Virus record (IMG/VR): IMGVR_UViG_3300050821_005814
Span: 42,806 to 106,805 of that record
Direction: 5' to 3' (one strand)
Source: a virus
Length of the DNA stretch: 64,000 nt
In this document: positions 1 to 64,000 of the stretch, piece after piece
How positions within the stretch are numbered: the stretch's first letter is position 1
Layout of the letters: every line of letters starts with the position of its first letter
Notes under the pieces: generated by a model
Databases searched by the model: none
The model's input: the letters and a program-made list of their open reading frames with translations, nothing else
What the model was told of the DNA's origin: nothing
Made by a program: the position numbers and the translations under genes

Positions 1-293
1 GGCGGCATGTCCGACTCAATGTTGACCCCTTCCCGCGTCATGTCGTCAGCGACTACGTCAACGACCTTGCGCACGAGCCATGCGCCACGATACATCCACT
101 CGAGTAGCGTATGGTTGCGGCTGAGCGGATTAAACCCATAGGTCGACGCGGACGAAAGGTTGTTCGTGCCATACCCAAGGTTAGCAGCAAAGTTCTGGAA
201 GCTGTCTGCTGTACGCACACGCGCGATGGAGTCGCTCGTGTATGCCTGCACGCGCACGCGCGGCTTGATAGGTGCGATAGGCGCGTCACTCAC
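1..293 (-). CDS. Portal protein N-terminus (DUF1073/HI1409-type), runs off the window start
   Basis: Not in ORF track. Manual translation from GTG at 293 (overlapping the upstream TGA): MSDAPIAPIKPRV...LLEWMYRGAWLVRKVVDVVADDMTREGV; matches the YRxxW...VDxxAxDMTRxG pattern of DUF1073 portals; lies downstream of terminase. Confidence 0.8.
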   Translation of the reverse strand, partial: MSDAPIAPIKPRVRVQAYTSDSIARVRTADSFQNFAANLGYGTNNLSSASTYGFNPLSRNHTLLEWMYRGAWLVRKVVDVVADDMTREGVNIESDMP

Positions 294-589
294 TTGCTTG
301 ACATCTCCTGCTGCTGCTGACGTAGTAATGCCAGCGCTTGGCTCAGCTTGCTGCTGCACTCGTCAAGGCGGTCGGCAGTCAGCGCACGCACATCCTCGTT
401 CTTGTTAGCGTACTCAATGATGGAGTCGAAGGTCCGGGGTTGTTTAGGCTTCACGATAGCAGCGGGATGCGGCGCGCACCCCTGCTCGAGATCTGCAGGA
501 AGGTGCATGTAAGGCGCAGTCGTTGCTTGCTGCGGCGCATGCGTGCAGCAGCTAAACATCATCAACAGGCTTGCAGGAACCAGACGCAA
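290..589 (-). CDS. Small exported or lipoprotein-like hypothetical protein
   Basis: Hydrophobic N-terminus ending in Cys; tightly packed between neighbours. Confidence 0.5.
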   Translation of the reverse strand: MRLVPASLLMMFSCCTHAPQQATTAPYMHLPADLEQGCAPHPAAIVKPKQPRTFDSIIEYANKNEDVRALTADRLDECSSKLSQALALLRQQQQEMSSK

Positions 590-592
590 GGA

Positions 593-1090
593 TCAGTGCC
601 CTCTGCCAGTCAGCGGTGTGTTGCTTGCCTTCTCAATCTGCTCAACGCGTACCTCGTGATTGACGTCATGCTGTTCAAGCGTATTGAGGCGCTTGCTTGA
701 TTCGCCCTGCTCCGCCTGCAGTGACGCAATCTGCTGACGCAAGACATCCAGCTGATCAGCGCGCGGACCAGCACCAACGGCTGCTGCTAGTGCTTGTGTC
801 TGCTTTGCGAGCTCTTGCATTGAGGCTGTCACCATAGTCACACGCTCATTGATCGTCTGCACCTGCGCGGCCGTCTTCGCGGCATTGACGTCATCCCGCG
901 AGAACACGCCAGACAAGCCAAGGATGAGCGTCAGCGTCGCAGCAGCAGCGCCAATGATGATTGCGACCGCTTGCCATGCCGACGCGTTACGTTCGAAATG
1001 TTGCCGAGCTCCATCAACCACTTTTTTGCCCCATGTCTTTGGCTCGCGGTTAACTACCTCATCAAGTTTGATGATCGACGCCAGTTGCAT
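593..1090 (-). CDS. Membrane-anchored coiled-coil protein
   Basis: One TM helix (AVAIIIGAAAATLTLILGLSGVF) followed by a heptad-rich region; GGAGG RBS upstream. Confidence 0.65.
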   Translation of the reverse strand: MQLASIIKLDEVVNREPKTWGKKVVDGARQHFERNASAWQAVAIIIGAAAATLTLILGLSGVFSRDDVNAAKTAAQVQTINERVTMVTASMQELAKQTQALAAAVGAGPRADQLDVLRQQIASLQAEQGESSKRLNTLEQHDVNHEVRVEQIEKASNTPLTGRGH

Positions 1091-1207
1091 CGGAAGCCTC
1101 CTTCAGCATTGGGTTGAGCGAGCAACAAAAATGCTGCTCGCCGCTCGCGTTGCTTAAATGATAGCTCCCGGACCTTAGCGCCCCAAAGCGGGGCGACATA
1201 TTGCTAG

Positions 1208-1579
1208 CTAATGCAGGTCGCTAAGAATTGACTCCTTGTGCGTGATCCGAGGCTGGATCATGCCAAAGAACATGCCTTGAATCAGCGTGCCGTACCAATG
1301 CCAGATGCCTGCCTCGCTTACCGGAGATACAAACACAGGCGTGTTGAGAGTGACATTAGGCCATTCCCCGCGCACTGTCCACTCAGGACGTCCGCGCCCA
1401 TGACCAACAAAATGTATAAGACCGTGCCGACCACAACCACACGGGCATGCAAAGCGGACAGCGGATGGCGTTTCATCGTCATCCCAGTACAAGAAGTGGA
1501 ACGCACCCGGCTGGCGCTTGATGATGTCTGTCGACGTCGCTGGCACCTCGAACGCTTGCACTTGTAAGCCAGTCCTCAT
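1208..1579 (-). CDS. CPCGCG-motif protein (DUF6527-like)
   Basis: FACPCGCG...W...TLxxP...HWxG; ATG at 1579 after GAGGGGG. Confidence 0.55.
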   Translation of the reverse strand: MRTGLQVQAFEVPATSTDIIKRQPGAFHFLYWDDDETPSAVRFACPCGCGRHGLIHFVGHGRGRPEWTVRGEWPNVTLNTPVFVSPVSEAGIWHWYGTLIQGMFFGMIQPRITHKESILSDLH

Positions 1580-1913
1580 TTGATCCCCCCTCAGAAGGCA
1601 GCAATGGTACGGTGCGCGTGCCGAAAGGTATCTCGCCGCGCACACGATCAACCATCTCATTGCTATTGGGCGGCAAGTACATGCGCTTCCAGTCAGGCGT
1701 TGTCGGGGGCGGCGCGGCATTAGCTGCCAATGCTTGCGTGATCTGAGTATGACTCGGTAATCCCAAGCGTAAGCGGCGGTCAGCAATCGTGTGTACGTTG
1801 ATACCCATGCGTTCAGCTATGTCAGTGTTACGCAGGGGCGGGCGGAGATTGCAGAGAGCTATTAGCTCAGCATCACGCTTAGGCCAGTACAAAGACGATC
1901 CACGTATAGGCAT
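1479..1913 (-). CDS. HTH DNA-binding protein, GcrA-like N-terminus
   Basis: W..RDAELIAL...DIAERMGINVHTIADRRLRLGL resembles the GcrA-type HTH. Confidence 0.45.
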   Translation of the reverse strand: MPIRGSSLYWPKRDAELIALCNLRPPLRNTDIAERMGINVHTIADRRLRLGLPSHTQITQALAANAAPPPTTPDWKRMYLPPNSNEMVDRVRGEIPFGTRTVPLLPSEGGSNEDWLTSASVRGASDVDRHHQAPAGCVPLLVLG

Positions 1914-1925
1914 TAGCGCGCATCC

Positions 1926-2252
1926 CTAAGGCACTTTCGCAATCGCATGGCATATATCGCCAACCTCATACCAGACCATCCAAGCACGCGTGCCGTTCGC
2001 TAGCAGCACTTGCTTTGAGCAGGATGAGTAGTCGCCTTCCTGCTGATGCTTGATAGTCGGATCAGCAACCAATTGCGGCGCAAACGGTGCGACATGGTCA
2101 TCGAGAAACTGCACAGTCCATGCGCCGCAGAAGAATAGCACCATGAGCGCTATGGTTGTGATCAACGCCCAAAGACCGCGCGGCGCATGCTTCTCATTGA
2201 TGATAGGCGGCAGCACGCGTTGCAGTTTGCCGTGTCGATGCACATACATCAT
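1926..2252 (-). CDS. Membrane-anchored protein, paralogue of 2572-2847
   Basis: TM helix plus C-terminal CxxxxLLxNGTxAxxVWxExGDxCH motif. Confidence 0.6.
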   Translation of the reverse strand: MMYVHRHGKLQRVLPPIINEKHAPRGLWALITTIALMVLFFCGAWTVQFLDDHVAPFAPQLVADPTIKHQQEGDYSSCSKQVLLANGTRAWMVWYEVGDICHAIAKVP

Positions 2253-2605
2253 TGCGTACCCATCTTGAGCGCCTCAGCAAGCGTGAGTTCACCCCATGTG
2301 CAATCAACGCCATACCCTTCGCCGCGTTCAACTGCTTGCCGCGCATTAGCATGCGCAAACATCACATAGGCTTTAGCGGCACCATGCGCGTAGGCATACC
2401 GCCCACCTTGAGGAGGCGTGCGAAGTTGCATGCCTCGCGGCGAGTACATGCGAAACACATCACCCGCCTTGAGATCACGCACCTCAACATACGACCACTT
2501 CTCGGACACACGGTCGTAGCGCATAGCGTACGTCCGCTCATCTTTCGGCGTCTCCGGCCACTCGTCATCCATCAGCGCGGCTTCACTTCTGCGAGCTCGT
2601 GACAA
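2249..2605 (-). CDS. Hypothetical protein
   Basis: ORF whose start and stop overlap neighbours in the minus-strand operon. Confidence 0.55.
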   Translation of the reverse strand: MSRARRSEAALMDDEWPETPKDERTYAMRYDRVSEKWSYVEVRDLKAGDVFRMYSPRGMQLRTPPQGGRYAYAHGAAKAYVMFAHANARQAVERGEGYGVDCTWGELTLAEALKMGTQ

Positions 2606-2847
2606 GTATCACCCGCCTCAGCCCAGACGATCTCGGCGACAGTACCATCAGACAGCAGCGCTTCACCAGCGCATGCGACCTTGCCGCTACTCCTGCCAAT
2701 CGTAGCAGGCGGCGCTGACGAACGTACTATGGCTGACAGCACAGACGCATGCACAGGCGGCGGATCATCGACTGCGCTCACGAACATTACTATAGATGCG
2801 CCGCCTAGCAGCGCTACCACGACCCACGTGAGCAGCGCGCGGATCAT
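2572..2847 (-). CDS. Membrane-anchored protein, paralogue of 1926-2252
   Basis: N-terminal TM plus CxxxxLLxDGTxAxxVWxExGDxCH motif. Confidence 0.6.
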   Translation of the reverse strand: MIRALLTWVVVALLGGASIVMFVSAVDDPPPVHASVLSAIVRSSAPPATIGRSSGKVACAGEALLSDGTVAEIVWAEAGDTCHELAEVKPR

Positions 2848-2986
2848 AACCGGTACCGGACATAGCTCATCCGCCGCCCCAGCCGATACTCATTCCATTG
2901 CTGATGCCAGAGCGCACTTGCTTCCTGCGATGTCGTGATGCAGATCTCCCACCTGCCATCGCGGAACATGTAGACTGTATAGCGTA

Positions 2987-4318
2987 TCATCCTGCCAATT
3001 TCTCCCAAACGCCAAGACCACCACGCTTGGTAATATACCCGTCAAGCGAGTAACCGACCGCATCCCACCCATGGTTGTGCGCGTCGACTACTATCGGCAG
3101 TATCAGCGGCTGCTTTGTGACTGGATCAATACGCTTCTCGTCAGTCTTGTAGGAATAGAGCCTCGCCTCCTGCGCCATACCGACGCAGCGCTCGTGAATG
3201 TGAATCTTGCCAAAGCCCTTCAGGTGCGAGATGCGGTCTTCAACGCACCCCTGCCACTTGAGTGCAGCAGACATGTTGATGCCTTGCCGCAATACATAGC
3301 TGATCGTCTCCGGCCGCGCGTTGTCCGCCTTCACCGGCCAGTCAGTGATACCAGGAATGCCCTCGTACTGCATGCCGCTGATTGGTGCGCGGCCGCCCTT
3401 CAGCGCGTAGGGGATGTCTTCCAACTCAACGCCAACGCCGAAGAACTCATGCGTGATCCACAAGTCGTTGTTGTGGATGTAGCTGCGTATGCCGCACAGC
3501 GGATCGTTCGCAAAGCCAAAGTCGACGCCGTAGAAGTACTTGTCGACGATCTCAGGTTCCTCGAACCCTTCGATCGCATAGCGGTCCTTGAAGATAGCTG
3601 CTGACGAAATATGCCGGCACATACCCTCCCACACCCAGTCGTACGCGTCTGCGTCTGTCAGCATCATTTGCTTGCGCAGACGATTGAGCGACTCAGGGAA
3701 CCATGGATTGTCCTGCCAGCCTACCTTCTCGACGAGTGCGTCTGTCGAATGACCTGTGACAAACGTCGCATACATGTAGTCGTCGGGATCAACGGCATTG
3801 AAGCTGATCCAAATCTCCGGGTTGATACCGCCACGCTCGCCTCTGATCGTTGGGTCGAGGAGCAGCATGGACTCGCGTGATGTCGTCTGCCCTTCCTCAA
3901 TCCAGCAAATCGTCACACCTTCAAGCGATCGTATCTCAGCGATGTTACGCTTGAGTCCGCGGAAGATGAACTCACTACCCGTCAGCTTGCATCGTATCGT
4001 GCGGTCGGTGATCTCGAAGAACGCTGCTAGTCCGAGTGCGCGTATCTGACCTGCAATGACACGATGCACGCTGTCAGCGATACTCGTCTGGAACTCACGC
4101 GTGCAGAGTATCAAATGTTTCTGCACCATCGCACGCCCAATTGCCGCACGTGCAAATGATCGGCTCTTAGCCCCGCCTCGACCGCCCCAGGCGACCCGAT
4201 ATCTTACCGCCTCACCCGCGTCGGTCGTGCTCGCGGATAACAGCTTGCGAAAGCGCGGCGGGAAGCGGATGCGAAGAGGACCAGGACCTTCTGAATCTGT
4301 GAGAGCGTCGAGAGGCAT
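2987..4318 (-). CDS. terL: Terminase large subunit (PBSX/Terminase_3 type)
   Basis: Walker A GGRGGAKS, CTREFQxSIxDS, WIEEGQ Walker B, nuclease GVDFGFANDP and HNHGWDAVGY. Confidence 0.95.
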   Translation of the reverse strand: MPLDALTDSEGPGPLRIRFPPRFRKLLSASTTDAGEAVRYRVAWGGRGGAKSRSFARAAIGRAMVQKHLILCTREFQTSIADSVHRVIAGQIRALGLAAFFEITDRTIRCKLTGSEFIFRGLKRNIAEIRSLEGVTICWIEEGQTTSRESMLLLDPTIRGERGGINPEIWISFNAVDPDDYMYATFVTGHSTDALVEKVGWQDNPWFPESLNRLRKQMMLTDADAYDWVWEGMCRHISSAAIFKDRYAIEGFEEPEIVDKYFYGVDFGFANDPLCGIRSYIHNNDLWITHEFFGVGVELEDIPYALKGGRAPISGMQYEGIPGITDWPVKADNARPETISYVLRQGINMSAALKWQGCVEDRISHLKGFGKIHIHERCVGMAQEARLYSYKTDEKRIDPVTKQPLILPIVVDAHNHGWDAVGYSLDGYITKRGGLGVWEKLAG

Positions 4319-4321
4319 GAC

Positions 4322-4819
4322 TCAATTGCCTTGCGCCTCTTGGCCATACGACTTCCCCGACAACCATATATGTCTGGGGTCGCTATTGAGATACCCTGAC
4401 GACAACCCATCGATCGTTGTCATGTAGATGCGGAAGTCGTAGATGTCCTCGCCATTCGCATAGTCACAGCCACAATTGATGACTGCCCCCGAGTTGACGA
4501 ATGTGTCGTAGGCCTCGCCGCCAAGCGCTGCCCAAAAGTCGACGCCATTCTTATGCACAGATAGCACGAGGTTGAGATTGACCATTAGCGGCGCGCCAAA
4601 GTTCATGACCCAACCCTGTGCGCACCAGTCAATATGACCGGCTTGCGGCTTCCACTGGAAGTTGACGTTGTCCCACTCGCCGCCTGTGTCATAGCCCTTC
4701 ACGCCAGCAAAGTTGAAGTCAGTGCGGCCCTGCATCTTCGTGTAGCCGCCGACAGGACCGTGGGGGATGCCCATCTGCGACAAACTACCATTGGGTCCAG
4801 CACGAAAGCTATTGATCAT
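4322..4819 (-). CDS. Stand-alone C1q/TNF-like beta-sandwich protein
   Basis: SFRA...YDxGGxWD...WKP..G...HKNG...DYANGxDxY...WLSG pattern; similar to 12290-12793. Confidence 0.55.
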   Translation of the reverse strand: MINSFRAGPNGSLSQMGIPHGPVGGYTKMQGRTDFNFAGVKGYDTGGEWDNVNFQWKPQAGHIDWCAQGWVMNFGAPLMVNLNLVLSVHKNGVDFWAALGGEAYDTFVNSGAVINCGCDYANGEDIYDFRIYMTTIDGLSSGYLNSDPRHIWLSGKSYGQEAQGN

Positions 4820-4954
4820 TCGTCCTATGTTCCTTGCAAGTGCAGAGGCTGAGCGCCGGTTCGGGACCTTCAGTCGTCAGGGGAGCCGGGGGAGGAACGC
4901 CAGCGCGACCAAAGGGTCGCTCAGCCTCTGCTTCGTTGAGCGCTTAGCTGCGCC

Positions 4955-5296
4955 TTATAGTGACTCGCGCTTGATGCGCGCACGTTGTTCGACTTTTGCA
5001 TGACGCACTGCATGGAGTAGTTCAAACAATGACGCATGCGCTAACCAAGAAGCGAAGTCGCGCTTGCGCACACCATCCGACTCCGCATACATCATCAACC
5101 CAAGCGTCTGCACATCGCTGCCTTCACGCACTACCATGTGCTGCAAGTCAGCGCGCGGCACAAAGCCTGCTTTCGCCCACTCAACGCGAATTGCGCGACG
5201 CATGCGATAGGTAGCGACATGCGTGATCTCTTTGTCTTCATCCGTGCGCGGCGGCCGATGCCAGCTCACTTGTACGTCGCCCATGGATGCGAGCAT
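4955..5296 (-). CDS. Hypothetical protein
   Basis: ORF in packed minus-strand operon. Confidence 0.5.
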   Translation of the reverse strand: MLASMGDVQVSWHRPPRTDEDKEITHVATYRMRRAIRVEWAKAGFVPRADLQHMVVREGSDVQTLGLMMYAESDGVRKRDFASWLAHASLFELLHAVRHAKVEQRARIKRESL

Positions 5297-5559
5297 GGAT
5301 CAGTCGTCGGCCAGTAGTTCTTCTCAACGGCAATGTTCACGCCGTTCTCGCACTCAATGAGCATCGTGCGTGATGGAGGTGCGGTCGTCAGCACTGACCC
5401 AGCAGGCGGGGAATTCTGCTGAGGCCAAGGCGGATCGTTCAACGCCCCCTCATCGCACAGCGTGATCATACCCTTGACATTATCCCACACCATAGTGCAT
5501 TCCGGCGCAGGCGACGCAGCAATCGTCAGGAGAGCGGCAAGCAAAGCTAGTGCGCGCAT
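5266..5559 (-). CDS. Small secreted protein
   Basis: Signal peptide MRALALLAALLTIAA; four Cys. Confidence 0.55.
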   Translation of the reverse strand: MRALALLAALLTIAASPAPECTMVWDNVKGMITLCDEGALNDPPWPQQNSPPAGSVLTTAPPSRTMLIECENGVNIAVEKNYWPTTDPCSHPWATYK

Positions 5560-5843
5560 TTGACTACATCCTGCAACGCATCCAATGGCAGCGAGTAACG
5601 CTCATGCACGAGACGAACGAACTTGTCCGCATCCCACTTGAACGTCAGCACCATCGAGTAGCGCTGCGCCTTCTGCGCATCGGTTGGCTCGTCCGCGTCG
5701 CACGTGTAGCACTCAAGCGCAATGTCCGCGAGATCATCGACTGCTGATGCAGGCATCGATGTGAAAGTCGTCAGCGCCTTTGCGGCGCCCTCGATCACCG
5801 CATGTATGCGGTTGATGCCAGCACCCTTCGAGTAGGTGACCAT
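5547..5843 (-). CDS. Hypothetical protein
   Basis: ORF in packed operon. Confidence 0.5.
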   Translation of the reverse strand: MVTYSKGAGINRIHAVIEGAAKALTTFTSMPASAVDDLADIALECYTCDADEPTDAQKAQRYSMVLTFKWDADKFVRLVHERYSLPLDALQDVVKCAH

Positions 5844-6202
5844 TATCGTGTCTTCTCAGCCCCCATCACAAAGCAGTGCGCTGATGCTAGCTGCGTCGCT
5901 TGTATCCACTGCGCTGCTAGATCACACGCCTGCAGGTTTGCCCAACCATCCTTGATGGCAACCCCATGGCTGCTCACCGTGATCAGGACTATACCTGCAA
6001 GCAAGCCGCGCACGCTACTTGTCCTTGAAGAAGGCACCCAAGAGCGAGTTGATGAAGCTGCCATCGCCTTTCGGTAGCATCAAACCAGTCACCTCACGCA
6101 ACGTGCGCGGTCCAATGCCGCCAAGCTTACCGTTGGAGCGTGTGCGGCGCATGCTATTGCGACGTTCAGCGCGATAGCGGCGTAGGCTATTCCCTTTCGG
6201 CA

Positions 6203-6382
6203 TCAGATCAGTCCCTTCTCTCGCGCGATCCCAGTTGGGATGGTATATACATCGCCGTCACGCTCAACGAGCGCCTTAGGTAACCATACCTTCTTATCGC
6301 CATCGCTCACGAGCCATGCAAGATCGGTCTCGTGAACGTAGTCCAAGGTGAGATCAACGATCTCGTCACCCTTCTGCGGCAT
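6203..6382 (-). CDS. Small phage protein (59 aa, MPQKGDEIVDLTLDYVHETDLAWLVSDGDKKVWLPK...)
   Basis: Manual translation; GAGGGAG RBS; ETxxAxLV..G...VWLPK pattern common in phage proteins; promoter-like motif upstream. Confidence 0.6.
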   Translation of the reverse strand: MPQKGDEIVDLTLDYVHETDLAWLVSDGDKKVWLPKALVERDGDVYTIPTGIAREKGLI

Positions 6383-6404
6383 TTGACTCTCCCTCAGCTA
6401 AGGG

Positions 6405-6415
6405 AGCATATACCC
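6405..6415 (-). promoter_or_regulatory. GGGTATATGCT promoter-like motif
   Basis: Same 14-mer (agcatatacccgac) at 11241; related motifs at 11961, 14926, 16869, 17706, all upstream of genes or structured regions. Confidence 0.5.
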
Positions 6416-6885
6416 GACGTTCAACGCATGTCCGCACTATGCTGCACATGGCGGGATAGAGACAGGCGCCGCGTAGTGAGCACTGGTAACGATAGGCAAT
6501 GGCCTCGGGCGCAGGGGACGCATCATGACACGCACTAGCCCAGCCGATCATATTCGCCTGCGCGATCGCTGCGTTGCGCCTATGCGCTCGACGCAAGCAC
6601 GTGTTGTACCTAGCGCGCCACCAGCGGTATTGCGTGTCAGCGGTAAGCCTGCGCGTCGCACGTTCGCGCTCCATGAGCGTCCACGCTGCGACAAATGCTT
6701 TCATTTTGGCAGCAAGTGCGCGACAACGTGCGTACGATTGCCCATACGTTTCTTCGACATGACCTTGTAAGGATGCCCTTTTGGCACATGCAGCTCCATG
6801 GTGCCTGGATCAGCATAATCAGTATGCCCTTCAGCTACTGCATGCTTAAGGCTAGTCGCATCTAACCACACGTGCACCTCAACCA

Positions 6886-7095
6886 TCACGCACACTTCCA
6901 GGCAGCAAGACCTAGCCCAACGCCTTCATAGAAAGAGCTATCCAAGGCATGCACAAAGTCGTGCTTGATAAAGCAGTCGAAAACAACGTTGGCTGCTACC
7001 AGCGATCCCCACAAGATCAACATGTCAATGCGACGCTTGCGGCGCTGCTCACGCACAACGCGTGTGATGGTCTCGAGCAATTGCTCGCTAGTCAT
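6886..7095 (-). CDS. Small membrane protein
   Basis: Hydrophobic segment; start overlaps the terS stop. Confidence 0.5.
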   Translation of the reverse strand: MTSEQLLETITRVVREQRRKRRIDMLILWGSLVAANVVFDCFIKHDFVHALDSSFYEGVGLGLAAWKCA

Positions 7096-7640
7096 GTCTC
7101 TTCAAACTCACCATCGAGGATCTCACCCTGCGCCGGACCATTGAAGTCAAAGATCAGCGTAGGTGGCGGACGCAGATTACCATCTGGGTTGTTGATGTCG
7201 ACCTGACCGCGCTTCTTCCACGTATCCTTCTGACGGTTGGTCAGCCACAACTCAATAGCACCGACATCAGGCGGGTAATGCTCTATGTACGAGGCACGCT
7301 TGATATCACCCGTCTTACTGTCGTACCAAAGCTTCTCCGCCGCATGCTCATACCCCTTGGCACGATGGTAGAGCGCATGCGCTACAACACCATCAGCGAG
7401 GTCACCACCTTCATTCCAACTACTCGCGAATTCTGCGATACTACTACGCCAGTCTTCTATCGTCTGCGGACTGACTTCAAAGATCTCACATATGCGCTGG
7501 TGGGATAAGCCGCACATGCGTAACTTGCGTACAAGATCCGCATACCCCTCGCGATACAATGTAGGGCGCCCCACAGGACGCTCCTTCATCTCGTACTTGC
7601 GCTTGCGGCCGAAATGCCCCTTGGGGTACTTACCCGCCAT
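7092..7640 (-). CDS. terS: Terminase small subunit
   Basis: GRPTLY, HTH (ICEIFEVSPQTIEDW), ALYHRAKGY, HYPPDVGAIELWLTNRQ...W motifs of alphaproteobacterial-type TerS; start chosen at MAGKYP. Confidence 0.85.
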   Translation of the reverse strand: MAGKYPKGHFGRKRKYEMKERPVGRPTLYREGYADLVRKLRMCGLSHQRICEIFEVSPQTIEDWRSSIAEFASSWNEGGDLADGVVAHALYHRAKGYEHAAEKLWYDSKTGDIKRASYIEHYPPDVGAIELWLTNRQKDTWKKRGQVDINNPDGNLRPPPTLIFDFNGPAQGEILDGEFEET

Positions 7641-7686
7641 GCGCGGCAGTGATTGACGCTTCATAGTCCATAGTCCCGCAAAGGCT

Positions 7687-7974
7687 TTAGGGTGCTGCCA
7701 TCGCCGTTGGATGGTCGAGGAAGGAGAACACTGGCGTGATCTCAATGCGGAGCTGGTTGCTTGCCCCACCATCCCATGACGCTTGGCTGCCTGATGCATC
7801 AACCTGCACTGGCATCATCGGCGGATATGCATCGAGTGCTGCCTCGATGATGTCAACGGCTTTCAGCATGATGGACTGTTCAGGTTCAGCCATCTTCATC
7901 GATGATGCTTGCCGCTTGATCTCCGCCATGACGAGTGGCGGCCGGCCGGTTACCTTGTAGAAGCTCCACGACAT
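7687..7974 (-). CDS. Hypothetical protein
   Basis: GGGGAG RBS; MSWSF...ASGSQ pattern. Confidence 0.55.
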   Translation of the reverse strand: MSWSFYKVTGRPPLVMAEIKRQASSMKMAEPEQSIMLKAVDIIEAALDAYPPMMPVQVDASGSQASWDGGASNQLRIEITPVFSFLDHPTAMAAP

Positions 7975-8096
7975 AGTCGATACTCCCCCTTAGTGAATGC
8001 AGCGCCAAAGCACTGCTAGCAACATGATGGCGCAACCAATGCCGAATACCGTAGCGAATGACTGCGCGAACAGATCCAAGTATGCGCGTAGTGTCT

Positions 8097-8309
8097 TCAT
8101 CGCAGCAGCGGCAAGCTGTGAATGGTGCCGCCAACCAAATTGAGTAGCATGAGAATGACTATCAAGCACGCAATCACGACGACAACAACGCGTGCAGCAG
8201 TAGCGAAAGGTTGAGGTAGCGGGATTTGCTGCAACACCCACAGGACGAGCCCGACAAGCAGTCCGACAATGAGTAGATAGATCAGCAGGTAGATCAACTC
8301 GTTGATCAT
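8097..8309 (-). CDS. Small two-TM membrane protein (Thivi_2564-like)
   Basis: LIYLLIVGLLVGLVLWVLQQIPLPQPF..AARVVVVVIACLIVILMLL. Confidence 0.65.
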   Translation of the reverse strand: MINELIYLLIYLLIVGLLVGLVLWVLQQIPLPQPFATAARVVVVVIACLIVILMLLNLVGGTIHSLPLLR

Positions 8310-8322
8310 GACGTCACACTCC

Positions 8323-8832
8323 CTATTGCACGAGCTCAACATTGGCTCGATCAAACATCAGCACGACCTCGCGCTGCATCCAACTCATGAGCAGCGCTAC
8401 CCGTTGCTGATCGGTCCATGTGACGAACCCCTCGCGCAGCATACCAGTCTGATGATCGACTGCGAATGCTCCCTTTAGTATGCGTACCCTGCACCCCTCG
8501 AACAGAATAGGGCGCTCGGGATCGTCCATATTGGACATGGACTTGATCTCGTCGATCGCGCCAGGCGGCAGTGCGACGGGACAGTTCTCGCTGTGGGAGA
8601 ACAACTGGCGTACGCCGCGCGTTGATACTATCTTCTTCCATGGATCGGACAGCAGGTCGAATGCAACAAAAGCGTACCGCGAGAACAATGGCTTAATCGC
8701 TGGCGCCTTCTTACTCGTGTAGCGCCGCAGGTAGGTCGGGCAGAACGCCTCAAACCCCTGCTGCATCATATGCGCGACAGCTAGGAACTCGGATCTAGGC
8801 AGCGTGTATACGCAATACCATTCGATCGCCAT
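8323..8832 (-). CDS. nusG: NusG/RfaH-family transcription antitermination factor
   Basis: WYCVYT..RSE..A..HM.QQGFEAFCP, PLFSRYAFV, STRGVRQL, KOW-like GCRVRILKGAF. Confidence 0.85.
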   Translation of the reverse strand: MAIEWYCVYTLPRSEFLAVAHMMQQGFEAFCPTYLRRYTSKKAPAIKPLFSRYAFVAFDLLSDPWKKIVSTRGVRQLFSHSENCPVALPPGAIDEIKSMSNMDDPERPILFEGCRVRILKGAFAVDHQTGMLREGFVTWTDQQRVALLMSWMQREVVLMFDRANVELVQ

Positions 8833-9171
8833 GCAGCACTATCCCCCGTCCGACAGCTAAGTAGCTGCCGCAGACCACAGCGGTACGACCGACTGTAGCC
8901 CCGCCAAGCTGTGAACGGGGGAACCTTATAGCGACCATTTTGGTTTGGCTGCAACGCTTTGTTTTTGGTGCAGCATTTACTACGCCTGCATACTGCTAGT
9001 GCTAGTCTGACTATAGCTTGAAGTAGATCGCGACTAGCATCCAAAAGATAGCCATGAGAAAGCCTCCTTTGGCTACATCATAATAGCGGGTGAAAGTCGC
9101 GATGAAGCACCCGCTCAAGTAGAAGCTACCCCCCAGTATGAGGAAGGGAATGGATGGTGCAGACAGATCTA

Positions 9172-9735
9172 TCACGTCTGCGGACCGATGAAGTGCCCAT
9201 CCTTCAACTCGCCGACCTTCTCATAGTCCATACCGTGAATCACATGGTAGGCGTAGCCATCGCTGTTGTGCGATAGTGCGAGATACTCGCCGCGCTCCTT
9301 ACGCTCGAGCACGACCGTCAGGTGATTCTGCAGGTCGTCAGGCAGTGCGTTGCGCGCAAGCAACACGTCACCGACCTGATAGCTTGTGCCGGTCGTGTAA
9401 CGTCGCGTCGCAGTCAGGAGGGGCTCAATGAGTACGCGCTGCCCCTTGATCATGACGGATGCAACAGGCGGTTGCTGCTTTGGACCTACGGCAGGGCGCG
9501 GCTTGATCTCGACGAGATCGAGGTACTCTTCAGTCAACCAGCAGCGAATGTCGCCGATCGAAGGGATTTGGAACAGTACGCTCCATGTGTTCGTCTGTGG
9601 GTCGAGACGCTCAAGCATACCTATCTCCTGGCGCTGCGCGAGCATGACCAAATGACGGTTCTGCTGCATGCCGCCAACGGGATTTGGCGGGACTTCCTTG
9701 ATTGTGACGCGTGAACCTGCTCTGAAGTCAGACAT
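9172..9735 (-). CDS. Hypothetical protein
   Basis: AAGGAG RBS before MSDFRAG. Confidence 0.6.
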   Translation of the reverse strand: MSDFRAGSRVTIKEVPPNPVGGMQQNRHLVMLAQRQEIGMLERLDPQTNTWSVLFQIPSIGDIRCWLTEEYLDLVEIKPRPAVGPKQQPPVASVMIKGQRVLIEPLLTATRRYTTGTSYQVGDVLLARNALPDDLQNHLTVVLERKERGEYLALSHNSDGYAYHVIHGMDYEKVGELKDGHFIGPQT

Positions 9736-9957
9736 GGGGATCTCCTTGCGATTGTCGTAGCCGAAGTGAACGATTGGTGGCCAGGGGCTCATGGTTGCCA
9801 GCTATGTAGTGCTCGCGCCTCTTGATGCGCGAAAGCGCGCAAGCGGTCCGCCTCATCATCGGTAAGCCCTTGGATTCGGCCGCTCTCAGGCGAGTAGTGC
9901 TTCGCGAGCAACGCGGCATAGATACTGGCTGCTACCAACAGCAGCACATCCCTGAAA

Positions 9958-10623
9958 TCATCCATGATGTACCCGCCGCACAAGCGCTAGCGCGCCAAGC
10001 GCTAATGCTAGTATGAACGCACTGCGCGGTTCAGGCGTGCCAATTGAAGGCGGGAGAGGAGTACCCTCAACGCATTCGTGCAGCGCAGCATCCCAATGAT
10101 GAGCTGGTTGACACGGATGATCCTCGACAGGCGTTGTCTCAATGGCGACAATACCTGGCGTGATTATGCCGAACAGCGGGAATGCTGGTATGAACGCGCC
10201 CCCTGGTAACTCCCCGCCGCCAAACCCGAAGGGTGCTTGCGGTACAGGGAATCCAAATGGCGGCCACCATGCTGCGTTGCCATTGTCTGCATTGGACAAG
10301 GGAGGCGGCGCAGCCATACCTACTGGTGGGACAGGAGGTGTTGGGAACTGTGCTGTTGCTGGTGGTGGGCATGCAACAACGAGTGCCAGCACAATGGTGG
10401 CTGGCAATGGTGGGGTTCCTGCATGCCATGCAGCAGCTCCCCATCTGGCGATCACTTCAGCTTTCGTATAGGCATGCTTGGCAACTAACACGATGCAATC
10501 ACTGGCACTCGGCATCTCCTGACACTCCATAGGCTCGCATGCAATATACCCCTGTCCCCACCAATACCAATACGCTGGCGACGGGGCGCTTGCCCCGTCG
10601 CATGTTCCGAAGCGTATACGCAA
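9958..10623 (-). CDS. Pro-rich protein with C-terminal PEP-CTERM sorting signal (start uncertain, possibly 10515)
   Basis: C-terminus TPEPRSAFILALALGALALVRRVHHG = PEP motif, TM helix, basic tail. Confidence 0.7.
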   Translation of the reverse strand: MRIRFGTCDGASAPSPAYWYWWGQGYIACEPMECQEMPSASDCIVLVAKHAYTKAEVIARWGAAAWHAGTPPLPATIVLALVVACPPPATAQFPTPPVPPVGMAAPPPLSNADNGNAAWWPPFGFPVPQAPFGFGGGELPGGAFIPAFPLFGIITPGIVAIETTPVEDHPCQPAHHWDAALHECVEGTPLPPSIGTPEPRSAFILALALGALALVRRVHHG

Positions 10624-10779
10624 GCGAAGCGCAGCGTATACGCGAAAGGAACATCGTCATGCATGCGTGTGCTAGTAGTAGGTCTAGCGGCCTAGACATG
10701 GTACCCCCTACATCCAGTCTCGGTAGCCAAACCGACCCCCATTGTCACTGCGCTGCGCTTCGCTCCGCTTGTTCGTGGG

Positions 10780-11225
10780 GACCTGCACGACCTTGCAGGT
10801 CGTGCGTCCAGTCATTGGTTGTCTAAGCATGAGTTGCGGTAGCTGAAGGGATCGTTCAAACGATTCCAAAGCTATCAGGACACACGTACCCCATGCCGGA
10901 GTACGTAGTATCCCGCAGGACAGTAGTGCCAAGCCCCTCCTTGTGCAGGTCAGCGGTCTCACAAGTCGATACATCTCCCCGCGGTTTCTGCCGCGTTGCA
11001 AGTGGGAGGGAGTCCGGTGGGAGCAGTACGTATCTGACGGCGCAAGAACAACCGGACACTACCCGCCTGTCCTTGCTCTGGGTTGCTTTCTCTCAGAGCC
11101 CAGATCACTGAGGCATAGTCAAAGCCTCCATTCAGCTAATGTGCTCTAGGACAGTCGAGGCACCCAGTCCTGTATTCTGGATCGACCCCGCTAGCGATAT
11201 GGTCCTGAGGCGGCAGCGCCGCTCG
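10780..11225. ncRNA. Candidate structured non-coding RNA
   Basis: No convincing ORF; consecutive inverted repeats (gacctgca/tgcaggtc, gtccggt/accggac, ctgtcct/aggacag, tctgggtt/agcccaga and others). Confidence 0.35.
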
Positions 11226-11240
11226 CATACATCAGCCCTT

Positions 11241-11251
11241 AGCATATACCC
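11241..11251 (-). promoter_or_regulatory. GGGTATATGCT promoter-like motif at the head of the leftward transcription unit
   Basis: Identical to the motif at 6405; lies in the divergent intergenic region. Confidence 0.5.
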
Positions 11252-11469
11252 GACATTGCATTCATATTGCCAGTTGGTAGCGGTGCATTGGCGTTAAGCG
11301 CTTGATCTCATTGCAATCACGCCTGTCAGAATTATCTGACTTGCGCACAACCGCCTGCATTGACTATGTACTGGACTGTTTGAAACAGGGAAAGGGCATA
11401 CTGCACGATGCTATGCGCGCCAGGTATAGTAAGAAGCGTAGCTAGCACCCCGTGCGGATCCATAGGACC

Positions 11470-11961
11470 ATGGCAGAGAAGGCGACTCTCGATGAACTGA
11501 TAGCGGCGCTGTCTCAGCGCGACGCGCTCAGGATCCATAAGCAGCTCCTTCATCGATTCGATGCCAAGCAAGGCAAGGTCGCCCCATTCACATCACAGGA
11601 AGACGACTTCTACACGGCCCTGCACCGCGTGATGAATGGGCGGTTGTTGCCAAAGCTTGAGCTCGCGACGCACAAGAAAATCCATGGGCGGAACGGTTAC
11701 AAGCGTGCGGCTACGCAGCTATTCACGACGTTGAAGAATGGTAGTGACGGTACGCTGCGGCGGCCGCAAATGCTGGCGCTTGCCTACGAGGCGCTTAGCT
11801 GTCTTGCGGAGGCGATGGAGGAATGGGGCATCCCTGTCTCCGCCGCCAACTTGATTATGCAGATCGACAACAACCTTGAGCATGCCCTTAACGAAGCGTA
11901 CCCGGGGTATCTCGAGAACCGCATGTTGCACTACCTAGCTCCGATGCTCGAGGCTGCATAG
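11470..11961 (+). CDS. Hypothetical protein, first gene of the rightward unit
   Basis: AGGA RBS, ATG at 11470. Confidence 0.65.
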   Translation: MAEKATLDELIAALSQRDALRIHKQLLHRFDAKQGKVAPFTSQEDDFYTALHRVMNGRLLPKLELATHKKIHGRNGYKRAATQLFTTLKNGSDGTLRRPQMLALAYEALSCLAEAMEEWGIPVSAANLIMQIDNNLEHALNEAYPGYLENRMLHYLAPMLEAA

Positions 11962-11977
11962 GGTATATTGGCTATTG

Positions 11978-12265
11978 TCTGCGCTGGTGGGAAATGAGTG
12001 GTGTGCTGATGAACCCTCCCGCCAGCACGGATCGGATCGCTGTGCCCCCCAAAGGCAGTGATCCGTGGCGGCTCTTGTGCTTCCGTGAGAGTCGCTAAGG
12101 AGAAGGGTGCGTAGGGCCGCAACAGCCCGACTGTACGCTACGCACCCTTCACTCCCTCTAGCAGTTGGTAGTGCAGTGCCCGGTCCAGATCCCCTTAGCT
12201 TAACACGCCGCAATACAGTCATGGGACTCGCACTATGCGGGTTCGGCAATCCGCGCGCTGACTGC
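11978..12265 (+). ncRNA. Candidate structured RNA or 5' leader with five stem-loops
   Basis: Five abutting helices with G-U wobbles on the + strand, directly after GGGTATATTG at 11961. Confidence 0.5.
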
Positions 12266-12289
12266 AATGCGTATGCAGGAGACTACAGT

Positions 12290-12793
12290 ATGCTTGTCGG
12301 CTTCAGTGCGCATCTCGATGGTGTCAACCAAATGGGATGCATGAACCTTGCGTATACGGCAGTCGGTATGCGCAACACGGACTTCAATGACGCAGGCTAT
12401 GACCTTGCCAACAACTGGTGGATGCCGCCAGCCGTCGGGCTAGTCATCATGGCATTCAATGTGTGGATCAACGCTAACGCATGCGCGCCTATCATGGCGG
12501 ACTCAGCAGGGCGTGTCACGTTTCCGCCTGGCGAAGGGTTTGCGCAGTGCGGCAAGATACACTCGAGCCGCGATCGAGGCGCATCCTGGCAGCAGGTCAA
12601 AGCAGCGCCGGGGTTCAACCCCGCTGGATACCCCGGCACAGGTGGTTCTGGGAATGCCGGCATTCTCGCAAAGGCAGATGGCATGACAGCATTTCGACTG
12701 TTCATGTATACGACATCCGCTGACGGTAAGGATGAGTGCGTGATCGATGGCAATCCCGCACACACATGGTTCACAGGGTTCTATGCGCAATGA
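12290..12793 (+). CDS. Stand-alone C1q/TNF-like protein, paralogue of 4322-4819
   Basis: AGGAG RBS; GFSA...TDFNDAGYD..NNWWMPP.VG...HTWFTG. Confidence 0.55.
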   Translation: MLVGFSAHLDGVNQMGCMNLAYTAVGMRNTDFNDAGYDLANNWWMPPAVGLVIMAFNVWINANACAPIMADSAGRVTFPPGEGFAQCGKIHSSRDRGASWQQVKAAPGFNPAGYPGTGGSGNAGILAKADGMTAFRLFMYTTSADGKDECVIDGNPAHTWFTGFYAQ

Positions 12794-13176
12794 GTGAATG
12801 GGAAGCTGCGGCTAAGGCCGCGTTGCAGCGGCGGGAACGCGAGATGGGTCGCGCTGAAGTCACTGAAGCAGAGATTGCCGAGAAGATTGCAGCTGATCCT
12901 GTTGCCGCTGCCGCAGTCCTATGCCGGCAGGAAGACAAGTTAATCGCAGCAGAGAAGGAGTTGCGCAACCTACTATCCGCCATGGACGAGTCTCTTTGGC
13001 ATCGTCACGCCGAAATGGGCAAGAGAGTCAAACGCATCTGCATCACGGAAGATGCTATCGCTCGTATCCGCGTGATTGTTGGAGATAACGCATGTGATCA
13101 TCCTAACTACGCCTTCTCCGAACACGGTAGATGCTGCCCTCACTGCGGCACATTCATGGTGGACTTCGGAGATTGA
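12790..13176 (+). CDS. Hypothetical protein with C-terminal Zn-ribbon-like Cys cluster
   Basis: ATGA overlap; CDH...CCPHCG. Confidence 0.55.
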   Translation: MSEWEAAAKAALQRREREMGRAEVTEAEIAEKIAADPVAAAAVLCRQEDKLIAAEKELRNLLSAMDESLWHRHAEMGKRVKRICITEDAIARIRVIVGDNACDHPNYAFSEHGRCCPHCGTFMVDFGD

Positions 13177-13178
13177 AA

Positions 13179-13409
13179 ATGGCCAACGGTAAAACTAATA
13201 CGACCGACCCTCTCGATATGCCCCTACCGTGTGAAATCCGGGTGCCTGGAATGCGGTTCAGCAAGGGCGTGAAACTTCGTGTGTTTGTGGAGGCAGCGGC
13301 GCGTTGGAAGGCTATGGCTGATCGGCCAACGCAGAAGATGAACACGCAAGAGGTCGCCAGATTTCTCGAAAGGCTGCATCGGAAGGAAAATCTACGTGGC
13401 GAAAATTGA
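13179..13409 (+). CDS. Hypothetical protein
   Basis: GGAG RBS; DxPLPCEIRV. Confidence 0.5.
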   Translation: MANGKTNTTDPLDMPLPCEIRVPGMRFSKGVKLRVFVEAAARWKAMADRPTQKMNTQEVARFLERLHRKENLRGEN

Positions 13410-13425
13410 AACGACCGTTTAGGTC

Positions 13426-14433
13426 ATGCCCTACGATTGGCGCTCTCTGCTGGACCAAGCGCGCATCCCCTGGCGCGTGAAAGGTCCCAACACATCCAAA
13501 GGGAATGTGTCAATCGAGTGCCCATTTTGCGGCGACGATCCAAGCTTTCATTTCCAGCTTAGCGAAACGTTTGATGGCTACCGTTGCCTACGCGACAGCA
13601 GGCACAACGGCTCGCATATGGTGCGCCTACTGGTCGCCTTAGGATATAGCCGCACCGAAGCGCAAGTACTCCTGCATGAGCATAAGCTGGACAAGAAGCC
13701 GCTCCCGCCAAAGCCGCGCGCCATTGAAGACCTGACCGACATCTGGCAGCGCTTCCCGCCAGCCGAAGACGCACCGCATAGCATGCGCTACCTGAAAGGG
13801 CGCGGCTTCACTAATCCCATGCAGACAGCTATTGACTACGATTTGCGCTATGCCAGGGCGGGCGATTGGGCGCAGCGTGTGCTCATACCATTTGCAGTTG
13901 ATGGGATAGTCGTCAGTTGGGCTGGGCGCGCGACTACGAGTTACCTACGTCCTCGCTATCGTATGTATGATCCAAGTCCTCCTGGATTGATCTATGTGCC
14001 GCGCGTCATCACGACTGAACAGACCGTTGTGATCGTCGAAGGGCAATTCGATGCACTCAAGATCGCAGTTGCAACAGAACGCGATTCCGTCGGTGTGATC
14101 GGCCTGAGCGGTAAGAACCTTGACAGCGCAGACCGTCTATTGCGCCTAGCACATGTGCTCGGCAAAAGCAGAAGGCTAATCTTGCTTGCGCTTGATCCTG
14201 ATGTCTCTGTTGGCGTTGCCAGCCATTCTATTATGCTGGTTGCGCAAGCATTGCGCTGGTGCTATGTTGCGCGCCTTCATGTGCCCGTCGGTCAGGAAGA
14301 TCCAGGGGCAATGTCTTTGGGGGACGCGCAGAAGTGGATCCAAAACGCAATACGCGCAAACGCGCGAGTCTTTATGTCGGGCCGCAGTGGTCAGGCACAT
14401 TCGAGGAATACGCCCGCAAGTACGCGCGCATAA
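13426..14433 (+). CDS. DNA primase (Zn-finger plus TOPRIM)
   Basis: CPFC...CLRD zinc-binding domain, YLKGRG, RVLIPF...VSWAGR, VIVEGQFDALKI, LDPD, EDPG. Confidence 0.9.
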   Translation: MPYDWRSLLDQARIPWRVKGPNTSKGNVSIECPFCGDDPSFHFQLSETFDGYRCLRDSRHNGSHMVRLLVALGYSRTEAQVLLHEHKLDKKPLPPKPRAIEDLTDIWQRFPPAEDAPHSMRYLKGRGFTNPMQTAIDYDLRYARAGDWAQRVLIPFAVDGIVVSWAGRATTSYLRPRYRMYDPSPPGLIYVPRVITTEQTVVIVEGQFDALKIAVATERDSVGVIGLSGKNLDSADRLLRLAHVLGKSRRLILLALDPDVSVGVASHSIMLVAQALRWCYVARLHVPVGQEDPGAMSLGDAQKWIQNAIRANARVFMSGRSGQAHSRNTPASTRA

Positions 14434-14915
14434 ACTACTGGAAGGTGCGCAAGCATTGCGAGACAGTGCAAGACGCTGAGCAGGAGTGCGCGATGGTCTT
14501 CGCCGACTGCTACAAGCGCTATGCGCACAAGGTCAACAATGATGCATGGTTCATGGCGCTGTACAAGCGCATGCTAGCAACGCATTGGATCAAGCTCGCC
14601 GAGAAGGGCCAGCGTCGATGTCTACTACCGATCATTGAAGAGCAGCCCGACGACTCGCTCGCGCTACTCGTAGCTGACCCTCAGGCAGAGGATAACGTCG
14701 CAGGCGCGGCTGAGATCGCAGTCGCCTGGTCCCGTGCATCGTCCGAAGCGAAAGCAGTACTGCGCATAATTGCGGACGCGCCGGCGGAAGTCCTGCAAGA
14801 GCTGCTCAACAATAGGATCTCCGACACGCGGCGCAATCGCAGGTTTCGCCGCTGGGCCAATCTGCCTGGTAAGCCTGACATTCTCGGGGAGCTGCGTGCG
14901 TTACTACACGCATAG
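14334..14915 (+). CDS. Putative sigma-factor-like transcription protein (start uncertain)
   Basis: DAEQECAMVFADCYKRY...WFMALYKRML resembles sigma70 region 2. Confidence 0.45.
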   Translation: MDPKRNTRKRASLYVGPQWSGTFEEYARKYARINYWKVRKHCETVQDAEQECAMVFADCYKRYAHKVNNDAWFMALYKRMLATHWIKLAEKGQRRCLLPIIEEQPDDSLALLVADPQAEDNVAGAAEIAVAWSRASSEAKAVLRIIADAPAEVLQELLNNRISDTRRNRRFRRWANLPGKPDILGELRALLHA

Positions 14916-14925
14916 GTAGCAATGT

Positions 14926-14937
14926 GGGTATAATGCC
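14926..14937 (+). promoter_or_regulatory. GGGTATAATGCC promoter-like motif
   Basis: TATAAT in the recurring GGGTATAWTG context, upstream of 14960. Confidence 0.5.
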
Positions 14938-14959
14938 TCTGTAGTCAGGAGGCACACCC

Positions 14960-15469
14960 ATGGTCAGACTAACGCCGAAGATGGTCGCGCCGACCGTCGC
15001 TATCAAGTTACGCGATGAGGTCATCGCCGAGATAGGCGATTGGCTGCTAATCATGCCAGACGACCAAGTTGTCGTCATGAACGATGCAGACGTGCGGGCA
15101 GTCTACACGCAGATCAAAGAGACTCATGCACCGGCAGGCAAAAAGTCCAAATACACGCGCGTTGTTGGCGTTTCGCCAAGATCATTTGCCGCCATAATCA
15201 ACGGCAAACCTGTGCGCGTCGGGGCGCAGACTATCCGCACATTGTCAGCCCTAAACGAGCTCCCTTTTGCACGCGGGACCACATCACAAGTAGCAAATAG
15301 GCTTACGCATCCTGATGATGCGCAGGTTTCAGCCCGCATGCTTGATGCAATCAGGTTTGAGTGCGTGCAATTGGATAAGTTCAATCGGCCCTTCATATAC
15401 CAACTCACGCCCGCAGGTGCGGAGGTCGTGCACCAATTCGGCAAGGAAGCAGGCAGAAAGGAATTCTGA
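14960..15469 (+). CDS. Hypothetical protein, possible C-terminal winged helix
   Basis: AGGAGG RBS; C-terminal YQLTPAG. Confidence 0.6.
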   Translation: MVRLTPKMVAPTVAIKLRDEVIAEIGDWLLIMPDDQVVVMNDADVRAVYTQIKETHAPAGKKSKYTRVVGVSPRSFAAIINGKPVRVGAQTIRTLSALNELPFARGTTSQVANRLTHPDDAQVSARMLDAIRFECVQLDKFNRPFIYQLTPAGAEVVHQFGKEAGRKEF

Positions 15470-15471
15470 CT

Positions 15472-16236
15472 ATGGCTGAAATGATCACCTCGAATCGCGC
15501 TGGCCCCCTCGCTAAGCGCGTATTGCTCTACTCAGGCGGCATGGATAGCGTCTGCTTTGACAACCTGCTCTTGCCTGACGTTTGCCTGTATGTGCGCAAC
15601 AAAGCGCCCTATGCTGCATGCGAAGACTACTGCGTCGAGAAACTCGAGGCGCAGGACAAGATCAAAGGTGAGCTTGTGACACTCGATGCCAATGTGCTCG
15701 ATCTCTCGCAATGGGAGCGCGATGACGCAATCGTGCCCAACCGCAATGCGCATCTCGTCCTACTCGCAAGCAACTATGGCGACCAGATCTATCTCAGTTC
15801 GGTCTATGGCGATCGATCCAACGACAAGGATGAGAAGTTCTACCGCCTGATGGAAATGCTACTCGGGCATATGTGGGATGAGCAGCATTGGACAAAGCGC
15901 CGGCGCTTCCGTATCTCAAGTCCCTTCAAGATGTGGACGAAATCAACGCTTGTCGACCGCTACTTGTCTCGCGGAGGTGACCACCTTGCGCTGCTGACAT
16001 CCTACTCCTGCTACCGCGGGCAACCCAAGCATTGCGGCATCTGCAAGCCTTGCTTCCGCAAACGCGTCGCGCTCGAGAACAACTATATCGAAGTGCCGCG
16101 GGGTTACTTCGAGGATGACTTCTGGCGCCAAGACTGGTTTCATGAACTGCTGCCGCGCATGCAGGAAGGCAAGTATCGAGGCGATGAGGACAAGGATGTA
16201 CTCAAGTTCCTGCGGCTAAGGAATTTGCTTGCATAG
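15472..16236 (+). CDS. queC: 7-cyano-7-deazaguanine synthase
   Basis: PP-loop LLYSGGMDS, VPNRN, SYSCY...HCGICKPC zinc site. Confidence 0.9.
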   Translation: MAEMITSNRAGPLAKRVLLYSGGMDSVCFDNLLLPDVCLYVRNKAPYAACEDYCVEKLEAQDKIKGELVTLDANVLDLSQWERDDAIVPNRNAHLVLLASNYGDQIYLSSVYGDRSNDKDEKFYRLMEMLLGHMWDEQHWTKRRRFRISSPFKMWTKSTLVDRYLSRGGDHLALLTSYSCYRGQPKHCGICKPCFRKRVALENNYIEVPRGYFEDDFWRQDWFHELLPRMQEGKYRGDEDKDVLKFLRLRNLLA

Positions 16237-16285
16237 CGCTGCGCATAGCTACTAGCTTGCGCAGCCTAATGGGAGAACAGTAATC
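16234..16285 (+). repeat. Outlier hairpin plus AATGGGAGAAC element related to the 47-55 kb array
   Basis: gctgcgca...tgcgcagc stem right after the queC stop, then aatgggagaac and ATG. Confidence 0.5.
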
Positions 16286-16516
16286 ATGGTTGCGAGCGTA
16301 AGCTCAATTGAGGCAGTCGTACGCATAGTGCGAAAGCATGTCTCAGATGAGAAGTTTCAGGTCATCGTGTCTGAGTTGATCGATGTGCCTGGTAATGCAT
16401 CGTTCCGCGAGTCGGTCATGCGCCTCGCCGACCTTGCTAACATTGGGCTTGATGGGCGGCCAACGCATGTGCGGCAGATCCGCAAGCGCGTGCGGCTTGT
16501 GCGGGTGAAGCTATGA
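16286..16516 (+). CDS. Hypothetical protein
   Basis: GGGAG RBS; VPGNASFR. Confidence 0.55.
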   Translation: MVASVSSIEAVVRIVRKHVSDEKFQVIVSELIDVPGNASFRESVMRLADLANIGLDGRPTHVRQIRKRVRLVRVKL

Positions 16517-16842
16517 CCGACACATCTCATGACTTCAGCGGCAAGTACGATGCATGGGAACTGCGCGTGTTCGATAGCGCGACAAGCTTCTCATGCGTCA
16601 CGGTCTATGGCGGTGGTAGACGCGATAGGGCGGTGTTCTCCGATCTGCCCAGCGCCTTTAACGCAGCGCGCGACATGCAGCGCACATGCGTGTATGCAGT
16701 GTCAGGCTTTGGTCACGGCATCTGCCTCGACCGCAAGCTATGGGATGTCTGGTTAGAGCGCTGGAACGAGAACCAACTGAGTAAGAAGATCACGCCGCGG
16801 CCTGTCAAGCGCCGCCGACGCGAGGCACTTGCATCTACCTAA
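16513..16842 (+). CDS. Hypothetical protein
   Basis: ATGA overlap with the previous gene. Confidence 0.55.
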   Translation: MTDTSHDFSGKYDAWELRVFDSATSFSCVTVYGGGRRDRAVFSDLPSAFNAARDMQRTCVYAVSGFGHGICLDRKLWDVWLERWNENQLSKKITPRPVKRRRREALAST

Positions 16843-16868
16843 GCAAGTGCACTAGGACGACCTGTGCT

Positions 16869-16880
16869 TGGTATATTGCT
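16869..16880 (+). promoter_or_regulatory. TGGTATATTGCT promoter-like motif
   Basis: Recurring motif upstream of 16914. Confidence 0.5.
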
Positions 16881-16913
16881 AAGTCGGGAACACAATGAGT
16901 CAGGAGCTAAGCG

Positions 16914-17546
16914 ATGGCTAACAAGACTGTCTACGACCTGCTGCTCGCCTTCGTGAAGGAGCAGGATGCTGACTTCGAGGAGCGCACCGAGAAGGAGACC
17001 GACCAGAAGTATCTCGCGCGCATGATGACCGTCATCTCGGAAGCAGACGAGGAAGTCTGGAACGGGCTCGACGAAGACGCGCAGAGCTGGTTCAACGACG
17101 CGGCGATCGCGCGCAAAAAGCGGAAGGATGTCGACCTGCCAGACGGTTACGAGGCAGCGCCTGTGCCGGAGAAGGCAGCGCGCAAGAAGTCCGGTGCTGA
17201 GGCACTCGCTGAGACGACCGCCAAGAAGGCGGCTGGCAAGAAGGCGGCTGCACCTGCAAAGAAGGAAGCAGCTAAAAAGCAGGCTGCCCCGGCGAAGAAG
17301 GCGGCTGCCAAGAAGGAAGCTGCACCGAAGAAGGCTGCTGCTGCGACGAAGCCGAAGAAGGAACTGTCGGCTGCGCAGTTCATGCGGCAACTCGTCATCA
17401 AAAAGCACAACATCACAAACGAGGAAGTCGCGGAGAAGGTCGCCGCCAAGTTCGAGGACATCAGTGCAGCCACAATCGCCGCAACCGCGGGATTCACGCG
17501 AAGCGTCATTCGCGACATGATCGAGATGGGCGTGCTATCGAGTTAA
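16914..17546 (+). CDS. Histone H1-like Lys/Ala-rich DNA-binding protein
   Basis: Acidic N-domain, central PAKK/AAKK repeats, C-terminal helical domain; own promoter-like motif and terminator. Confidence 0.7.
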   Translation: MANKTVYDLLLAFVKEQDADFEERTEKETDQKYLARMMTVISEADEEVWNGLDEDAQSWFNDAAIARKKRKDVDLPDGYEAAPVPEKAARKKSGAEALAETTAKKAAGKKAAAPAKKEAAKKQAAPAKKAAAKKEAAPKKAAAATKPKKELSAAQFMRQLVIKKHNITNEEVAEKVAAKFEDISAATIAATAGFTRSVIRDMIEMGVLSS

Positions 17547-17591
17547 CCTCCGCGTCTCTAGTTCTCCCAGGACAGCGTAGAGGTTGGCGGG

Positions 17592-17629
17592 AGGGGGCGG
17601 TCCTTGAGCGAGGCCGCCCCCTTTCTTTT
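17592..17629 (+). terminator. Rho-independent terminator
   Basis: agggggcggtc...ggccgccccct hairpin followed by ttctttt. Confidence 0.85.
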
Positions 17630-17705
17630 GCAGCCTACCCCTAGCATGACAGCGCCCCTAATGCTGGAAGCTGCGGAGCCCCCCGTCCTAGCTCGCTCGC
17701 GATGG

Positions 17706-17717
17706 GGGTATATTGCT
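17706..17717 (+). promoter_or_regulatory. GGGTATATTGCT promoter-like motif upstream of folE
   Basis: Recurring motif. Confidence 0.55.
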
Positions 17718-17744
17718 TAGCTGGACCCCATTTGCAGGACCGTC

Positions 17745-18371
17745 ATGTCAATGCACCCCGATGACTTCGCGCTCCCGCTTGAGCGCTCGCTTGAGCGCCC
17801 TTCCAAGTTTGACGCGCTAGCCGCTATGCGCACCATACTGCGTTACATAGGCGAAGACCCCTTGCGACCAGGCTTGCTTGAAACGCCAGACCGCGTGTTG
17901 CGCGCATGGGAACGCGAATGGGGGCGCGGGTATCGTGAAGACCCCAGCAAGTTTGCCCGGCTGTTCGAGGAAGAGCAGCCCTTCTATGACTCCATGGTCA
18001 TCGTGCGACACATTCGTGTGCGCAGCATGTGCGAGCACCACATGGCACCATTCATCGGCTACGCGCATGTCGGCTACCTGCCGAAAGACGCGCGACATGT
18101 CGTTGGCATCTCGAAGCTTGCGCGCATCGTTGATCACTTCTCCCGCCGCTTGCAGGTGCAGGAACGCCTGACCTACGAGATCGTAGACTTCATCATGGAC
18201 AAGATCACCGATCTCGGGGCTGGCGTCATCATATGTGCCAAGCATACCTGCATGTGTACGCGTGGCGTGAATGAGGCGGAGGCTGAGACCGTTACGTCAG
18301 CGCTGAAGGGGGCATTCTTTGACAACCCTGAAACGCGGTCCGAGTTCCTGCGCTTAGCGCATCCTAAATAG
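17745..18371 (+). CDS. folE: GTP cyclohydrolase I
   Basis: GEDPxRPGLxETPxRV, SMCEHH, GISKLARIV, RLQVQERLT, HTCMCTRGV. Confidence 0.97.
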   Translation: MSMHPDDFALPLERSLERPSKFDALAAMRTILRYIGEDPLRPGLLETPDRVLRAWEREWGRGYREDPSKFARLFEEEQPFYDSMVIVRHIRVRSMCEHHMAPFIGYAHVGYLPKDARHVVGISKLARIVDHFSRRLQVQERLTYEIVDFIMDKITDLGAGVIICAKHTCMCTRGVNEAEAETVTSALKGAFFDNPETRSEFLRLAHPK

Positions 18372-18380
18372 GAGAGCACT

Positions 18381-19025
18381 ATGAGTAAGCTTGTAATCTC
18401 CATTGACGACAACATCATCTTCAAGCTGTTTCAGCAATCGAGCCTGATGCCTCCATGCATGTTGAAGATCGGTTGGTTGCAGGTGCTTGCTGCGACCGCT
18501 GCGACGACGTTCGCTGGCCACATGCTGGATGTCAAGCTGTTCGATACGCCAGACAAGGTCTATAAGATTGTCAGCGATTTGACGCACCACTTTGAACCCG
18601 CCTTTCTGTCTGTGCATGCGGCAGGAGGGCGCGAGATGCTCAATGCTGCATATGCCGCGGCGGCGGGGACGAACACGGAGCTGTTCGCAGTTGGCGTAAT
18701 GACAACCGATCATGCAGCAAGAGGGATTGAGGAACTATCGCGCAATGTCGAGCTTGCTACGATGGCGCTGGAGACAGGTATCAACTATCTAAGTTGCAGT
18801 ATGGATTCTGTGCATTTCCTGAAGACGATGTTCCCGGCGCTCAAGCTAATCGTGCCCGGCATCCGCATGGGCAACAGCGACCTTCGTATGGTCAAGGACC
18901 ATGCGCGCGTGCACGAACCGACAGACCGACGTGTCGACTACTACGTCGTCGGGCGACCTATCACGCAATCGGCAGCACCCTTTGTGGAGGCGAAGCGTTA
19001 CTTCGATGTGATCGATGCCCTCTAA
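18381..19025 (+). CDS. pyrF: Orotidine-5'-phosphate decarboxylase-like protein (divergent)
   Basis: LKIG, DxKxxD (DVKLFDTP), SVHAAGG..ML, VPGIR, VVGRPITQS. Confidence 0.8.
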   Translation: MSKLVISIDDNIIFKLFQQSSLMPPCMLKIGWLQVLAATAATTFAGHMLDVKLFDTPDKVYKIVSDLTHHFEPAFLSVHAAGGREMLNAAYAAAAGTNTELFAVGVMTTDHAARGIEELSRNVELATMALETGINYLSCSMDSVHFLKTMFPALKLIVPGIRMGNSDLRMVKDHARVHEPTDRRVDYYVVGRPITQSAAPFVEAKRYFDVIDAL

Positions 19026-20079
19026 GCGCAAGGCGGGCACGCCGAAAGTCTGCATGCTCATAGATAGCGGCGCCTACTCAGCGTGGCGATTGAAGAAGCC
19101 AGTCAACCTCGATCAGTACTGCGACTTCTTGAAAGCCAATCTCGACTGGATCAACGGCTATGTCAACATGGATGTCATCATCCCGGAAGACCCTGAGAAG
19201 GCAGCAGCAGCAGGCTTCGAGAACTTTAAGTGCATGCGGCGCAAGGGACTCAATCCCATCCCTGTTGTGCACGCAGGCGAGGACATCAAGTGGACCTATC
19301 GCTATCTCGATGCGAAGTGTGACTACCTGGGGATTTCCTCATCCATGTTAGGGCATCGTCCAGGCGGCATGGCGGACGACTGGTATGCGGAGGTCTGGTC
19401 GCATCTCGTTGACAGTCAGGGTAATCCCATCGTCAAGACGCATGCGTTCGGCGAGGGGCGGCAGGAAGCTATGCAGCGCTTCCCCTGGTACTCCGCTGAC
19501 AGCGCGAGCTGGATTTATGCGTCGCAGCGCAGCGGACGTGTCAAGCTTATTGGCGGGCGTGATGTGCAGTTCCGTGCTGACGGTCTGCATACCGAACGCG
19601 AACCCGACATCCTATCACTCGCCAAACATGATCACGGCGAGTTTAGCCGCATACTGGCAGACGAAGGGATTGACTGGGAAAGCTTCAAGGAGCGTTCAGG
19701 TCGCCCCGCCTACACCATTCGCACCTATTTGACCTGCAAGTACTTCCTTTGGTTGGAGAAGTACATACGCGGCATGCAGCCGATTGCTTTCCATCCGACA
19801 TCCTTGTTTGGGCGCCCAAAGGTGAAGCTGCCGGGCATTCGGCTTAACGCATTCAACCTGCATCTCGTGCTTGGCGGCAATGCGTCAGCGCAAGCTGTGT
19901 TTGCGCATGCAGGCGGGACAAACGCCCTTGTGTCATTCTTTCACATCCTCGAGTTTGCGCACTACGCGACACTTCGCGACTTCGTGTATAATCCTCTCAA
20001 GACCTGTCAAACAGCAGAGCATCTGAAAGGGTACTACGATGTCATCGACAAGCTCGTTAAAGCGCCGGCAGCAGCGTAA
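19015..20079 (+). CDS. dpdA: TGT-family transglycosylase, DpdA-like (7-deazaguanine insertion into DNA)
   Basis: IDSGAYSA, NMDVI, IPVVHAGE, THAFG, PWYSADSASW; next to folE. Confidence 0.8.
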   Translation: MPSKRKAGTPKVCMLIDSGAYSAWRLKKPVNLDQYCDFLKANLDWINGYVNMDVIIPEDPEKAAAAGFENFKCMRRKGLNPIPVVHAGEDIKWTYRYLDAKCDYLGISSSMLGHRPGGMADDWYAEVWSHLVDSQGNPIVKTHAFGEGRQEAMQRFPWYSADSASWIYASQRSGRVKLIGGRDVQFRADGLHTEREPDILSLAKHDHGEFSRILADEGIDWESFKERSGRPAYTIRTYLTCKYFLWLEKYIRGMQPIAFHPTSLFGRPKVKLPGIRLNAFNLHLVLGGNASAQAVFAHAGGTNALVSFFHILEFAHYATLRDFVYNPLKTCQTAEHLKGYYDVIDKLVKAPAAA

Positions 20080-20092
20080 GAGCAGCGCGAAC

Positions 20093-20467
20093 ATGCAGCG
20101 CTTGTTGCATGCGCGTAAAGTGATGGAGCAGGTGCGTGATGAGCAGCGGCCATTCAATATGGCGACGTGGTTTGCGCCATCTGATCCAGAGTATGCGCAT
20201 GACTGCCAGACTGCCGCTTGCTTTGGCGGTTGGTGCGCGCGAGATCCGCTGTTTCAGGCTGAGGGACTCGGAATCTTTATGGAGATGCCAGCTTACAGCG
20301 ACAGGGTAGGGTCAGTCGCACTAGCGAACTTCTTCAACATTAAGCTGCCCGACGCCAAGTTCCTGACGCTGCCGCGTAATTATGAGGAGCTCGTCGGCAC
20401 CGCTGACAGAATCCAACCGCAACACGTCATCGACCATCTCGACATAGTCATAAAGAGGTACTCATGA
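20093..20467 (+). CDS. Hypothetical phage protein (CxTAACxGGW motif)
   Basis: FNMATW...CQTAACFGGWCA. Confidence 0.6.
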   Translation: MQRLLHARKVMEQVRDEQRPFNMATWFAPSDPEYAHDCQTAACFGGWCARDPLFQAEGLGIFMEMPAYSDRVGSVALANFFNIKLPDAKFLTLPRNYEELVGTADRIQPQHVIDHLDIVIKRYS

Positions 20468-21543
20468 ATAGCTCTGAGCTCAATGCAGCTCTCAAGCCGT
20501 TTCGGCAGATCGCAAACAACAATGCGCTCTCGCCAATCTACCGCTCCCTCGCTGTGTCAGCGAAGCGCATACGAGGAGAAGCAAGCTTCGCGCATTTGGA
20601 TGCAGCAGTCGACTTGCCGCTTGAACGCGAGATCTGCGTTGACACACGTATCTTCCTTGCAGTTGTCGACTCGCTGCCAAGCAACAGCGACCTGACGCTT
20701 GAAGCCAACGAGAACGTCCTCGCATGGAAGTGCGGTTCGGCGTCCGGCCGCCTAGCACTCGCTGCAATCGACATCCCAAAGGTCCCCTGGCCGCGCACAG
20801 GTAATGCAGCGTTCACACCAACAGACGCATTCAAGCAAGCACTCGAACTTGGTGCGCTCTCATGCGCTGACCAGACTACGGACTCGTCAGGACTGCGGGG
20901 CGTTGTCATTGACAACCGCGGCGACCTGACTATCGCGTCGTCAGACGCAACGACGCTCAGCGTTGCAAGCCTAGACCTTGGGTTCAAGGACTGGCCGGAT
21001 CTCGTGACGATGCCGCCAGACGGTATGCGCTTGCTCGCGAGCGTGATCACGGCAGATGAGGGTGATCTCGCATTCCAAGCGGCGGGTAAAGCAGGCGACC
21101 CAGCGCACATGTACTACTCTGACACGAAGCTGCGCTGCGCTATCCCGCAAGCGAAAGCATTGACGCGTGATCTCGCTAAGACCGTGAAGGAGTACTCCGG
21201 CGAGAAGGTCACAGCCGAACTACCGCGGGAGCGTGTGCGCGCGTTCATCAAGCGCATCGCAGCGCTGGCGGAGAGCCGCTACGATGCATACGTTGAACTC
21301 GGCGCCAAGAAGGGTCGCCTGACATTGGGGTTTATGGAAGGCGTCGTAACGACCGACGAGTACTACCTCGTCGAGAGCCTCAAGAAGATCCCCGATCTTG
21401 AGCCCGTCCGCCTCAATGCAATCAAGCTTGGGCGAGCGCTTGAGCACGTTGATCGCGTCGTACTGGACTACATCGACAAACGTGCTGTCGTACTGCGCGG
21501 CGATGGGTTCGGCTACATCATTGCAGGCCATTCCCCGAAATGA
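20464..21543 (+). CDS. dnaN: DNA polymerase sliding clamp (beta-clamp-like)
   Basis: 359 aa, three-domain size, LRGVVI...IASSDATTLS resembling the LxGV...ATDGxRL region; replication context. Confidence 0.65.
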   Translation: MNSSELNAALKPFRQIANNNALSPIYRSLAVSAKRIRGEASFAHLDAAVDLPLEREICVDTRIFLAVVDSLPSNSDLTLEANENVLAWKCGSASGRLALAAIDIPKVPWPRTGNAAFTPTDAFKQALELGALSCADQTTDSSGLRGVVIDNRGDLTIASSDATTLSVASLDLGFKDWPDLVTMPPDGMRLLASVITADEGDLAFQAAGKAGDPAHMYYSDTKLRCAIPQAKALTRDLAKTVKEYSGEKVTAELPRERVRAFIKRIAALAESRYDAYVELGAKKGRLTLGFMEGVVTTDEYYLVESLKKIPDLEPVRLNAIKLGRALEHVDRVVLDYIDKRAVVLRGDGFGYIIAGHSPK

Positions 21544-21833
21544 CACTCGTTCGCGCGCTGACAGTCGGCGGTCTGCATGATGGTGATTGGGTCGAGGTAG
21601 ACCCAACGATCCAAGTGCATCGGCGGTACGTGCAGACAAATTACTACCCCGTGACTGCATATGGTCTCACGCTACCGCAGCCTGAGCTACAAGCAGTGCA
21701 CTATGCGCTGCATAAGTTCCTTGGCGCATCGCACAGGGAGATGTTCTTCTTTCTTACACCGCAAAAAGCTGACCCCGACATAATCATTCGCGCACTCATG
21801 ACGACCTATCACAAAAGCCGTAAAAAGCCATGA
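21540..21833 (+). CDS. Hypothetical protein
   Basis: VGGxHDG start pattern; overlapping start and stop. Confidence 0.5.
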   Translation: MTLVRALTVGGLHDGDWVEVDPTIQVHRRYVQTNYYPVTAYGLTLPQPELQAVHYALHKFLGASHREMFFFLTPQKADPDIIIRALMTTYHKSRKKP

Positions 21834-21862
21834 TCTACCAACTGCACCCAAAGGAGACACCA

Positions 21863-22315
21863 ATGCCTGGTAAGCCCATTCTCTGCCTCGACTTTGACGG
21901 CGTCGTTCATCGCTATTCGCAGGGATGGAAAGGCGTTGACGTCATCTATGATGATGTTGTCCCTGGGTTCTTTGAGTGGGCTGCGAAAGCGCGCGATCAC
22001 TTCGAGCTTGTGATCTACTCGTCGCGATCCAAGTACTCCGAAGGGCTCGCTGCGATGCTAGAATGGCTCGGCACGCAGTTGACTAGCTGGAAGACCAGCA
22101 ACATAGTCAGCATTGAACTCCCGCCTTATCTCTCCGACTTCACATTTGCGCATGAGAAGCCGCCTGCTTTCCTCATCATTGACGACCGCGCAATACAGTT
22201 CCGCGGCGACTGGTCAGCATGGTGGCTTGAGCCAGAGAAACTGCGCGCGTTCAAAGCATGGACGAGCGGCGAGCAAGAGTCCTGCCCAACAACGCAAAGG
22301 GAGTCACAATCATGA
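21863..22315 (+). CDS. HAD-superfamily hydrolase
   Basis: CLDFDGV motif I, IYSSR, KPPA..IIDDRA; AAGGAG RBS before MPGKP. Confidence 0.8.
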   Translation: MPGKPILCLDFDGVVHRYSQGWKGVDVIYDDVVPGFFEWAAKARDHFELVIYSSRSKYSEGLAAMLEWLGTQLTSWKTSNIVSIELPPYLSDFTFAHEKPPAFLIIDDRAIQFRGDWSAWWLEPEKLRAFKAWTSGEQESCPTTQRESQS

Positions 22316-22521
22316 ACTTTTGCAAGGACTGCAAGTACTGCGAACTAGTCGTCGCCTACCAGACCTACAAGTGCACACATCCATCAGCGCTGGACCCTGT
22401 GACCGGCGCGTCCGCCAACAGCGACTGCAATACCGCTCGCAGCAAGGATGGGTTCTGCGGTCCTGGCGGCAAGCACTGGGAAGCGAAAGAGCTGCCAATC
22501 CCTGCAATGCCTACGCGCTGA
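22312..22521 (+). CDS. Small Cys-rich protein
   Basis: CKDCKYC...C.HP...DPVTG...C...R...CGPGGKHWE. Confidence 0.55.
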   Translation: MNFCKDCKYCELVVAYQTYKCTHPSALDPVTGASANSDCNTARSKDGFCGPGGKHWEAKELPIPAMPTR

Positions 22522-22658
22522 AATGACGCGCATTGCAACTGGACTAGCGATAGCAGCAGCTATCGCTAGTATTTTTATGGGGATCCGGTTCATCAGCAAT
22601 AGCTGTGCGATGGGCGACCTCAATAGCGCTTATTCTCACTCTACGCAGGAGCGCAAAG

Positions 22659-25232
22659 ATGGCGCTACCACTCAACGGTAGTCTATTTGAGGACATTCCA
22701 TTACCAACGACCATCCCAAAGACGCGTCGCTCAGGTGGCGGCGTAGCACGCGCGAAGCGCCAGCTTAGCCCAACTGAACGAGGATGCGATCACTGCCCCC
22801 TGCGCGAAACGTGGCCCCGCCTCACATCCCCACGCATGCCTGCATGCGGGAACACAGACGACCCCGACATCTTAGTGCTTGGCGAGGGGCCGGGCGAGGA
22901 AGAGGATGCAGAGGGAGAAGTGTTCATAGGCAAGAGCGGCAAGCTCCTGCGCCAATTTATCCCTGGTAGGTTTCGCGACCGCTTAGCATTCCAAAATGCT
23001 GTGCGTTGCCGCCCAGACGACAATCAAACGCCTGACGCTGCCGAGCTACATGCATGCAGCATTCACGTCGACGCTGACATAAAGCAGCTAGGCGTTGGTT
23101 ATATCCTCGGCGTTGGAGGTGTTCCGCTCTCCCGCTTCGTGCGCGGCAAGACAGCATCCATCCTTGCGATCCACGGCGTGCGCTTCCCCGTCGAGATCAA
23201 CGGTGAGACGTTATGGTACTACCCTGTGATGCACCCCTCGTTTGTCATGCGTATGGGCGATAGCAACGAAGGGCGGGGTGAAGGTCCTGCGATGCCTGTG
23301 TTCCGCGCTGACATGAAGCGCTTCTTTGCGGAAGTCGACTCATGGCCGCGTCCAGTCATCACGCCTATGAGTCCAAAGGATGTGCTGCTACCGCGGACGC
23401 GCGATGAGGCCGAGGCGCTGCTCGCTAAGATGCATGCTCCGGTCGGTCTTGATCTTGAAACGTCATCGCCGCATCCAGACCGCGTACCAAAGCCCTATAT
23501 GATCGGCGCCAAACTCGTATCAGCAGCAATTAGTGACGGGAAGACAACCTTCGCGTTCGCAGTTGACGGTAACGAATGGGGACTGGACTTCCTGCTACAA
23601 ATTGCAGAGGAGCACGAATGGATCGCGCAGAATGCCAGCTATGAGCTAGCCTGGCTGATCTACATGTCGCAGACAATGCGGCGCAATCGTCCGCTCAAAC
23701 GATGCCAAGATACCATGGCGCTTGCGCGCATTTACCATCAGCGCGAAACTCTCCTGTCGCTCGCTGCGATCTCGCGCATACATCTCGGCGTTGATGTCAA
23801 ACAGATCATGGAGATCAACACAACGCGTCTTGATGCCTACCCAATCGAGGAGGTTTTGCAGTACAATGGGTTGGATGCACTAGCAACAGCCCTCATCCAT
23901 CGCAAACTGCATAAGCGCGTCGACCCCATGCTGTACGAGCAGATCATGGGCCGCACATACTCTGTCGTTGACATGGAGCTTGCAGGCCTGCCTGTGTCGA
24001 TTGAGGTAGCTGAGAAGCTAGCGGTGAAATGGAAAGCTAAAGCAGATGAGGCTGAAGAGGCTGCTAAGAAGCTGCATGAGGTACGCGCTTATGAGGCCGC
24101 TGCGCAGGTAGCATTCTCCATCAGCAAGCCAGCGCAGGTCGGTGAAGCGCTTGTGCTGCACGGCAAGATCAACCTGCCGAAGACCGAGAAAGGGAAGCAG
24201 TACAACACGAAGGATGAGATCCTCAATGCGGAGTGCCCCGATCATCCATTAGCGAAAGCAGTGCTGAGTTGGCGTGAAGCAACGAAGGTGCGTTCGACCT
24301 ATACGCTGTGTGTGATCGAGGTGCCAACCATCTACAAGGATGGCATGCTGCATCCCGGTTACAACACAATGCTCGTGTCGACCTTCCGCTTGTCGTCAGA
24401 CGACCCCAACATTCAGAACTGGCCGAAGCGCAGCGCTGCGACGCGTGAGGTACGCAGCATGATTGAGGTGCCAGAAGGTTACGTTCTCGTCCCAATGGAC
24501 CAGGGGCAGATTCAGGTACGCATTATCGCAATGGCGTCTGGCGACAAGAAGCTGATCAAGAATCTCGTTGAGGGGCATGACACGCACACAGACTGGCTGA
24601 ACAACACGATCGACATCTATCCCGACTACATAGACCGCCTCGCGCAGAAGGTCGGCGAGAAGGACGAGAAGAAGATCCGTAAGTACGGCCGCAATATCAT
24701 CAAGACAGACTTCGTCTTCTACAGTCTGTTCGGCGGGGGATACAAAGGCATCGCGCGCACAACAGGCATCCCTGAGCGCCTATCAAGGGAACTGCAAGGC
24801 GAGTTCTTCCTCGAGTTCAAAGGTGTGAAGGACTGGCAGAATAGGCAGCGCAAGCAATACGCGGACACAGGCTCGATCACCGGACTGTCTGGTGAAACGC
24901 GCCATGCAATCTTGTGGGGCAATGAGCCGCTTAACACGCCGATCCAAATGGGCGAAGCGCAGATAGTCCTTGAAGCGCAAGCTGAGTTGGCGACGAAGGC
25001 GCGTGAGACCGGCGACAAGCACTACCTACCGCGCATCAGCGTGCATGATGACCTGACCTTCATACTACCCGATGACAACCGGCTCATGGGGTATATTGAG
25101 GAGATAGCTGAGGTCATGCTGAAGGTGCGCTACGACTGGCAAATATGCCCCTTGAGCTTGGAGGTTCAGCTTGGCACCAACTGGGCGGACCTAACTGAGG
25201 TCCATACGTTCACGGGGGACTATATGAGATGA
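22659..25232 (+). CDS. polA: Family A DNA polymerase with N-terminal family-4 uracil-DNA-glycosylase-like domain and 3'-5' exonuclease
   Basis: CDHCPL, LGEGPG..ED..G..FIGKSG, NAVRCRP, HPSF (UDG); LDLET, YNGLD (Exo); RLSS.DPNIQN, DQGQIQVR, RxxxK, VHDD (Pol). Confidence 0.95.
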   Translation: MALPLNGSLFEDIPLPTTIPKTRRSGGGVARAKRQLSPTERGCDHCPLRETWPRLTSPRMPACGNTDDPDILVLGEGPGEEEDAEGEVFIGKSGKLLRQFIPGRFRDRLAFQNAVRCRPDDNQTPDAAELHACSIHVDADIKQLGVGYILGVGGVPLSRFVRGKTASILAIHGVRFPVEINGETLWYYPVMHPSFVMRMGDSNEGRGEGPAMPVFRADMKRFFAEVDSWPRPVITPMSPKDVLLPRTRDEAEALLAKMHAPVGLDLETSSPHPDRVPKPYMIGAKLVSAAISDGKTTFAFAVDGNEWGLDFLLQIAEEHEWIAQNASYELAWLIYMSQTMRRNRPLKRCQDTMALARIYHQRETLLSLAAISRIHLGVDVKQIMEINTTRLDAYPIEEVLQYNGLDALATALIHRKLHKRVDPMLYEQIMGRTYSVVDMELAGLPVSIEVAEKLAVKWKAKADEAEEAAKKLHEVRAYEAAAQVAFSISKPAQVGEALVLHGKINLPKTEKGKQYNTKDEILNAECPDHPLAKAVLSWREATKVRSTYTLCVIEVPTIYKDGMLHPGYNTMLVSTFRLSSDDPNIQNWPKRSAATREVRSMIEVPEGYVLVPMDQGQIQVRIIAMASGDKKLIKNLVEGHDTHTDWLNNTIDIYPDYIDRLAQKVGEKDEKKIRKYGRNIIKTDFVFYSLFGGGYKGIARTTGIPERLSRELQGEFFLEFKGVKDWQNRQRKQYADTGSITGLSGETRHAILWGNEPLNTPIQMGEAQIVLEAQAELATKARETGDKHYLPRISVHDDLTFILPDDNRLMGYIEEIAEVMLKVRYDWQICPLSLEVQLGTNWADLTEVHTFTGDYMR

Positions 25233-26284
25233 GTAAGATTCCTGAATCTTATCGCGCCATGGATCGCATATGGTTGATCCAGAAGCATCCGTCCGACGAC
25301 AGGTATCGCGTCTGGACCTACGAAGACGATATCGACGGTCCAGCTAATGCTGTGCTGTTGAATGGCGCGACAAGTACATCGCTCGAGCAAGCAGGCGAAG
25401 ACGTGCTGCACAATATGTATGGCGCTACCAAGCGCCAAGAACTTCGCTTGGAAGATGAGCTCAAGCTTGTCCGCAGGCTAAGCGGCGAGATTCGCACAGC
25501 CATCGACAACCCGCGGATCATTGGGCGTTTCATGCGCTCTTTGGAAGCAACGGCTGAGCTCGAGAAGGAGCCGCGCTTTGATGAAGTAGAATGGAGTCTG
25601 CCACGGCAGACCGTACAAGCATTGGCGCAAGCCGAAGCGCAAAACATACTGTGCGCTTTGCCGCCTACTGCCTTGGTGTTTAGGCAGCACTCCGGTGCAC
25701 TACTCAACGATATGGTACATGCATGGAACGCCACATTTTACAATGGGCGCCTATGGGACAAGCAGCAGGTGGATGCTGCCAGTCAAGCCATAGGGTTGCC
25801 GCAGGGGCGCTGGCGGTGCTGGATCAAAAACTGGAGCAATCCTGACATTGCTGAGCAACTGCGCACCTTCAAGTTCAAAGGTAAGCTGTACTGGTGCGCA
25901 CGGGCATCAAAGCATGCAATCCCAGAGGGCTACGTTGAACAGTTTGAGCGTCCAACGCGCCCACGGACTAAAGACCGTTACCTGAACGGTATGGGTTTGG
26001 TGCGCGATGCCGCACAGCACCAATTAGATCTTATAGCACGAAACAAGATGCCTGAGCTGCATTTCAAGCTTGCGCCTAAGTTCAACCAGCGCCTCGCCGC
26101 CAAGATCGATATCTGCATGCAAAAGACATCTGGTGCTATACCTGCGAAGGTCATATGCGAAAGGGTCGGCGCGAGGTCACCTACCAACAAGCGCCGCGTA
26201 TACAATATCCTCGCGCGCTTGGCCGGAGAAGGCTACATCCAACTTGGTAAGGATGGCTTCTATACCTTAGCGTCGCGCGCATGA
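25229..26284 (+). CDS. Hypothetical protein, possible C-terminal winged helix
   Basis: 351-aa ORF coupled to polA. Confidence 0.65.
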   Translation: MSKIPESYRAMDRIWLIQKHPSDDRYRVWTYEDDIDGPANAVLLNGATSTSLEQAGEDVLHNMYGATKRQELRLEDELKLVRRLSGEIRTAIDNPRIIGRFMRSLEATAELEKEPRFDEVEWSLPRQTVQALAQAEAQNILCALPPTALVFRQHSGALLNDMVHAWNATFYNGRLWDKQQVDAASQAIGLPQGRWRCWIKNWSNPDIAEQLRTFKFKGKLYWCARASKHAIPEGYVEQFERPTRPRTKDRYLNGMGLVRDAAQHQLDLIARNKMPELHFKLAPKFNQRLAAKIDICMQKTSGAIPAKVICERVGARSPTNKRRVYNILARLAGEGYIQLGKDGFYTLASRA

Positions 26285-26673
26285 GCGACTGGATTCCACC
26301 CGAGACAGGCGGCAGCTTCGTTGCGCTGCCTGTCTCTGCTGTGCGCGATGCAGCACATGCAACGCTCACCAACATTGATCAGCATCGCACCGAGCTGCAT
26401 GCGCAAGCGATTGAAGCGGCCCAAAGCGGCTGGTTCGGCAAGCGCTCAAAAGAACGAGCGGAACGACTGTATCGGCAGACGCGCCTACATCGTGCGAATA
26501 GCAACTGCTATTCAGAACACTACTCTGCCGCTGCGCAATTGTATGCACTGACAACCGCTGCGCTGCGATTGCAAGCTGATGATGAAATGATGGTGACTGT
26601 GGCCGACTTCCGTATGATCGGCAGTGCGTGGCTCAAACTCCACGAACCAGCCAGTACCAGTAACAAGGAGTAG
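26281..26673 (+). CDS. Hypothetical protein
   Basis: ATGA overlap. Confidence 0.55.
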   Translation: MSDWIPPETGGSFVALPVSAVRDAAHATLTNIDQHRTELHAQAIEAAQSGWFGKRSKERAERLYRQTRLHRANSNCYSEHYSAAAQLYALTTAALRLQADDEMMVTVADFRMIGSAWLKLHEPASTSNKE

Positions 26674-26677
26674 CATT

Positions 26678-27679
26678 GTGGCAAAGCGTGCGCGGGTTGC
26701 AGTCGAAGATGATGAGGTTCTCCAAGAAGCACCGCCGATCAAGGTCGCCGAACCACTGATCACTGCTTACCGCCCGCAGATGTGGGGGGAACTCATTGGG
26801 CACGAGGAAGCGATCCCCAAGCTTCGCCGCACGATCCAATCAAACAGCCATGCACATGCATATTTGCTGGTCGGGCCGTCTGGCGTCGGGAAGACAACGA
26901 TTGCCCGCCTAATCGCACAGGAGTTCGAAGCTGAAGTGCTGGAAGTCGATGCTGCGACCTACAGCGGCAAAGACGAGATGAAGCAGCTCATCGAGACCGG
27001 CCGCCACATGTCGCTATCAGGTGCAGGCAAGCGCCTCATACTCATGAACGAGGTGCAGCGGCTGTCAAAGGCTGCATGGGATGCGCTGCTGACAACGCTC
27101 GAGGAACCCCCGCCGCATCTCTACTTCGCGCTGACGACGACTGAACCAGACAAGGTGCCGGATGCTGTCAACACACGCTCCTATCGCGTGCTGCTGCGAT
27201 CTGTTGGACACAAGGACATTGAGACGCTCCTCGAGGCTGTCATAGCAGCCGAAGGGTGGGAAGTCGTTGACGATGTGTTTAATGCAATCGTCAACGCGTC
27301 CAATGGTCAACCCCGCCTCGCGCTGTCAATCCTACAGTCGGCGTACGATGCTGAGTCAAGCGATGAGGTTACGCGCATTGCAGGGCTAATCGACCAGGAC
27401 AACAGCCCGCTGATCGAGCTCTGCCAGTTCCTGATTGCAGGCAAGACGAACTGGGAACTCATTCAGCGCATGCTGCAACGCGTCAATGACGATGACTACC
27501 AGCCCGGCCTGACGATATGCGGGCGTTACATCGCAGCCGTTGCTATCAAGTCCGAGAACGCATCGACTGCACAACGCGCGCTGTCGCTCATCGAGGCATT
27601 CGCGGCGCCAGCAGCGACATTCGACCCCAAGGTGCAGTTCCTCGCAGCAATCAGCCGCTATGTATGGAGTATGAAATGA
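26678..27679 (+). CDS. dnaX: Clamp-loader AAA+ ATPase (DnaX gamma/tau-like)
   Basis: YRPQ.W.ELIGHE, HAYLLVGPSGVGKTTIAR, EVDAA, ALL.TLEEPP, TTE..KVP; GTG start after AAGGAG. Confidence 0.9.
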   Translation: MAKRARVAVEDDEVLQEAPPIKVAEPLITAYRPQMWGELIGHEEAIPKLRRTIQSNSHAHAYLLVGPSGVGKTTIARLIAQEFEAEVLEVDAATYSGKDEMKQLIETGRHMSLSGAGKRLILMNEVQRLSKAAWDALLTTLEEPPPHLYFALTTTEPDKVPDAVNTRSYRVLLRSVGHKDIETLLEAVIAAEGWEVVDDVFNAIVNASNGQPRLALSILQSAYDAESSDEVTRIAGLIDQDNSPLIELCQFLIAGKTNWELIQRMLQRVNDDDYQPGLTICGRYIAAVAIKSENASTAQRALSLIEAFAAPAATFDPKVQFLAAISRYVWSMK

Positions 27680-28191
27680 CGCGCGAACAAAAGGTCATCT
27701 TTGACCGACTCAAGGCACGCCTGACTGTCAGTACGTTGCATCTCGAAGAAGACCTCATAGAGCTGCCAATGTTCGTCATGGAGATCGGCGAACACCATGC
27801 GGATGCAATCAAGGAGCATGGCGCGGCTGAACACGAACTCGAGATCGTCGAGGCTGATGTCGCTGACCTGCTGCGCCGCAAGCCAATTCCCGCTCCTACC
27901 AAAGCGAGCGGCGACACAGCGACAAAGACGCGTTCTGAAGCGCAGATCAAAGCAGAGTTACCGCTGCATGAGAAGGTGATTGACGCAGCCACTGCTGTCG
28001 CTAACGCGGCGCATGACGTCGCATTGTGGCGCGCATTGCAGGATGCATCGCGCACAAAAGATCGGGCAGTACATCGGGTAGCTGAGCTTGTCATAACTGG
28101 CTACCTCACAAAGGACACGGTATATAAGGAGGGACGGCGCAATTTGAATGAAGCGCGTCAGCGCAGGACAAGGGAACGAGAGGCAACGTGA
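27676..28191 (+). CDS. UvsY-like recombination mediator (coiled coil)
   Basis: Helical protein with SEAQIKAE; located before SSB and RecA. Confidence 0.5.
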   Translation: MTREQKVIFDRLKARLTVSTLHLEEDLIELPMFVMEIGEHHADAIKEHGAAEHELEIVEADVADLLRRKPIPAPTKASGDTATKTRSEAQIKAELPLHEKVIDAATAVANAAHDVALWRALQDASRTKDRAVHRVAELVITGYLTKDTVYKEGRRNLNEARQRRTREREAT

Positions 28192-28346
28192 TCTCAATCG
28201 CAACCGTCAGCGCGGTGCTAGCAGCAGTCCTTGTTGGGCTGCTGCTTGTCTACCTGGCGTTTCGGCTTGCGGGGGCCGCTTGGTACCGCTCCAAGCAAGA
28301 GTTCAGTAACCCAGGTACCGTGACGACGACCAACAACGAGGAGTAG
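28188..28346 (+). CDS. Small membrane protein (52 aa)
   Basis: Manual translation from the GTGA overlap; single TM. Confidence 0.45.
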   Translation: MISIATVSAVLAAVLVGLLLVYLAFRLAGAAWYRSKQEFSNPGTVTTTNNEE

Positions 28347-28349
28347 ACT

Positions 28350-29660
28350 ATGCCATACCGTTATCAGGAACGTTCAAAGCAGGATTGGGACAAGCGTCGC
28401 AATCAAAAGGTCGGCGGGGACTTCCAAGGCGTCATCCTCAGCGACTTCCCAGTCTACAAGGTGCGTGACGGCGCCAACAATGTCCGCATCTTCCCGCCGA
28501 CATGGGATGCGCCCGACCACTATGGCATGGACGTCTTCATTCACAACAACGTCGGCCCTGGTCGCGCTGTCGTGCTTTGCCTGCGCAGCCACAAAAATCG
28601 CAAATGCCCGCTATGTGAAGCGCAGGTCGCGGCGGACAAGGACGGCGACGAAGAGTCCGCAAAGGCGCTGAAGGTCAATCGCCGTGTGCTCGTCTGGATC
28701 CTCGATCGCGATGACGAAGCAAAGGGACCGCAGCTTTGGGCGATGCCGGCCAGTCTGGACAAGGACATCACCAAGGCGACTGAAGACCGACAGACGCATG
28801 CGACTCTCAACATCGACGACCCAGTCGAGGGACATGATGTCTACTTCGACAAGGAGGGCAGTCGCCTGACGACGAAGTACAACGGCGTGCAGGTTGCACG
28901 ACGACCGTCAAAGGTTGCCGGCAAGTGGATGGAATATGTCGTCAAGAACCCGCTCGATACTGTTCTGCGTTGGCGCAACTACACGGAAATGCTCGCGCTA
29001 TATGAGGGCGGCACAGCGGACGATGACGACAAGGACGATGATCGTCCAGCGCGCGGACGTTCTCGCGACGATGATGACGATGATCGCAGACCAGCGCGTA
29101 ACAGGTCACGCGACGACGATGATGCCCCACCAGCGCGTCGTCGGCGGGATGATGATGACGACGATGATCGTCCACGCAGACCGCGGCGCGAAGACGATGA
29201 TGACGATGCGCGGTCCGCTCGTCGACGCGAGGAAGACGATGAGCCGCCTCGTCGCACTCGCCGTGACGATGACGATGATGCAGACGACCGCAGACCAACA
29301 ACAGCCCGTCGCAGTCGGCGTGAAGACGATGATGACGCGCCTGCGCCGCGCAGGACGACACGCGAGAAGCTGGATAAGGAGGACGACGATCCGCCCCCAA
29401 GGTCTTCCCGCCGCAACAAGGACCTGGACGATGATGATGTCCCCTGGGATCGGTTGGAGGGGAAGGAACGCGGGAAGGGGAATGGGAAGGACGATCCGGA
29501 CGAGGATCGCGCGAGCTCCAGGCGCTCCCGGGACGCGGATGACGAGGATCGTCCCCGTCGTAGCAGGGGAGAGGATGACGACCCCCCTGCAAGGCGCTCT
29601 GGGAGCTCCCGCGCGGAGGAGCTTAGCCGCGCCTTCAAAGAGCGTAACCGGCGCGACTGA
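28350..29660 (+). CDS. gp32-like single-stranded DNA-binding protein with long Asp/Arg-rich tail
   Basis: NxVRIxPP, HxxVG, CL......CPLCE zinc site, DPVEGHD, TKY; about 215-aa low-complexity C-terminus. Confidence 0.75.
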   Translation: MPYRYQERSKQDWDKRRNQKVGGDFQGVILSDFPVYKVRDGANNVRIFPPTWDAPDHYGMDVFIHNNVGPGRAVVLCLRSHKNRKCPLCEAQVAADKDGDEESAKALKVNRRVLVWILDRDDEAKGPQLWAMPASLDKDITKATEDRQTHATLNIDDPVEGHDVYFDKEGSRLTTKYNGVQVARRPSKVAGKWMEYVVKNPLDTVLRWRNYTEMLALYEGGTADDDDKDDDRPARGRSRDDDDDDRRPARNRSRDDDDAPPARRRRDDDDDDDRPRRPRREDDDDDARSARRREEDDEPPRRTRRDDDDDADDRRPTTARRSRREDDDDAPAPRRTTREKLDKEDDDPPPRSSRRNKDLDDDDVPWDRLEGKERGKGNGKDDPDEDRASSRRSRDADDEDRPRRSRGEDDDPPARRSGSSRAEELSRAFKERNRRD

Positions 29661-30658
29661 TGCAGCGCGTATCCCTCGGTAGTGAGGAGAAGGAGTCGCC
29701 CCGCAAGGCGGCTCCTGACTTCTATGTCAGCTCCGGCTCAACCCTCCTAGACCTCGTCCTGGGTGGGGGATGGCCGCGCGGACGCATCATGAACATAGTT
29801 GGAGATCGTTCAGTCGGTAAGACGGGGTTGGCAATTGAAGCGTGCGCTAACTTTGCGCGCGTCGGTAGTTCCAAATGCTGCCGCTATGGCGAGGCTGAGT
29901 CTGCATTTGATGATGCCTATGCAGAGATGCTTGGCATGCCAAAGGGTATCACGCGTCCGACTGATCCGCTTGAGACAGTCGAGCAATTCCATGATGACCT
30001 CGATGCATTCCTCAAGAAGGGTATCAAGGTCAAGCCGCTGTTCTATGTGCTGGACTCACTTGATGCGCTATCAGACGCAGCGGAGATGGATCGCGGCATG
30101 GAAGAGGCGACCTATGGTCAGGACAAAGCGAAGCAGCTATCCAAGCTGTTCCGCAAGCTGACGAGCCGCCTCGAACACGAAGACTGCTCACTCTTTGTCA
30201 TCAGCCAGGTGCGCGACAACATCGGCGTCAAGTTCGGCCCGAAGACCAAGCGGTCTGGCGGCAAAGCGCTGGACTTCTATGCGTCGCAGATACTCTGGCT
30301 AAGTCAGCTACGCCAACTAAAGCGCACAGTGCGCGGCGTTGAGCGCACCTATGGGATTGAGGTGCGCGTGCGGGCGACGAAGAACAAAGTCGGACTGCCG
30401 TTCCGCGAGGCTGACATCCAGCTCATATTCAACTACGGCATCGACGATGAAATGTCCATGATCGAGTATCTGAAGAAGTACAAAGCATGGACAGGCGCTG
30501 ACAAATTGGAGAGCGTGCAGCGTGCTATCGTCAAGGCGCGTGAGGCGCAGGACCGCGAGCATGTCGATCATTTGCGCGAACTGCTCGCTGAGGATGTCAT
30601 CTCACACTGGATGGGTATCGAGGCGCAGATCGAACCCCCCATGCGAAAGTATGCATAG
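29660..30658 (+). CDS. recA: RecA/UvsX recombinase
   Basis: SSGS..LDLVLGGGWPRGRI, GDRSVGKT, VLDSL, ISQVRDNIG, SGGKALDFYAS, KNKVGLPFR. Confidence 0.95.
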   Translation: MQRVSLGSEEKESPRKAAPDFYVSSGSTLLDLVLGGGWPRGRIMNIVGDRSVGKTGLAIEACANFARVGSSKCCRYGEAESAFDDAYAEMLGMPKGITRPTDPLETVEQFHDDLDAFLKKGIKVKPLFYVLDSLDALSDAAEMDRGMEEATYGQDKAKQLSKLFRKLTSRLEHEDCSLFVISQVRDNIGVKFGPKTKRSGGKALDFYASQILWLSQLRQLKRTVRGVERTYGIEVRVRATKNKVGLPFREADIQLIFNYGIDDEMSMIEYLKKYKAWTGADKLESVQRAIVKAREAQDREHVDHLRELLAEDVISHWMGIEAQIEPPMRKYA

Positions 30659-30966
30659 GTGTCAACGCATCCCCCTGCATTCTTCCGTGATCTGCTGCGT
30701 GACTATCGCATGAAGCGCGTGCGCATGTGGTTTGTCACGTTCGAAGGTGACAACTCCCCTCCCGGCGGTCGCGATAGCGTCAAAGCCGTTGACTGTAGTT
30801 GTGAAGGGTGCCGCATGCAGAATGCAGCGCATCTCATTCGTGCAGCGCTTGATCTGGCGGGGGAACGGTTTGAAGAGTGCATGGCAAGCGCCAAGCAAAG
30901 CTACCAGATGGACAACGCTCAACGACCTGATCGCTTAAACTGACTACCAGAACCAAGGGGAATACC

Positions 30967-33666
30967 GTGGCTGATTTCGACCTCGAGGCATTTCGCGCCG
31001 AAGTACTGTCTGACCCACTGGTGCAAAACGTATGGGAGAACAAGTACCGCTGGAAGTCACTCGACGGTAGCAGCGAAGCAAGTATCGCTGCATCGCAGAC
31101 GCGCGTGATCAACGCGGTCTACGCTAATGACCCAAGCAACAACGCACGCGTTGACGCATTCCTTGCGCTACAGCAGGGGTACTTTCTCCCTGGCGGCCGC
31201 ATCAACGCAGGCGCAGGTACCAGTCGGCGCGTGACGCTACTGAACTGCTATGTCGGGGAAACGATCCAAGACTCCATGCAGGGCATTCAGCGCGCAATCA
31301 TGCGTGCTGCATTCACGCTGCAACAAGGCGGCGGGATTGGGCATGACTTCTCAACGCTCCGCCCAGCAGGCGCTATAGTCCGGCGGACGGGATCAGTCGC
31401 GTCTGGCCCCATCCCTTACATGGACCAAATGTCCGCGATGTCTGAGACCGTGTGTTCGGCTGGCGAACGGCGCGGCGCAATGATGATGACGCTTGCCGAC
31501 TGGCACCCTGATCTCTGGCATGAGAATCAGTTCGAGACGTTCAACGACTACAACGGGCGCCCCAAGCTATTCAACCCTAGTTTCATCAGCGTCAAGCGGC
31601 AGCAGGGACGACTGACGCAGACGAACATCTCAGTACTCGTGTCAGACTCATTCATGCAGGCCGTCCACAGAGGTGATCATTGGGACATGGGGCATTGGGT
31701 GCCGCGCGCCGACGGTAAGCATGTCGACGTGTATGAGCGGCGGTTCCCCTACGACGAACTCGAGCTTGACAACGATCTGCATCCTGTGCACGGCGCAAAG
31801 CTCAAGAAGCAAGGCGAGATGCATCCCTTCTATGTCTACCAGCGTGTGCCTGCGCAGCGCATTTGGCATGACATCATGGAAGCGACCTACAAGTACGCAG
31901 AGCCTGGCGTCCTCTACATCGACAAAATTAATGCCCGCAACAACCTGAGCTACTGCGAAGACATAGTCGCAACCAACCCTTGCGGCGAACAGCCGCTCCC
32001 GCCATTCGGGTGCTGCTGCTTAGGGTCTGTCAATGCCGCATTTATGGTGCTGGACCCATTCACTGAGAATGCACGCTTTGACTGGAATACGTTTCACGGT
32101 GTAACGGGTATCGGCGTCCGCTTCCTCGACAATGTGCTGGATATCGCGACCTATCCGCTCGAACAGCAGCAGCGTGAGTCGATGAACAAGCGGCGCATTG
32201 GTCTTGGTCTGACTGGCGTCGCTGATGCTTGCGCGCAACTGCGCCTGCGCTACGGTAGCTGGGATGCTATCGACTTCATGCGGCAGCTATCCCATCGCTT
32301 GCGCGAGTCATCCTATATCACATCAGCGAAGCTTGCTTCTGAGCGCAGCCCGTTCCCGCTGTACAACCGGGACGACTTCATGAAGTCGCCGAATGTGCAA
32401 GCACTTGAGTCAAGCACGCGCGCACTCATTGAGAAGCATGGCATCCGCAATGGCGTGCTCAACACAGTCGCGCCTAATGGGACGATCTCGACCTACAGCG
32501 GCAACACGGGGCAAGGCATTGAACCCGTCTACGCATTCGGCGGATACAATCGCAAGGTGCGCCAACCTGATGGCAAGCTCATCGACTATAAGGTGCTGAA
32601 CTATGCTGAGCGCATGTACGCTGCGAAGTTTCCCAACCATACAACGCCCGCCTACTTCGTTGGCGCAGAGCAGCTCACGCCGAGCGAACACATTCGCATG
32701 CAGGCTGCCTGTCAGGAGGGTATCGATGCCAGCATCTCGAAGACCGTCAACTGCCCAACATCGCTCTCCTTCGCGGACTTTGTCAACGTCTACATGGAAG
32801 CCTATCAGCTCGACTGCAAAGGCTGCACGACCTACCGTCCTGACCCCGATTCAGGCCGCGGTTCGGTACTCTCTATTGACACACCGTCTGGTGATCACGT
32901 AGTCGTAGAGAGGCTTCTGCAAGATGCCAATATCATAGGTGTAGCTGGAGCTTTCAATTCTGAAGCAATCAAGGCAACAGTCGATGCGTTGGAGGCAGTC
33001 ATTCAAAACGACTTGCGGGAGACTACCTACCCAGTAGCGCCGCGCGCTAGCGTGCTTGCAGGACATACTTACAAGCTGAAATGGCCAACGACCGGCGCCA
33101 ATTGGTACATCACCATCAACCATGACGAAGACAACTACCCGTCGGAGGTCTTCATCGTTGGCAGCGGGGAGAAGGCTGCTGAGAGCACTGAATGGATCCA
33201 AGCTACCAGCCGCTTGCTGACTGCTGTCCTGCGGCGAGGGGGTGATATCAAGTTCCTCGTCAACGAACTCGCTGCGATATGCTCATCAAGCGGCGGGGCC
33301 TTCATCAAGGAGCAGCACAAGCACCGCCCCTCAATCGTTGCAGCGATTGGCGGCATCCTTGAGACCGAGTTCCGTGAGCTTGGGTTGTTTAGTCTGCCTG
33401 AATCAGTATCTGAACCCGAGCCTGGCGGCCGTACAGTAAGCGTCCCGACTCAAGGCGATGGCGGCACATCAGCGTTCGTTGCTCCGCGCACAGTCGGTGT
33501 TACGATCTATGCAGGCGGCGTTGGAGGGAATGGCGGAGGCAACGCGTCAGCGTTTGCGCCTGGCATCGTTGGAGTAGACACCTGCCCGCAATGCTACTCA
33601 ACGCCACTCGTCCATGAGCAGGGATGCCTGCGCTGCCTCAATTGCGACTGGAATAAGTGCGGCTGA
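30967..33666 (+). CDS. nrdJ: Class II (B12-dependent) ribonucleotide reductase with fused C-terminal NrdJb/TSCPD-like domain
   Basis: FLPGGRI, NCYV, GGGIGHDFS.LRP, RRGAMM, TNPCGEQPL, APNGTIS, ISKTVN, KGCTTYR, C-terminal CPQC...GC.RC.NC. Confidence 0.95.
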   Translation: MADFDLEAFRAEVLSDPLVQNVWENKYRWKSLDGSSEASIAASQTRVINAVYANDPSNNARVDAFLALQQGYFLPGGRINAGAGTSRRVTLLNCYVGETIQDSMQGIQRAIMRAAFTLQQGGGIGHDFSTLRPAGAIVRRTGSVASGPIPYMDQMSAMSETVCSAGERRGAMMMTLADWHPDLWHENQFETFNDYNGRPKLFNPSFISVKRQQGRLTQTNISVLVSDSFMQAVHRGDHWDMGHWVPRADGKHVDVYERRFPYDELELDNDLHPVHGAKLKKQGEMHPFYVYQRVPAQRIWHDIMEATYKYAEPGVLYIDKINARNNLSYCEDIVATNPCGEQPLPPFGCCCLGSVNAAFMVLDPFTENARFDWNTFHGVTGIGVRFLDNVLDIATYPLEQQQRESMNKRRIGLGLTGVADACAQLRLRYGSWDAIDFMRQLSHRLRESSYITSAKLASERSPFPLYNRDDFMKSPNVQALESSTRALIEKHGIRNGVLNTVAPNGTISTYSGNTGQGIEPVYAFGGYNRKVRQPDGKLIDYKVLNYAERMYAAKFPNHTTPAYFVGAEQLTPSEHIRMQAACQEGIDASISKTVNCPTSLSFADFVNVYMEAYQLDCKGCTTYRPDPDSGRGSVLSIDTPSGDHVVVERLLQDANIIGVAGAFNSEAIKATVDALEAVIQNDLRETTYPVAPRASVLAGHTYKLKWPTTGANWYITINHDEDNYPSEVFIVGSGEKAAESTEWIQATSRLLTAVLRRGGDIKFLVNELAAICSSSGGAFIKEQHKHRPSIVAAIGGILETEFRELGLFSLPESVSEPEPGGRTVSVPTQGDGGTSAFVAPRTVGVTIYAGGVGGNGGGNASAFAPGIVGVDTCPQCYSTPLVHEQGCLRCLNCDWNKCG

Positions 33667-33680
33667 AGGGGAGACACTAA

Positions 33681-34592
33681 ATGACCATCACGGCCAAAGT
33701 CATATGCGACAGCATAGCAGAGTGGGGTAACAGCATAGCAGAGTGGGGTATCCGCCTGACAACGATGCAGCTTCGCTATCCGAAGTTTATCCATGGCGAG
33801 TTCATGACGCACCGCAAGTTCAGCCGCAACGCGTCATCATCGCGTGCTATCCCAGTCAAGCGCCTCATTCAAGATGTAATCTCAGATCCTGCGATCCCCA
33901 TATACTGGGGTAAGAACATGCCAGGCATGCAGGCCATCGAAGAATTCACAGACAATGAACGCGATGCTATGATCGAATGGTGGCTCGAACTTCGCGACAT
34001 GGCCGTCAAGCAAGCTTCGATGATGAGCCGCAATGGGCTGCATAAGCAGCTAGTCAACCGCATGATTGAGCCCTGGTGCCATATCAACGTTGTAGTCACG
34101 TCGACCGAGTGGGCCAACTTTGATGCGCTGCGCTGCCATCCCGCTGCTCAACCCGAAATGCGCGCACTCGCTGAAGCTATGCGGGATGCGCGCAAAGCAA
34201 GCAATCCAAGGTTCCTCAAACCGGGTGAATGGCATCTACCTTATGTGACTGACGATGAACTAAACGCGCTGGGGGGATACACGGCTGGTCAGCCAGACCA
34301 TAAAGATTGGCTCACCTTCATCAAGGCATCCGTGGCGCGCTGCGCTCGCGTGAGTTACTTGACGCAAGAAGGTAGAACGCCAACCTTTGGTGAAGACCTC
34401 GCGCTATATGATCGGTTGGTCGGCAGCGAGCCATTGCATGCATCACCTGCAGAGCATCAAGCAACGCCTGATACTCGCATGTCCGACGGCTTCCGAACTG
34501 ATCTATGGCGTCATCAAGAGCAGCATGCCAACTTCGTTGGCTGGCGGCAGTATCGTAAGATGCTGCCTAATGAGTATGTAGGAGATCGCTAA
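33681..34592 (+). CDS. thyX: Flavin-dependent thymidylate synthase
   Basis: EFMTHRKFSRNASSSRAIP, HKQLVNR, LRCHPAAQPE, ARCARVSY, HASPAEHQA. Confidence 0.9.
   Translation: MTITAKVICDSIAEWGNSIAEWGIRLTTMQLRYPKFIHGEFMTHRKFSRNASSSRAIPVKRLIQDVISDPAIPIYWGKNMPGMQAIEEFTDNERDAMIEWWLELRDMAVKQASMMSRNGLHKQLVNRMIEPWCHINVVVTSTEWANFDALRCHPAAQPEMRALAEAMRDARKASNPRFLKPGEWHLPYVTDDELNALGGYTAGQPDHKDWLTFIKASVARCARVSYLTQEGRTPTFGEDLALYDRLVGSEPLHASPAEHQATPDTRMSDGFRTDLWRHQEQHANFVGWRQYRKMLPNEYVGDR
33709..33750 (+). repeat. Perfect 21-bp tandem duplication inside thyX
   Basis: acagcatagcagagtggggta x2. Confidence 0.9.
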
Positions 34593-34593
34593 C

Positions 34594-35079
34594 ATGGACC
34601 TCGAGCCTGGCTACTACTGGGTGCAGTCAATCAATCCTGAGTACCCCGGGATTCACATTGCTGAGTGGCACGAACGCGGCTACTGGTATGACATGGGGGT
34701 TGAGGGGCATACAAGCTTCGGGGAGTACTGTGTCATGTCCCCGCGCTTGACTGACCCGACTGGCATCAACACATTCATTGCTGCTGATGGTACTGTCCGC
34801 CAAAGCTACTACGGCGACGGCAAGCAACCCTGGGATATCATAGTCGAACAGGGTTGGGGCATGTACTTTGCGGCGAGCAATGTGCTCAAGTACATCCGCC
34901 GCAAGAAGGATGGGGCGAAGGATCTCGAGAAGGCGCGCTGGTATTTCAATGCACTGCGCGAAATCGTCCGCGGTCCCCATCTCCGCACCGATCACTACCT
35001 GGACTCACTCGCTTGCATGGAACGCTTGCGCCACCTTCTCACAGATGGCGAGAAGGCGGACCTCCTGTGGTTGCAATAA
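34594..35079 (+). CDS. DUF3310-domain protein
   Basis: YY....QPWD.I...F..SNVLKY..R.K.G..DLEKARWY. Confidence 0.75.
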   Translation: MDLEPGYYWVQSINPEYPGIHIAEWHERGYWYDMGVEGHTSFGEYCVMSPRLTDPTGINTFIAADGTVRQSYYGDGKQPWDIIVEQGWGMYFAASNVLKYIRRKKDGAKDLEKARWYFNALREIVRGPHLRTDHYLDSLACMERLRHLLTDGEKADLLWLQ

Positions 35080-35277
35080 TCGCGCTCAACAGCAAGAACC
35101 GCCGCAACGCGCTTGAGCGTGATCGGCTTGCGCGCACCTATATGGCGGGTGTGCAGCGCATGCCTATCCCCGAGCTACAAGCAGCGCGGGCAGCAGCGGA
35201 GGTTGATGCTGACATCCCGCCATCGGTGAAGGCGCTGGTCTTGGAACGCTTCGACGAACTGATCATGGAGAGAGATA

Positions 35278-35523
35278 ATGAAGCGCGTCGCGCTCAAGCC
35301 GCAGCGCGCAAGCCTGTTTGAAGAACAGCTTGACGCAGCGCGGGATGCGCCAAAGACAGACCGCATGCGAATGCTCGTCGATGTCTTCTCGCATGTCTCC
35401 TACATCGGTGGTCAGATTGCACTCATGATTGAGAGCCGACGCGGGTTGACGATGACTGCTGTTGACGAGTTCGATGCGCGCTTGGCGAAAGCGCGCGAGA
35501 TACTCAAGAAGGTCAAGCAATGA
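35278..35523 (+). CDS. Hypothetical protein
   Basis: GGAGAGAG RBS; overlapping packing. Confidence 0.5.
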   Translation: MKRVALKPQRASLFEEQLDAARDAPKTDRMRMLVDVFSHVSYIGGQIALMIESRRGLTMTAVDEFDARLAKAREILKKVKQ

Positions 35524-35744
35524 GCGAGCGCCGTCCCATTCCCGACATGGGGTTAGCCTATGAGATCACGCGCGAGGGTGAGATCTATGCGCTTGCATAC
35601 ATGACGTCAGCAAACCACCTACGCAAGGAATGCCGTGTACACGGCTACTCCCCAAACAAGCACCTGATCAAACTATGCGGGCCGGACGGCAAGCGTCGAT
35701 GGTATGCAATCGCTACACTCGTTGAGAAGGTCTATGGCAAATGA
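35520..35744 (+). CDS. Stand-alone NUMOD4-like domain (no HNH part)
   Basis: RPIP....YEIT.EG.I...IKL...GKRR...IA.LV...Y. Confidence 0.45.
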   Translation: MSERRPIPDMGLAYEITREGEIYALAYMTSANHLRKECRVHGYSPNKHLIKLCGPDGKRRWYAIATLVEKVYGK

Positions 35745-36292
35745 GGCCGGGCGGTGGTCACGCTAAGGGGGCGGGCTTTGAGCGGCGCATATGCCGCGCT
35801 CTGTCAAGCTGGCTGACAGCAGGTGCACGCGACGACCTGTTCTCGCGGAACGTCTTGTCGGGCGGACAATTCACCGTCGCTAAAGGTAAGCGCGGCAGTC
35901 CCGGCGACATCACTGGCGTTGACCCCCTTGCAGCACCATTCCTTGCGCTGTTCGCAGTCGAGTGCAAGCACCATCGCTCGCTGTATCTCGAGCAGCTACT
36001 GCTGAAGCCGCTTGGCGATTCACCATTCGGGCGCATCATTGAAGACACGCGCCACCAAGCCCGCCTAGCAGGCAAGAGCTATCTTGTGATTGCGCAGCAG
36101 AACAGATGTGAAGCACTCGTTGTCATGGACCGCGCAATCGCCGCCTGCATTCTCTACAAGCCGCGCTCCTTCCAGTATCACCTTCTGCACAATGAGCGTA
36201 TAATGCTTATGCCGTTAGCGAGCTTCATGCGCGCTGACCCTGCTAAGTTCTTGGATGCCGTGCGTAACCGACACCTTCATCGCCAACCATAG
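35741..36292 (+). CDS. Holliday-junction resolvase (PD-(D/E)XK)
   Basis: KGAGFER.I, GDI, VECKH. Confidence 0.8.
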   Translation: MRPGGGHAKGAGFERRICRALSSWLTAGARDDLFSRNVLSGGQFTVAKGKRGSPGDITGVDPLAAPFLALFAVECKHHRSLYLEQLLLKPLGDSPFGRIIEDTRHQARLAGKSYLVIAQQNRCEALVVMDRAIAACILYKPRSFQYHLLHNERIMLMPLASFMRADPAKFLDAVRNRHLHRQP

Positions 36293-36301
36293 GAGATAGC
36301 G

Positions 36302-36772
36302 ATGCACTTGACACGAACTGGCTACAATGTCCTCGTCATCATCTGGCTTGCCCCGCTCGTTGTGCTGGACTTCATCGGCAATACCCTCACGACCGGCAGT
36401 CAGTCGGACATGTTCTACTACAAAACGATGGTCGACGGCTTGCTGATCGCCTATGCACTGTATCAGTGCTTCCGCCCAGCAACGGGCTCAGCATCGACAG
36501 TACATGCACGCATCGCCGACACGCATGACGAGGTCGTCGGCTTCGAAAAGCTTGGCGCAGCGGAGTACCTCTACTGCGCTATCCTGACGCTCTATGCGGC
36601 GGGCAATTGGTACTTCATGCACATGATCAACCGTGAGTCGACAGGTATCGTGTCCATTGCCACATTGGCATGGTCGTTCTTGTCGCTCGCAATTGCGCTG
36701 CTGTCGGCAGTACAATTCTACCATCTGAAGAGCGGCGCGATCGTCGAACTGAAGCACCGCATCGTCCAGTAA
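36302..36772 (+). CDS. Four-TM membrane protein
   Basis: AGGAG RBS; four hydrophobic segments. Confidence 0.65.
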   Translation: MHLTRTGYNVLVIIWLAPLVVLDFIGNTLTTGSQSDMFYYKTMVDGLLIAYALYQCFRPATGSASTVHARIADTHDEVVGFEKLGAAEYLYCAILTLYAAGNWYFMHMINRESTGIVSIATLAWSFLSLAIALLSAVQFYHLKSGAIVELKHRIVQ

Positions 36773-36825
36773 ACAGTCTCTCGGCCTAACTGCAGCCGTG
36801 GGCAGCAAGCCACGGCACTTATTCA

Positions 36826-37041
36826 ATGGAGGCAGGCGTGCCTACTGCTAAACCAGAAGCATCCGCATTCCACGGGTTTCTTGTGCAGAACCGCGCATCG
36901 GTCTGGCTCTGCTTCGCGATACTGATCGTATCGGCTGTCATGCACGCCCCAAGTTTCGCTAGTATGATCGCGCTCTGCATCGAGGCAATGCTGTTGGTCG
37001 TGCTACGCTGGGTCGCGCATGTTGAGGGACGCAACGCATAG
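36826..37041 (+). CDS. Small two-TM protein
   Basis: Hydrophobic 71-aa ORF. Confidence 0.45.
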   Translation: MEAGVPTAKPEASAFHGFLVQNRASVWLCFAILIVSAVMHAPSFASMIALCIEAMLLVVLRWVAHVEGRNA

Positions 37042-37051
37042 GAGGTTTACT

Positions 37052-37393
37052 ATGGAGACTGAAGACATTCCGGAGACAGGTCATGCGTCGGACTGGCTGC
37101 CTGCGACTGATCCACTGCTCGTTGGTCTGCTAGCAAAGCTTGGTGAAGAGTCAGGAGAACTTGCGACTATTTGCTCACGCTGCATTGCACAGGGCGGACT
37201 GGATGAGAAGGATCCCGCAACCGGCAAGCTTAACCGCGATGCACTGCAAGATGAGCTTGCTGACGTTTCTGCCATCAGCTTTCTCGCAGTCGAGTACCTA
37301 GCACTCAACATGCGAGCCATAATGGATCGCAGAGAGCGTAAGCGCGCGTTCAAGCGGCCGTGGTTTGACTGGCTAAAAAGCCTGCGCAAATGA
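37052..37393 (+). CDS. MazG-like NTP pyrophosphohydrolase
   Basis: KLGEESGEL...LQDELADV; AGGAGG RBS. Confidence 0.75.
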   Translation: METEDIPETGHASDWLPATDPLLVGLLAKLGEESGELATICSRCIAQGGLDEKDPATGKLNRDALQDELADVSAISFLAVEYLALNMRAIMDRRERKRAFKRPWFDWLKSLRK

Positions 37394-37634
37394 CGAGCGA
37401 ACGCAAATGCGAACCTTGGCGGTGCGGTGACGACTGCTGGGGCTTGCCTGGCTGTCAACATCCCGAGCGTACACCCTTCTACGAAATCCCCCTGCCGCGC
37501 TTCCCGCCGCCAGAAGACGATGCACTGATCAACGATCTGTTCTATCCAATCCAGCGCACGGCAATTGCGCGGCGCATACTCAGCATTGCGATCATACTGT
37601 TCACGCTCGTTGTCATCTACGGACTGCTGCGCCG

Positions 37635-38609
37635 ATGATCCTGACGACCGACCTTCACCTCGATGACAACCCAGACAACCTATACCGCTGGCTTGTCTTC
37701 GATACCATTGACGAGATTCTGCGCGAGACGAATGAGACTGAGCTGTTCATTCTCGGCGACCTGTGCGACCGCAAGGATCGGCATAGCGGTGAGTTGGTCA
37801 ACCAGCTTGTCCGCACATTCGCTGCGCTTAAGGCGGAGTCCATTATCATACTCATGGGCAACCATGATGCACCGCTGCGCGGCACCCCCTTCTGGTCGTT
37901 TCTTAATGAGCTGCCGCATGTGCGGTTCATCACGAAGCCGGTTGTACGCGGTAGTCTCGTGCTGCTGCCATCTTCGACCAATCCAAGCAAAGACTGGGCA
38001 GACATCGACTTCACGCACTACCAAGCCGCATTCATGCATCAGACCGTCAAGGGTGCGCAGCATAGCGTGATGCTGGAAGAGTCGCCAGGCATGGTTGAGT
38101 TCCCCAAGGGGCTGAAGGTCTACTCAGGGGATGTGCATGTGCAGCAGACTGTGCGCGGCATTGTGTATGTCGGGGCACCGCATCCTGTCAAGTTCGGCGA
38201 TGACTATTCATCGCGCATACTCATCCTTAACGACCGCTATGTGATCAAGGAGGAGGTCAAGCTCTACCCGCCGCGCAAGCATGTGCTGACTGTCAATTCA
38301 CTCGCCCAACTCAAAAGCATGAAGGTGAACGAAGGGGACCAGGCGCAGATCCGCATCAACATTCCCTCATCGAAGATGGAACAATGGCCGGTCGAACAGC
38401 AGGCTATTGCAGCTTGGGCAGCAGACAAGGGGTTGCGCATTGCTAGCATCGAGGCGACCGTTGAGATGGATGCGGAAGAGCAGCGCCAACAAGCGCCTGC
38501 GCTCGGCGCGGACCCGAAAGCTGTATTGCACGCGTATGCGAAGGCGGAAGGTCTGGACAAGCGGCGGATCGAGGTCGGGCTAGAGCTTCTCGAGGAGTCA
38601 GAAGGATGA
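37635..38609 (+). CDS. sbcD: SbcD/Mre11-like metallophosphoesterase nuclease
   Basis: TDLH, LGDL, GNHD, FMHQ, SGDVH, YVGAP..FGD. Confidence 0.9.
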   Translation: MILTTDLHLDDNPDNLYRWLVFDTIDEILRETNETELFILGDLCDRKDRHSGELVNQLVRTFAALKAESIIILMGNHDAPLRGTPFWSFLNELPHVRFITKPVVRGSLVLLPSSTNPSKDWADIDFTHYQAAFMHQTVKGAQHSVMLEESPGMVEFPKGLKVYSGDVHVQQTVRGIVYVGAPHPVKFGDDYSSRILILNDRYVIKEEVKLYPPRKHVLTVNSLAQLKSMKVNEGDQAQIRINIPSSKMEQWPVEQQAIAAWAADKGLRIASIEATVEMDAEEQRQQAPALGADPKAVLHAYAKAEGLDKRRIEVGLELLEESEG

Positions 38610-38938
38610 TCGCATCTCTTGACGTTCTACGCGCAAGCGGTTGGGCCGTCGCAGTGCACAATGACTATCGCCTCAATGGAAACCGGCATACATTTTGGCT
38701 TCTGACGCACCCATCCGGCCGCTATGTCAAGGGCGAAGGTCCAACTGATGAAGTAGCGCTTGACGAGTGCTTGAAGCAAATAGATCGCTTCAGCTTGGGC
38801 GGTGCGATAGGGCCTTACATGACCCGTCTCAGCGAGAGCAGCGAAACCAAGATAGGTCGTTTAGAGCTTGCGTTTAGTACCTATGAGCAAGCGCGCAAGT
38901 ACTTGGCTTGGATCGAACGTCTCGAGCGGAGGCACTGA
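38606..38938 (+). CDS. Hypothetical protein
   Basis: GWAVAVHNDYRLNG..HTFWLLTH pattern. Confidence 0.55.
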   Translation: MIASLDVLRASGWAVAVHNDYRLNGNRHTFWLLTHPSGRYVKGEGPTDEVALDECLKQIDRFSLGGAIGPYMTRLSESSETKIGRLELAFSTYEQARKYLAWIERLERRH

Positions 38939-38939
38939 C

Positions 38940-39434
38940 ATGAAGCCGCATTGGATTGCGTTTGCCTTAGCTGCGGTTGGCGCTTTTGCATTGCTCTTTC
39001 CCGCGCCACATGAAGACCCTGCGCCTGGTTGGAACCCCCCGCACCCGCTCAACAAGCGGCAGCTAAGCGAGCAGCCGTTCTATCAACCGATTGGTCCCAT
39101 GACCATCCTGCTGCGCATTCAGCCGCGCGATCAGTTCTATAAGCAGAATGGCAGCGCTATCAACGGGTACACGCATTATGCGGAGAAGGGTCATCCGCTT
39201 TGCGAGATCACCATTCCCGATGGATTCATCGTCCGGGGAGTAGCCGAGTTAGGCTTTGCTTCGTTCACTGACTTCCAACTAGCAAAAACGATTGCGCATG
39301 AGATCTTGCACTGCGAAGCTGGAATATGGCACCCTACATGGGACGAGATCAATAAGGACTATGATCAACACTACCACGGTCCGATAACCATTCTAGGCTC
39401 TTGGCCACCTGCTAATCCTGCGGATATGCGCTGA
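38940..39434 (+). CDS. Exported HEXXH (zincin-like) protein
   Basis: Signal or anchor MKPHWIAFALAAVGAFALL; TIAHEILHC. Confidence 0.55.
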   Translation: MKPHWIAFALAAVGAFALLFPAPHEDPAPGWNPPHPLNKRQLSEQPFYQPIGPMTILLRIQPRDQFYKQNGSAINGYTHYAEKGHPLCEITIPDGFIVRGVAELGFASFTDFQLAKTIAHEILHCEAGIWHPTWDEINKDYDQHYHGPITILGSWPPANPADMR

Positions 39435-41335
39435 TGATTCAGCTACTAAGCATTACGCTGAGCGGCTTCAAGAGCTTTCGCAATGAGACGACTGTTCACT
39501 TCCCAAAAACAGCCGGCTTCCGCTTGGTCAGTGGGATTAACGAAACGAATGCGCGACTGGGCGCAAATGGTGCAGGTAAGAGCAGTCTTTTTACCGATGC
39601 TGTCCATTGGTGCCTGTATGGCACATCGATTCGCGGTAAGCGTACGTCAGACCTTGTGTCATGGGGACTCAAGAAAGCGCGCATCGAGACAAGCTGGCTT
39701 GTCGATGGTAAGCTCATGCACGTCTGCCGCATGGGACCGCCTGAACGGCTGACGATCAATGACGAGCCAGTCGAGCAAGCGAATGTCGACGCAATCTTTC
39801 TCCCCGCTGCTAGCTTCCGCCAGGCAATCATCTATGGCCAGACAGTCCCGCTATTCTATGACATGCCGGTCCCACAGCGCGGCATATTGCTGGACGAGGT
39901 CTTGCAGCTTGAGCGCTGGCTGGAGCTGTCTGCACTTGCTGCTAAGAAGGCGCGAGCACTGGAGAATGAAGAAGCAGAGGCTGATCGCGCCATTGCACGG
40001 CTTGAGGGTAAGCTTGATGCGCTGGAAGACGAGGCGCAGCTCCAGGAAGCATTCGATACCTGGGAAGCTGATCATGCGAAGGTTGTCAAGAATGCAATAG
40101 CAGCGCTTGCTGCTAGCGAAGCAAAGCACGATGAAGCGCAGAAGCTGCACAAGCGCCTGCATGCCGCCTATCGCAAAACAAGTGACGTTGCCCCTATCAT
40201 AAAGACCGACGCCATCGAGGACCGCATCCTTGATGCGCGCGTCGCAGTCGGCAAAGCGCAAGAAGCGGCAGACAATGCAGAGCAGCTCGGCGAGTTCTTC
40301 CTGCATCATCGCAACTGCCCGACGTGTGAACAAGAGATTTCGACGACCTTCGCTGACCGCCAGCGCATTAACTATGATGCAGTGCGAGGCGAGGCTCGTG
40401 CGCGCATGGTGACGCTGAATGCGCAGATCACTGCGGACCGCGAGAAGCTTGACGAGATTCGCGTTGGCCGTGCGGCAGCAGAGAAGGCAAACACTGAAGC
40501 ACGCATCAAGCTCGCATCTGCAGCAACGGCTGTCGATCATCTCCTTAGCGTTGTTGAGCAGGATGAACATACTGCGAATGCGCTGATGAAGGAGAGCAAT
40601 CCTTGGGGCACGCGTCTCGATAAGGTGCAGCAGGAACGGCGCGAAACGAAGGAAGCGCTGCGCAAGGCTAACAATGCGTTCCTGCGTTTGCAGTCAGAGC
40701 GCGAACTTATGGAGTACTGGAAGGATGGCTTCAAGCGTGTGCGGCTATTCCAAATCAAGCGCACTCTGGACTTTCTACAACTTGAGGTCGCCAACGCGGC
40801 TAGCGCTTTGGGCTTACTTGGCTGGACCATCGCCTTCTCAACAGAGATCGAGACTAAAAGCGGAAGCATGCGGCCGGGGATTCACATTGAGATTGGAGCC
40901 CCTGAGTCAGCCGCAGGACGCGAATGGTCGCCAGGGGAATTGCAGCGCGTCCGACTAGCTGTGTCGCTCGGTCTCAGCGCCATGATCCAGCGCATGTCGG
41001 GTATAAGCTATGCAATGGAGGTGTTTGATGAGCCGACGAATTGGCTTGCATCAGAGGGTATCGAAGACCTGCTATCGTGCTTGGCGCGCCGCGCTGAGAC
41101 AACCAACAAAAGCGTCTGGCTGATTGACCATCGCGCATTGCAATTCGCTGGGTTTGATCAGGTCTGGACGATTGTGAAGGATGAGGACGGATCGCATGTC
41201 AAAGGAGCTGCCAACGGGGTTCTCGGAGGCATTGCGCGAGCTGAATCACGCAGCCGGGTTGCTAGCAAGCGCATCAACACGGATGACGTCTTGGGCAGTA
41301 GGCGAGGGGTGCGCAAACGGGAGAAGCTCTCCTAA
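39434..41335 (+). CDS. sbcC: SbcC/Rad50-like ATPase
   Basis: GFKSF, NGAGKSS, coiled coil with CPTC hook, SPGE..R, VFDEP, LIDH. Confidence 0.92.
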   Translation: MIQLLSITLSGFKSFRNETTVHFPKTAGFRLVSGINETNARLGANGAGKSSLFTDAVHWCLYGTSIRGKRTSDLVSWGLKKARIETSWLVDGKLMHVCRMGPPERLTINDEPVEQANVDAIFLPAASFRQAIIYGQTVPLFYDMPVPQRGILLDEVLQLERWLELSALAAKKARALENEEAEADRAIARLEGKLDALEDEAQLQEAFDTWEADHAKVVKNAIAALAASEAKHDEAQKLHKRLHAAYRKTSDVAPIIKTDAIEDRILDARVAVGKAQEAADNAEQLGEFFLHHRNCPTCEQEISTTFADRQRINYDAVRGEARARMVTLNAQITADREKLDEIRVGRAAAEKANTEARIKLASAATAVDHLLSVVEQDEHTANALMKESNPWGTRLDKVQQERRETKEALRKANNAFLRLQSERELMEYWKDGFKRVRLFQIKRTLDFLQLEVANAASALGLLGWTIAFSTEIETKSGSMRPGIHIEIGAPESAAGREWSPGELQRVRLAVSLGLSAMIQRMSGISYAMEVFDEPTNWLASEGIEDLLSCLARRAETTNKSVWLIDHRALQFAGFDQVWTIVKDEDGSHVKGAANGVLGGIARAESRSRVASKRINTDDVLGSRRGVRKREKLS

Positions 41336-41406
41336 CTTGACGGAGCTAGCTTATCAATGCGCACTAGACGCAATCGAAATTCTTGCAGCATTTAGGAGCA
41401 CTCTAA

Positions 41407-41865
41407 ATGACCGAGGTACTAGCCACCCGCTACCATGACCTGTCGATTGGTCATCGCGTCGTCGGGCACGAGAACAAATGTCGCATGCTGCATGGTCACA
41501 ACCTACGCATCCACTTTGCGTGCGCAGCCGAGGAGCTTGATGGCGTTGGACGCGTCATTGACTTCAGCGACATCAACAAGCGCCTCTGCATGTGGCTCGA
41601 GGACAACTGGGATCACAAGATGCTGCTATGGGAATCCGATCCCCTCCTTCACGACCTGCGCTATCGAAGGCATGCTTTCTCGGCTGAGGTGTTGGACATA
41701 ATAGACATGTCAATAGTCCCAGTACCGTTCAACCCGACGTCTGAGTTGATTGCGCTGCATCTCCTGCACTTTATCGGCCCCAAGCAATTGCAGGGGACTG
41801 GTGTGCGCTTGGTCAGCGTGCAGGTCGATGAGACGCGGAAGTGCTTTGCCATCGCGCAGGAGTGA
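41407..41865 (+). CDS. queD: 6-carboxy-5,6,7,8-tetrahydropterin synthase
   Basis: GHR...KC..LHGHN, VIDF, WDHK, NPTSE, VDET. Confidence 0.92.
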   Translation: MTEVLATRYHDLSIGHRVVGHENKCRMLHGHNLRIHFACAAEELDGVGRVIDFSDINKRLCMWLEDNWDHKMLLWESDPLLHDLRYRRHAFSAEVLDIIDMSIVPVPFNPTSELIALHLLHFIGPKQLQGTGVRLVSVQVDETRKCFAIAQE

Positions 41866-41868
41866 GCA

Positions 41869-42699
41869 ATGTTTGGGGGCAATAAGCAGCGGACATACCG
41901 CGACTATGCAATGCTCGACAGCGATATGCTGTTCGTCACAAGCGTATTCTACACCTTGCAGGGTGAGGGACCATTTGCGGGACAACCAGCTGTCTTTGTG
42001 CGGCTGACTGGCTGCCATCTCGCATGCTCCTTCTGCGACACATGGTTTGATAGCGGGCATGTGCAGACGTTTCACGAGATCGAGCAGCGCATTGATACGC
42101 TCGCTGAGCAGGCATGGAAGCATGGTGCGCCGATTTGGGGGAAGCAGGGACTGCTTGTCGTTGTGACAGGCGGCGAGCCTATGCTGCAAGCAAACCTTCC
42201 CCGCTTCCTGCAACGGCTGCAAAACCATCGCTGCCGTACGCAAATCGAAACAGCAGGTAGCTTTTGGCTACAAGATATACCGCATCGCACGCACATTGTT
42301 TGCAGTCCGAAAGTCAACGCAGCCACCAAGCAGTACATGGGCGTGAATACCAAACTGCTCGATCGCATCGACTCCCTCAAGTTCATTGTGTCCGCTACTG
42401 AAGCTGGCTACACTGACATTCCGCATTGGGCAATCAACTGGGCCTATCAAGCATCGCCGACCGGTCATCGGCGCGTCTACGTGTCGCCAATGAACTGCTA
42501 TCTGCGGCCGCCGAAGAAGCTTGATGCAGACGCAAGCATTGAGGCGCGCAGTGAGTACGACGAGCGCATCTCCTTCTGGGAAGAGGGATTGCTCGATCGC
42601 GCTGCCAACCAACGCAATCACGAACATGCTGCTGCGCTCGCGCTCAAGTACGGCGCGATCCTGTCGCTGCAACAGCATCTCTACGCGAACCTGCCGTGA
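41869..42699 (+). CDS. queE: 7-carboxy-7-deazaguanine synthase (radical SAM)
   Basis: FYTLQGEG..AG.PAVFVRL.GCHLACSFCDT, VTGGEP, IET, CSPK, SLQQH. Confidence 0.95.
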   Translation: MFGGNKQRTYRDYAMLDSDMLFVTSVFYTLQGEGPFAGQPAVFVRLTGCHLACSFCDTWFDSGHVQTFHEIEQRIDTLAEQAWKHGAPIWGKQGLLVVVTGGEPMLQANLPRFLQRLQNHRCRTQIETAGSFWLQDIPHRTHIVCSPKVNAATKQYMGVNTKLLDRIDSLKFIVSATEAGYTDIPHWAINWAYQASPTGHRRVYVSPMNCYLRPPKKLDADASIEARSEYDERISFWEEGLLDRAANQRNHEHAAALALKYGAILSLQQHLYANLP

Positions 42700-42702
42700 C
42701 GC

Positions 42703-44133
42703 ATGGACGACACCGATCAAGAGGACGAAATCCTCCTCCCCGTCGAATTGGAGGAATCAGTTCTGACGGGACTTGTCTGGAGCGATGAACTAGCACCGCA
42801 GATCATCATCCGCCTAAAAGCTGAAGACTTCTCATCACGCCAGTACCAGCGTGTCGCACGGCAAGCAATCACGCATCTCGAGCGCTACGGCAAAGCGCCC
42901 GGCGCCCATATGCCCGAACTCCTGTCGCGGGACCTGACGCGCGGCAGTGAAGGGCAACTGCTGCGCATGCTGCTGCAAGGCATGGAGCAGGTCGCACCAA
43001 GACTGCAGTCAAGCTTCGTGCTCGAGCACCTGGACGACTTCCTTGAGACGCGCCAGATCCAGAAGGCAATTGAATTAGCTTCTGACGCCTTGCAGCGCGG
43101 GGAGCTCAAGGTCGCTAGGGAAGCGATTCAGCAGCAACAGAGCATCAAGCAGGAGGGTTCGCCGGGCGTCTATCTGCATGAAGCAGACAAGATGCTGTCC
43201 TTTCTCAACCGATCCGCGGACAGCGGCTTTACGAGCGGCGTTGACACTTTGGACCAATTCGGCGCGACACCAGCCCGCAAGACGATGCTACTGTTCCTTG
43301 CTCCGCCGAAGAAAGGTAAGTCATGGTTCGTCGTCAACTGCGGCAAACGCAACCTCATGCATCGCAAGTCTGTGCTGCACATCACGCTCGAGAATAGCTG
43401 GGAGCTGACAGCGCAGCGCTACGCACAGGCGATCAATGCGATGACATCAGACGCTGATGCGACGATACGCGTGACGCGCTTCAAGAAGGACGACCTGCAA
43501 CGGCTCGCGTCCATTGAGCTTGACTCCATTGAGGCCGAAGCGATCTCACGCGGGAACAAGGAGAAGATAGCGCGCAAGTTGAAGGCGTTCGAGCGGCGCC
43601 CCAAACTGCTGATCAAAGAGTTCCCCATGTCGACGCTGACGGTTGGGCAGTTGACAGCCTACCTGGACTACCTCGAACGCGTCGAGAAGTTTAAGCCTGA
43701 CCTGCTACTCATTGACTCTCCCAACCGTATGGCAATGGATTCACGCAACCTGCGTACAGACCTTGCGCAGATCTTTGCGCGGCTGCACGGCGTGGCATCG
43801 TCCCGCAATATGGCGCTAGTATGCGTGCATCATGGGAACAGGGGGTCAGCGACGGCGAAGACAGTGACGAGCACCATGTCATCTGAGGACTACACGGTCA
43901 TTGGCATTGCTGACCTCATCATCACCTACAGTCAGACATCCCGCGAGAAGACAAAGGGGCTTGCGCGGTTGCTTGTCGATGGTGCGCGTAATGCGCGGGA
44001 CAACTTTTCGGTCATGATCACGCAAGCCTATGACATCGGGCAGTTCTGCCTCGACAGTGTCTACTTTAGCAAGTTCGCGGCTGAAGAGAATTCGCGTATG
44101 ACAGGGGAGAAGGAAGATGACGGAAAAAGCTAA
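42703..44133 (+). CDS. dnaB: Replicative DnaB-like helicase
   Basis: APPKKGKS Walker A, HITLE, LLLIDS, ADLII. Confidence 0.85.
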   Translation: MDDTDQEDEILLPVELEESVLTGLVWSDELAPQIIIRLKAEDFSSRQYQRVARQAITHLERYGKAPGAHMPELLSRDLTRGSEGQLLRMLLQGMEQVAPRLQSSFVLEHLDDFLETRQIQKAIELASDALQRGELKVAREAIQQQQSIKQEGSPGVYLHEADKMLSFLNRSADSGFTSGVDTLDQFGATPARKTMLLFLAPPKKGKSWFVVNCGKRNLMHRKSVLHITLENSWELTAQRYAQAINAMTSDADATIRVTRFKKDDLQRLASIELDSIEAEAISRGNKEKIARKLKAFERRPKLLIKEFPMSTLTVGQLTAYLDYLERVEKFKPDLLLIDSPNRMAMDSRNLRTDLAQIFARLHGVASSRNMALVCVHHGNRGSATAKTVTSTMSSEDYTVIGIADLIITYSQTSREKTKGLARLLVDGARNARDNFSVMITQAYDIGQFCLDSVYFSKFAAEENSRMTGEKEDDGKS

Positions 44134-44503
44134 CTGGCTCTATCGTTGCTACCACTGTGATCAAGTCTTCAAACGCGAGGCAGCAGCCATCCACTTCGGC
44201 ATGCATGAGCTTGACGCGCCTGCATGCAAGCTTGCTGCTGATCTGCCTGGCCTCATAGAGCTACTGCGCAGTAAGGATGCAGAGCTTGCGCAAATGCGGC
44301 GGGAGGACAGTCCAACGCATCGACAGTTCTATGAGCTAGGCTCCCAGTACACGCGCGATGTGACTGCTGCGCAGGAACAAGGTTACAACAAAGCGCTGCG
44401 CGATCTCGAGAACGGCGACCTTGAGAAAGCGCATGCAGCGCGCGTGCTCCCAGGCATCATCAAGGCGCTGACCAGCAATGCCGATCTCCAAGAAAGCGAT
44501 TGA
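44117..44503 (+). CDS. Hypothetical Zn-finger/coiled-coil protein
   Basis: RCYHC..F....AA.HFG...PAC. Confidence 0.55.
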   Translation: MTEKANWLYRCYHCDQVFKREAAAIHFGMHELDAPACKLAADLPGLIELLRSKDAELAQMRREDSPTHRQFYELGSQYTRDVTAAQEQGYNKALRDLENGDLEKAHAARVLPGIIKALTSNADLQESD

Positions 44504-46157
44504 GGCGTTCCTAACGAAGCCGCTGCCTCATCTGCCCAAATTCAAAGGCGCGGACGAGGCAGCGCTTATGCGCCTGATCTACGACTCGACAGGACAACCC
44601 TACGCACCAATCACAACCCCCCGCAAGCATCAGCTTGATGGCGTTGCATTTGCGCTGTATCAGCGCCGCGCTGTGCTGCAATACGACCCTCGGTTGGGCA
44701 AGACAAAGATGGCGCTCGACTGGGCTATGCACCTGCGCAAAGCCAATCTCTGGCGGGCAGGCAAGAAGGGGCTTGTCATCGCGCATTCGCCTGTCGGGTT
44801 GTCAGTATGGAAGCATGAGATCGCGAAGCACTCCAATCTATCAGCATGCTATGTGCAGAACGATGTGCAAGAGTTCATCGACGCGCTAGCAACGGATGTC
44901 GACCTCATCGTGCTACCTTGGTCTGGCTTGCAGGCAATCTTCTCCGAGAAACGCCTAGCGCAGCGGGGACGACGCGCGGGGAAGCCTAAACTTTACCCCT
45001 TCTATGCAGCGCTGCACATTGCGGCGGAGGAGTTCGGGCTCGTCATTGCGGACGAGATCCACATGTGCAACAACCATATGTCGCTGCGTTTCAAGATCGC
45101 TGCCAAGATCATTGAGGGGTGCCGCTTTCGCTTGGGACTGACTGGCACACCAATCGGCCGCAACAAGCTTGCGATATGGCCGTCCAGCTATCTCCTAGAT
45201 GAAGGAGCAGCGCTCAGCGCAAGCTACCCATTTTTCGAGGCTGCTTTCAGCGCGCGCAAGAAGAACTGGTTCGGGCGGCACAAAGGGCTGTTCAAAAACG
45301 AGAAGACTGGCGTTGAGACCTGGGCCAACTACGACTACGTGTTTGACAATGACAAGCTACCGCTCCTGCAGGCGAAGCTTGCCACCCTAGCGATCAGCTA
45401 CAAGCTGAAGGAGGTACGCGCTGTTGATGTGCGGCCTGATGTCATCGAGCTGACCATGTCGCTTGAACAGGCGGAGGCGTACAACGAGGTCGTGCAGCGT
45501 GCACGCATGATTCACAGCGGAGATGTGCATGAGATTCAGAACTCGTTTGTGCGCTTGCGGCAGATCTCGTCGGGGTTCATACCCTTCACGGACAGCGATG
45601 GTAAGCAGCATATGCGGCAGTTCACGCACCCGTCGAAGGTTGAGTGGCTGTCGGACTTGCTCGAGAAGATAGACCCTGACTTAGCGCTCATCATCTTTCA
45701 TGAGTTCACGGAGTCAGGGGACCGCATATGCGGACTGCTCGAGGCTGCTAAGATCAAGCATGCATGGTTCTACGGCGGCACAAAGGACAAGGACGCGATT
45801 GGCAAGTTTCAGCGCGGCGACATCAACGTGCTTGTCGCTAACACGGCGAAAGGCGGCATGTCAATTGACTTACATCGCGCTGACTACATGTTGTTTTATG
45901 AGAGTCCCGTCAGTCCCATCACACGCACGCAAGCCGAGGCGCGTCCGCTAGCTGAGCAGCGCGGCAAGCGTCCTCTGATTATTGACGACCTCGTCTGTTC
46001 ACCAATCGAACGCAGAGTGCGTGAGCTCGTACGTGAAGGTAAGAACGCGCTCAAAGCATTGACGAGTGCACCGCGCAGTTGGGAGATGCTTGACCTGCAT
46101 GCATTAGGCAAAAAGAAACCCCCAGGCCGTAAAGCCCAGGGGCGCTTGCCGCTTTAG
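44478..46157 (+). CDS. SNF2-like SF2 helicase
   Basis: RLGKT, ADEIH, LTGTP, RLRQI, QAEAR. Confidence 0.9.
   Translation: MPISKKAIEAFLTKPLPHLPKFKGADEAALMRLIYDSTGQPYAPITTPRKHQLDGVAFALYQRRAVLQYDPRLGKTKMALDWAMHLRKANLWRAGKKGLVIAHSPVGLSVWKHEIAKHSNLSACYVQNDVQEFIDALATDVDLIVLPWSGLQAIFSEKRLAQRGRRAGKPKLYPFYAALHIAAEEFGLVIADEIHMCNNHMSLRFKIAAKIIEGCRFRLGLTGTPIGRNKLAIWPSSYLLDEGAALSASYPFFEAAFSARKKNWFGRHKGLFKNEKTGVETWANYDYVFDNDKLPLLQAKLATLAISYKLKEVRAVDVRPDVIELTMSLEQAEAYNEVVQRARMIHSGDVHEIQNSFVRLRQISSGFIPFTDSDGKQHMRQFTHPSKVEWLSDLLEKIDPDLALIIFHEFTESGDRICGLLEAAKIKHAWFYGGTKDKDAIGKFQRGDINVLVANTAKGGMSIDLHRADYMLFYESPVSPITRTQAEARPLAEQRGKRPLIIDDLVCSPIERRVRELVREGKNALKALTSAPRSWEMLDLHALGKKKPPGRKAQGRLPL
46111..46147 (-). 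terminator. Rho-independent terminator for the minus-strand gene 46154-46360
   Basis: ccccaggc/gcccagggg stem; aaaagaaa on + gives a U-tract on -. Confidence 0.6.
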
Positions 46158-46360
46158 CCGTAGATCGCTACCGCTATCTCGTCCGTGAGCAACATCTCTT
46201 CTTGCTGCGCAGAAGCGGGTACGCGCTGCTGAAGCAATGCTAGGACTGCGTTTGCATTGTTGATGTTGCCAACGTCGACCATTGCCTCATATGCAGCAAT
46301 CAACGCGTAGCGTGGCTGATCGTTCTCGTCGCGCGCAGGCGCGAACTCTGCAACTTGCAT
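46154..46360 (-). CDS. Hypothetical protein, divergent from the array
   Basis: AGGAG RBS before MQVAEF. Confidence 0.6.
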   Translation of the reverse strand: MQVAEFAPARDENDQPRYALIAAYEAMVDVGNINNANAVLALLQQRVPASAQQEEMLLTDEIAVAIYG

Positions 46361-46620
46361 AGCTGATTCTCCTGACAAAGAGCGGGGACACGACATTGCG
46401 TCCAACAGCATGCTAGCAGTCCCGCAGCAGCGTAGCGTTGCTCATTGCGCATCGCTGAAAAATTGGTCTGTAATAGCTGCCCTAATAGGCATATGCACGG
46501 GCATATGCAGGGAAATTGCGCTGCGCAAAACTGTGGGGGGTTTGGCTAGTTTTAGCTAGCGCAACGCTGCGAGCCAAAAGTGCGCCGTTCCGCCTAGGCG
46601 GAAGCGCAATGACCCCCTAC

Positions 46621-46633
46621 TAACCCCTTGAAA
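46621..46633 (+). promoter_or_regulatory. IHF-binding-site-like motif
   Basis: TAACCCCTTGAAA vs consensus YAANNNNTTGATW (1 mismatch), in an AT-richer non-coding stretch. Confidence 0.35.
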
Positions 46634-47170
46634 TCGTAGTGGGTTTTTATCTAGTAGTCAGATCTGCGCGCAGATAGTATATTTATGTCAATCCCCTAGC
46701 TAAATAACAGCCTAAAGAGGGGGAATGAGGCAGCGCTAGCTGCTCGCGGGGTCCGACCCCCCGCCCCCATTCCCAGCGGTCAACGGACTAGCTAAGCGCT
46801 GCTTAGCTGCTCCCCACCAGGACCCCTTAGCGCAGCGCAGCGCGGGATTGGGGAATGGGTGACGGAGTACCTGACGAGGACCTCTTGCTTCGGTGCGCTG
46901 ACGTCTGCACCAGCAACGGGACCAGCCGGACCGCCGTGACAGACATGAGTCGGCAGCGTGCAGTATCCTAGTAGCTTCTAGGCAACGAAATGCATGCGAC
47001 GGTGCGCATAGCGCAGCGCGAGTCCCCTTAGCTAGCAGCAATGCAGCGGGAGTGGGGTAGCGCTAAGCGCGGGACTACGCGCCTTAGCATAGCAGGACGG
47101 ACCACACGCTCGGTTTGGGACTCATGCTGGGTGCAAACATAAAGTTCTCTCTCATTGTTCTACTGATGAA

Positions 47171-47244
47171 AGCGTCAATGCTTTTGCATATGCCTCTAGC
47201 GCCGCAGCGCGGGATTAGGCGATATATGCAATTGCATTGACGCT
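47171..47244 (+). other. Long imperfect hairpin in the array leader
   Basis: agcgtcaatgc/gcattgacgct, ttgcatat/atatgcaa, gcct/aggc. Confidence 0.7.
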
Positions 47245-47304
47245 ATGCAGCTATAGCACCTTACGCTGCACTGATGATTCCTGGTGCACAATGGGAGAAC
47301 AAAT

Positions 47305-47646
47305 ATGCTCAAAGCGAAGCGCGTGACGATCGAACGTGACCATCGCGCTAACGGCTACATTGCTGGCTGGAACGGCCGCGTCCCAGGCGACGATCACCCG
47401 GAGTATTTGGAGGGACACAAGCAAGGCGTTGCAGCAGCGAAAAGAGCAAATGACGTCGAAACGTTCGCTGCGCGTACGAGAAAGCATCATAAGGACGTGC
47501 GTGCTGCTGCTAAAGCGCTACGCGACGCTGCGCCTGACCTTGCTAATGCTTTACGACTCGCAAGGGAATTGGCATGCACAGCTGGCGGCTTGCGGCACGA
47601 CCAAATTGACTCATTGCTCGCGCATATGATTCTATACGGCTACTAA
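47305..47646 (+). CDS. Array gene, hypothetical
   Basis: CAATGGGAGAAC-aaat-ATG. Confidence 0.7.
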   Translation: MLKAKRVTIERDHRANGYIAGWNGRVPGDDHPEYLEGHKQGVAAAKRANDVETFAARTRKHHKDVRAAAKALRDAAPDLANALRLARELACTAGGLRHDQIDSLLAHMILYGY

Positions 47647-47715
47647 CGCGTACAGATGCAGCGCATTGCGCTGCATTTGCCTGCGCTAGTGCAGGATACA
47701 ATGGGAGAACAAAAT

Positions 47716-48240
47716 ATGGCTTACAAAGCACGGAAGCTTACGCGCGCTGAGATGACTGCAAAGGAGAACGCAGCGCTTGCAGAGGCGGGTATGGCTATTG
47801 ACGCTGCGAACAGCAACCCAGACACGACGAACGTTCAACGCTATCAGCTCGCGTCGCGCATCCTTTGGATCCAAGGGGCGCACAAGTATGTGTTCCCTAG
47901 CCAACTGATGCTTAGTGCTGCGCATGCGGACAAAGCGAAGTACCAAGCCGACTTTGACGTATATGCTCATGCCGAGGGCGTCAAGCATGCGCGGTCTTAT
48001 GCGCTGGGCGGTGCAAATAGGTATCTCGAGAAAATGAAGAAGCATGCCGAGCGATTGATCGAAGACCTCAACCGCTATCAAGTGCAGCTCAACGCAGACA
48101 ACAACGATAACGTCGACCGGTCCGATCGCTTCGGCTGGGCGGTCAATGAGATCGAAAACTTCTGCCGCAACGTTGGCTACAGCGAAGCAACGCGCATTTG
48201 CGCTACGCTTGCAAAGGCTTTTGACCGCAAAGACGACTAA
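47716..48240 (+). CDS. Array gene, hypothetical
   Basis: Start after the conserved RBS. Confidence 0.75.
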   Translation: MAYKARKLTRAEMTAKENAALAEAGMAIDAANSNPDTTNVQRYQLASRILWIQGAHKYVFPSQLMLSAAHADKAKYQADFDVYAHAEGVKHARSYALGGANRYLEKMKKHAERLIEDLNRYQVQLNADNNDNVDRSDRFGWAVNEIENFCRNVGYSEATRICATLAKAFDRKDD

Positions 48241-48308
48241 CGCGTATGGATGCAGCGTTCGCTCACGCTGCATTCACCTGCGCTAGTGCAGGCAATGGGA
48301 GAACTCAA

Positions 48309-48539
48309 ATGGTTGAAGTTGAAATGATCGGCCGCGCACTCAAGCTTGGCGACAAGCTGAGCAATGGGGCGGTCGTCATGGCATATCGCGACGTAAGCTT
48401 TGATCGGCGCATAGTGCTCGCGCTGTTCCGTCGCACTGAGTATGTCACGTGGCGGCTTGACTATGACAACAACCCCTGGGGCGGACACTACTTCGAGGGC
48501 GACCTCGTCGCCGCTGCCATGGACTTTCTCAGCCGCTGA
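48309..48539 (+). CDS. Array gene, hypothetical (YVTW...WGGHYF)
   Basis: Start after the conserved RBS. Confidence 0.7.
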   Translation: MVEVEMIGRALKLGDKLSNGAVVMAYRDVSFDRRIVLALFRRTEYVTWRLDYDNNPWGGHYFEGDLVAAAMDFLSR

Positions 48540-48552
48540 AGGAGTATGCGCT

Positions 48553-48828
48553 ATGGTTGGAACACGCTTTGAAATCACGGATCTCGACCTTGGCGAGGCT
48601 GCTTACTTCGAGCTCGCGTGCAAGACGCATATGCAGCGCAGCACGTTCGGCACAAGGGAAGCGCTCGTCGCGCTGATCGCTATTGCGCAAGGTAAGCAAG
48701 TCTCCGACGCCGTCCGCAACGATGCGATCAATGCCGCTAGTGCGGTCATCGTACAAAAAGGTTGCGAGGAGATGGGTGAGGGGTTGTCCTACCTGACGGA
48801 CAACATCGACGTCATAATTTACGGCTGA
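48553..48828 (+). CDS. Array gene, second in its unit, hypothetical
   Basis: AAGGAG RBS; stop forms the start of an element. Confidence 0.65.
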   Translation: MVGTRFEITDLDLGEAAYFELACKTHMQRSTFGTREALVALIAIAQGKQVSDAVRNDAINAASAVIVQKGCEEMGEGLSYLTDNIDVIIYG

Positions 48829-48900
48829 CCCTGATGGATGCAGCATAAGGAGATGCTGCATTTACCTAGGCCAGACCTGGGATACAATGGGAGAACGAAT

Positions 48901-49140
48901 ATGAAGGTAAAGTACACGATCACTGCTGAAGTGATGGTCGACATCATGCCAGACGACGACAACAAGGTGCCGCCAAAAGTGCTTCGCAAAGTGCCATCGC
49001 AACTCAAGCATGAGTTGCGGTACACGCTGCAAGAAGACGATCAGCTGTCCAACAGCTTGCTCGATACACTCGGGCATGTCATTCGACTCAAGGTCAAGCG
49101 ATTGGCCGTCGACCAATCCGGACCATTATGGATCCGCTAA
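48901..49140 (+). CDS. Array gene, hypothetical
   Basis: Start after the conserved RBS. Confidence 0.7.
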   Translation: MKVKYTITAEVMVDIMPDDDNKVPPKVLRKVPSQLKHELRYTLQEDDQLSNSLLDTLGHVIRLKVKRLAVDQSGPLWIR

Positions 49141-49215
49141 GTAACTAGCTTGGATGGAAGCAGCGCCAATGCGCTGCTTCTACCTGCGCTAGTGCAGGGC
49201 AATGGGAGAACGAAT

Positions 49216-49563
49216 ATGAAGATCGATCCGACGACCACGCGCCGCATACTTCGGGTTGGCGATATCGTCATGGTCCGCAGCGCGCATACGAACAAGGTGC
49301 TGAAGACGATGAAAATTGATCGCGTCAGCAAGGCGCAAAAGCGCGTGCATCTCGAAGGTCAGCATGCAGACATTGCGTTTTACTACCAGCAAGGCAGCAT
49401 GCACTACAGGCAAAACCCCGGTTCGGGTTTGGCTGGTAGCTTTCTCAACGACTACTTTTGCATCGATGATGTCAAGTCCGGTCCCGGCTATATCGAAGCC
49501 GAAGGCGATGACGGCTCGAAGCTGTTTATCAACAGCAATGGCGATGTACGCGGTATCTTCTGA
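49216..49563 (+). CDS. Array gene, hypothetical
   Basis: Start after the conserved RBS. Confidence 0.7.
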   Translation: MKIDPTTTRRILRVGDIVMVRSAHTNKVLKTMKIDRVSKAQKRVHLEGQHADIAFYYQQGSMHYRQNPGSGLAGSFLNDYFCIDDVKSGPGYIEAEGDDGSKLFINSNGDVRGIF

Positions 49564-49641
49564 CCCTGATGGATGCAGCGCTCGAAGCGCTGCATCTACC
49601 TAGGCCAGCATGGCGTAGGGTATCACAATGGGAGAACTTAC

Positions 49642-50379
49642 ATGGCACTTAACGACAAGATCCGCAAGCTCATGGCACTGGCGACGCACCCTGGCAGCAA
49701 TGCGCAGGAGGCGGCCGCTGCTGCCGCAATGGCTGCAGAGCTTGCGCTCAAGTACAACATCGACCTCGAAAGCGTCTCGCAGGAGACGACAAAGCAGGCC
49801 AAGGTGTTCATGCGCGGTAACACTGCATTCAAGGTGTCGCCGCGTGACCGGTCCGCTGGCTTTGCCATACAGCATGGTATCGCCAAGCTGTATGGTGTGA
49901 AGCCTGCATACCACTATGACGGCAGTCAAAATCATATGTGGTACATTGGACAGGAGCACAACGTTGCTGTTGCCAATAGCTGGTCGGAATACCTTTGGAA
50001 CGCGTGCCTCAAGGCCAACGTCGAGTACAGCCGGCGGCGCATATACGATAGCGCGAAGGAACGCTATCGCGCGGACCAGACCTTCCGTCTGACCTTCTCG
50101 CGTGAAGTATGCTCGCGTCTCGAAGAGAAGCAGCAGCGCATGAAGGACACTGGCGTATCATCGACTGGCACGGCGCTCGTCGTTGTCAATTGGTATGAGG
50201 CTGAGCGCAAGGAGATCCAAGCTTGGGTCGACAATACTATGAAAATGAAGACGACGACCTCGAAGGCAAAGCGCATTGACTCGGGCGCTGCGCTTGCGGG
50301 GCACGAAGCTGGTCGTCGCGTTGGTCTGCATGACCAGCTCGCCGGCCGGGCGCAACCTACAATGCGCCGCATAGCCTAA
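49642..50379 (+). CDS. DUF2786-domain protein
   Basis: DKIRKLMALA......EAAAA...A..L..KYNID; C-terminal AG..AG..V.L. Confidence 0.8.
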   Translation: MALNDKIRKLMALATHPGSNAQEAAAAAAMAAELALKYNIDLESVSQETTKQAKVFMRGNTAFKVSPRDRSAGFAIQHGIAKLYGVKPAYHYDGSQNHMWYIGQEHNVAVANSWSEYLWNACLKANVEYSRRRIYDSAKERYRADQTFRLTFSREVCSRLEEKQQRMKDTGVSSTGTALVVVNWYEAERKEIQAWVDNTMKMKTTTSKAKRIDSGAALAGHEAGRRVGLHDQLAGRAQPTMRRIA

Positions 50380-50459
50380 CCTGTAGGGAAGCAACGCAGC
50401 GCTCAGCGTTGCTTCTCCCTGGGTTAGTTAGTCCAGGGTAACGCAATGGGAGAACTTAG

Positions 50460-51344
50460 ATGACACTAGAACTTAGAGATCCGCAAGTCCGCGCTGAGCT
50501 GTTCGCAATGCGCTGGGCGAGCGAGTCCGCTGCAAAGCAGTGGCTTCGTCGGCAGGGTGCCAATGCTGAGGCATTGACAACCAACGGGCTGATCGTTGGA
50601 ATGGCGCCTGACAACGGCGTCTGCCTGCAGGAGCAGGTTACTGCTGTGAAAGGGACCATCCCGCAGGCGGCAAAGGCAAAGGAGCGCAGCGCTGCAACGC
50701 GCCGTGCTCTCGAGCTGGACGCTGCGACGGGTAAGGGGAAGGTCGCGGACATCGATGACAAGGTCGCAGCGCATGAGAAAGCGGATGCGGCGGGTGATAT
50801 CGAGGATGCGCGGCCGAAGGTTCCCCAAACACTCGTCGACGGGGACACACCACTCCCTGACACGGAGTCGCTGCTCGCGCGGGACACGTCTGGGCGCGTA
50901 ATGATCAATCGGTCGCATGAGGCGTTCATTCGCCTGCCGACAATGGGACCGAAAGACAAGCTTCGCTCCTGGGCGGCATACTACGCCGCTTACCTGCGCA
51001 CTGTCATTGACGTGTGCGATGTCGAGACAGGCGCATTGATCGAACGCTTCAACGGTCGCGGTGCGACAGTACGTCCGCCATCGACCAGCAAGCCGCGCGT
51101 GTCCATGACCAATGGTACTGGTCGCGGCCGCAGGGCGAGCAGCGCTGCACTGAGTCCCTTGCAACTCAAGTGGATTGAGCTTGCGTCGCGTCCAGATGGC
51201 GCCAAGCGCACCGAGCTCACGTCTGCCAATGAGGGCACTGTCCTCAATTGGAAGGGTGTGCTCGAATCGCTTGGTAAGAAGCGCGGCCTGTCGCTGACGG
51301 TCACAAAGGCGCAGGGTGAGACGCCTGTATACAAGCTAGCCTAA
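50460..51344 (+). CDS. Array gene, hypothetical, possible C-terminal DNA-binding domain
   Basis: 294-aa ORF bounded by two elements. Confidence 0.7.
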   Translation: MTLELRDPQVRAELFAMRWASESAAKQWLRRQGANAEALTTNGLIVGMAPDNGVCLQEQVTAVKGTIPQAAKAKERSAATRRALELDAATGKGKVADIDDKVAAHEKADAAGDIEDARPKVPQTLVDGDTPLPDTESLLARDTSGRVMINRSHEAFIRLPTMGPKDKLRSWAAYYAAYLRTVIDVCDVETGALIERFNGRGATVRPPSTSKPRVSMTNGTGRGRRASSAALSPLQLKWIELASRPDGAKRTELTSANEGTVLNWKGVLESLGKKRGLSLTVTKAQGETPVYKLA

Positions 51345-51420
51345 CCTGTAGGGAAGCAGCATGGTAGCGCATGCTGCTTCTCCCTGGGTTAGACCTGGGA
51401 TGACCAATGGGAGAACGAAT

Positions 51421-51747
51421 ATGGCTAGCAGTTCATATATAGGCGAAGAGTACGCCGATCATGTCGCAGTACCTGCTTGTATCAGGCATGACGAAGAGCT
51501 TTGCTGGCACTATGCAGAGCTCGCCGCAGAGATCTTCTTTCGCGGTACGATGCCTCAGTACGATGATGCTGCGTACTGGCGGTATAGCGCAAGCTGTTAC
51601 TTGCCTGAAAACCAGCCGCAGTACCGCAACAGCATGCCTCCTCCTCCTCCAAGCGAGGATGACGCATTTGACATGACCTACGACGATTGCATCGAGGAAG
51701 CTGAAAAGATTGAGTGCGGCTTTGTCGGCGGCGAGGAGATGGTGTGA
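51421..51747 (+). CDS. Array gene, acidic hypothetical protein
   Basis: Start after the conserved RBS; D/E-rich. Confidence 0.65.
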   Translation: MASSSYIGEEYADHVAVPACIRHDEELCWHYAELAAEIFFRGTMPQYDDAAYWRYSASCYLPENQPQYRNSMPPPPPSEDDAFDMTYDDCIEEAEKIECGFVGGEEMV

Positions 51748-51893
51748 TGTCTGACCACGAAATAGTCGAGATGCTCATGCTACTCGGCAAGATCGTATGG
51801 AGCGTCGCTGGGATCGCTGCCGGTGCCTTTAGCATCTTCGCTAATGGCGTCGTCATTTGGCGCATCATGACCGGCAAACGTCTCTGGACCTGA
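51747..51893 (+). CDS. Small membrane protein (48 aa)
   Basis: Manual translation MSDHEIVEMLMLLGKIVWSVAGIAAGAFSIFANGVVIWRIMTGKRLWT; its TGA starts an element. Confidence 0.6.
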   Translation: MSDHEIVEMLMLLGKIVWSVAGIAAGAFSIFANGVVIWRIMTGKRLWT

Positions 51894-51966
51894 CCCTGAT
51901 GGATGCAGCGCAAGCGCGCTGCATCTACCTAGGCCAGTCGCTTAGGACAACAATGGGAGAACGAAT

Positions 51967-52302
51967 ATGGTACCGACTATCAGACTAATGGTCATGCGCA
52001 GCGGTACGCGCTACTTCATCTACAACCGAGGCATGACATTCGTCATGCAGCGCGCGGATGGGTCGCAGGCTGCGCTCGGCCTGATCACGCATGAACCCGT
52101 CATGTTCATGTTCGCGCTGGAAGACGCGCTGCTGTCCAAGGACAACCCCAGCGGCATGGCGATGAAAGCAGCAAAAGCGTTCCTCGGCGAGGACTGCAAG
52201 ATCAACCTTATCCACACTGTCACGAAGCCGATCGAGGATAAGGATCCCGCGATTGAGCTCGAGGCGGCGGGGATCAACCTGACGGAGGCGCATGTGTCAT
52301 GA
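51967..52302 (+). CDS. Array gene, hypothetical
   Basis: Start after the conserved RBS. Confidence 0.7.
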   Translation: MVPTIRLMVMRSGTRYFIYNRGMTFVMQRADGSQAALGLITHEPVMFMFALEDALLSKDNPSGMAMKAAKAFLGEDCKINLIHTVTKPIEDKDPAIELEAAGINLTEAHVS

Positions 52303-52685
52303 AGCGCTATAGCATTCTAATGGTATGCGGCTTGGTTGTTGCGCTTGCTTTTGCGTACGTGCACGGTGCTTTAGCTGATGGATTGCTCACAGCATTCATC
52401 GGCGCAGTATGCGGCATGTACGTTGGCAGTTGGGCATTCCAGCGCTGGGGCGACCCCAAGCTCATGCGGGACTGGGATCGTGTCAGCAACCGCAATTGGT
52501 CGCTTGCGCAAGCAAGTCAAGCAATGTTCGACGCAGGTATCGGCGAGCCTTATGCTGATGCTGAGCACGATATGATCGACCTGCTGCGGGGACACGTGAC
52601 CCTGCCCGAGTTGATCGAGGTGATGCGTATATTACACAACGCATGGGGTCACCGCTTCCTGCATGATCTCGTGACGGGCGACTAA
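52299..52685 (+). CDS. Two-TM membrane protein
   Basis: Two N-terminal hydrophobic helices. Confidence 0.65.
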   Translation: MKRYSILMVCGLVVALAFAYVHGALADGLLTAFIGAVCGMYVGSWAFQRWGDPKLMRDWDRVSNRNWSLAQASQAMFDAGIGEPYADAEHDMIDLLRGHVTLPELIEVMRILHNAWGHRFLHDLVTGD

Positions 52686-52754
52686 CGCGTACGGTTGCAG
52701 CGCTTGTCAGCGCTGCACTCGCCTGCGCTAGTGCAGGACAATGGGAGAACAAAT

Positions 52755-53420
52755 ATGGTACGCATACTATCGGTTGACTGGGACTTCTTCGTCGAGGAAG
52801 ACCCCATGCTTGACTATGGGCATCGCGAAGTAAGCCTGTTCCTCGAGATGATCTGGCATACGCGTCGCCAAGGGTACCTATGGGACCCAGCGACGCAAAC
52901 GGCCGAACCCATTCGACGTGACCTGACAAAGCTCCTGCCGTTCCGCGGCGACCCAGCGTTTCTGCAAGTGGCAGCTATGCGCTGGCACAACTACGACGTT
53001 GCGGTCGCTGAGTCACACCTGACAATCTTACAGATGATTGGGCAGCGGACCGATCTCGAGATCATCAACGTCGACGCGCATCACGACATTCACTATGGTA
53101 CCTTGCCCAAAGATGATGTCGTGCATTGCGGCAATTGGGGCGCTCACCTCATGCAGCAAAATCGCGTGCGCTCCTGGACGCAGATCTACCCGGAGTGGCG
53201 TCAGAAGTACAAGGAGACGTTTCCCCGGACATGGGCAAAGAAGCACTGCCCCAAAGTGGCCGTAAAGTTTGGCGAGCAGCGCATTCCATGGCGCGATGTC
53301 GACGCTGTCTTCATCTGCCGCTCAGGGTGCTGGACGCCGCCTGAGTACGATGTGCGCTTCAATGCGTTCACTGAGGCGATGGGTTCTAGCTACAAACTAC
53401 CTGAACGCGCGATCGAGTGA
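52755..53420 (+). CDS. Arginase/deacetylase-fold metal-binding protein (UPF0489-like)
   Basis: ILSVDWDFF, AESH, INVDAHHD, HCGNW, FICRSGCWTPP. Confidence 0.65.
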   Translation: MVRILSVDWDFFVEEDPMLDYGHREVSLFLEMIWHTRRQGYLWDPATQTAEPIRRDLTKLLPFRGDPAFLQVAAMRWHNYDVAVAESHLTILQMIGQRTDLEIINVDAHHDIHYGTLPKDDVVHCGNWGAHLMQQNRVRSWTQIYPEWRQKYKETFPRTWAKKHCPKVAVKFGEQRIPWRDVDAVFICRSGCWTPPEYDVRFNAFTEAMGSSYKLPERAIE

Positions 53421-53507
53421 CCTGCGAGGGAAGCAGCATGCATGCATGCATGCTGCTTCTCCCTGGGCCATAGTGGTCACCAGGGTTAGCAATGGGAGAA
53501 CTTAGTT

Positions 53508-54575
53508 ATGTCACACGAACTAGCTCAGACAGCCGATGGGCGTGATGCAATGGCATATGTCGGGCGTGCGCCTTGGCATAAGCTCGGGCAGAAGCTTGAG
53601 GCTGGTGCGAGCAAGGAGGAGTGGTGCAAAGCGGCAGGCTTCGACTTCCAGTATCTCGTGGACACAGTGCGCTTCGAACACAATGGAGCGCAGCACGAGA
53701 TGCCAAGTCGCCTCGTCATCTACCGCGGCGATACCTTGGCGCCGATGTCGATCGTGAGCAATCAGTTCAAGATCGTTCAGCCAAGTGACGTCATGGCCTA
53801 CTTCGACTCACTCGCGACACGTGCAGGGTTTCAGCTCGAAACGGCTGGGCTGCTGTTCGGCGGCAAGCAACTCTGGGCGCTTGCCAACATCGGCGACGAA
53901 AAGGCGGTCGCATCGGCAAAGGATCGGATCAAGGGGCGGTTGCTCATGGCAACAAGCGTTGACCTGTCACTGCCGACAACGCTCAAGTTCCTTGCGGAGC
54001 GCGTTGTCTGTCACAACACGCTATCGTATGGGATGAGAGAAGGCGGCGGGACGACAGTGCGTGTCCGTCATCGCACGACCTTCCGTCCGGATGAGGTCAA
54101 CGAGCAGCTAGGCATCACAATGCAGAGCGGCTTCGATGAAGCGATGGAAGACTTCCGCCGCTTGGCTGACACGCCGATGAACGACATCGAGATGATCGAG
54201 GCGACGATTGCGCTGCATGATCCGTCCGCGATGGACAAGGATCCGGACGAGCTCATGCAGCTACTTCACAACCACAAGCCCATCCAGCGGATCGGCGAGT
54301 TGTCAATCGGCGAGGAGGCTATCGGGTCGGAGTTACCGGGAGCTGCTGGTACGGCGTGGGGATGGTTGAACGCTGTCACGCAATACTATGATCACGAGCG
54401 GAACGCGCGGTCGGATGACTTCCGCCTGTCGCGCACTTGGTTTGGCGATGGCGATCGCATGAAGTCGCGTGCGTTCGAGATTGCTATGATGACAGCGAAT
54501 GGCGATGAGTCATACAAGCATGACTTCCAAGCCAGCGGCGGCGCATTGCTTGACGCAGTGCTCGCAGCTACCTAA
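53508..54575 (+). CDS. DUF932 (TIGR03299-like phage/plasmid) protein
   Basis: PWHKLG, IVS..FK.VQP, ETAG.L.GGK..WALA, RVVCHNTL, GTAWG.LNAVT.Y.DH. Confidence 0.9.
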   Translation: MSHELAQTADGRDAMAYVGRAPWHKLGQKLEAGASKEEWCKAAGFDFQYLVDTVRFEHNGAQHEMPSRLVIYRGDTLAPMSIVSNQFKIVQPSDVMAYFDSLATRAGFQLETAGLLFGGKQLWALANIGDEKAVASAKDRIKGRLLMATSVDLSLPTTLKFLAERVVCHNTLSYGMREGGGTTVRVRHRTTFRPDEVNEQLGITMQSGFDEAMEDFRRLADTPMNDIEMIEATIALHDPSAMDKDPDELMQLLHNHKPIQRIGELSIGEEAIGSELPGAAGTAWGWLNAVTQYYDHERNARSDDFRLSRTWFGDGDRMKSRAFEIAMMTANGDESYKHDFQASGGALLDAVLAAT

Positions 54576-54641
54576 CGCGTATGGATGCAGCGTTTCGCGC
54601 TGCATCTACCTGCGCTAGGGCAGGATAATGGGAGAACTCAA

Positions 54642-54947
54642 ATGGCTAATCTTACGAAGCAAGAAGCGAGCGTGCTTGCTGGGATGTTTGCTGTGACCAA
54701 CATGGGTCAACGGTGCCCAAGCAAGGAGCTCATACTGCGCGCAAAGCGCAGCGGGCTGAACGATGCCAACTCAATTGCGTGCATGTTCGCCGTGGAGTAC
54801 ATGGAAACCGTTGCTGACGAGAAAGCTTGGACGCAAGAGACGCGCTATTGGCAGCGGGAGCTCAGCAAAATGACCATGGAGAAAGTCGCTGAGATATGGC
54901 CAGACAATGCGAAAGCATATGCGGAGGCTGTAGCCGCGAACGCCTGA
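54642..54947 (+). CDS. Array gene, hypothetical
   Basis: Start after the conserved RBS. Confidence 0.7.
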   Translation: MANLTKQEASVLAGMFAVTNMGQRCPSKELILRAKRSGLNDANSIACMFAVEYMETVADEKAWTQETRYWQRELSKMTMEKVAEIWPDNAKAYAEAVAANA

Positions 54948-55030
54948 CCTGCGAGGGAAGCAGCATGCATGCATGCTGCTTCTCCCTGGGCCAGATGGTT
55001 TACCAGGGGCACAACAATGGGAGAACGAAT

Positions 55031-55261
55031 ATGAGTACGCGAGTAGAAATCGTACTGGGGATCAACCTGACACTCGCATTGCAGCGGGTAGATCATCCGA
55101 TCCGCGGTGCGCTGCCTGTCATCGCACTCTACACCTACAGTGCTAACGGCAACATCGAACAGCGGATCGATCTCGTAGGCGCGCGTAGCTTGCGGGATAC
55201 GCTTGATGCCTTGATCAAGGACATCGAGCACGATCAAAAGCTTGAGATGGAGCGCGTATAA
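55031..55261 (+). CDS. Array gene, hypothetical
   Basis: Start after the conserved RBS. Confidence 0.65.
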   Translation: MSTRVEIVLGINLTLALQRVDHPIRGALPVIALYTYSANGNIEQRIDLVGARSLRDTLDALIKDIEHDQKLEMERV

Positions 55262-55441
55262 ATGGGAAAAATTCGTATGCGCACCAGCACAGCAGTCAAT
55301 TTGGTCAAGCGCGGTATCCGTGACGGTCTCACGAACGACGAGATCCGCGCGCTGCCGCAATTCAAGCGGCTTGAGGCCGATTGGAAGTACCGCGTCAACG
55401 ACAAGCAAATTGATCGCTTGCGCGGCCTCAACGTCGACTGA
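55262..55441 (+). CDS. Small basic protein (59 aa)
   Basis: Manual translation MGKIRMRTSTAVNLVKRGIRDG...; its TGA starts an element. Confidence 0.55.
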   Translation: MGKIRMRTSTAVNLVKRGIRDGLTNDEIRALPQFKRLEADWKYRVNDKQIDRLRGLNVD

Positions 55442-55517
55442 CCTTGATGGAAGCAGCGGCAATGCCGCTGCTTCTACCTCGGCCAGAGTGGACGAGGGTT
55501 ACAATGGGAGAACTCAA

Positions 55518-55706
55518 ATGCACTATGCAATTCGTTACTGGCGCGGCGATGCGAAGCACCCCACAGCAAAGGGGTCGAATGTCATCTCAGCGGAGAATCA
55601 GGAGGCAGCGGAGGCGCTTGCTGAAAAGATGATCCGCGGGATGGAGCGCTTCACGCGCCTGGCTGAAGGAACGATCAGCTACATCGTCGCGCCGGTCAGC
55701 GGCTGA
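55518..55706 (+). CDS. Array gene, hypothetical
   Basis: Start after the conserved RBS. Confidence 0.65.
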   Translation: MHYAIRYWRGDAKHPTAKGSNVISAENQEAAEALAEKMIRGMERFTRLAEGTISYIVAPVSG

Positions 55707-55719
55707 GGGGGATAGAGCA

Positions 55720-56049
55720 ATGTCCGAGGCAGTCGCACTGCGTAAGCAGGACCAGCGCCCCGACTACATCAAGCAGGTCTTCTTTGGTAAGGAGGACCTG
55801 CGCGTCGGGGACCAGCTCGCATACTGGGGCGTCCTTGACCCTGGGTCGCGCTGGCGCATCACGCAGATCACATCCTACCGCATGAAGACAACGAAGTCTG
55901 GTAAGCTTCGCTACGACCGGCAGCATCCGCGGGTAGCGCGCTTCCTGCGCGATGACCTGCATCTCGTCAACATCGCGAACGGAGATACGCACACGGTTAC
56001 ATTCGCCTATGTGCGCTACTCCGCGATATGGTGGGCGGTACCTAAGTAG
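55720..56049 (+). CDS. Last array gene, hypothetical
   Basis: GAGGGGG RBS; followed by a terminator. Confidence 0.65.
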   Translation: MSEAVALRKQDQRPDYIKQVFFGKEDLRVGDQLAYWGVLDPGSRWRITQITSYRMKTTKSGKLRYDRQHPRVARFLRDDLHLVNIANGDTHTVTFAYVRYSAIWWAVPK

Positions 56050-56050
56050 A

Positions 56051-56083
56051 GGGAGCTGAGTGTTTGCACCCAGCTCCTTTTCT
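56051..56083 (+). terminator. Rho-independent terminator closing the array
   Basis: ggagctg...cagctcc plus ttttct at the convergent junction. Confidence 0.8.
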
Positions 56084-56084
56084 G

Positions 56085-56876
56085 TCACGCAGCTAACGCG
56101 CTCATCGAGCGCTGCAACATCGCCATATCGACATCTGCAGGATCCAGCCCCGACGGGCCGAAGAACGCCGGATCGAGCACCATGTAAATCTCGTCGACGC
56201 TTTGCGTAGCGAATGACTCATCATACCGCCACATCCCATCCCATGTCTCGACATCGAAGTAGGTCTTCCCCGCGACCTCCTCACAATCGAGCACGAGGAA
56301 CTCGTGTCCGCCGATGTAGGGGTTGCCTGCGACCCACATAAAGTTTGAGTCGACATTCGCTTGCGTCAACTGCGCGCCGACCATAAGAGGTCCAAGCGAT
56401 AGCGCTTGCTTGACGGCATCCAGGTTCTTGTGATTGACACGCGTCGCGCCTTTCAGGAAGTTGCGCTGACCTGCAATCACGAGGCCGGTCTTGGTCCAGT
56501 ACTCAAGGAGACCTCCTGGACCAGCGACGACCGTCCCATTGTCTGTCGGGTTGCTACCATCCTGCTGCGTCTGCGCTGGATCATACCCTGTGATCGCGGA
56601 GTACTCGCCAACAGCCTCGTCATCTGTCGGATCGATGTCAATGCTTGTCGTGTAGGCGAGCGCTGTCTGCACGTAGTGGAATGCTGTGCAGATCACGCAG
56701 TTGCCGATGATGTTGTTGCGCAGGATGGGGATACCCTTCGCAGGCGTATGCGCGCGCCAGTTCGTGCTCTTGCCTGGCGCAAAGCTTACAGGCAGCAGGC
56801 GCTCCAATCGCGCAATGCGGCGATCATCGACCGCATCCTGCTTCCCAAGCATGCGTGTTACATTGGACTGACTCAT
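56085..56876 (-). CDS. Papain-like (C1-type) cysteine peptidase
   Basis: NNIIGNCV catalytic Cys, Y.AITGYDP...TDNG, GGHEF, ETW. Confidence 0.7.
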   Translation of the reverse strand: MSQSNVTRMLGKQDAVDDRRIARLERLLPVSFAPGKSTNWRAHTPAKGIPILRNNIIGNCVICTAFHYVQTALAYTTSIDIDPTDDEAVGEYSAITGYDPAQTQQDGSNPTDNGTVVAGPGGLLEYWTKTGLVIAGQRNFLKGATRVNHKNLDAVKQALSLGPLMVGAQLTQANVDSNFMWVAGNPYIGGHEFLVLDCEEVAGKTYFDVETWDGMWRYDESFATQSVDEIYMVLDPAFFGPSGLDPADVDMAMLQRSMSALAA

Positions 56877-57058
56877 GTTCCTGACTCCCAAAATGAGAAA
56901 GGGCAGCCGCGCGTAATTGCGACTGCCCTCCCATCAAGCATCACGCCGGCAAGGGTCAGGAAACTCACCACCGCAACGCTGACCTCTAACGCTACGACGA
57001 CCCCTGGCACTCATCCTGACCCTGGCGAACGCCATCAAGCGCCCAGCATCGCCAGTCG

Positions 57059-57622
57059 TTATCGCCCCGCGGGCACCGCGACGTGTACGAGCGACAACGC
57101 AGTCGGCACATCCATCTTCGGCTCCGCGATCTTGCGCATCGACGCAGCAGTCGAGATGCTGAACAGCGCGGCAATGGCTGACAACACAGCGATAGCGCCA
57201 TTGTAGTACTGCCCCGCTTGCGCAGGCAGCGCACTGCCAGCACCAGTGAATGCCGTCGACAACGCCGATGTCAGCTTCGTGCCATCCTGCTCGAGTGCTG
57301 TGATGAATGCAGGAACGCTTGTCGTGTCAAACGAGAAGCTGACGTTACCATTCGCGGCTGTGTTGACAGCAGCGAAGCCGCTTTCGACCTGCGACAGAAT
57401 CCCCGAGATGACTGGCCCCGCTGCGCCGATCAATGGCGCAACGCCCGGGAAGCCCAAGAACGCTGTGACAAGCGCCGTGGCTCCCATCGCATATGCCGTG
57501 AACGTTGGCATGTTGATGGTCACGGTCGTCACACCGTTGACTGTGCTTGTCGTGCACCCAGCCACAAACCCCATAAGGGCAAGCGCTGAACCTGCTAGTA
57601 GCTTACGTCGTAACATTTGCAT
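57059..57622 (-). CDS. Lipoprotein with twin-arginine-like signal; spanin candidate
   Basis: MLRRKLL...FVAG-C lipobox; C-proximal hydrophobic helix; in the lysis cluster. Confidence 0.55.
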   Translation of the reverse strand: MQMLRRKLLAGSALALMGFVAGCTTSTVNGVTTVTINMPTFTAYAMGATALVTAFLGFPGVAPLIGAAGPVISGILSQVESGFAAVNTAANGNVSFSFDTTSVPAFITALEQDGTKLTSALSTAFTGAGSALPAQAGQYYNGAIAVLSAIAALFSISTAASMRKIAEPKMDVPTALSLVHVAVPAGR

Positions 57623-57639
57623 GTACTCCTGACCTATGA

Positions 57640-58371
57640 TCACTGCTGCTTTGTCGTGACGAGCGGTCCCGCCGGCGCAGCCGGGGGCGGCGGGGGTGGA
57701 GGGGGAGTACCCACCGCAGCGACCGGGATCGGCGCGCGGGTATCTGATTGGGACACGTGCGCTATCCCCTGCGAAACAGTCGCTAGGGGAGCTCCAGGCG
57801 CTCCCTGGACGGGGGTTGCAGCGGGCGGCGCTCCCTGGACAGGGGGATCCTGCGCAACCCCCTGCAAAGCAGCCGCAGGGGGAGCTACGGAGACGCTGGG
57901 ATCCGATGCTAGTAGCTTCCCAAGCTCGCCTGTCACCATGCGGGTGAGGGTCGCATTGTCCAGCCCCTTGCGCGCTAGCGCATCGGGGATGGACGCCATC
58001 ACGTGATTGATCCCTGCTGCCAGCGCAGCGTTCTTGAGCGGGATGGTCGGCACAGTCCCCGCAAGCTCGACCATTGTGTTGTAGGCAAGACCGCCTGCAC
58101 GCTGAACCGCATTATCAATCAGCAGCGAGTCAGCGGACGAGGCATCAAGCTTTAGCTTCTGCTTGATGAGCGTTGACAACCAAATGCCAATCGCAGGGAT
58201 AGCAACGCCAGCGAACGACACGAATGCTGTGATGAGCGGCGAGAAGTCAATGCTCCCACCGCTGCCCGTTTCATCGACAGCCGTTGCTGCATACGCAGCA
58301 GCGCAAGCGATCAGTGCCAGAAGCACGAATGCCGCTAGCACTGTCATCCGACGAATATAGTAGATAAGCAT
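57640..58371 (-). CDS. Holin-like membrane protein with Pro-rich tail
   Basis: Two N-terminal hydrophobic helices, IDNAVQRAGG.AY; directly after the endolysin. Confidence 0.55.
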   Translation of the reverse strand: MLIYYIRRMTVLAAFVLLALIACAAAYAATAVDETGSGGSIDFSPLITAFVSFAGVAIPAIGIWLSTLIKQKLKLDASSADSLLIDNAVQRAGGLAYNTMVELAGTVPTIPLKNAALAAGINHVMASIPDALARKGLDNATLTRMVTGELGKLLASDPSVSVAPPAAALQGVAQDPPVQGAPPAATPVQGAPGAPLATVSQGIAHVSQSDTRAPIPVAAVGTPPPPPPPPAAPAGPLVTTKQQ

Positions 58372-58403
58372 GTGAGACTCTCCTGACCTTGCAGTGGGTT
58401 CGT

Positions 58404-58946
58404 CTACGCGACGTGTTCCGTTGCTTCAGCGACAGCTGGCTCCGGTACGGGATCAGGTACAGGCGGCGGAGCGGATGGCGTGTACTTGTCTTCGGGGTAC
58501 CATGCGCCAGCGAACAGCTTCGCTTGGTCCTTTAGTGCGACACGCTGCACATGATCAGCGTCAACGAAGCTGTGGTGCTCCTGCGGCAGTCCCCAGTCGA
58601 GTCCTGAGATCAGCCCATGCTTGTTCGCGAGATCGCGCAGGAACCCCCACTCACCAGCCCAGGATGGCTGACCGTTGATGTCCTTGACGAGATCAGCCGC
58701 AAGCCCATAGTGATGCACGCCGACCTGCTGCAACGTCGTCGCCCCCTGCTTAAACAGGAACTGCTGCCGCTGCACAGACCGGTAGGTCTCGAACAGAATG
58801 AGCGGCTGACCATTGGCAGCGGACTCCGACATGATCGCTTGCACAGCCGCGCGCGTCACGGGTTCGAGGTACTCAAGATCGTTGACCTTTGCCGTTGCCT
58901 TGTAGAACGGTGCCTTGACAAGGAAGTCTGTGTAGAAGTTACCCAT
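58404..58946 (-). CDS. Endolysin, M15-family peptidase
   Basis: ETYRS..RQ..LF..G, HHYGLAAD, WG.DW, D.DHVQ. Confidence 0.85.
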   Translation of the reverse strand: MGNFYTDFLVKAPFYKATAKVNDLEYLEPVTRAAVQAIMSESAANGQPLILFETYRSVQRQQFLFKQGATTLQQVGVHHYGLAADLVKDINGQPSWAGEWGFLRDLANKHGLISGLDWGLPQEHHSFVDADHVQRVALKDQAKLFAGAWYPEDKYTPSAPPPVPDPVPEPAVAEATEHVA

Positions 58947-58966
58947 GGTACTCTCCTCTCCTGACC

Positions 58967-59374
58967 TTAGGAACACAAGCCTGCAGCAAGCCAACTGTTG
59001 CGGGCTTTCGAGAAATTGAGTTGCGTCGCATTGGACTGCCAGGTAACGGCCGGTCCGAATGCAGTGCCAGCTGGATCACCAATCGGCCATGCCGCGAACA
59101 CACGATCAATGTAGAGCGCACGCGCATACTCAGCGACGGGTGTGCCAAACGATGTCACGTCGATCTTGACGACATACGACCGTCCAGGCACACCGCCACC
59201 CACCGTCAAGTCGACGCATTGCCCGTTGACTGTCAGCGCTGCAATCACTGCTTCGCTAAGTCCATTCGGCGCGATAGCTGCCGACACGGACTCAATGACT
59301 GTGCTGCCAAGCGCGCATGCTGCGTCGATCTTATAGGTCTTGACGCTGCCTGGCTGCTTACGCCATCTGCGCAT
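58967..59374 (-). CDS. Tail-associated protein (fibre adaptor-like)
   Basis: KQP....Y.ID...GG..G.SY.V; coupled to the tail-fibre stop. Confidence 0.5.
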   Translation of the reverse strand: MRRWRKQPGSVKTYKIDAACALGSTVIESVSAAIAPNGLSEAVIAALTVNGQCVDLTVGGGVPGRSYVVKIDVTSFGTPVAEYARALYIDRVFAAWPIGDPAGTAFGPAVTWQSNATQLNFSKARNSWLAAGLCS

Positions 59375-60594
59375 CAGCTATACTCCTCAACGATGATAAG
59401 CCCGCCAGACCCAGAACCGCCAGCGAATGGGCCGCTACTTGCAGTAGCATTGGTGCCCCCACCGCCACCACCGAAGCCGCTGCCCGGCTGACCAACAGAC
59501 TGCCCCGACCCAGCACCTCCCGCGCTATACATTGAGGTGCCGCCATTCGATGCAATGTTGAGGATGTTAACGCCGCCCGCTTGCCAAACAGTCGTACCGC
59601 CTTGCGTAAGACCTCCCGCACGCCATGCATAGGCATTTGTCGTATTGACAGCCGTTGATCCAGCAAACACGACTGTCGCTGTCGTTGAGTACAGTCCGCC
59701 GCCCTGACCAAAGCCGTTCCCTGGCTGCTGCAACAATGTACCAAAAGATGTGTTACCACCAGACCCGCCATTGCTACCTGATGAAACGCCGCCCGCACCG
59801 CCAGTACCGCCAGCACCAATGGTGATAGCGAGCGATGCGCCAATGGCAGCAGCAGAGAAGATACCAATGCTCCAATGCCCGCCAAGACCGCCGCAGCTAA
59901 TTGAATCCTGCCCAACGCCTGGCGTTGCTGTACCACCAGCACCCCCACCTGCTCCCTGCACCTGCACGCGCGCCGAGCGCATGCCAACTGTTGGCGTGTA
60001 GGTGCCGCTTGCAGTGAATGCTTGCACGTTTAGCAAGCGTCCAGGAATGACCGGCGCATCGCTGACTAGCTGGAAGCTTGTGCCATCGTAGACGACCATG
60101 ATCATGGCACCAGCTAGCAACTCGCCGCCAAACATCGGCGTGCCGTCAGGGTGCACAAGCGGCGTTGCTGTGAAGCTGTTCGATGTAAGGGTCACGGCTC
60201 CTGTATTCGTGTGCGCGACCTTGATGCGCAGCGGAATCCCGACCAAACCGGCGAGGGAGCTAGGCGGATTTGCTAGCACGATCGCGAGCGCGTTGACAGC
60301 GCCACTGTCGACCTGATAGGTGCCACCGACCGAGCGGATCAAGCCAATGAGATTAGCTTCGATTGTCGCAATCGTGCCATCGTCAATGACTGTCTGCCCC
60401 GTGACATCGCAAATCGCTTGCGCGACGACAGATGCAATGATGGATGACTGGCGCCAGACCTTGTTCAGCTGTATGGACTGAGCGAGACCAGCCGAGAAGC
60501 CACCTGTCTGCCATGGCTGACCGACATAGGCCGCTTGCGTAATAACGTTCGCACCAGCCGCACTGGCAAAGGGTAGGAAGTCTTGTTCGGGCAC
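59374..60594 (-). CDS. Tail fibre protein with C-terminal glycine-rich domain
   Basis: DFLPFA..AGANV..Q..Y...GF..G.A.S..LNKVWRQ N-terminus; GAGGG...GSGGLIIVEEY. Confidence 0.85.
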   Translation of the reverse strand: MPEQDFLPFASAAGANVITQAAYVGQPWQTGGFSAGLAQSIQLNKVWRQSSIIASVVAQAICDVTGQTVIDDGTIATIEANLIGLIRSVGGTYQVDSGAVNALAIVLANPPSSLAGLVGIPLRIKVAHTNTGAVTLTSNSFTATPLVHPDGTPMFGGELLAGAMIMVVYDGTSFQLVSDAPVIPGRLLNVQAFTASGTYTPTVGMRSARVQVQGAGGGAGGTATPGVGQDSISCGGLGGHWSIGIFSAAAIGASLAITIGAGGTGGAGGVSSGSNGGSGGNTSFGTLLQQPGNGFGQGGGLYSTTATVVFAGSTAVNTTNAYAWRAGGLTQGGTTVWQAGGVNILNIASNGGTSMYSAGGAGSGQSVGQPGSGFGGGGGGTNATASSGPFAGGSGSGGLIIVEEYS

Positions 60595-60608
60595 GAGCTA
60601 AAACTCCC

Positions 60609-61145
60609 TTAAAGGACGAGCTGGAATTCAGTCCCGTCATAGACTAGCCAGTAGATGCCGTTCGCTGTGAGCGCGCTCGCAGCTAGCGCAGCGCCAGTCT
60701 GCGTTGTGATGTTGACAGCACCAAACCCATTGACGTTGATTGTCGACGCGCCGGTGTTCGTGTGCGCTGCCTTGACGAGAATCGGTATGCCGACAAGCGA
60801 GGCCAAGTTAGCGGGAGCTGGTGTCAGCAACCCGACAAGCGCATTAGCAGCGCCTGTGTCTGTGACGAATGCTCCCGCACCCCCGCGGATAAGCTTGATG
60901 AGATTGGCCTCGATCGTCGCTGTCGTACCATCGTCAATGACATTGACGCCAAGCACATCTGCAATCATCTGCCCGATGACAGCAGCCATGATCGAGCCTT
61001 GCCTGAACACCTTGTTGAATTGGTTCGACTGCGCAAGGCCGGACGCAAAGCCTGTTGGCGGCCATGACGCAGCAACATAGGTAGCTTGCGTGATGACGTT
61101 AGCACCAACGCCGCCTGCAAACACGATGAAGTCTTGTTCGGGCAT
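60609..61145 (-). CDS. Short tail-fibre paralogue (N-terminal module only)
   Basis: Closely similar to the first ~180 aa of 59374-60594. Confidence 0.8.
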   Translation of the reverse strand: MPEQDFIVFAGGVGANVITQATYVAASWPPTGFASGLAQSNQFNKVFRQGSIMAAVIGQMIADVLGVNVIDDGTTATIEANLIKLIRGGAGAFVTDTGAANALVGLLTPAPANLASLVGIPILVKAAHTNTGASTINVNGFGAVNITTQTGAALAASALTANGIYWLVYDGTEFQLVL

Positions 61146-61154
61146 GTCCTGACC

Positions 61155-61832
61155 TTATCCCATCACACTAGGGGGTACTGCGATCGAACCGACATCAAGC
61201 CCTGAGATCAGCGCTGTCTCGACATCAAAGCCAAACAGCGGCGCACCGGGGACAGATGTCAAATAGCTGAACTGCTGCACACCAGACGGCCGCAGCGGCA
61301 GATGCTCATTGAGTACGAGCAGTTGCACAAGCACAGGTGGCAGCGTGCCGCCAATCGCAACTGTCATCGTCATGTCCTGGTTGTCCTGCACAAGCAGCAT
61401 AGCACCAGGATAGGGCGCGAGCAGCATTTGGTAGATGTTCCATGCGCTAGTCAGCTCACCATTCCACTCGTTAGCAGCCGCTTTCGCGTAGAGAAACTCC
61501 CGGTAGAGATCGTCATACAGCGCAATCAAGCCCTGCGTTGGTGTGAACGGTCCAAACCAAATGGCTTGGTCAAATCCCTGGCCTGATGTGTCGAACGAAA
61601 AGAAGATGCCGTTGATCGGCGCGTTGATGTAGCGCGTCGCACCAATCCACTGTCCGACGATATCAAGCTGTACGCCTATCGCCTCGTCCAGGTCAAACGC
61701 TTGCGGGATGTTGTTGATGAACTCCTGCATTGCGACCTGCGGTGCAAGCACAAGCTCAAGCGTCGCCATGTACTTCGGCTTGCCTTGATGCTGGCTGGGT
61801 ACCAGCGCTAGATAGTCGGCGAGTGTGCGCAT
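61155..61832 (-). CDS. Baseplate wedge protein (DUF2612)
   Basis: YLALVPSQH..KPKY, FDLD.A.G.QLDIVGQWIG, DNQDMTM, FGFD. Confidence 0.85.
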   Translation of the reverse strand: MRTLADYLALVPSQHQGKPKYMATLELVLAPQVAMQEFINNIPQAFDLDEAIGVQLDIVGQWIGATRYINAPINGIFFSFDTSGQGFDQAIWFGPFTPTQGLIALYDDLYREFLYAKAAANEWNGELTSAWNIYQMLLAPYPGAMLLVQDNQDMTMTVAIGGTLPPVLVQLLVLNEHLPLRPSGVQQFSYLTSVPGAPLFGFDVETALISGLDVGSIAVPPSVMG

Positions 61833-63256
61833 TAGACGGTCGCAATCGTGATGTTGCTGGTGAGGATTGACGCTTGTTCAAAGAACGCCATGCTGATGTC
61901 CGTCGCGGACGGTTCGCCAGTCACAGTCGCGCCGAGCAATGCGGAGGCAGGTGTTGTTGCATTGTAGCCGCGCTGCACTGTCCAGACGAGCGTACCATTG
62001 CCGCCTGTCACAAGCATCTGTTCGGTGCCAATCTGAATGATGTACTGTCCCTGACCTGCTGACGGGAAGTTAGCGGCAGACGCGACAGGGATGGTTGTCT
62101 GCGAATTGGTGATGTTGCTCGTAAGCGTTGTCGTCGCTGACCGCGTGATCGTCACGGACTCAAGCTCAAACGTGTTGGGGTCGTTCGCATTGTTGGTGAT
62201 CGCGTACGGCCCCTGCAATTGCGCGGGGACATAGAGCCGCGTCAGGAACACGGACTGCCCAATGGGAAGCTGTCCAAGGTAGTTGGCAATCGACGCTTGG
62301 ATGTTCGAACCAATGACGCTGTTGTACCCAGGCAGCGGATGGATCGTGACAACGACTTTCAGCGCAACGGCGGACGGACGGAAGAAATTGATGACCTGCG
62401 GGAGCCCGTTCACGTCTGTGACTGTCTCAGACGTCGTACCATAGGTACCGCAGCCGATTGACTTCCCAAGCTGGATCGTTTGCGCAATCTGCAGCGCAAT
62501 GCCACCCTGTACAACGAATGCAATGCTATTCCTCGGCACGCCATTCGCATCAGTTGTCGATGTCGCGTTCTCGTAGGGTGAGACAGCTTGCACACCCGAC
62601 AGCGCAAGCACCTGCGCTTGCAGATTGTCAACGGTCGTCTGCTCAGGCGTTTCAGTCGAGACAGCTTGCCGCTGCCGCAACTGGACATCCATCTCAACAG
62701 GCTGCCCGACAGACGTTGCTGCTGCGACAGTCGCTGATTGCCAACCATTCGTTGGCGTCGACATCGTCAGCACTGTGCCAATCGGCGGCCCGACTATCGC
62801 TCCTGGTGCATTGCAGATAGCTGTGACGATGATTGAGCCGCTAATGGGGATCGTTGTCGAGAACGTCCATGAGTTGGTACCGTCGCTCACGACAGCGTTT
62901 GTCAATGGTATGCCCGCATTGCCAACAACAGTGATATCCATCTCGCTGTTCGTTGGCACCTTACGCCGCATGTTGTTGATCTTGACATTCGACGACAGGC
63001 CAACACCTTGTGCGGTCGAGGGCGAGAACGAGTTGTAGCAGGCGACGGCTTGCGCGCACACATCGTTGTAGGATGTCGACAGGAAGCCTACGAGCTCGCC
63101 ATCCTGACTATCATTCCCAAGGTAGACATCAGCACCATAGATCGCCTGGTAGCCAGTCGTGAAGTAGTTCTGAATGGAGGTGAAGGAAGGTGCGTGAATG
63201 CCAGTCGCGTCAATCGTGCAGACGGGAGGCGTTGGCAGCGTAATCGAGCCGCTCAT
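61832..63256 (-). CDS. Baseplate J-like protein
   Basis: IDATGI.AP, IYG.D.YL..DSQDG, YNSFSP.TAQG.GLS.NVKIN, E.D..LR.RQ. Confidence 0.9.
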   Translation of the reverse strand: MSGSITLPTPPVCTIDATGIHAPSFTSIQNYFTTGYQAIYGADVYLGNDSQDGELVGFLSTSYNDVCAQAVACYNSFSPSTAQGVGLSSNVKINNMRRKVPTNSEMDITVVGNAGIPLTNAVVSDGTNSWTFSTTIPISGSIIVTAICNAPGAIVGPPIGTVLTMSTPTNGWQSATVAAATSVGQPVEMDVQLRQRQAVSTETPEQTTVDNLQAQVLALSGVQAVSPYENATSTTDANGVPRNSIAFVVQGGIALQIAQTIQLGKSIGCGTYGTTSETVTDVNGLPQVINFFRPSAVALKVVVTIHPLPGYNSVIGSNIQASIANYLGQLPIGQSVFLTRLYVPAQLQGPYAITNNANDPNTFELESVTITRSATTTLTSNITNSQTTIPVASAANFPSAGQGQYIIQIGTEQMLVTGGNGTLVWTVQRGYNATTPASALLGATVTGEPSATDISMAFFEQASILTSNITIATV

Positions 63257-63636
63257 GATAGGGGACCTGCGATTGCAATGGGTTGGTCTGGCGATGCTAC
63301 AGGCACGAGCCCAAATGTCGTGTCGACTGTCATCACGGAAACGAATATGCGTGACGGAGACTGCGCTTGGCTCTGGTAAGCTATGATCTCATTGACATCT
63401 GGCGTTCCCAGCACGCGCGCTTGTAGCGCTAGATCGCGCGTCTGCGCTGTGTACTTGCCCAGCACCTGCGTGTACCAGGGGGTGCCGTCTGCTGTATCGA
63501 GAAACCATTCACCTTCAATCAAGCGCATGCGCGTGCCGATGATCTGTGCGACCGCCTGCACGTTGTTGACGAGGAAGTTTGCCTGGCTCTGCCCAAACGT
63601 GTAGTCCCCGTTCTTATCCTGCGCCCTGACTCTCAT
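63253..63636 (-). CDS. Baseplate wedge subunit (gp25/gp46-like)
   Basis: R..D.NGDYTFG, AVAQ.I.TR..L..GEWFLD...GTP. Confidence 0.85.
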   Translation of the reverse strand: MRVRAQDKNGDYTFGQSQANFLVNNVQAVAQIIGTRMRLIEGEWFLDTADGTPWYTQVLGKYTAQTRDLALQARVLGTPDVNEIIAYQSQAQSPSRIFVSVMTVDTTFGLVPVASPDQPIAIAGPLS

Positions 63637-64000
63637 GGCACCGCCACCGTTGTTCCGTTAATGACCAATGCCCCCGTGATGTGGACTGTCCCCGTGATGT
63701 TGACTGTCCCCGCTATGTCGATTGTGCCTGCGTTGATGTTGATGAGCTCGCCTGGCGCCTCGAGATCAATCTCCTGCGCTGCTTTGATATTGACCTTGCC
63801 GTTTGGCTGGTCGAGCTCGACAACAACCGTACCATCAATCGAGCGGAATTGCGCAGTCGTTGTACTGTAGTTGGCAGGCTTTGTCGCCTGCGAAAACGGA
63901 CCGTGAATCGCAAACGCATCAGACAGATCATGCAAGCGCGAGTCAAGCGGGGGTTGTATGCCGCCAGACTGCCACCATCCATCTATGTTGCGCGCTGCGT
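63633..64000 (-). CDS. Baseplate spike (Gp138-like) C-terminal part; 5' end outside the window
   Basis: IDGWWQSGG...R.HDLSDAFAI.G, beta-helix repeats. Confidence 0.8.
   Translation of the reverse strand, partial: AARNIDGWWQSGGIQPPLDSRLHDLSDAFAIHGPFSQATKPANYSTTTAQFRSIDGTVVVELDQPNGKVNIKAAQEIDLEAPGELININAGTIDIAGTVNITGTVHITGALVINGTTVAVP

Follow-up and report, generated by a model that had tools for sequence, protein, structure and literature searches.

Why does the leader of a phage early-gene array carry a strand complementary to the ribosome-binding site that recurs throughout that array? The window analysed here is the right 64 kb of the 106,805-bp genome of an uncultured phage, whose gene content includes a family A DNA polymerase, ribonucleotide reductase, helicases, a terminase and baseplate proteins. 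A megablast search of the GenBank phage records found no close relatives among deposited phages, and no deposited phage record exceeds 30% identity to the DNA polymerase. The array, at 47.3–55.7 kb, contains about 19 small co-oriented early genes.

Fourteen start codons at 47288–55513 are preceded by a shared ribosome-binding block of 13 nt, R-C-AATGGGAGAAC, written here as ACAAUGGGAGAAC. The first-pass annotation had described a motif common to 14 ribosome-binding sites, and counting agrees with it: CAATGGGAGAAC (TAAT- in one copy) occurs 14 times at 47289–55513, always on the plus strand and 3–6 nt 5′ of an ATG. Copy 1 of the block, ACAAUGGGAGAAC at 47288–47300 on the plus strand, abuts the tail of the ribozyme-like motif described below, and the start codon of gene 1 follows at 47305–47307. 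By motif count, the plus-strand copies 2–14 start at 47699, 48293, 48885, 49200, 49626, 50444, 51405, 51951, 52739, 53490, 54626, 55015 and 55502 (to 55513), each behind a two-hairpin cassette. Other genes of this phage have ordinary AGGAG/GGAG sites. A solitary copy, TAATGGGAGAAC at 16267–16278, lies outside the array in the replication/nucleotide-metabolism region, 7 nt 5′ of an ATG and behind a hairpin; modelled binding of the leader fragment discussed below to this copy is only −8.2 kcal/mol.

A pattern scan of metagenome contigs identified one true relative of this locus, L185, which is identical to contig L171 over their overlap. It has at least seven cassettes with the identical 12-mer, a lower bound as the locus (JAEHJW02 contigs) stops before the end of the array. 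Across 21 copies from the two phages, eleven positions of the block are at 2.0 bits and the edges are sharp, with 0.02 and 0.06 bits at the two flanking positions. Of the two variable positions, one is C in 20 copies and T in one, the other A in 14, G in six and C in one. Orientation and distance to the ATG are fixed in all 21.

We considered and rejected complementarity to 16S rRNA as the basis of the extended motif: with a standard anti-Shine–Dalgarno tail, pairing is limited to GGGAG. A search for a phage RNA polymerase or sigma factor that might read the motif gave no PF00940 or PF04542 match, a weak answer because the PF00940 control matched nowhere. An IMG/VR scan for the motif followed by ATG returned single chance matches only, GTDB genome scans for two cassette patterns returned none or single chance matches, and the motif string gave only irrelevant matches in the literature.

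The complementary strand, GUUCUCUCUCAUUGU, lies on the plus strand at 47144–47158, and its counterpart in the relative is at L185:7672–7686. Several claims of the first-pass annotation about it hold. The DNA at 47138–47158 reads cataaagttctctctcattgt, as given; the element does lie just 5′ of the long hairpin at 47171–47244; and UCUCUCAUUGU (47148–47158) forms 11 contiguous base pairs, one of them G-U, with ACAAUGGGAGA. A second register, with 8 bp, a 2-nt bulge (UC) and 5 bp, pairs all 13 nt of ACAAUGGGAGAAC. The further claim that pairing runs on through the AUG stands only in part. In the predicted copy-1 fold CAU (47138–47140) does pair with AUG, the CAUA of the plus-strand CAUAAA at 47138–47143 pairing with UAUG at 47303–47306, which includes the gene 1 start codon, but it does so only across an asymmetric loop and the pairing is not conserved in relatives.

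Only two plus-strand sites in the whole 106,805-bp genome can form 11 or more contiguous pairs with the motif. By duplex energy the leader site ranks 5th of about 107,000 positions, and no better complementary site occurs in the 21.5 kb surrounding the array. The conserved stretch of the block and the stretch that pairs with the anti strand are the same 13 nt. Variation inside the block is largely pairing-neutral: 20 of the 21 copies have a purine opposite U, and the one C-to-U change faces G; the single non-pairing variant is the C at the purine position in the copy at 51405. In both this phage and L185 the complementarity ends at the shared block and does not extend into sequence specific to copy 1. 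The anti-RBS complementarity is thus real and rare, and it is conserved.

The long hairpin of the first-pass annotation takes on a new meaning when its flanks are included. From 47165 to 47287 on the plus strand, a descriptor search identifies a motif like a type II hammerhead ribozyme, which the covariance models do not score. Read from the sequence, its stem II strands are G47165–A47166 and U47279–C47280, and the core bases G12A13A14 (47168–47170) directly abut stem III, the 74-nt hairpin at 47171–47244, which has 10 perfect base pairs at its base, A47171 pairing with U47244. Cleavage is predicted after H17, A47245, in the triplet C-U-A. Stem I (6 bp, 47246–47251/47265–47270) is followed by the core sequence CUGAUGA (47271–47277), and all elements abut as required. 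A 5-bp pseudoknot can form between GCACC in loop I (47256–47260) and GGUGC in the tail (47283–47287). Stem II has only two pairs, U47279-A47166 and C47280-G47165, beside a U-U; in the hammerhead family this stem has at least 2 bp and usually a G10.1-C11.1 pair. The conserved core, closed stems I and III, open stem II, N-U-H triplet and pseudoknot are those of a type II hammerhead.

The descriptor, which combines GAAA, a stem III hairpin, U, H, a stem I hairpin and CUGAUGA, all abutting, matches this genome once over both strands, at 47168–47277 (0.05 in random genomes). It also recovers 32 hammerheads in relatives, including those in the leaders of L137, L167 and L170, and 21 type II hammerheads in intergenic cassettes of L167, L169 and L170 score above the Rfam gathering threshold. 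The leader motif itself is found neither by Rfam RF02276 (nothing at E ≤ 10 in 231 nt or at E ≤ 1 in 14 kb) nor by a covariance model built from 36 ribozymes of the relatives and run with filters off. The leader hammerhead of L170, canonical when inspected by hand, is likewise missed by Rfam. Since the covariance models do not score the leader motif, its membership of the hammerhead family is putative, and we call it hammerhead-like on the basis of the descriptor match and its position.

That position is precise. The tail of the motif ends one base before the ribosome-binding block and six bases lie between the anti strand and stem II, and in the leaders of L137, L167 and L170 a hammerhead is placed between the strands in the same arrangement. 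Analogous loop-tail pairs are seen in the leaders of L137 and L170. Pairing between the 5′ flank and the hammerhead’s own tail amounts to −20 to −25 kcal/mol at the first hammerhead detected in this phage, L137, L140 and L146, and mostly to −5 to −14 kcal/mol at later hammerheads.

Some further observations concern the ribozymes and cassettes. A second CUGAUGA at 47163–47169 overlaps the GAAA of the leader motif (CUGAUGAAA), and one cassette subtype starts CCCUGAUGGAUG. The leader ribozyme of L169 (L169:12440–12470) has CCGAUGA instead of CUGAUGA and may be inactive; the anti strand of that leader is the strongest of all. The 13 internal cassettes of this phage (47643–55500), each comprising hairpins H1 and H2 and the ribosome-binding block, sit where L167, L169 and L170 have type II hammerheads. 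They match no Rfam ribozyme family, and may be processing sites or an undescribed self-cleaving element.

L185 provides the closest comparison. Its helicase is 47% identical to that of this phage, and its array has four syntenic homologues with 33–47% protein identity and an unrelated first gene. The two leaders are otherwise unalignable. The anti element of L185, GUUCUUCCCCAUUGU, lies 113 nt before the first motif, just 5′ of a 12-bp hairpin, and has the geometry of this phage’s, with 8 bp, a 2-nt bulge and 5 bp. The differences between the two elements are confined to the bulge and to a C/U opposite G, and the L185 element is the best complementary site of its 13.6-kb locus. L185 has no CUGAUGA at all, and a two-hairpin cassette takes the place of the leader hammerhead. 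As L185 keeps the anti strand without CUGAUGA, the pairing is independent of a hammerhead. L185 also has a second, partial anti-like element, CUUUUCCCCAUUGG (L185:7285–7300), about 500 nt 5′ of the first ribosome-binding site, which shares UUCCCCAUUG with the main one. The small genes flanking its leader (L185:6711–6983 and 7815–8027) look like paralogues, both containing ALRR..G(I/V)SAA(R/K).Q..AGW.RKPT..DL..FAQRRG.

More distant phages, identified as helicase relatives at about 28–30% identity, have arrays of their own with other extended ribosome-binding motifs. In L169 the motif is AATGGAGAGAGACAA (9 copies), and no site in 16 kb outscores a leader strand, GUGUCUCUCUCUCUCC, about 100 nt before the first site (−18.5 kcal/mol). 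The L137 motif, ACATAGGAGAGAGAA (10 copies), is matched by UAUCUCUCUCUUCUCCUA about 75–95 nt before the first copy, the best site in 21 kb, and the L170 motif, AAAGGAGAGAGACA, by UUCUCUCCUCUCCU about 135 nt before the first site, which ranks 5th. Each of these leader strands complements its own motif, so the anti strand follows the motif of its own array. Judged by these sequences, the anti strand co-varies with its array’s motif across lineages, a comparison that rests on few genomes and in which the strands of L137, L169 and L170 are low-complexity CU tracts. L167 has only a weak leader complement, GUUUUCUCC.

The pattern does not extend to all arrays. We found no leader complement in arrays whose Shine–Dalgarno motifs are short and ordinary (L148, L161, L165/166 and L139). 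The IMG/VR relatives L091–L121 (helicase 38–48% identity) have no such array within 10 kb, and show no nucleotide homology to the leader or the cassettes. A DUF932-like array protein is absent from five related genomes. In this phage, L185, L137 and L169 the 450 nt before the first copy contain the best site of the whole locus (13.6–21.5 kb), and windows of 450 nt that are equally good make up only 0.02–0.03 of the total.

Upstream of the anti strand the leader has other conserved features. A single-copy block, CGGCAGCG(Y)GCAGTATCCTAGT, at 46951–46972 on the plus strand is identical at 21 of 22 positions to L185:7577–7598, and GACA lies 5 nt upstream of it in both phages. This block is a candidate promoter (GACA-N18-TATCCT) or a conserved element of the leader RNA; we infer the promoter reading from its sequence. 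In both phages a CTAGG further downstream could pair with the CCTAG at the end of this block. No sigma-70 promoter for the array stands out, promoter-like sites being no more frequent than expected from shuffled sequence, and none of sigma-70 type is present inside the array cassettes. The motif GGGTATA(T/A)TG, often after ATG-N, recurs at 10542–36205 before middle/late genes in the direction of transcription. Neither the array nor its leader contains it, as would fit an early region served by another class of promoter.

A helix that could close the leader is formed by CATGAGTC/GACTCATG (46944–46951/47119–47126). In L185 the corresponding strands (7572–7577/7646–7651) are GCTTGC/GCAAGC, so that the sequence differs and the pairing is kept, which suggests that the leader is a structured RNA starting upstream of 46944. 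Conservation and structure in this upstream part lend indirect support to one transcript carrying both the anti strand and the first block. There is also an exact 14-nt inverted repeat between 47126–47139, 5′ of the anti strand, and 56061–56074, in the loop and 3′ arm of the array terminator. As the genome has 76 long-range inverted repeats of at least 14 nt, the match alone is weak; its placement is unlikely by chance.

Folding predictions bring these observations together. In all five leaders the anti strand is placed on the first ribosome-binding site in minimum free energy and/or centroid folds, with the inner hairpins intact, and in an ensemble model the first copy is the best partner of the whole leader fragment, at −18.4 kcal/mol. 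The strand thus has complementarity to a Shine–Dalgarno sequence, is predicted to pair with it in the leader fold, and is conserved in this phage and four relatives. Action in cis is also favoured by the short distance between the two strands and by the yield of one leader from each transcript. We therefore rank first, at a probability of roughly one half, the reading in which the leader strand masks the gene 1 ribosome-binding site in cis, around the ribozyme motif. In the primary transcript the partner of the anti strand would be the closest block, at gene 1 (47288–47300). Because the two strands directly flank a motif whose stem II is open, the duplex would act as an outer extension of that stem, closing the ribozyme domain and hiding the gene 1 Shine–Dalgarno sequence.

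Self-cleavage after A47245 would then cut the covalent link, leaving the anti strand on a separate fragment that ends in the 74-nt stem III hairpin. There is a precedent in E. coli, where translation is gated by a Shine–Dalgarno/anti-Shine–Dalgarno pair built into a self-cleaving ribozyme’s open stem (PMC5052635). The leader fragment might leave and so unmask gene 1, as in such engineered switches, or it might stay and rebind. A −18.4 kcal/mol duplex is very stable, so cleavage alone may not unmask the gene. That the first genes of the two closest phages are non-homologous also counts against a clear gating target for masking in cis. Transcription through the element, its cleavage and the effect on translation are what we infer from sequence and models.

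A ribozyme cut would blur the distinction between cis and trans action, because it would make the anti strand a separate molecule. The reading we rank second, and hold only tentatively, is that the leader fragment, released by the ribozyme or by some other processing, accumulates and pairs with all 14 blocks, so shutting off the early regulon. Co-evolution with one leader RNA would then be why the block is invariant; cis masking is compatible with this reading. The ribozyme-released RNA would then be a single master anti-RBS riboregulator with a private 13-nt ribosome-binding code, a proposal we regard as possible and some way from probable, as we do its corollary that code and anti strand co-evolve, as RCAAUGGGAGAAC in this phage and L185 and as GGAGAGAGACA-type in L169, L137 and L170. 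Silencing of all 14 copies is thermodynamically feasible in the models, and the sequence patterns hint at it. The edges of conservation in the 21 copies coincide with the edges of complementarity, the variation within the block keeps the pairing, and the complementarity in both phages takes in nothing peculiar to copy 1, whose gene is not conserved between them. Ranked by local duplex, the first copy is one of the weakest targets in four of the five arrays (this phage, L185, L169 and L170), and the anti strands of L169 and L170 fit the array consensus better than their own first site. Fragment 47100–47245 binds the 14 sites with modelled energies of −7.1 to −18.4 kcal/mol (median about −13), whereas 28 control gene starts have a median of about −7.4 kcal/mol, about 6 worse. 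In both phages the fragment folded alone leaves the anti strand unpaired, with a very stable hairpin on its 3′ side, and the predicted cleavage after 47245 supplies a candidate 3′ end. However, the whole-fragment ensemble model favours the first copy, with which intramolecular pairing should win, and one leader per transcript facing up to 14 sites is insufficient unless the RNA accumulates. No promoter or terminator of its own is evident for the leader RNA, and the invariance of the block could be explained otherwise, for example by a protein partner or by cassette exchange.

Other explanations seem to us less probable still. The duplex might serve only as a clamp that holds together a weak stem II, or an equivalent processing element, for efficient removal of the leader, masking being a by-product with no regulatory role. 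Stem II is indeed weaker in leaders (2 bp beside a U-U here, about 1 bp in L137) than the GAC/GUC of internal hammerheads, and strong flank pairing is largely limited to the first hammerhead detected in each array. Yet any sequence would serve as a clamp and every lineage uses the ribosome-binding block, L185 retains the anti strand where it has no hammerhead, and hammerheads with a stem II of 1–2 bp and a loop-tail pseudoknot are active without clamps (PMC3088659), so we think this unlikely. The first-pass annotation had offered a minus-strand alternative, in which the inverted motif is the ribosome-binding site of an 18-aa ORF (47084–47140). That frame exists, the reverse complement reading ACAATGAGAGAGAAC-TTT-ATG followed by 18 codons, but in L185 TTTTACCATT comes after the inverted copy, the next 18 nt lack a start codon and the frame is not kept, so we reject the inverted motif as the ribosome-binding site of that ORF. 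An operator or divergent promoter element in the DNA is also disfavoured: the 2-nt insertion relative to the motif in both phages would disrupt a common protein site, the C/T difference opposite G is neutral only in RNA, and neither orientation nor distance to the ATG varies among the 21 array copies. We consider a signal of this DNA-level or minus-strand kind highly improbable. The same low weight falls on a chance match or on the functionless, decaying remnant of an inverted cassette. Duplex energy is equal or better at four other plus-strand sites of the genome and CU tracts are low in complexity, but chance does not readily explain an equivalent position in five arrays, or a best site of the locus that falls so close before the first copy in four of them.

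Cis masking of the gene 1 site is therefore the reading we carry forward. What is new here is that the long hairpin at 47171–47244 appears to be stem III of a hammerhead-like motif lying exactly between the anti strand and the first ribosome-binding site. Given this arrangement, the anti strand probably blocks access of ribosomes to that site, and it may be set free on a small regulatory RNA. This links the first ribozyme of the phage hammerhead arrays, known since 2011, to a conserved anti-RBS strand, and offers a testable function for it, either ribozyme-gated translation or a ribozyme-made regulatory RNA. If silencing in trans were true, it would account for a block of 13 invariant nt, where a Shine–Dalgarno sequence needs about 6, in 21 ribosome-binding sites from two phages with only about 45% protein identity. 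Early-gene shut-off would also gain a route that uses RNA only, beside the protein systems RegA and RegB of phage T4.

Several known systems share parts of this arrangement. The phage T4 genes e and soc have hairpins that sequester their ribosome-binding sites in long early transcripts, and the lambda N leader is processed by RNase III. As proposed here, an upstream strand in a long leader occludes a ribosome-binding site and the RNA that lacks that strand is translated; those systems use alternative promoters or RNase III, however, and have neither a ribozyme nor a repeated ribosome-binding code.

A closer parallel in logic is the c4 antisense RNA of the immI operon of phages P1 and P7, reportedly described by Citron and Schuster in 1990. 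It is encoded upstream in its target’s operon on the same strand, is processed from the leader by RNase P and pairs with a downstream ribosome-binding site; the CI RNA of phage P4 is related to it. The regulatory RNA proposed here would likewise lie upstream in the operon of its target, on the same strand, be processed from the leader and pair with a downstream site. In contrast, RNase P rather than a ribozyme cuts c4, which acts on one target operon in a temperate phage rather than on 14 repeated sites. The C4 antisense RNA family of Rfam has no match in this leader or array. P1 c4 RNA is cited as a leader-encoded regulator of a downstream ribosome-binding site in PMC8201110.

The PeSLs of T4-like phages are promoter-terminator cassettes (PMC2839356, PMC4122927). 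Like the cassettes of this array, which also contain stem-loops, they are short conserved composite elements repeated between small variable early genes. We rejected the array cassettes as PeSLs, no sigma-70-type promoter being detectable here, and PeSLs lack an anti-RBS strand in a leader.

Clustered type II hammerheads occur in polycistronic RNAs of phages and prophages, and their purpose is given as not known by Perreault et al. (2011; PMC3088659; RF02276), who also describe a pseudoknot between loop I and the 3′ tail. The CUGAUGA/GAAA core, closed stems I and III, short open stem II and loop I-tail pseudoknot of our motif are shared with the hammerheads of that source, as is the position just 5′ of a ribosome-binding site among small phage genes. 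Compared with those arrays as presented there, the motif here occurs in the leader only, has a 74-nt stem III and escapes covariance models; the 13 internal cassettes of this phage, with two hairpins each, belong to another kind of element. This phage has an anti-RBS partner upstream, and none is mentioned for those arrays in the parts of that paper available to us.

The nearest likeness is to engineered ribozyme-gated switches, in which a bacterial 5′-UTR contains a hammerhead or twister ribozyme whose open stem has been given a Shine–Dalgarno/anti-Shine–Dalgarno pair (Felletti et al. 2016, PMC5052635, and a hammerhead design cited there). In both, the anti-Shine–Dalgarno and Shine–Dalgarno sequences sit on the two strands leaving the ribozyme and the ribosome-binding site is masked until the backbone is cut, as is predicted here. 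Unlike those switches, the element here is natural, its duplex has 13 bp, and an internal loop with the pseudoknot tail precedes a 2-bp stem II. Its anti strand matches a block that is repeated 14 times, cleavage and gating being putative. If it works as we propose, it would be the natural counterpart of a design that synthetic biology built independently.

Follow-up and report, generated by a model that had tools for sequence, protein, structure and literature searches.

A conserved two-state RNA element between the accessory genes of an uncultured phage, at junctions where distant relatives carry hammerhead ribozymes

The accessory array and its thirteen elements

The window analysed here is a stretch of 64,000 nucleotides (IMGVR_UViG_3300050821_005814:42806-106805) from the 107-kb genome of an uncultured phage, for which CheckV gives a completeness of 100%. 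It contains an accessory array of ~19 small co-oriented genes on the + strand (47305..56049), most of whose products have no known family, with exceptions that include a DUF2786+DUF7168 protein (49642-50379) and a DUF932 protein (53508-54575). The array is preceded by a ~880-nt leader (46412..47289, + strand), which is non-coding with no ORF that fits, lies between a divergent 85-aa gene on the minus strand (46154-46411) and array gene 1, and is presumed to be the promoter region of the array. A single sigma-70-like site is found in this leader at 46655-46683, and the promoter-like motif of the window, GGGTATATTG, has zero copies within 47305..56049. In two relatives, L121 and L142, leaders of 327 and 707 nt, respectively, run from the helicase gene to the array.

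Between the small accessory genes lie 13 structured elements, all on the + strand and all located by an initial annotation of this DNA, each of which is ordered as stop codon, a hairpin that can fold in two ways, a standard ribosome-binding site (RBS) and ATG. Copies were scored in bits with a covariance model, R1. Element 1 (47642..47718; 81.8 bits), of subfamily A, runs from the stop TAA through an outer stem, a UA/CC loop, a 12-bp inner hairpin (H1) and an alternative hairpin (H2, 47680-47695) to the RBS box and ATG, with an energy gap of 0.2 kcal/mol between its two states. Subfamily A also holds elements 2 (48236..48311; 85.5 bits), 9 (52681..52757; 84.9 bits) and 11 (54571..54644; 82.0 bits), the last with an extra C-G pair at its base in place of A-U. 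To subfamily B belong element 3 (48824..48903; 82.6 bits), with stop TGA, element 5 (49559..49644; 79.6 bits), with a preference of 6.7 kcal/mol for the two-hairpin state, element 8 (51889..51969; 80.8 bits) and element 13 (55437..55520; 78.8 bits), with CCUCG../..CGAGG as its H2. Subfamily C comprises elements 6 (50375..50462; 75.9 bits) and 7 (51340..51423; 79.7 bits), and subfamily D elements 10 (53416..53510; 65.5 bits) and 12 (54943..55033; 78.2 bits), the H1 tip of element 10 being a (ATGC)n run of which element 12 has one unit fewer. Element 4 (49144..49218; 80.2 bits) is an A/B hybrid. The initial annotation had recognised these four subfamilies, the hybrid, and C-TAA-C or C-TGA-C in 11 of the 13 copies, all of which we recovered; it had also started the hybrid at a stop codon, which needs correction, as the real stop TAA is at 49138-49140 and the fold begins 7 nt after it.

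The RBS box AATGGGAGAAC occurs 15 times exactly and once with 1 mismatch, against 0.56 expected, and all 15 exact copies are followed 4-7 nt later by an ATG and an ORF of 62-355 codons. A two-state hairpin lies upstream of 13 of them, another hairpin upstream of 1 and none upstream of 1. The 14th box, without the two-state hairpin, belongs to array gene 1 (47305-47646) and spans 47290..47307 with its ATG (+ strand), while the 15th is a separate copy (16230..16288, + strand), where a different 8-bp hairpin precedes the box at 16268 and a 76-aa gene of the replication module follows. The spacing of 4-7 nt first proposed for the elements narrows to 4-6 nt in all 13, with 7 nt seen only in the 16268 copy. 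The CAATGGGAGAAC tail had likewise been taken as part of the element, but relatives keep the fold and carry their own RBS boxes, e.g. ..CAGAGGACACC.. or ..AGGAGACU.., and the CAATGGGAGAAC box is the phage's own RBS, outside the conserved fold.

A box of 12 nt that is invariant in 15 copies is longer than a Shine-Dalgarno sequence needs to be and, as it also differs from relative to relative and has a precedent in the mycobacteriophage SAS/ESAS pair, the hairpin and/or box could be the operator of a phage RNA-binding protein, whether a translational repressor or activator or a dedicated endonuclease of the Cas6/Csy4 kind. We consider such an operator very improbable: no candidate protein was found, with RNase III, dsRBD and RegB genes absent from the phage genome and most array proteins without a family, one protein would not explain a fold that is conserved across phages together with a box that is not, and identity of paralogous copies could arise by recombination alone.

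Two mutually exclusive folds conserved in six phages

In an alignment of the 13 window copies (A2), the long hairpin consists of 7 counted pairs in the outer stem and 12 in the inner stem, which a 2x2 loop separates; standard pairs fill 95.9% of cells, compared with 28-50% when partners are slid, and 8 of the 19 pairs show two-sided change. Fold z-scores of the elements range from -3.3 to -5.1. Compensatory changes thus support the ~22-bp hairpin of outer stem, internal loop and inner stem put forward initially, and the individual exchanges cited for it are all present: TAA/..TAG for TGA/..CAG (column 4-54, AU in 7 copies and GC in 6), gatgc/gcatc for gaagc/gcttc (UA in 7, AU in 6), and actaac/gctagt becoming cctaac/gctagg in the copy at 54572. 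That description had missed H2, a second, 3' hairpin found in every window copy (13 of 13) and in 36 of the 38 copies from all phages, which shares the 3' strand of the outer stem, so that the two folds compete and are mutually exclusive. H2 has a mean dG of -7.7, compared with -3.2 in shuffles, its first five pairs form in 97.7% of cases, and pair 4 shows four Watson-Crick types. The states are predicted to be near-isoenergetic, differing by -6.7 to +3.2 kcal/mol, and in subfamilies B and D the two-hairpin state is the lower in energy, with a margin of up to 6.7 kcal/mol.

The covariance model and one pattern scan identified further arrays with this element on six more IMG/VR contigs, which come from five other phages, and bring the family to ~60 copies on 7 contigs in 6 phages. 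Across 38 copies (7 contigs, 6 phages) 96.3% of cells pair, compared with 34-44% in slid controls, compensatory change is seen at 16 of 19 pairs, and a helix of 8 + 2 + 12-15 bp is kept in the long state of all 38, H1 alone accounting for 12-15 bp. The H1 loop is free in sequence and in length (3-14 nt or more). Between the outer and inner stems (U/G)A stands opposite CC, and A12 opposite C47 is near-invariant and the only conserved non-Watson-Crick position; one copy (L288:8167) instead has G at 12, U at 47 and A in place of the partner G in H2, a joint change that leaves both states intact. The evidence that both alternative folds are conserved is unusually clear, and compensatory change within this phage and across the five others bears out the original proposal that structure rather than sequence is selected. 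In one relative, L164, the two-state plan recurs in a second sequence family, whose long form reaches only ~16-18 bp. Rfam gave zero family matches to the element at gathering score in the window, in agreement with the earlier statement that no catalogued family matches, and the family is uncatalogued.

G.U pairs are frequent (e.g. in 33 of 38 copies at column 9-72 and 15 at 14-68) and the reverse strand scores ~50 bits lower with R1, which together identify the mRNA strand as the functional one. This argues for RNA rather than duplex DNA, and so against a DNA-level device in which ~80-bp repeat boundaries would drive homologous or site-specific cassette exchange, as in PeSL or attC systems. 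The arrays of the six phages have almost no genes in common while the element is retained, the four subfamilies are interleaved, and an ORF inserted between two copies would find a stop codon and an RBS for its expression there; such observations lend the idea of gene shuffling support of an indirect kind only. The suggestion of a modular expression signal between accessory genes is borne out. An attC-like mechanism is left unsupported by the absence of a tyrosine recombinase (PF00589) from the complete genome, and the supposed PeSL likeness is contradicted by the lack of a consistent promoter in the elements, since sigma-70 promoter-like matches fall in 1 of 13 (48861-48888), with 7 in the region in total and 6.2 expected by chance. 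Exchange between repeats would be a by-product of any repeated sequence, and we give a dedicated DNA device very little weight.

Strong intergenic hairpins could also terminate or attenuate transcription and thereby set graded expression from gene to gene in the operon, and in some other relatives (L175) classical hairpin and T-run units stand at the equivalent junctions. Here, a T-run follows H1 or H2 in none of the copies, the distal genes would be silent behind 13 successive terminators, and H1, being present in both states, is not something that the switch could turn on and off. Termination is scarcely credible as the function of the element.

Stop-codon register, hammerheads and a putative processing site

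The stop codon of the upstream gene occupies fixed columns of the outer stem in 34 of 38 copies (6 phages), its first base lying 9-10 nt before H1. From stop to next ATG the distance is 66-87 nt, in frames 0, 1 and 2, which excludes direct coupling or read-through and means that de novo initiation is needed. The Shine-Dalgarno sequence has a mean P(unpaired) of 0.53, with low values in a few copies, and the RBS is about equally open in the two states; the conserved fold does not sequester it systematically.

In distant relatives the array downstream of a homologous SNF2 helicase contains 4-12 Rfam type II hammerheads (RF02276), in cassettes ordered as stop, closing helix, hairpin, cut site, hairpin and RBS, with the stop in most cases 1-6 nt before the closing helix. 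In vitro, long transcripts were shown to be cut by clustered hammerheads that flank prophage genes (Perreault et al. 2011, PMC3088659). Ribozyme models gave zero matches over 46400-56400 even at E<=10, with 29 hammerhead matches in the relatives as a positive control. The element was rejected as a type II hammerhead, with CUGAUGG present in subfamily B only, GAAA absent between the hairpins and RF02276 unmatched, and likewise as a catalogued ribozyme (twister, twister-sister, pistol, hatchet, HDV-like or hairpin), with zero Rfam matches and loops that are sequence-free.

A new class of self-cleaving ribozyme in the hammerhead's place would be in keeping with a niche and layout equal to those of type II hammerheads in related phages, with the empty Rfam result and with the near-invariant A12 opposite C47; twister-sister, pistol and hatchet were reportedly found in such hammerhead-like contexts by Weinberg et al. 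in 2015. However, conserved unpaired nucleotides are almost absent and the H1 loop is free, the A.C pair has become G.U in one copy as expected of a plain wobble pair and not of a catalytic residue, a conserved pseudoknot partner is lacking, a 5-6-nt loop and a 1-nt linker leave H2 unable to coexist with the outer pairs, and long regular helices are unlike known small ribozymes. We therefore regard a new ribozyme as highly improbable, and as less likely than a switch operated by the ribosome.

The hammerheads at equivalent positions argue that the most likely role of the element is to mark the site of message cutting and end protection. The reading that we prefer, to which we assign about an even chance, is a processing site in a polycistronic mRNA, whose long form is cut by a host RNase III-type enzyme and whose hairpins cap both resulting ends. 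What we established directly is the fold with both of its states, its conservation and strand, the stop register and the positional equivalence to hammerheads, whereas cleavage, the nature of the enzyme and protection by H1 and H2 are inferred. The element would act as an RNA punctuation cassette in one long accessory-gene transcript, supplying the upstream stop codon, a bistable structure and a standard RBS. During RNA synthesis the strand with the stop codon (X) would pair with strand Y and lengthen the 12-bp H1 to a helix of at least 22 bp, interrupted solely by the A.C/U.C loop, with a length and shape that may suit a host double-strand-specific RNase III-type endonuclease cutting at or near that loop. 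After the cut, or once a terminating ribosome peels X off, Y would join the downstream strand Z to form H2. The upstream message would then end 3' in H1, a barrier to 3' exonucleases, and the downstream message begin 5' with H2, a barrier to 5'-end-dependent decay, with the RBS, which the conserved fold leaves without systematic sequestration, a few bases further on. Several observations speak against a processing site: the phage has no RNase III, dsRBD, RegB or RtcB gene of its own, in subfamilies B and D the more stable two-hairpin state would make the long helix only transient, and the long form in L164 is short for an RNase III of the E. coli type.

Also at odds with it is the strict stop register, which a plain RNase III site does not require and which hints at a role for the ribosome. 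It is conceivable, if rather doubtful, that the element is a switch or insulator gated by translation, for which cleavage is not obligatory. A ribosome that stops in strand X would melt the outer stem only, because H1 begins 9-10 nt past the first base of the stop, at about the mouth of the mRNA channel, and would flip the element to H1+H2; H1 would block sliding of the released ribosome, each gene would be translated from its own RBS, and local RNA stability would be set by the fold adopted under each upstream translation state. The fixed stop columns and H1 distance, two near-isoenergetic states that both have covariation support, a similar stop-to-hairpin register in hammerhead cassettes and the need for de novo initiation are all consistent with this. 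None-the-less, equal openness of the RBS in both states leaves no obvious difference in output, the CTGAC motif is retained in a copy that has no gene directly upstream (L121 11809), and replacement of ribozymes at these positions points to cutting as the function in common. A ribosome-operated form that includes cutting, where termination turns a nuclease-sensitive 22-bp helix into a nuclease-resistant hairpin pair and translation of the upstream gene so sets cutting and decay at every gene boundary, is tentative and a shade less doubtful; if true, it would be a protein-free, portable 'insulator part', evolved in parallel with or from hammerhead cassettes.

What hammerheads do between the small genes of phages has been asked since 2011. 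A non-ribozyme RNA in the same slot of related phages, with the same layout of stop, hairpin, hairpin and RBS, argues that the selected function is punctuation of the message, that is cutting, capping both ends and restarting translation, and not ribozyme chemistry in itself. The element and the hammerheads form a matched pair of systems for experimental comparison. If the processing-site proposal is true, the element is a natural and compact intercistronic insulator of ~80 nt that could serve operon design, and possibly a marker for accessory and anti-defence gene arrays in viral metagenomes.

Comparison with known systems

The PeSL of T4-type phages are said to be mobile regulatory cassettes in which a sigma-70 early promoter is joined to a stem-loop (as reported by Arbiol, Comeau and Krisch in 2010). 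Like them, the element is a stem-loop repeated together with an expression signal among small early genes, in hyperplastic regions whose gene content differs from one relative to another, but it has no consistent promoter. Integron attC sites act as folded single-stranded DNA with the IntI recombinase; they too are imperfect inverted repeats that bound single-gene cassettes and conserve structure above sequence, whereas the G.U-dependent pairing of the element fits RNA.

In Cluster K mycobacteriophages, SAS is an asymmetric box of ~12-13 bp a few bases before many non-structural gene starts, given as GGGATAGGAGCCC, 13 bp, at 3-8 bp before start codons, and a subset of boxes has immediately upstream an imperfect inverted repeat with a 4-13 bp spacer, ESAS, the function of both being unknown (Pope et al. 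2011, PMC3203893). The layout is equal to that of CAATGGGAGAAC, 4-7 nt before ATG, but the sequence is not, and the two-state hairpin upstream of 13 of 15 boxes resembles ESAS by analogy only; stop anchoring and a two-state fold are not described there, and host phylum and phage type differ.

Type II hammerheads (RF02276) share with the element an array placed after a homologous helicase, the order of stop, closing helix, hairpin, hairpin and RBS, and one unit per 1-2 genes, before ORFan and anti-restriction-type genes. Unlike them, the element has no CUGANGA or GAAA core, and its closing helix, which in hammerheads encloses a three-way junction, is in competition with the second hairpin.

The RNase III sites of T7 early mRNA (R0.3-R1.3), with similar sites in Bacillus phage SP82, are the classical precedent for message processing. 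Like the element, they are hairpins of about two helical turns that lie between the cistrons of a polycistronic early transcript, contain an internal loop and recur as several related copies in one genome; in the element, a stem of ~20 bp or more is found in the long state of 38 of 38 copies, and the internal loop and intercistronic position at 13 junctions of one co-oriented array. In T7 a 3'-end hairpin stabilises the upstream message, as is predicted for the element. The element differs in holding the upstream stop inside the helix at a fixed register, in a conserved alternative hairpin that competes for the 3' strand and in the standard RBS box that follows, with no sequence homology. The analogy with T7 sites, drawn in the initial annotation, is still the best one, and is strengthened by the hammerheads at equivalent positions in relatives.

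The small-gene array and its surroundings

The window covers the right-hand 64 kb of a virus record of 106.8 kb (complete by CheckV rating), and its genes code for terminase, baseplate and tail-fibre proteins, a family A DNA polymerase, ribonucleotide reductase, and DnaB-like and SNF2 helicases. No close cultured phage was found, the best polymerase identity being 30%. The SNF2 helicase gene (44478-46157) is followed by a short divergent gene, a non-coding leader of ~880 nt (46412-47289) and an array of ~19 co-oriented small genes (47305-56049). Just two array genes have a known family, a DUF2786+DUF7168 gene (49642-50379) and a DUF932 gene (53508-54575), and both families are typical of early or leading-region accessory sets. 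Array DNA gave zero matches in near and distant searches of 50,697 phage records, and the helicase, used alone as a protein query against IMG/VR, gave no match. Using helicase homologues we fetched 80 IMG/VR and 78 metagenome loci of related phages (designated by L-numbers); the closest helicase relatives (50-52% identity), on Logan and ENA contigs, are not among these compared loci. Many relatives also have a DUF932 homologue in their arrays (L148, with 47% identity, L192, L187, L156 and L166), which marks the arrays as an accessory or anti-defence-type region.

Non-coding leaders also separate the helicase region from the array in L121 (L121:11549-11875, 327 nt) and L142 (L142:11648-12354, 707 nt). 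These two leaders fold strongly and have a common block, AACGnTTTCAAnGACTTAG ... TTGnnn-N17/18-TATAnn, that is promoter-like by look, while the window leader abounds in GCGCAGCGC and TAGC repeats. With one mismatch allowed, GGGTATATTG occurs seven times in the window against 1.3 expected (3031, 10542, 11961, 14926, 16869, 17706 and 25089), all between 3 and 25 kb, with no copy in the array, and is a candidate promoter element of middle or late type.

A two-state RNA element conserved across phages

The initial annotation described a structured element punctuating the array, and this was borne out, with copies of ~80 nt on 13 of 18 array junctions. In the long hairpin of the 13-copy alignment, a 2x2 loop separates an outer stem, with seven counted pairs, from an inner stem of 12 pairs (hairpin H1), with 95.9% of cells paired compared with 28-50% for slid partners, both-side changes at eight pairs, and energies 3.3-5.1 sd below those of shuffles; every compensatory change that had been listed is real. 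Each window copy can also form a second hairpin, H2, which begins at an invariant CC right after the inner stem and takes as its 5' strand the 3' strand of the outer stem, so that outer stem and H2 are mutually exclusive. A pseudoknot in which both coexist was rejected as sterically unlikely, given an H2 loop of 5-6 nt and a linker of 1 nt. When each state was enforced, the energies differed by just -6.7 to +3.2 kcal/mol, with a balance near zero in subfamily A and the two-hairpin form favoured in most copies of subfamilies B and D. The two subfamily D hairpin tips (53430-53460 and 54957-54983) carry (ATGC)n runs differing in length by exactly one unit; slippage in this palindromic tetranucleotide repeat can lengthen the stem.

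A covariance model built from the 13 window copies and run on the fetched loci matched five copies in L121, a complete 112.8-kb IMG/VR phage, and three in phage L142, in both cases in the array directly downstream of an SNF2 helicase with 45-47% identity to that of the window. A second search, with a pattern drawn from the common inner stem, added four IMG/VR contigs representing three more phages (L282 and L288 being one record and counted as one phage), with 3 to ~10 copies per contig; the metagenome scan yielded a single weak look-alike, L278. Family statistics were computed on the 38 best copies from seven contigs. Here 96.3% of cells are paired against 34-44% in slid controls, 16 of 19 pairs have both-side changes, and no shuffle reached any of these measures. 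H2 pairs were counted with our own script, and the 3' strands of H2 could not be aligned in MAFFT. H2 is present in 36 of 38 copies (mean dG -7.7 versus -3.2 for shuffled tails), with 97.7% of cells formed over its first five pairs and pair 4 occurring as GC, AU, CG or UA. The copy at L288:8167 carries a joint change (A12->G, C47->U and, in the H2 partner, G->A) that preserves both states. The helices make heavy use of G.U pairs (33 of 38 copies at one outer pair, for example) and the covariance model scores ~50 bits lower on the reverse strand; both point to an element that acts as RNA, not DNA.

Besides the helices, conservation extends to two A x C mismatches, one at the foot of the inner stem and one within the outer stem, and to a CTRAC motif containing the stop codon. 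A new ribozyme is very improbable, since hardly any unpaired nucleotide is conserved and A.C can be replaced by G.U. No Rfam family was found in the arrays bearing the element.

A 12-nt box, AATGGGAGAAC, occurs in 15 exact copies against 0.56 expected, each 4-7 nt 5' of an ORF-opening ATG, and had been annotated as a conserved part of the element. This did not hold: CAATGGGAGAAC is the window phage's standard ribosome-binding site (RBS) and lies outside the fold, since each phage has its own box (..AGGAGACU.. and ..CAGAGGACACC.. in relatives) and the relatives keep the fold but not the box. A scan for the box gave single chance matches only. One exact copy sits apart from the array, before a 76-aa gene of the replication module (16230-16288), preceded by an unrelated 8-bp hairpin (GCUGCGCA..UGCGCAGC), and a degenerate box, AAATGGGAAAAAT, at a hairpin-free junction (55259-55280) overlaps the upstream stop codon and precedes a 53-aa gene. 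An anti-SD role for the 3' arm of H1 was rejected, as complementarity between arm and box is confined to subfamilies C and D and is lacking in relatives. GGGAGA as a promoter for a T7-like RNA polymerase was also rejected: no such polymerase was detected, in a search run without a positive control, and the sequences 5' of GGGAGA differ among subfamilies.

Stop-codon register and candidate mechanism

Columns 3-5 of the alignment hold a stop codon in 35 of 38 copies, each time ending an open frame 44 codons or more in length; this makes 34 true stops when the A/B hybrid at 49144 is discounted, whose triplet is not the real stop of the gene. In the remaining copies the stop lies 5-7 nt upstream. 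The inner hairpin always starts 9-10 nt past the first base of the triplet at columns 3-5. Given the geometry of the mRNA channel, a ribosome whose A site holds this stop would open the outer stem and merely abut the inner hairpin, and the strict register suggests that the ribosome takes part. Stop-to-ATG distances of 66-87 nt, in all three frames and with in-frame stops, mean that the element is non-coding and that neighbouring genes cannot be fused; read-through or fusion was thus ruled out, as was, together with the covariation, a coding sequence.

We conclude with high confidence that the element is an intercistronic punctuation cassette at the RNA level. As to mechanism, we favour, with moderate confidence, putative processing of the long state by a host RNase III-type enzyme, after which the upstream message would keep H1 as its 3' cap and the downstream one would gain H2 as its 5' cap. 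This is favoured by a conserved length of at least 22 bp, beyond the reach of H1 alone, by a loop at the expected cut site, and by the exact coincidence of the H2 start with the expected start of the 3' product. The phage genome contains no RNase III, dsRBD, RegB or RtcB gene. The strict register tempers the RNase III-type reading by pointing to the ribosome, and its main rival, a translation-gated switch or insulator for which cutting is not obligatory, is possible though rather unlikely. Readings as a protein operator, a DNA cassette exchange or a terminator are weaker.

Comparable arrays and known systems

Other relatives punctuate comparable arrays with different units. In distant relatives (helicase identity 27-29%) Rfam type II hammerhead ribozymes occupy the array downstream of the helicase, with 4-12 per locus and 29 matches over five loci. 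Most copies have the upstream stop codon 1-6 nt 5' of one closing strand, with an AAUGGAGA-type RBS after the other, and from these stop and RBS positions the hammerhead units and the element have one plan: stop, closing helix, hairpin, cut site, hairpin and RBS. The post-ribozyme RBS of the L194, L197 and L196 arrays, AAUGGAGA(A/G), resembles the AAUGGGAGAAC of the window phage with helicases just 27-29% identical, and by this resemblance an extended early-gene RBS may be common to this large phage group. In L175 (L175:14398-19990), L158 and L159, all junctions of the syntenic array have a G+C-rich hairpin with a T-run and TCTAGGAGGA ~20 nt later, which is terminator-type punctuation of a comparable array.

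A further sequence family, in L164 (IMGVR_UViG_3300021420_000001; L164:13036-18210), L269 and L166, follows the same plan as the element, with nine junctions at which two hairpins precede an invariant CAUAGGAGAGAG RBS. At six of the nine, RNAfold adds to the first hairpin, beyond a 2x2 loop (AA/CA or CA/CA), an outer stem of 5-7 bp that overlaps the second hairpin. The long form reaches 16-18 bp only, which tempers the RNase III-type reading and holds our confidence in it at a middling level. These units have no Rfam match, the first copy retains CUGAUGA, and they may be decayed hammerheads.

The arrays of the six element-bearing phages have almost no genes in common, and none of the other arrays has a gene in common with that of the window at E<1e-5, while the element is retained. 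Such a pattern is consistent with a portable boundary that allows any inserted ORF to be expressed; the gene-shuffling system proposed in the initial annotation agrees to this extent, the lack of common genes not being evidence that the element causes exchange. Membership among attC sites or PeSL elements fails, since the phage genome has no tyrosine recombinase and the elements no consistent promoter.

Hammerhead clusters are known to flank single genes in prophages, where ~2-kb transcripts were cut in vitro and processing of polycistronic phage RNA was proposed (Perreault et al. 2011, PMC3088659); a 2019 review still lists their function as open. The proposed cut-and-cap scheme would parallel both T7 early sites and type II hammerhead products. 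In layout, the nearest described systems are these hammerhead arrays and, in Cluster K mycobacteriophages, the SAS/ESAS repeats, which have no assigned function either (PMC3203893); in likely mechanism, T7 RNase III sites come closest. The element belongs to none of the three, and we class it as an uncatalogued, bistable, stop-codon-anchored intercistronic RNA.

Follow-up and report, generated by a model that had tools for sequence, protein, structure and literature searches.

The window, a 64,000-nt stretch of the 106.8-kb record of an uncultivated phage, contains a co-directional gene array whose intergenic spacers at 47641–55520 are occupied by 13 elements of one common anatomy. Read 5' to 3', each consists of a lower stem, a 2x2 internal loop, an upper hairpin, a second hairpin (H2), the word CAATGGGAGAAC and an ATG, and extends from the stop codon of the upstream gene to the start codon of the next. 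In the whole record AATGGGAGAAC is found 15 times, always on the + strand and 4–7 nt 5' of an ATG, and 13 of these copies (anchors 47700 to 55503) are preceded by a structured element. The array's first ribosome-binding site (47289–47307, + strand) carries the same 12-mer, followed by 4 nt and the ATG at 47305. This site has no upstream ORF and no large hairpin, and the short hairpin just 5' of it is no better than shuffled sequences. Since the word is present at this first gene and the large hairpin is absent, the hairpin appears to belong to the end of the upstream cistron. A non-coding leader of about 900 nt (46411–47288, + strand), presumed to be the promoter region, precedes the array; it includes a sigma-70-like site (46655–46683) and a complement of the 12-mer (47142–47158). 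A terminator-like GC hairpin with a T run (56051–56087, + strand), read from the sequence and the ORF map, closes the co-directional block and faces a convergent gene. Outside the array, an orphan copy is located at 16228–16288 (+ strand), with a strong hairpin ending 2 nt 5' of TAATGGGAGAAC (16267–16278), then 7 nt and the ATG at 16286.

All 13 elements lie on the + strand. The lower stem comprises eight positions, and in 12 of the 13 copies the stop codon of the upstream gene occupies the same place within it. Directly under the upper stem, every copy has the 2x2 internal loop (TA or GA on one side, CC on the other). The upper hairpin is GC-rich, with 12–13 bp in 10 of 13 copies (range 9–15), and is by far the strongest part of the element (-15 to -25 kcal/mol). 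H2 is an inverted repeat of 5–9 bp with a loop of 3–10 nt; a gap of 1–7 nt separates it from the word, which in turn stands 4–6 nt from the ATG. The stems next to the word split into five families, A to E, while the word stays constant. Members of different families are intermixed, their order from 5' to 3' being A A B Ax B C C B A D A D E; the elements are also mosaic, the upper-stem type assorting independently of the lower-stem and H2 type.

In A_47700 (47641–47718) the stop codon TAA (47644–47646) lies in the lower stem, the upper hairpin has 12 bp, the CC of the internal loop is at 47680, and H2 (47680–47695) is followed by the 12-mer (47699–47710) and the ATG at 47716. The second family A copy, A_48294 (48235–48311), has its TAA at 48238–48240, CC at 48277, H2 at 48277–48292 and ATG at 48309. 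In A_52740 (52680–52757; TAA 52683–52685, CC 52722, H2 52722–52737, ATG 52755) the upper stem has 9 bp plus 3 bp over a bulge. A_54627 (54570–54644; TAA 54573–54575, CC 54609, H2 54609–54624, ATG 54642) is the one copy in the array whose word departs from CAATGGGAGAAC, starting with TAAT for CAAT. Ax_49201 (49144–49218; CC 49183, H2 49183–49198, ATG 49216) combines an E/C-type upper stem with an A-type H2, and is the sole copy with its stop codon outside, the TAA (49138–49140) lying 6 nt 5' of the stem.

Family B is represented by B_48886 (48823–48903; TGA 48826–48828, CC 48865, H2 48865–48881 including a U-G pair, ATG 48901), B_49627 (49558–49644; TGA 49561–49563, CC 49599, H2 49599–49619, ATG 49642) and B_51952 (51888–51969; TGA 51891–51893, CC 51928, H2 51928–51946, ATG 51967). 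The H2 of B_49627 has eight pairs flanking one G-G mismatch, and the two-hairpin fold is preferred there by about 6 kcal/mol. Family C comprises C_50445 (50374–50462; TAA 50377–50379, CC 50418, H2 50417–50438, ATG 50460), in which an uninterrupted lower stem of 8 bp with two G-U pairs holds the stop codon, and C_51406 (51339–51423; TAA 51342–51344, CC 51383, H2 51383–51399, ATG 51421). The H2 of C_51406 contains both U-G and G-U pairs, so that it pairs on the sense strand only. The D copies are D_53491 (53415–53510; TGA 53418–53420, upper stem 15 bp, CC 53462, H2 53461–53485, ATG 53508) and D_55016 (54942–55033; TGA 54945–54947, CC 54985, H2 54984–55008, ATG 55031). The array ends with E_55503 (55436–55520; TGA 55439–55441, CC 55477, H2 55477–55497, ATG 55518). 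Just five of the eight lower-stem positions pair in families B and E, forming three short blocks with A-C mismatches, and this stem may be a poor double-strand substrate.

The first-pass annotation had described in every element a second 3' hairpin that starts at the CC and excludes the long stem. H2 indeed forms in 13 of 13 copies, with a ΔG of -8.1 to -13.4 kcal/mol when folded alone. It starts at the first C of the loop in 10 copies; in the other three (C_50445 and both D copies) it starts one base earlier. The two folds are mutually exclusive, as had been proposed, because the nucleotides of the 5' arm and loop of H2 also make up the 3' arm of the lower stem. According to these models, the RNA is able to form either a long interrupted hairpin or the upper hairpin with an abutting H2. 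The minimum free energy structure is the long-stem fold in seven copies and the two-hairpin fold in six, and the two are less than 2 kcal/mol apart in 8 of 13. Depending on the method, four or five copies prefer the two-hairpin fold by about 3.4–6.7 kcal/mol, so that the long form would be only transient there. Whole-element z-scores range from -2.1 to -5.5. H2 outdoes shuffled 3' arms in every copy (per-copy fractions 0.00–0.14); the lower stem, judged by energy alone, is not better than shuffled 5' flanks. Owing to G-U pairs, in 12 of 13 copies the sense strand forms the more stable H2 and two-hairpin fold.

Relatives were searched for with a covariance model and a pattern scan. These yielded about 30 further members, which lie in co-directional arrays of at least nine other phage contigs in IMG/VR. 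H2 is kept in 26 of the 30 relatives (ΔG <= -4.4 kcal/mol); the stop codon is within the stem in 26 of 30, and in 26 of 30 an in-stem stop ends a frame of at least 40 codons. The TA/CC internal loop recurs in relatives from two contigs (L097 and L115), and the stereotyped word differs from one related phage to the next. Of 39 elements, 21 had the two forms within 2 kcal/mol of each other; at a margin above 2 kcal/mol, 13 favoured the long form and five the two-hairpin form. No members were detected in the bacterial genomes searched, the family being phage-specific among the collections covered. Rfam 15 at gathering thresholds gave no match over the whole window, and at E <= 1 the region 46100–56200 gave one chance-level miRNA match, outside the elements. 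These sequence comparisons indicate that the elements are an undescribed structured RNA family present in at least nine other phage genomes.

Base pairing is conserved in spite of the divergence of the stems. Among the 13 copies, 92% of pairing cells hold a pair, versus 27–47% with slid partners, and both partners have changed in four of the eight lower-stem and five of the 12 upper-stem pairs. Lower-stem pair 5-55 switches between AU and GC in step with the TAA or TGA stop codon, and pair 8-52 switches between CG and GC. When the relatives are included, both-sided changes extend to 6 of 8 lower-stem pairs. The nucleotide in column 52 covaries with its lower-stem partner and also with its H2 partner, and at H2 position CC+3 all four Watson-Crick pair types (GC, AU, CG, UA) occur among 35 distinct sequences. 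Compensatory changes thus keep both competing helices, in this phage and in others.

Could such elements be uncut stabiliser or insulator hairpins, like REP and other intercistronic stem-loops? The upper hairpin would then stall 3' exonucleases after cuts made elsewhere and H2 would just shield the word from long-range pairing, its overlap with the lower stem being functionless. The dominance of the upper hairpin in the folding energy fits this proposal, as does the Shine-Dalgarno (SD) sequence, predicted open in nearly all copies. In the related phages, moreover, many GC hairpins between cistrons lack both H2 and a conserved word (e.g. L121 and L097:16705). However, a stabiliser does not account for lower-stem covariation (the switch linked to TAA/TGA included), for the conservation of the TA/CC loop in distant relatives or for the start of H2 exactly at CC. 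We consider this explanation unlikely.

The reading that we tentatively prefer, with a probability of roughly 45%, is that each element is a site at which a long mRNA is cut and capped. On the strength of its modelled folds and of analogy with known sites, the element would be an intercistronic processing and stability module within one long accessory-gene transcript. A host endonuclease specific for double strands, most likely RNase III, would bind the long form and make a single cut on the 3' side of its internal loop, as in T7 early sites. The upper hairpin would then form the end of the upstream mRNA and hold off 3' exonucleases. Released by the cut, the lower stem's 3' arm would refold as H2, so that the downstream mRNA would start with a base-paired 5' end, on which 5'-end-dependent decay acts poorly, and continue with the standard ribosome-binding word. 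The outcome would be a series of short, insulated and uniformly translated mRNAs from one promoter. The modelled element is consistent with the RNase III cleavage suggested by the first-pass annotation.

The geometry agrees with this cut-and-cap proposal. E. coli RNase III substrates measure about two helical turns, internal loops limit the enzyme to one bond, and the product carries a protective 3' hairpin (PMC1540722). A box rule, defined for the E. coli enzyme only, further excludes inhibitory base pairs from the proximal and distal boxes (PMC1540722). The eight lower positions, the 2x2 loop and the 12–13 bp upper stem add up to about two turns, the internal loop is placed where T7 sites have theirs, the elements are situated between stop and start codons, and the first base of H2 is the would-be new 5' end. 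Against the proposal, no RNase III gene was found in the phage genome, the lower stem does not exceed its shuffled controls in energy, and the long form would be transient in some copies. With the stop codon inside the stem, moreover, terminating ribosomes would keep melting the proposed substrate, and the invariant 12-mer is left unexplained.

For comparison, the T7 R0.5, R1.1 and R1.3 regions were folded in the same way, at positions that we take to be those of Dunn and Studier (1983), the T7 record used carrying no such annotation. Their upper stems have 10–13 bp; R0.5 and R1.3 also have a lower stem, with an interruption below an upper stem of 12–13 bp, and the TGA stop codon of gene 0.4 lies inside the R0.5 lower stem. 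Like the T7 sites (R0.3, R0.5, R1, R1.1, R1.3), the present elements are a family of similar intercistronic hairpins on one early or, here, presumably accessory transcript; below an upper stem of some 12 bp, both have an internal loop and then a lower stem, about two turns in all. They differ from them in having no sequence similarity, a small symmetric 2x2 loop (TA/CC) instead of a larger, asymmetric one, and the invariant 12-nt ribosome-binding word; a second hairpin overlapping the lower stem was absent from the folded T7 sites. At T7 sites, cutting the loop once gives a product with a protective 3' hairpin (PMC1540722); the corresponding cut is predicted here.

A single long transcript is plausible because the elements lack promoter and terminator motifs. 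The number of sigma-70-like promoters found (7, versus 5.9 expected) is at chance level, with one 9/12 match (48861–48888) touching an element; the phage's GGGTATATTG motif is absent from the elements, and the terminator scan gave no intrinsic terminator at any of them. Two mutually exclusive helices adjoining a stable GC hairpin would suit an attenuator in which H2 and the lower stem are terminator and anti-terminator alternatives. Yet neither hairpin is followed by a T run (their tails read TTTGCC, TCTACC, TCTCCC or ATACAAT), and a true hairpin with a T run is present only at the block end, 56051–56087, so that we regard termination or attenuation as extremely improbable.

The first-pass annotation had also raised translational coupling, in which a ribosome terminating on the in-stem stop codon flips the fold. 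Our calculations gave this no support. Opening the SD costs just 0.75–3.4 kcal/mol in 12 of 13 copies, and masking the stop region, as a mimic of a terminating ribosome, did not consistently lower the cost, which rose in the C copies, in Ax and in one D copy. The reported complementarity between TTCTCCC and the SD GGGAGAA is exact in four C and D copies, but is confined to these four and buried in the upper stem; no matching complement was evident in the elements of the relatives. A broader version, with no obligatory cleavage, would have the terminating ribosome free the 3' arm for H2, so that the flip reports translation of the upstream cistron and alters the fate of the junction, through access of nucleases or Rho or through ribosome re-use at the nearby word. 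The constant stem position of the stop codon, its closing of a substantial frame in most relatives, the near-balance of the two folds in 21 of 39 elements and the covariation of both helices all speak for such a switch. A single helix of the long form, moreover, has the stop codon at one end and the word at the other, which puts the two near each other in space. Against it, SD access is already predicted to be high, and the energy balance is not conserved (13 long versus five two-hairpin). T7 R0.5 likewise has a stop codon in its lower stem, and this feature does not, therefore, separate the element from an ordinary RNase III site. On balance we judge the switch without obligatory cleavage unlikely. 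It is unlikely, too, that the element is a co-translational sensor in which termination flips the fold and upstream translation decides between a cut and an intact message, or ribosome reloading. If such sensing were true, a stop-codon-anchored RNA switch would stand at every gene boundary, conserved in a group of soil or freshwater phages.

The word itself recalls the start-associated sequences (SAS) of Cluster K mycobacteriophages. These are 13-bp words, GGGATAGGAGCCC, located 3–8 bp before start codons; about half follow imperfect inverted repeats of 17 bp whose spacer varies (extended SAS), and their function is unknown, with a role in translation suspected (PMC3203893). In both systems an asymmetric word (13 bp in SAS, 12 here) precedes the starts of some non-structural genes in one orientation. 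The words differ (CAATGGGAGAAC here), the hosts and phage types are unrelated, no stop-anchored long hairpin or competing fold has been described for SAS, and H2 is shorter (5–9 bp) than the repeats of the extended SAS and overlaps another helix; the two families are analogous but distinct. The word could be an operator, read on the H2 platform by a phage RNA-binding protein or a small RNA that switches all cassettes together. It has remained unchanged, with the single TAAT exception, next to stems that diverged into five families, anti-SD pairing explains only its GGGAG, and the related phages have stereotyped words of their own. In addition, the leader site at 47142–47158 is the second-best complement of the word (-13.7 kcal/mol) in the whole 64-kb + strand. 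This complement may nevertheless be due to chance, the odds of a top-two site falling inside the 900-nt leader being about 3%; no RNA-binding protein was identified, and an operator does not address the large hairpin or the stop codon. We hold this explanation to be very unlikely.

Repeated intergenic palindromes are also known from bacteria, and Correia hairpins have been reported to be RNase III substrates. The elements resemble Correia/nemis repeats of Neisseria and REP/BIME of enterobacteria in being repeated intergenic palindromes that affect, or here would affect, mRNA ends. Those repeats are genome-wide, in both orientations and in some cases mobile, whereas the present elements are found only in co-directional arrays and fit exactly from stop to start. 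In T4-type phages, PeSLs combine a sigma-70 promoter with a terminator stem-loop (PMC2839356, PMC4122927). PeSLs and the present elements alike recur as composite regulatory motifs on either side of unrelated small ORFs, in a plastic genome region, and may aid gene shuffling. By comparison, the present hairpins come with no promoter consensus and no T run, and conservation falls on RNA helices and on a ribosome-binding word. Like PeSLs, the elements might be boundaries at which gene cassettes recombine, kept by homologous exchange that shuffles accessory genes, with the RNA folds secondary. The function of most of the 19 array genes is unknown, a trait shared with hyperplastic regions. The genes show no mutual paralogy and yet are bounded by homologous stop-to-start elements, whose families are interleaved and mosaic. 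Recombination, however, requires sequence identity and not compensatory pair changes, and here the stems diverge with pairing kept; the elements have neither the promoter nor the terminator of a PeSL, and no close relative was found that could show exchange at an element. As the function of the elements, recombination is in our view decidedly unlikely, but it is compatible with the cut-and-cap proposal as their origin.

With at least 40 members and covariation for two competing helices, the elements are a new structured RNA family and a candidate for Rfam curation. The element marks accessory-gene arrays in uncultivated phage genomes and would aid their annotation. Because the stop codon lies within the helix to be cut, it would offer a clean system in which to ask whether translation termination controls RNA processing. 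If the cut-and-cap reading is true, the element is a standard spacer that ends the upstream message with a protective hairpin and gives the next one a paired 5' end and a fixed ribosome-binding site. Nature would here have its own version of the synthetic insulators (RNase III or Csy4 sites, RiboJ) that are built into engineered operons, and this phage group a tidy solution for the even expression of numerous unrelated accessory genes under a single promoter.

The source record (106.8 kb, IMG/VR) is rated complete, and its final 64 kb form the window. This region codes for a family A DNA polymerase fused to a uracil-DNA glycosylase (UDG) domain, ribonucleotide reductase, a gp32-like protein, DnaB- and SNF2-type helicases, the large terminase and baseplate J, a gene set that points to a tailed phage of virulent lifestyle, probably a myovirus. 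In the polymerase (22605-25232), the N-terminal UDG superfamily domain spans residues 82-218 and precedes the 3'-5' exonuclease and polymerase domains. No close relative was found among isolated phages: polymerase identity was at most 30%, and the array region gave no match to them by megablast. Using the SNF2 helicase to look for close relatives likewise yielded none. The array consists of 19 small co-directional genes (47305-56049), with the SNF2 gene (44478-46157) on one side and a convergent block on the other. It is preceded by a non-coding leader of about 900 nt (46411-47305) and closed by a hairpin with a T run (56051-56087). Only two array genes have family matches (DUF2786/DUF7168 and DUF932), and none resembles another gene of the array.

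Thirteen structured spacers, each running from an upstream stop codon to the next ATG, lie between these genes (47641-55520). They fall into five sequence families, A (four copies and the mosaic Ax), B (three), C (two), D (two) and E (one), and all share one skeleton. The lower stem has eight positions, with the stop codon at positions 2-4 of its 5' arm in 12 of the 13 copies; it leads to a 2x2 internal loop (TA or GA opposite CC) and to a GC-rich upper hairpin of 12-13 bp in ten copies (range 9-15). An alternative 3' hairpin, H2, has 5-9 bp and a loop of 3 to 10 nt, and is followed by 1-7 nt, the ribosome-binding word CAATGGGAGAAC (TAAT in one copy), 4-6 nt and the ATG. H2 draws its 5' arm and loop from the nucleotides of the lower stem's 3' arm. 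The two helices are therefore mutually exclusive, and each element can adopt either a long form or a fold of two hairpins. The first-pass annotation, which had described in every element a 3' hairpin exclusive of the outer stem and starting at the loop CC, was accurate on this point: ten copies start H2 at the first C, the other three one base before it. Its remark that an adjacent TTCTCCC perfectly complements the downstream SD in C and D applies to those four copies alone, where the upper stem sequesters it; an anti-SD role was rejected as a general feature.

Folded whole, the elements gave z-scores between -2.1 and -5.5, and the lowest-energy prediction was the long hairpin for seven of them and two hairpins for the other six. 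Under constrained folding, the lower stem contributes -6.5 to -11.9 kcal/mol and H2 -8.7 to -13.2 kcal/mol; eight copies have their two states no more than 2 kcal/mol apart, and the two-hairpin state is ahead by 3.7-6.7 kcal/mol in the elements whose words are anchored at 49627, 53491, 55016 and 55503. The energy of H2 was better than that of shuffled 3' arms in every copy (fractions 0.00-0.14). The lower stem was not better than with shuffled 5' flanks, and only 5/8 of its positions are paired in families B and E. In the 13-sequence alignment, pairing cells reached 92%, against 27-47% when partners were slid by 1-3 columns, and four of the eight lower-stem pairs are changed on both sides. One of these pairs passes from A-U to G-C, exactly tracking TAA versus TGA. 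Another passes from C-G to G-C, and its 3' nucleotide covaries with its H2 partner too; covariation of one base with two partners is what a real two-state element should show. If the hairpins were passive stabilisers or insulators, the covariation of the lower stem and the fixed start of H2 would be left unexplained. G-U pairs stabilise the two-hairpin fold on the sense strand in 12/13 copies. DNA-level cruciforms were rejected because the G-U pairs of H2 favour the sense strand, yet the lower stem of B, D and E would pair better on the antisense strand, for which no explanation was found.

In order to find relatives, metagenomic SNF2 homologues (40-52% identity) were aligned, leading to 57 IMG/VR loci. 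Counting 11-mer repeats in these loci returned tandem coding repeats only, and a covariance model built from the 13 copies matched in two of them (L097 and L115). A degenerate pattern (stop, upper stem, CCT) gave ten sites on eight viral contigs, one being the L097 contig, and the model detected further copies around most of these sites. Scanning five of these records in full yielded 4-14 matches per contig, grouped into co-directional arrays. When bacterial genomes (596 Gb) were scanned with the same pattern, it matched 22 times and no match passed the model; a pattern match alone therefore does not establish a true element, and the family appears to be specific to phages. No Rfam family matched. 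Of 30 non-redundant relatives, 26 have a TGA or TAA at the corresponding position of the model that ends an open frame of 40 or more codons, and 26 likewise carry a hairpin starting from the CC (dG <= -4.4 kcal/mol); the TA/CC loop also recurs. Across 35 distinct H2 sequences, the CC+3 pair is GC, AU, CG or UA and the CC+4 pair GC, CG or UA. Adding five relatives raised the lower-stem pairs with double changes to 6/8, in an alignment that is model-fitted and so leans towards the model. When 39 elements were treated uniformly, 21 had folds within 2 kcal/mol, 13 favoured the long form and five the two-hairpin fold. Both helices are conserved; the exact energy balance is not. Intercistronic GC hairpins directly after stop codons were also observed on two related contigs (L121:16242-16330 and 16500-16590; L097:16705-16790), followed by GGAGA-type ribosome-binding sites without H2, a simpler layout that may be ancestral.

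The 12-mer AATGGGAGAAC occurs 15 times in the whole genome, every time on the + strand with an ATG 4-7 nt downstream. Fourteen copies are inside the array, and 13 of those terminate a structured spacer. The first array gene has the word without the large hairpin, which fits with this hairpin belonging to the end of the upstream cistron. At the orphan copy far from the array (16228-16288), a strong hairpin (40-nt MFE -19 versus -8 +/- 2.6 in shuffles) ends 2 nt before the word, and a 76-aa ORF follows. A degenerate word, AATGGGAAAAA (55259-55279), overlaps the stop TAA of the gene at 55031-55261, 5 nt before the ATG at 55277, and looks like a decayed element without hairpins. The 12-mer is invariant although the adjoining stems have diverged. 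Pairing with the 16S tail explains at most its GGGAG; a protein or small RNA might read the word. Each related phage has its own stereotyped word, for example ACAGAGGACACC instead of CAATGGGAGAAC before the start codon in L158, L159 and L166 (L159:4081-4167), so the word co-evolves with the phage and not with a universal rRNA tail. At the RNA level, a GTTCTCTCTCATTG-like sequence in the leader (47142-47158) complements the word CAAUGGGAGAAC better than every other + strand position of the window but one (-13.7 kcal/mol). It may act as an anti-RBS in cis or in trans, or the match may be due to chance. Scanning IMG/VR for the 12-mer with ATG gave 85 single chance-level matches and no second array. 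A T7- or N4-type phage promoter was rejected: conservation extends only from -4 to +8 around the word, and H2 loops vary in length.

The position of the stop codon makes a termination-sensing switch attractive, and the first-pass annotation had proposed such coupling, with the terminating ribosome flipping the fold. The predictions did not bear this out: SD opening is already cheap (0.75-3.4 kcal/mol in 12/13 copies), and masking the footprint of the terminating ribosome did not lower its cost, which rose for Ax, the two C copies and one of the two D copies. Moreover, a stop codon within the stem is common to T7 R0.5. For comparison, the same program was applied to the intercistronic regions of the T7 early genes, at the RNase III site positions reported by Dunn and Studier 1983, which the T7 record used does not annotate. 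Upper stems were 10-13 bp, and R0.5 and R1.3 also have a lower stem; that of R0.5 (region 1430-1498 of the T7 record) contains the gene 0.4 stop TGA, as the lower stems of our elements contain theirs. T7 RNase III sites thus provide a close model of the probable function, the position of the stop codon included; they are alike in logic but different in sequence and lacking H2.

Terminators were ruled out by the absence of T runs, and, apart from one weak promoter-like match that touches an element, no sigma-70-like promoter, intrinsic terminator or GGGTATATTG motif of the phage coincides with the elements; the array is therefore probably a single transcript. GGGTATATTG, a candidate -10 word of a phage promoter, occurs exactly four times (10542 on the - strand; 11961, 17706 and 25089 on the +) and is absent from the array; one-mismatch copies lie at 3031(-), 14926 and 16869. 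The leader contains a sigma-70-like site (46655-46683) whose spacer forms a palindrome resembling an operator; several GC-rich words, GCAGCGCGGGATT among them, are repeated there. No RNase III gene was found in the phage, and a search for the T7-like RNA polymerase family gave no match, with the control likewise silent.

RNase III substrates are about two helical turns long, and internal loops limit cleavage to one phosphodiester, leaving a protective 3' hairpin (PMC1540722). In its dimensions, the long form matches such a bacterial substrate. An RNase III-type cut on the 3' side of the loop would place the new 5' end at the base of H2, and the downstream message would then start base-paired, 5'-end-dependent decay requiring a single-stranded 5' end (PMC3997798). 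We infer every enzymatic step of this cut-and-cap model, to which we give a probability of about 0.45, slightly under even.

The elements may also be recombination boundaries, as proposed for the PeSLs of T4-type phages (PMC4122927), a role that can coexist with an RNA function. Unrelated genes between elements and the mosaic, interleaved families fit this reading, which leaves unexplained that pairing is conserved instead of sequence. Integron attC-like sites were rejected, as the GTTRRRY core was not seen by eye and the elements contain a ribosome-binding site, and so was a dispersed mobile element, every copy having the same orientation in a single block. PeSLs are among the nearest known systems, together with T7 RNase III sites and the SAS/ESAS repeats of Cluster K mycobacteriophages, which carry a comparable start-associated word, together with an inverted repeat (PMC3203893).

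The structure and conservation of the element are solid and undescribed, and the cut-and-cap mechanism is proposed by analogy. On that analogy we class the element as a putative intercistronic signal of RNase III type that brings its own alternative 5' hairpin and a constant ribosome-binding word. The family it belongs to has over 40 members among uncultivated phages.
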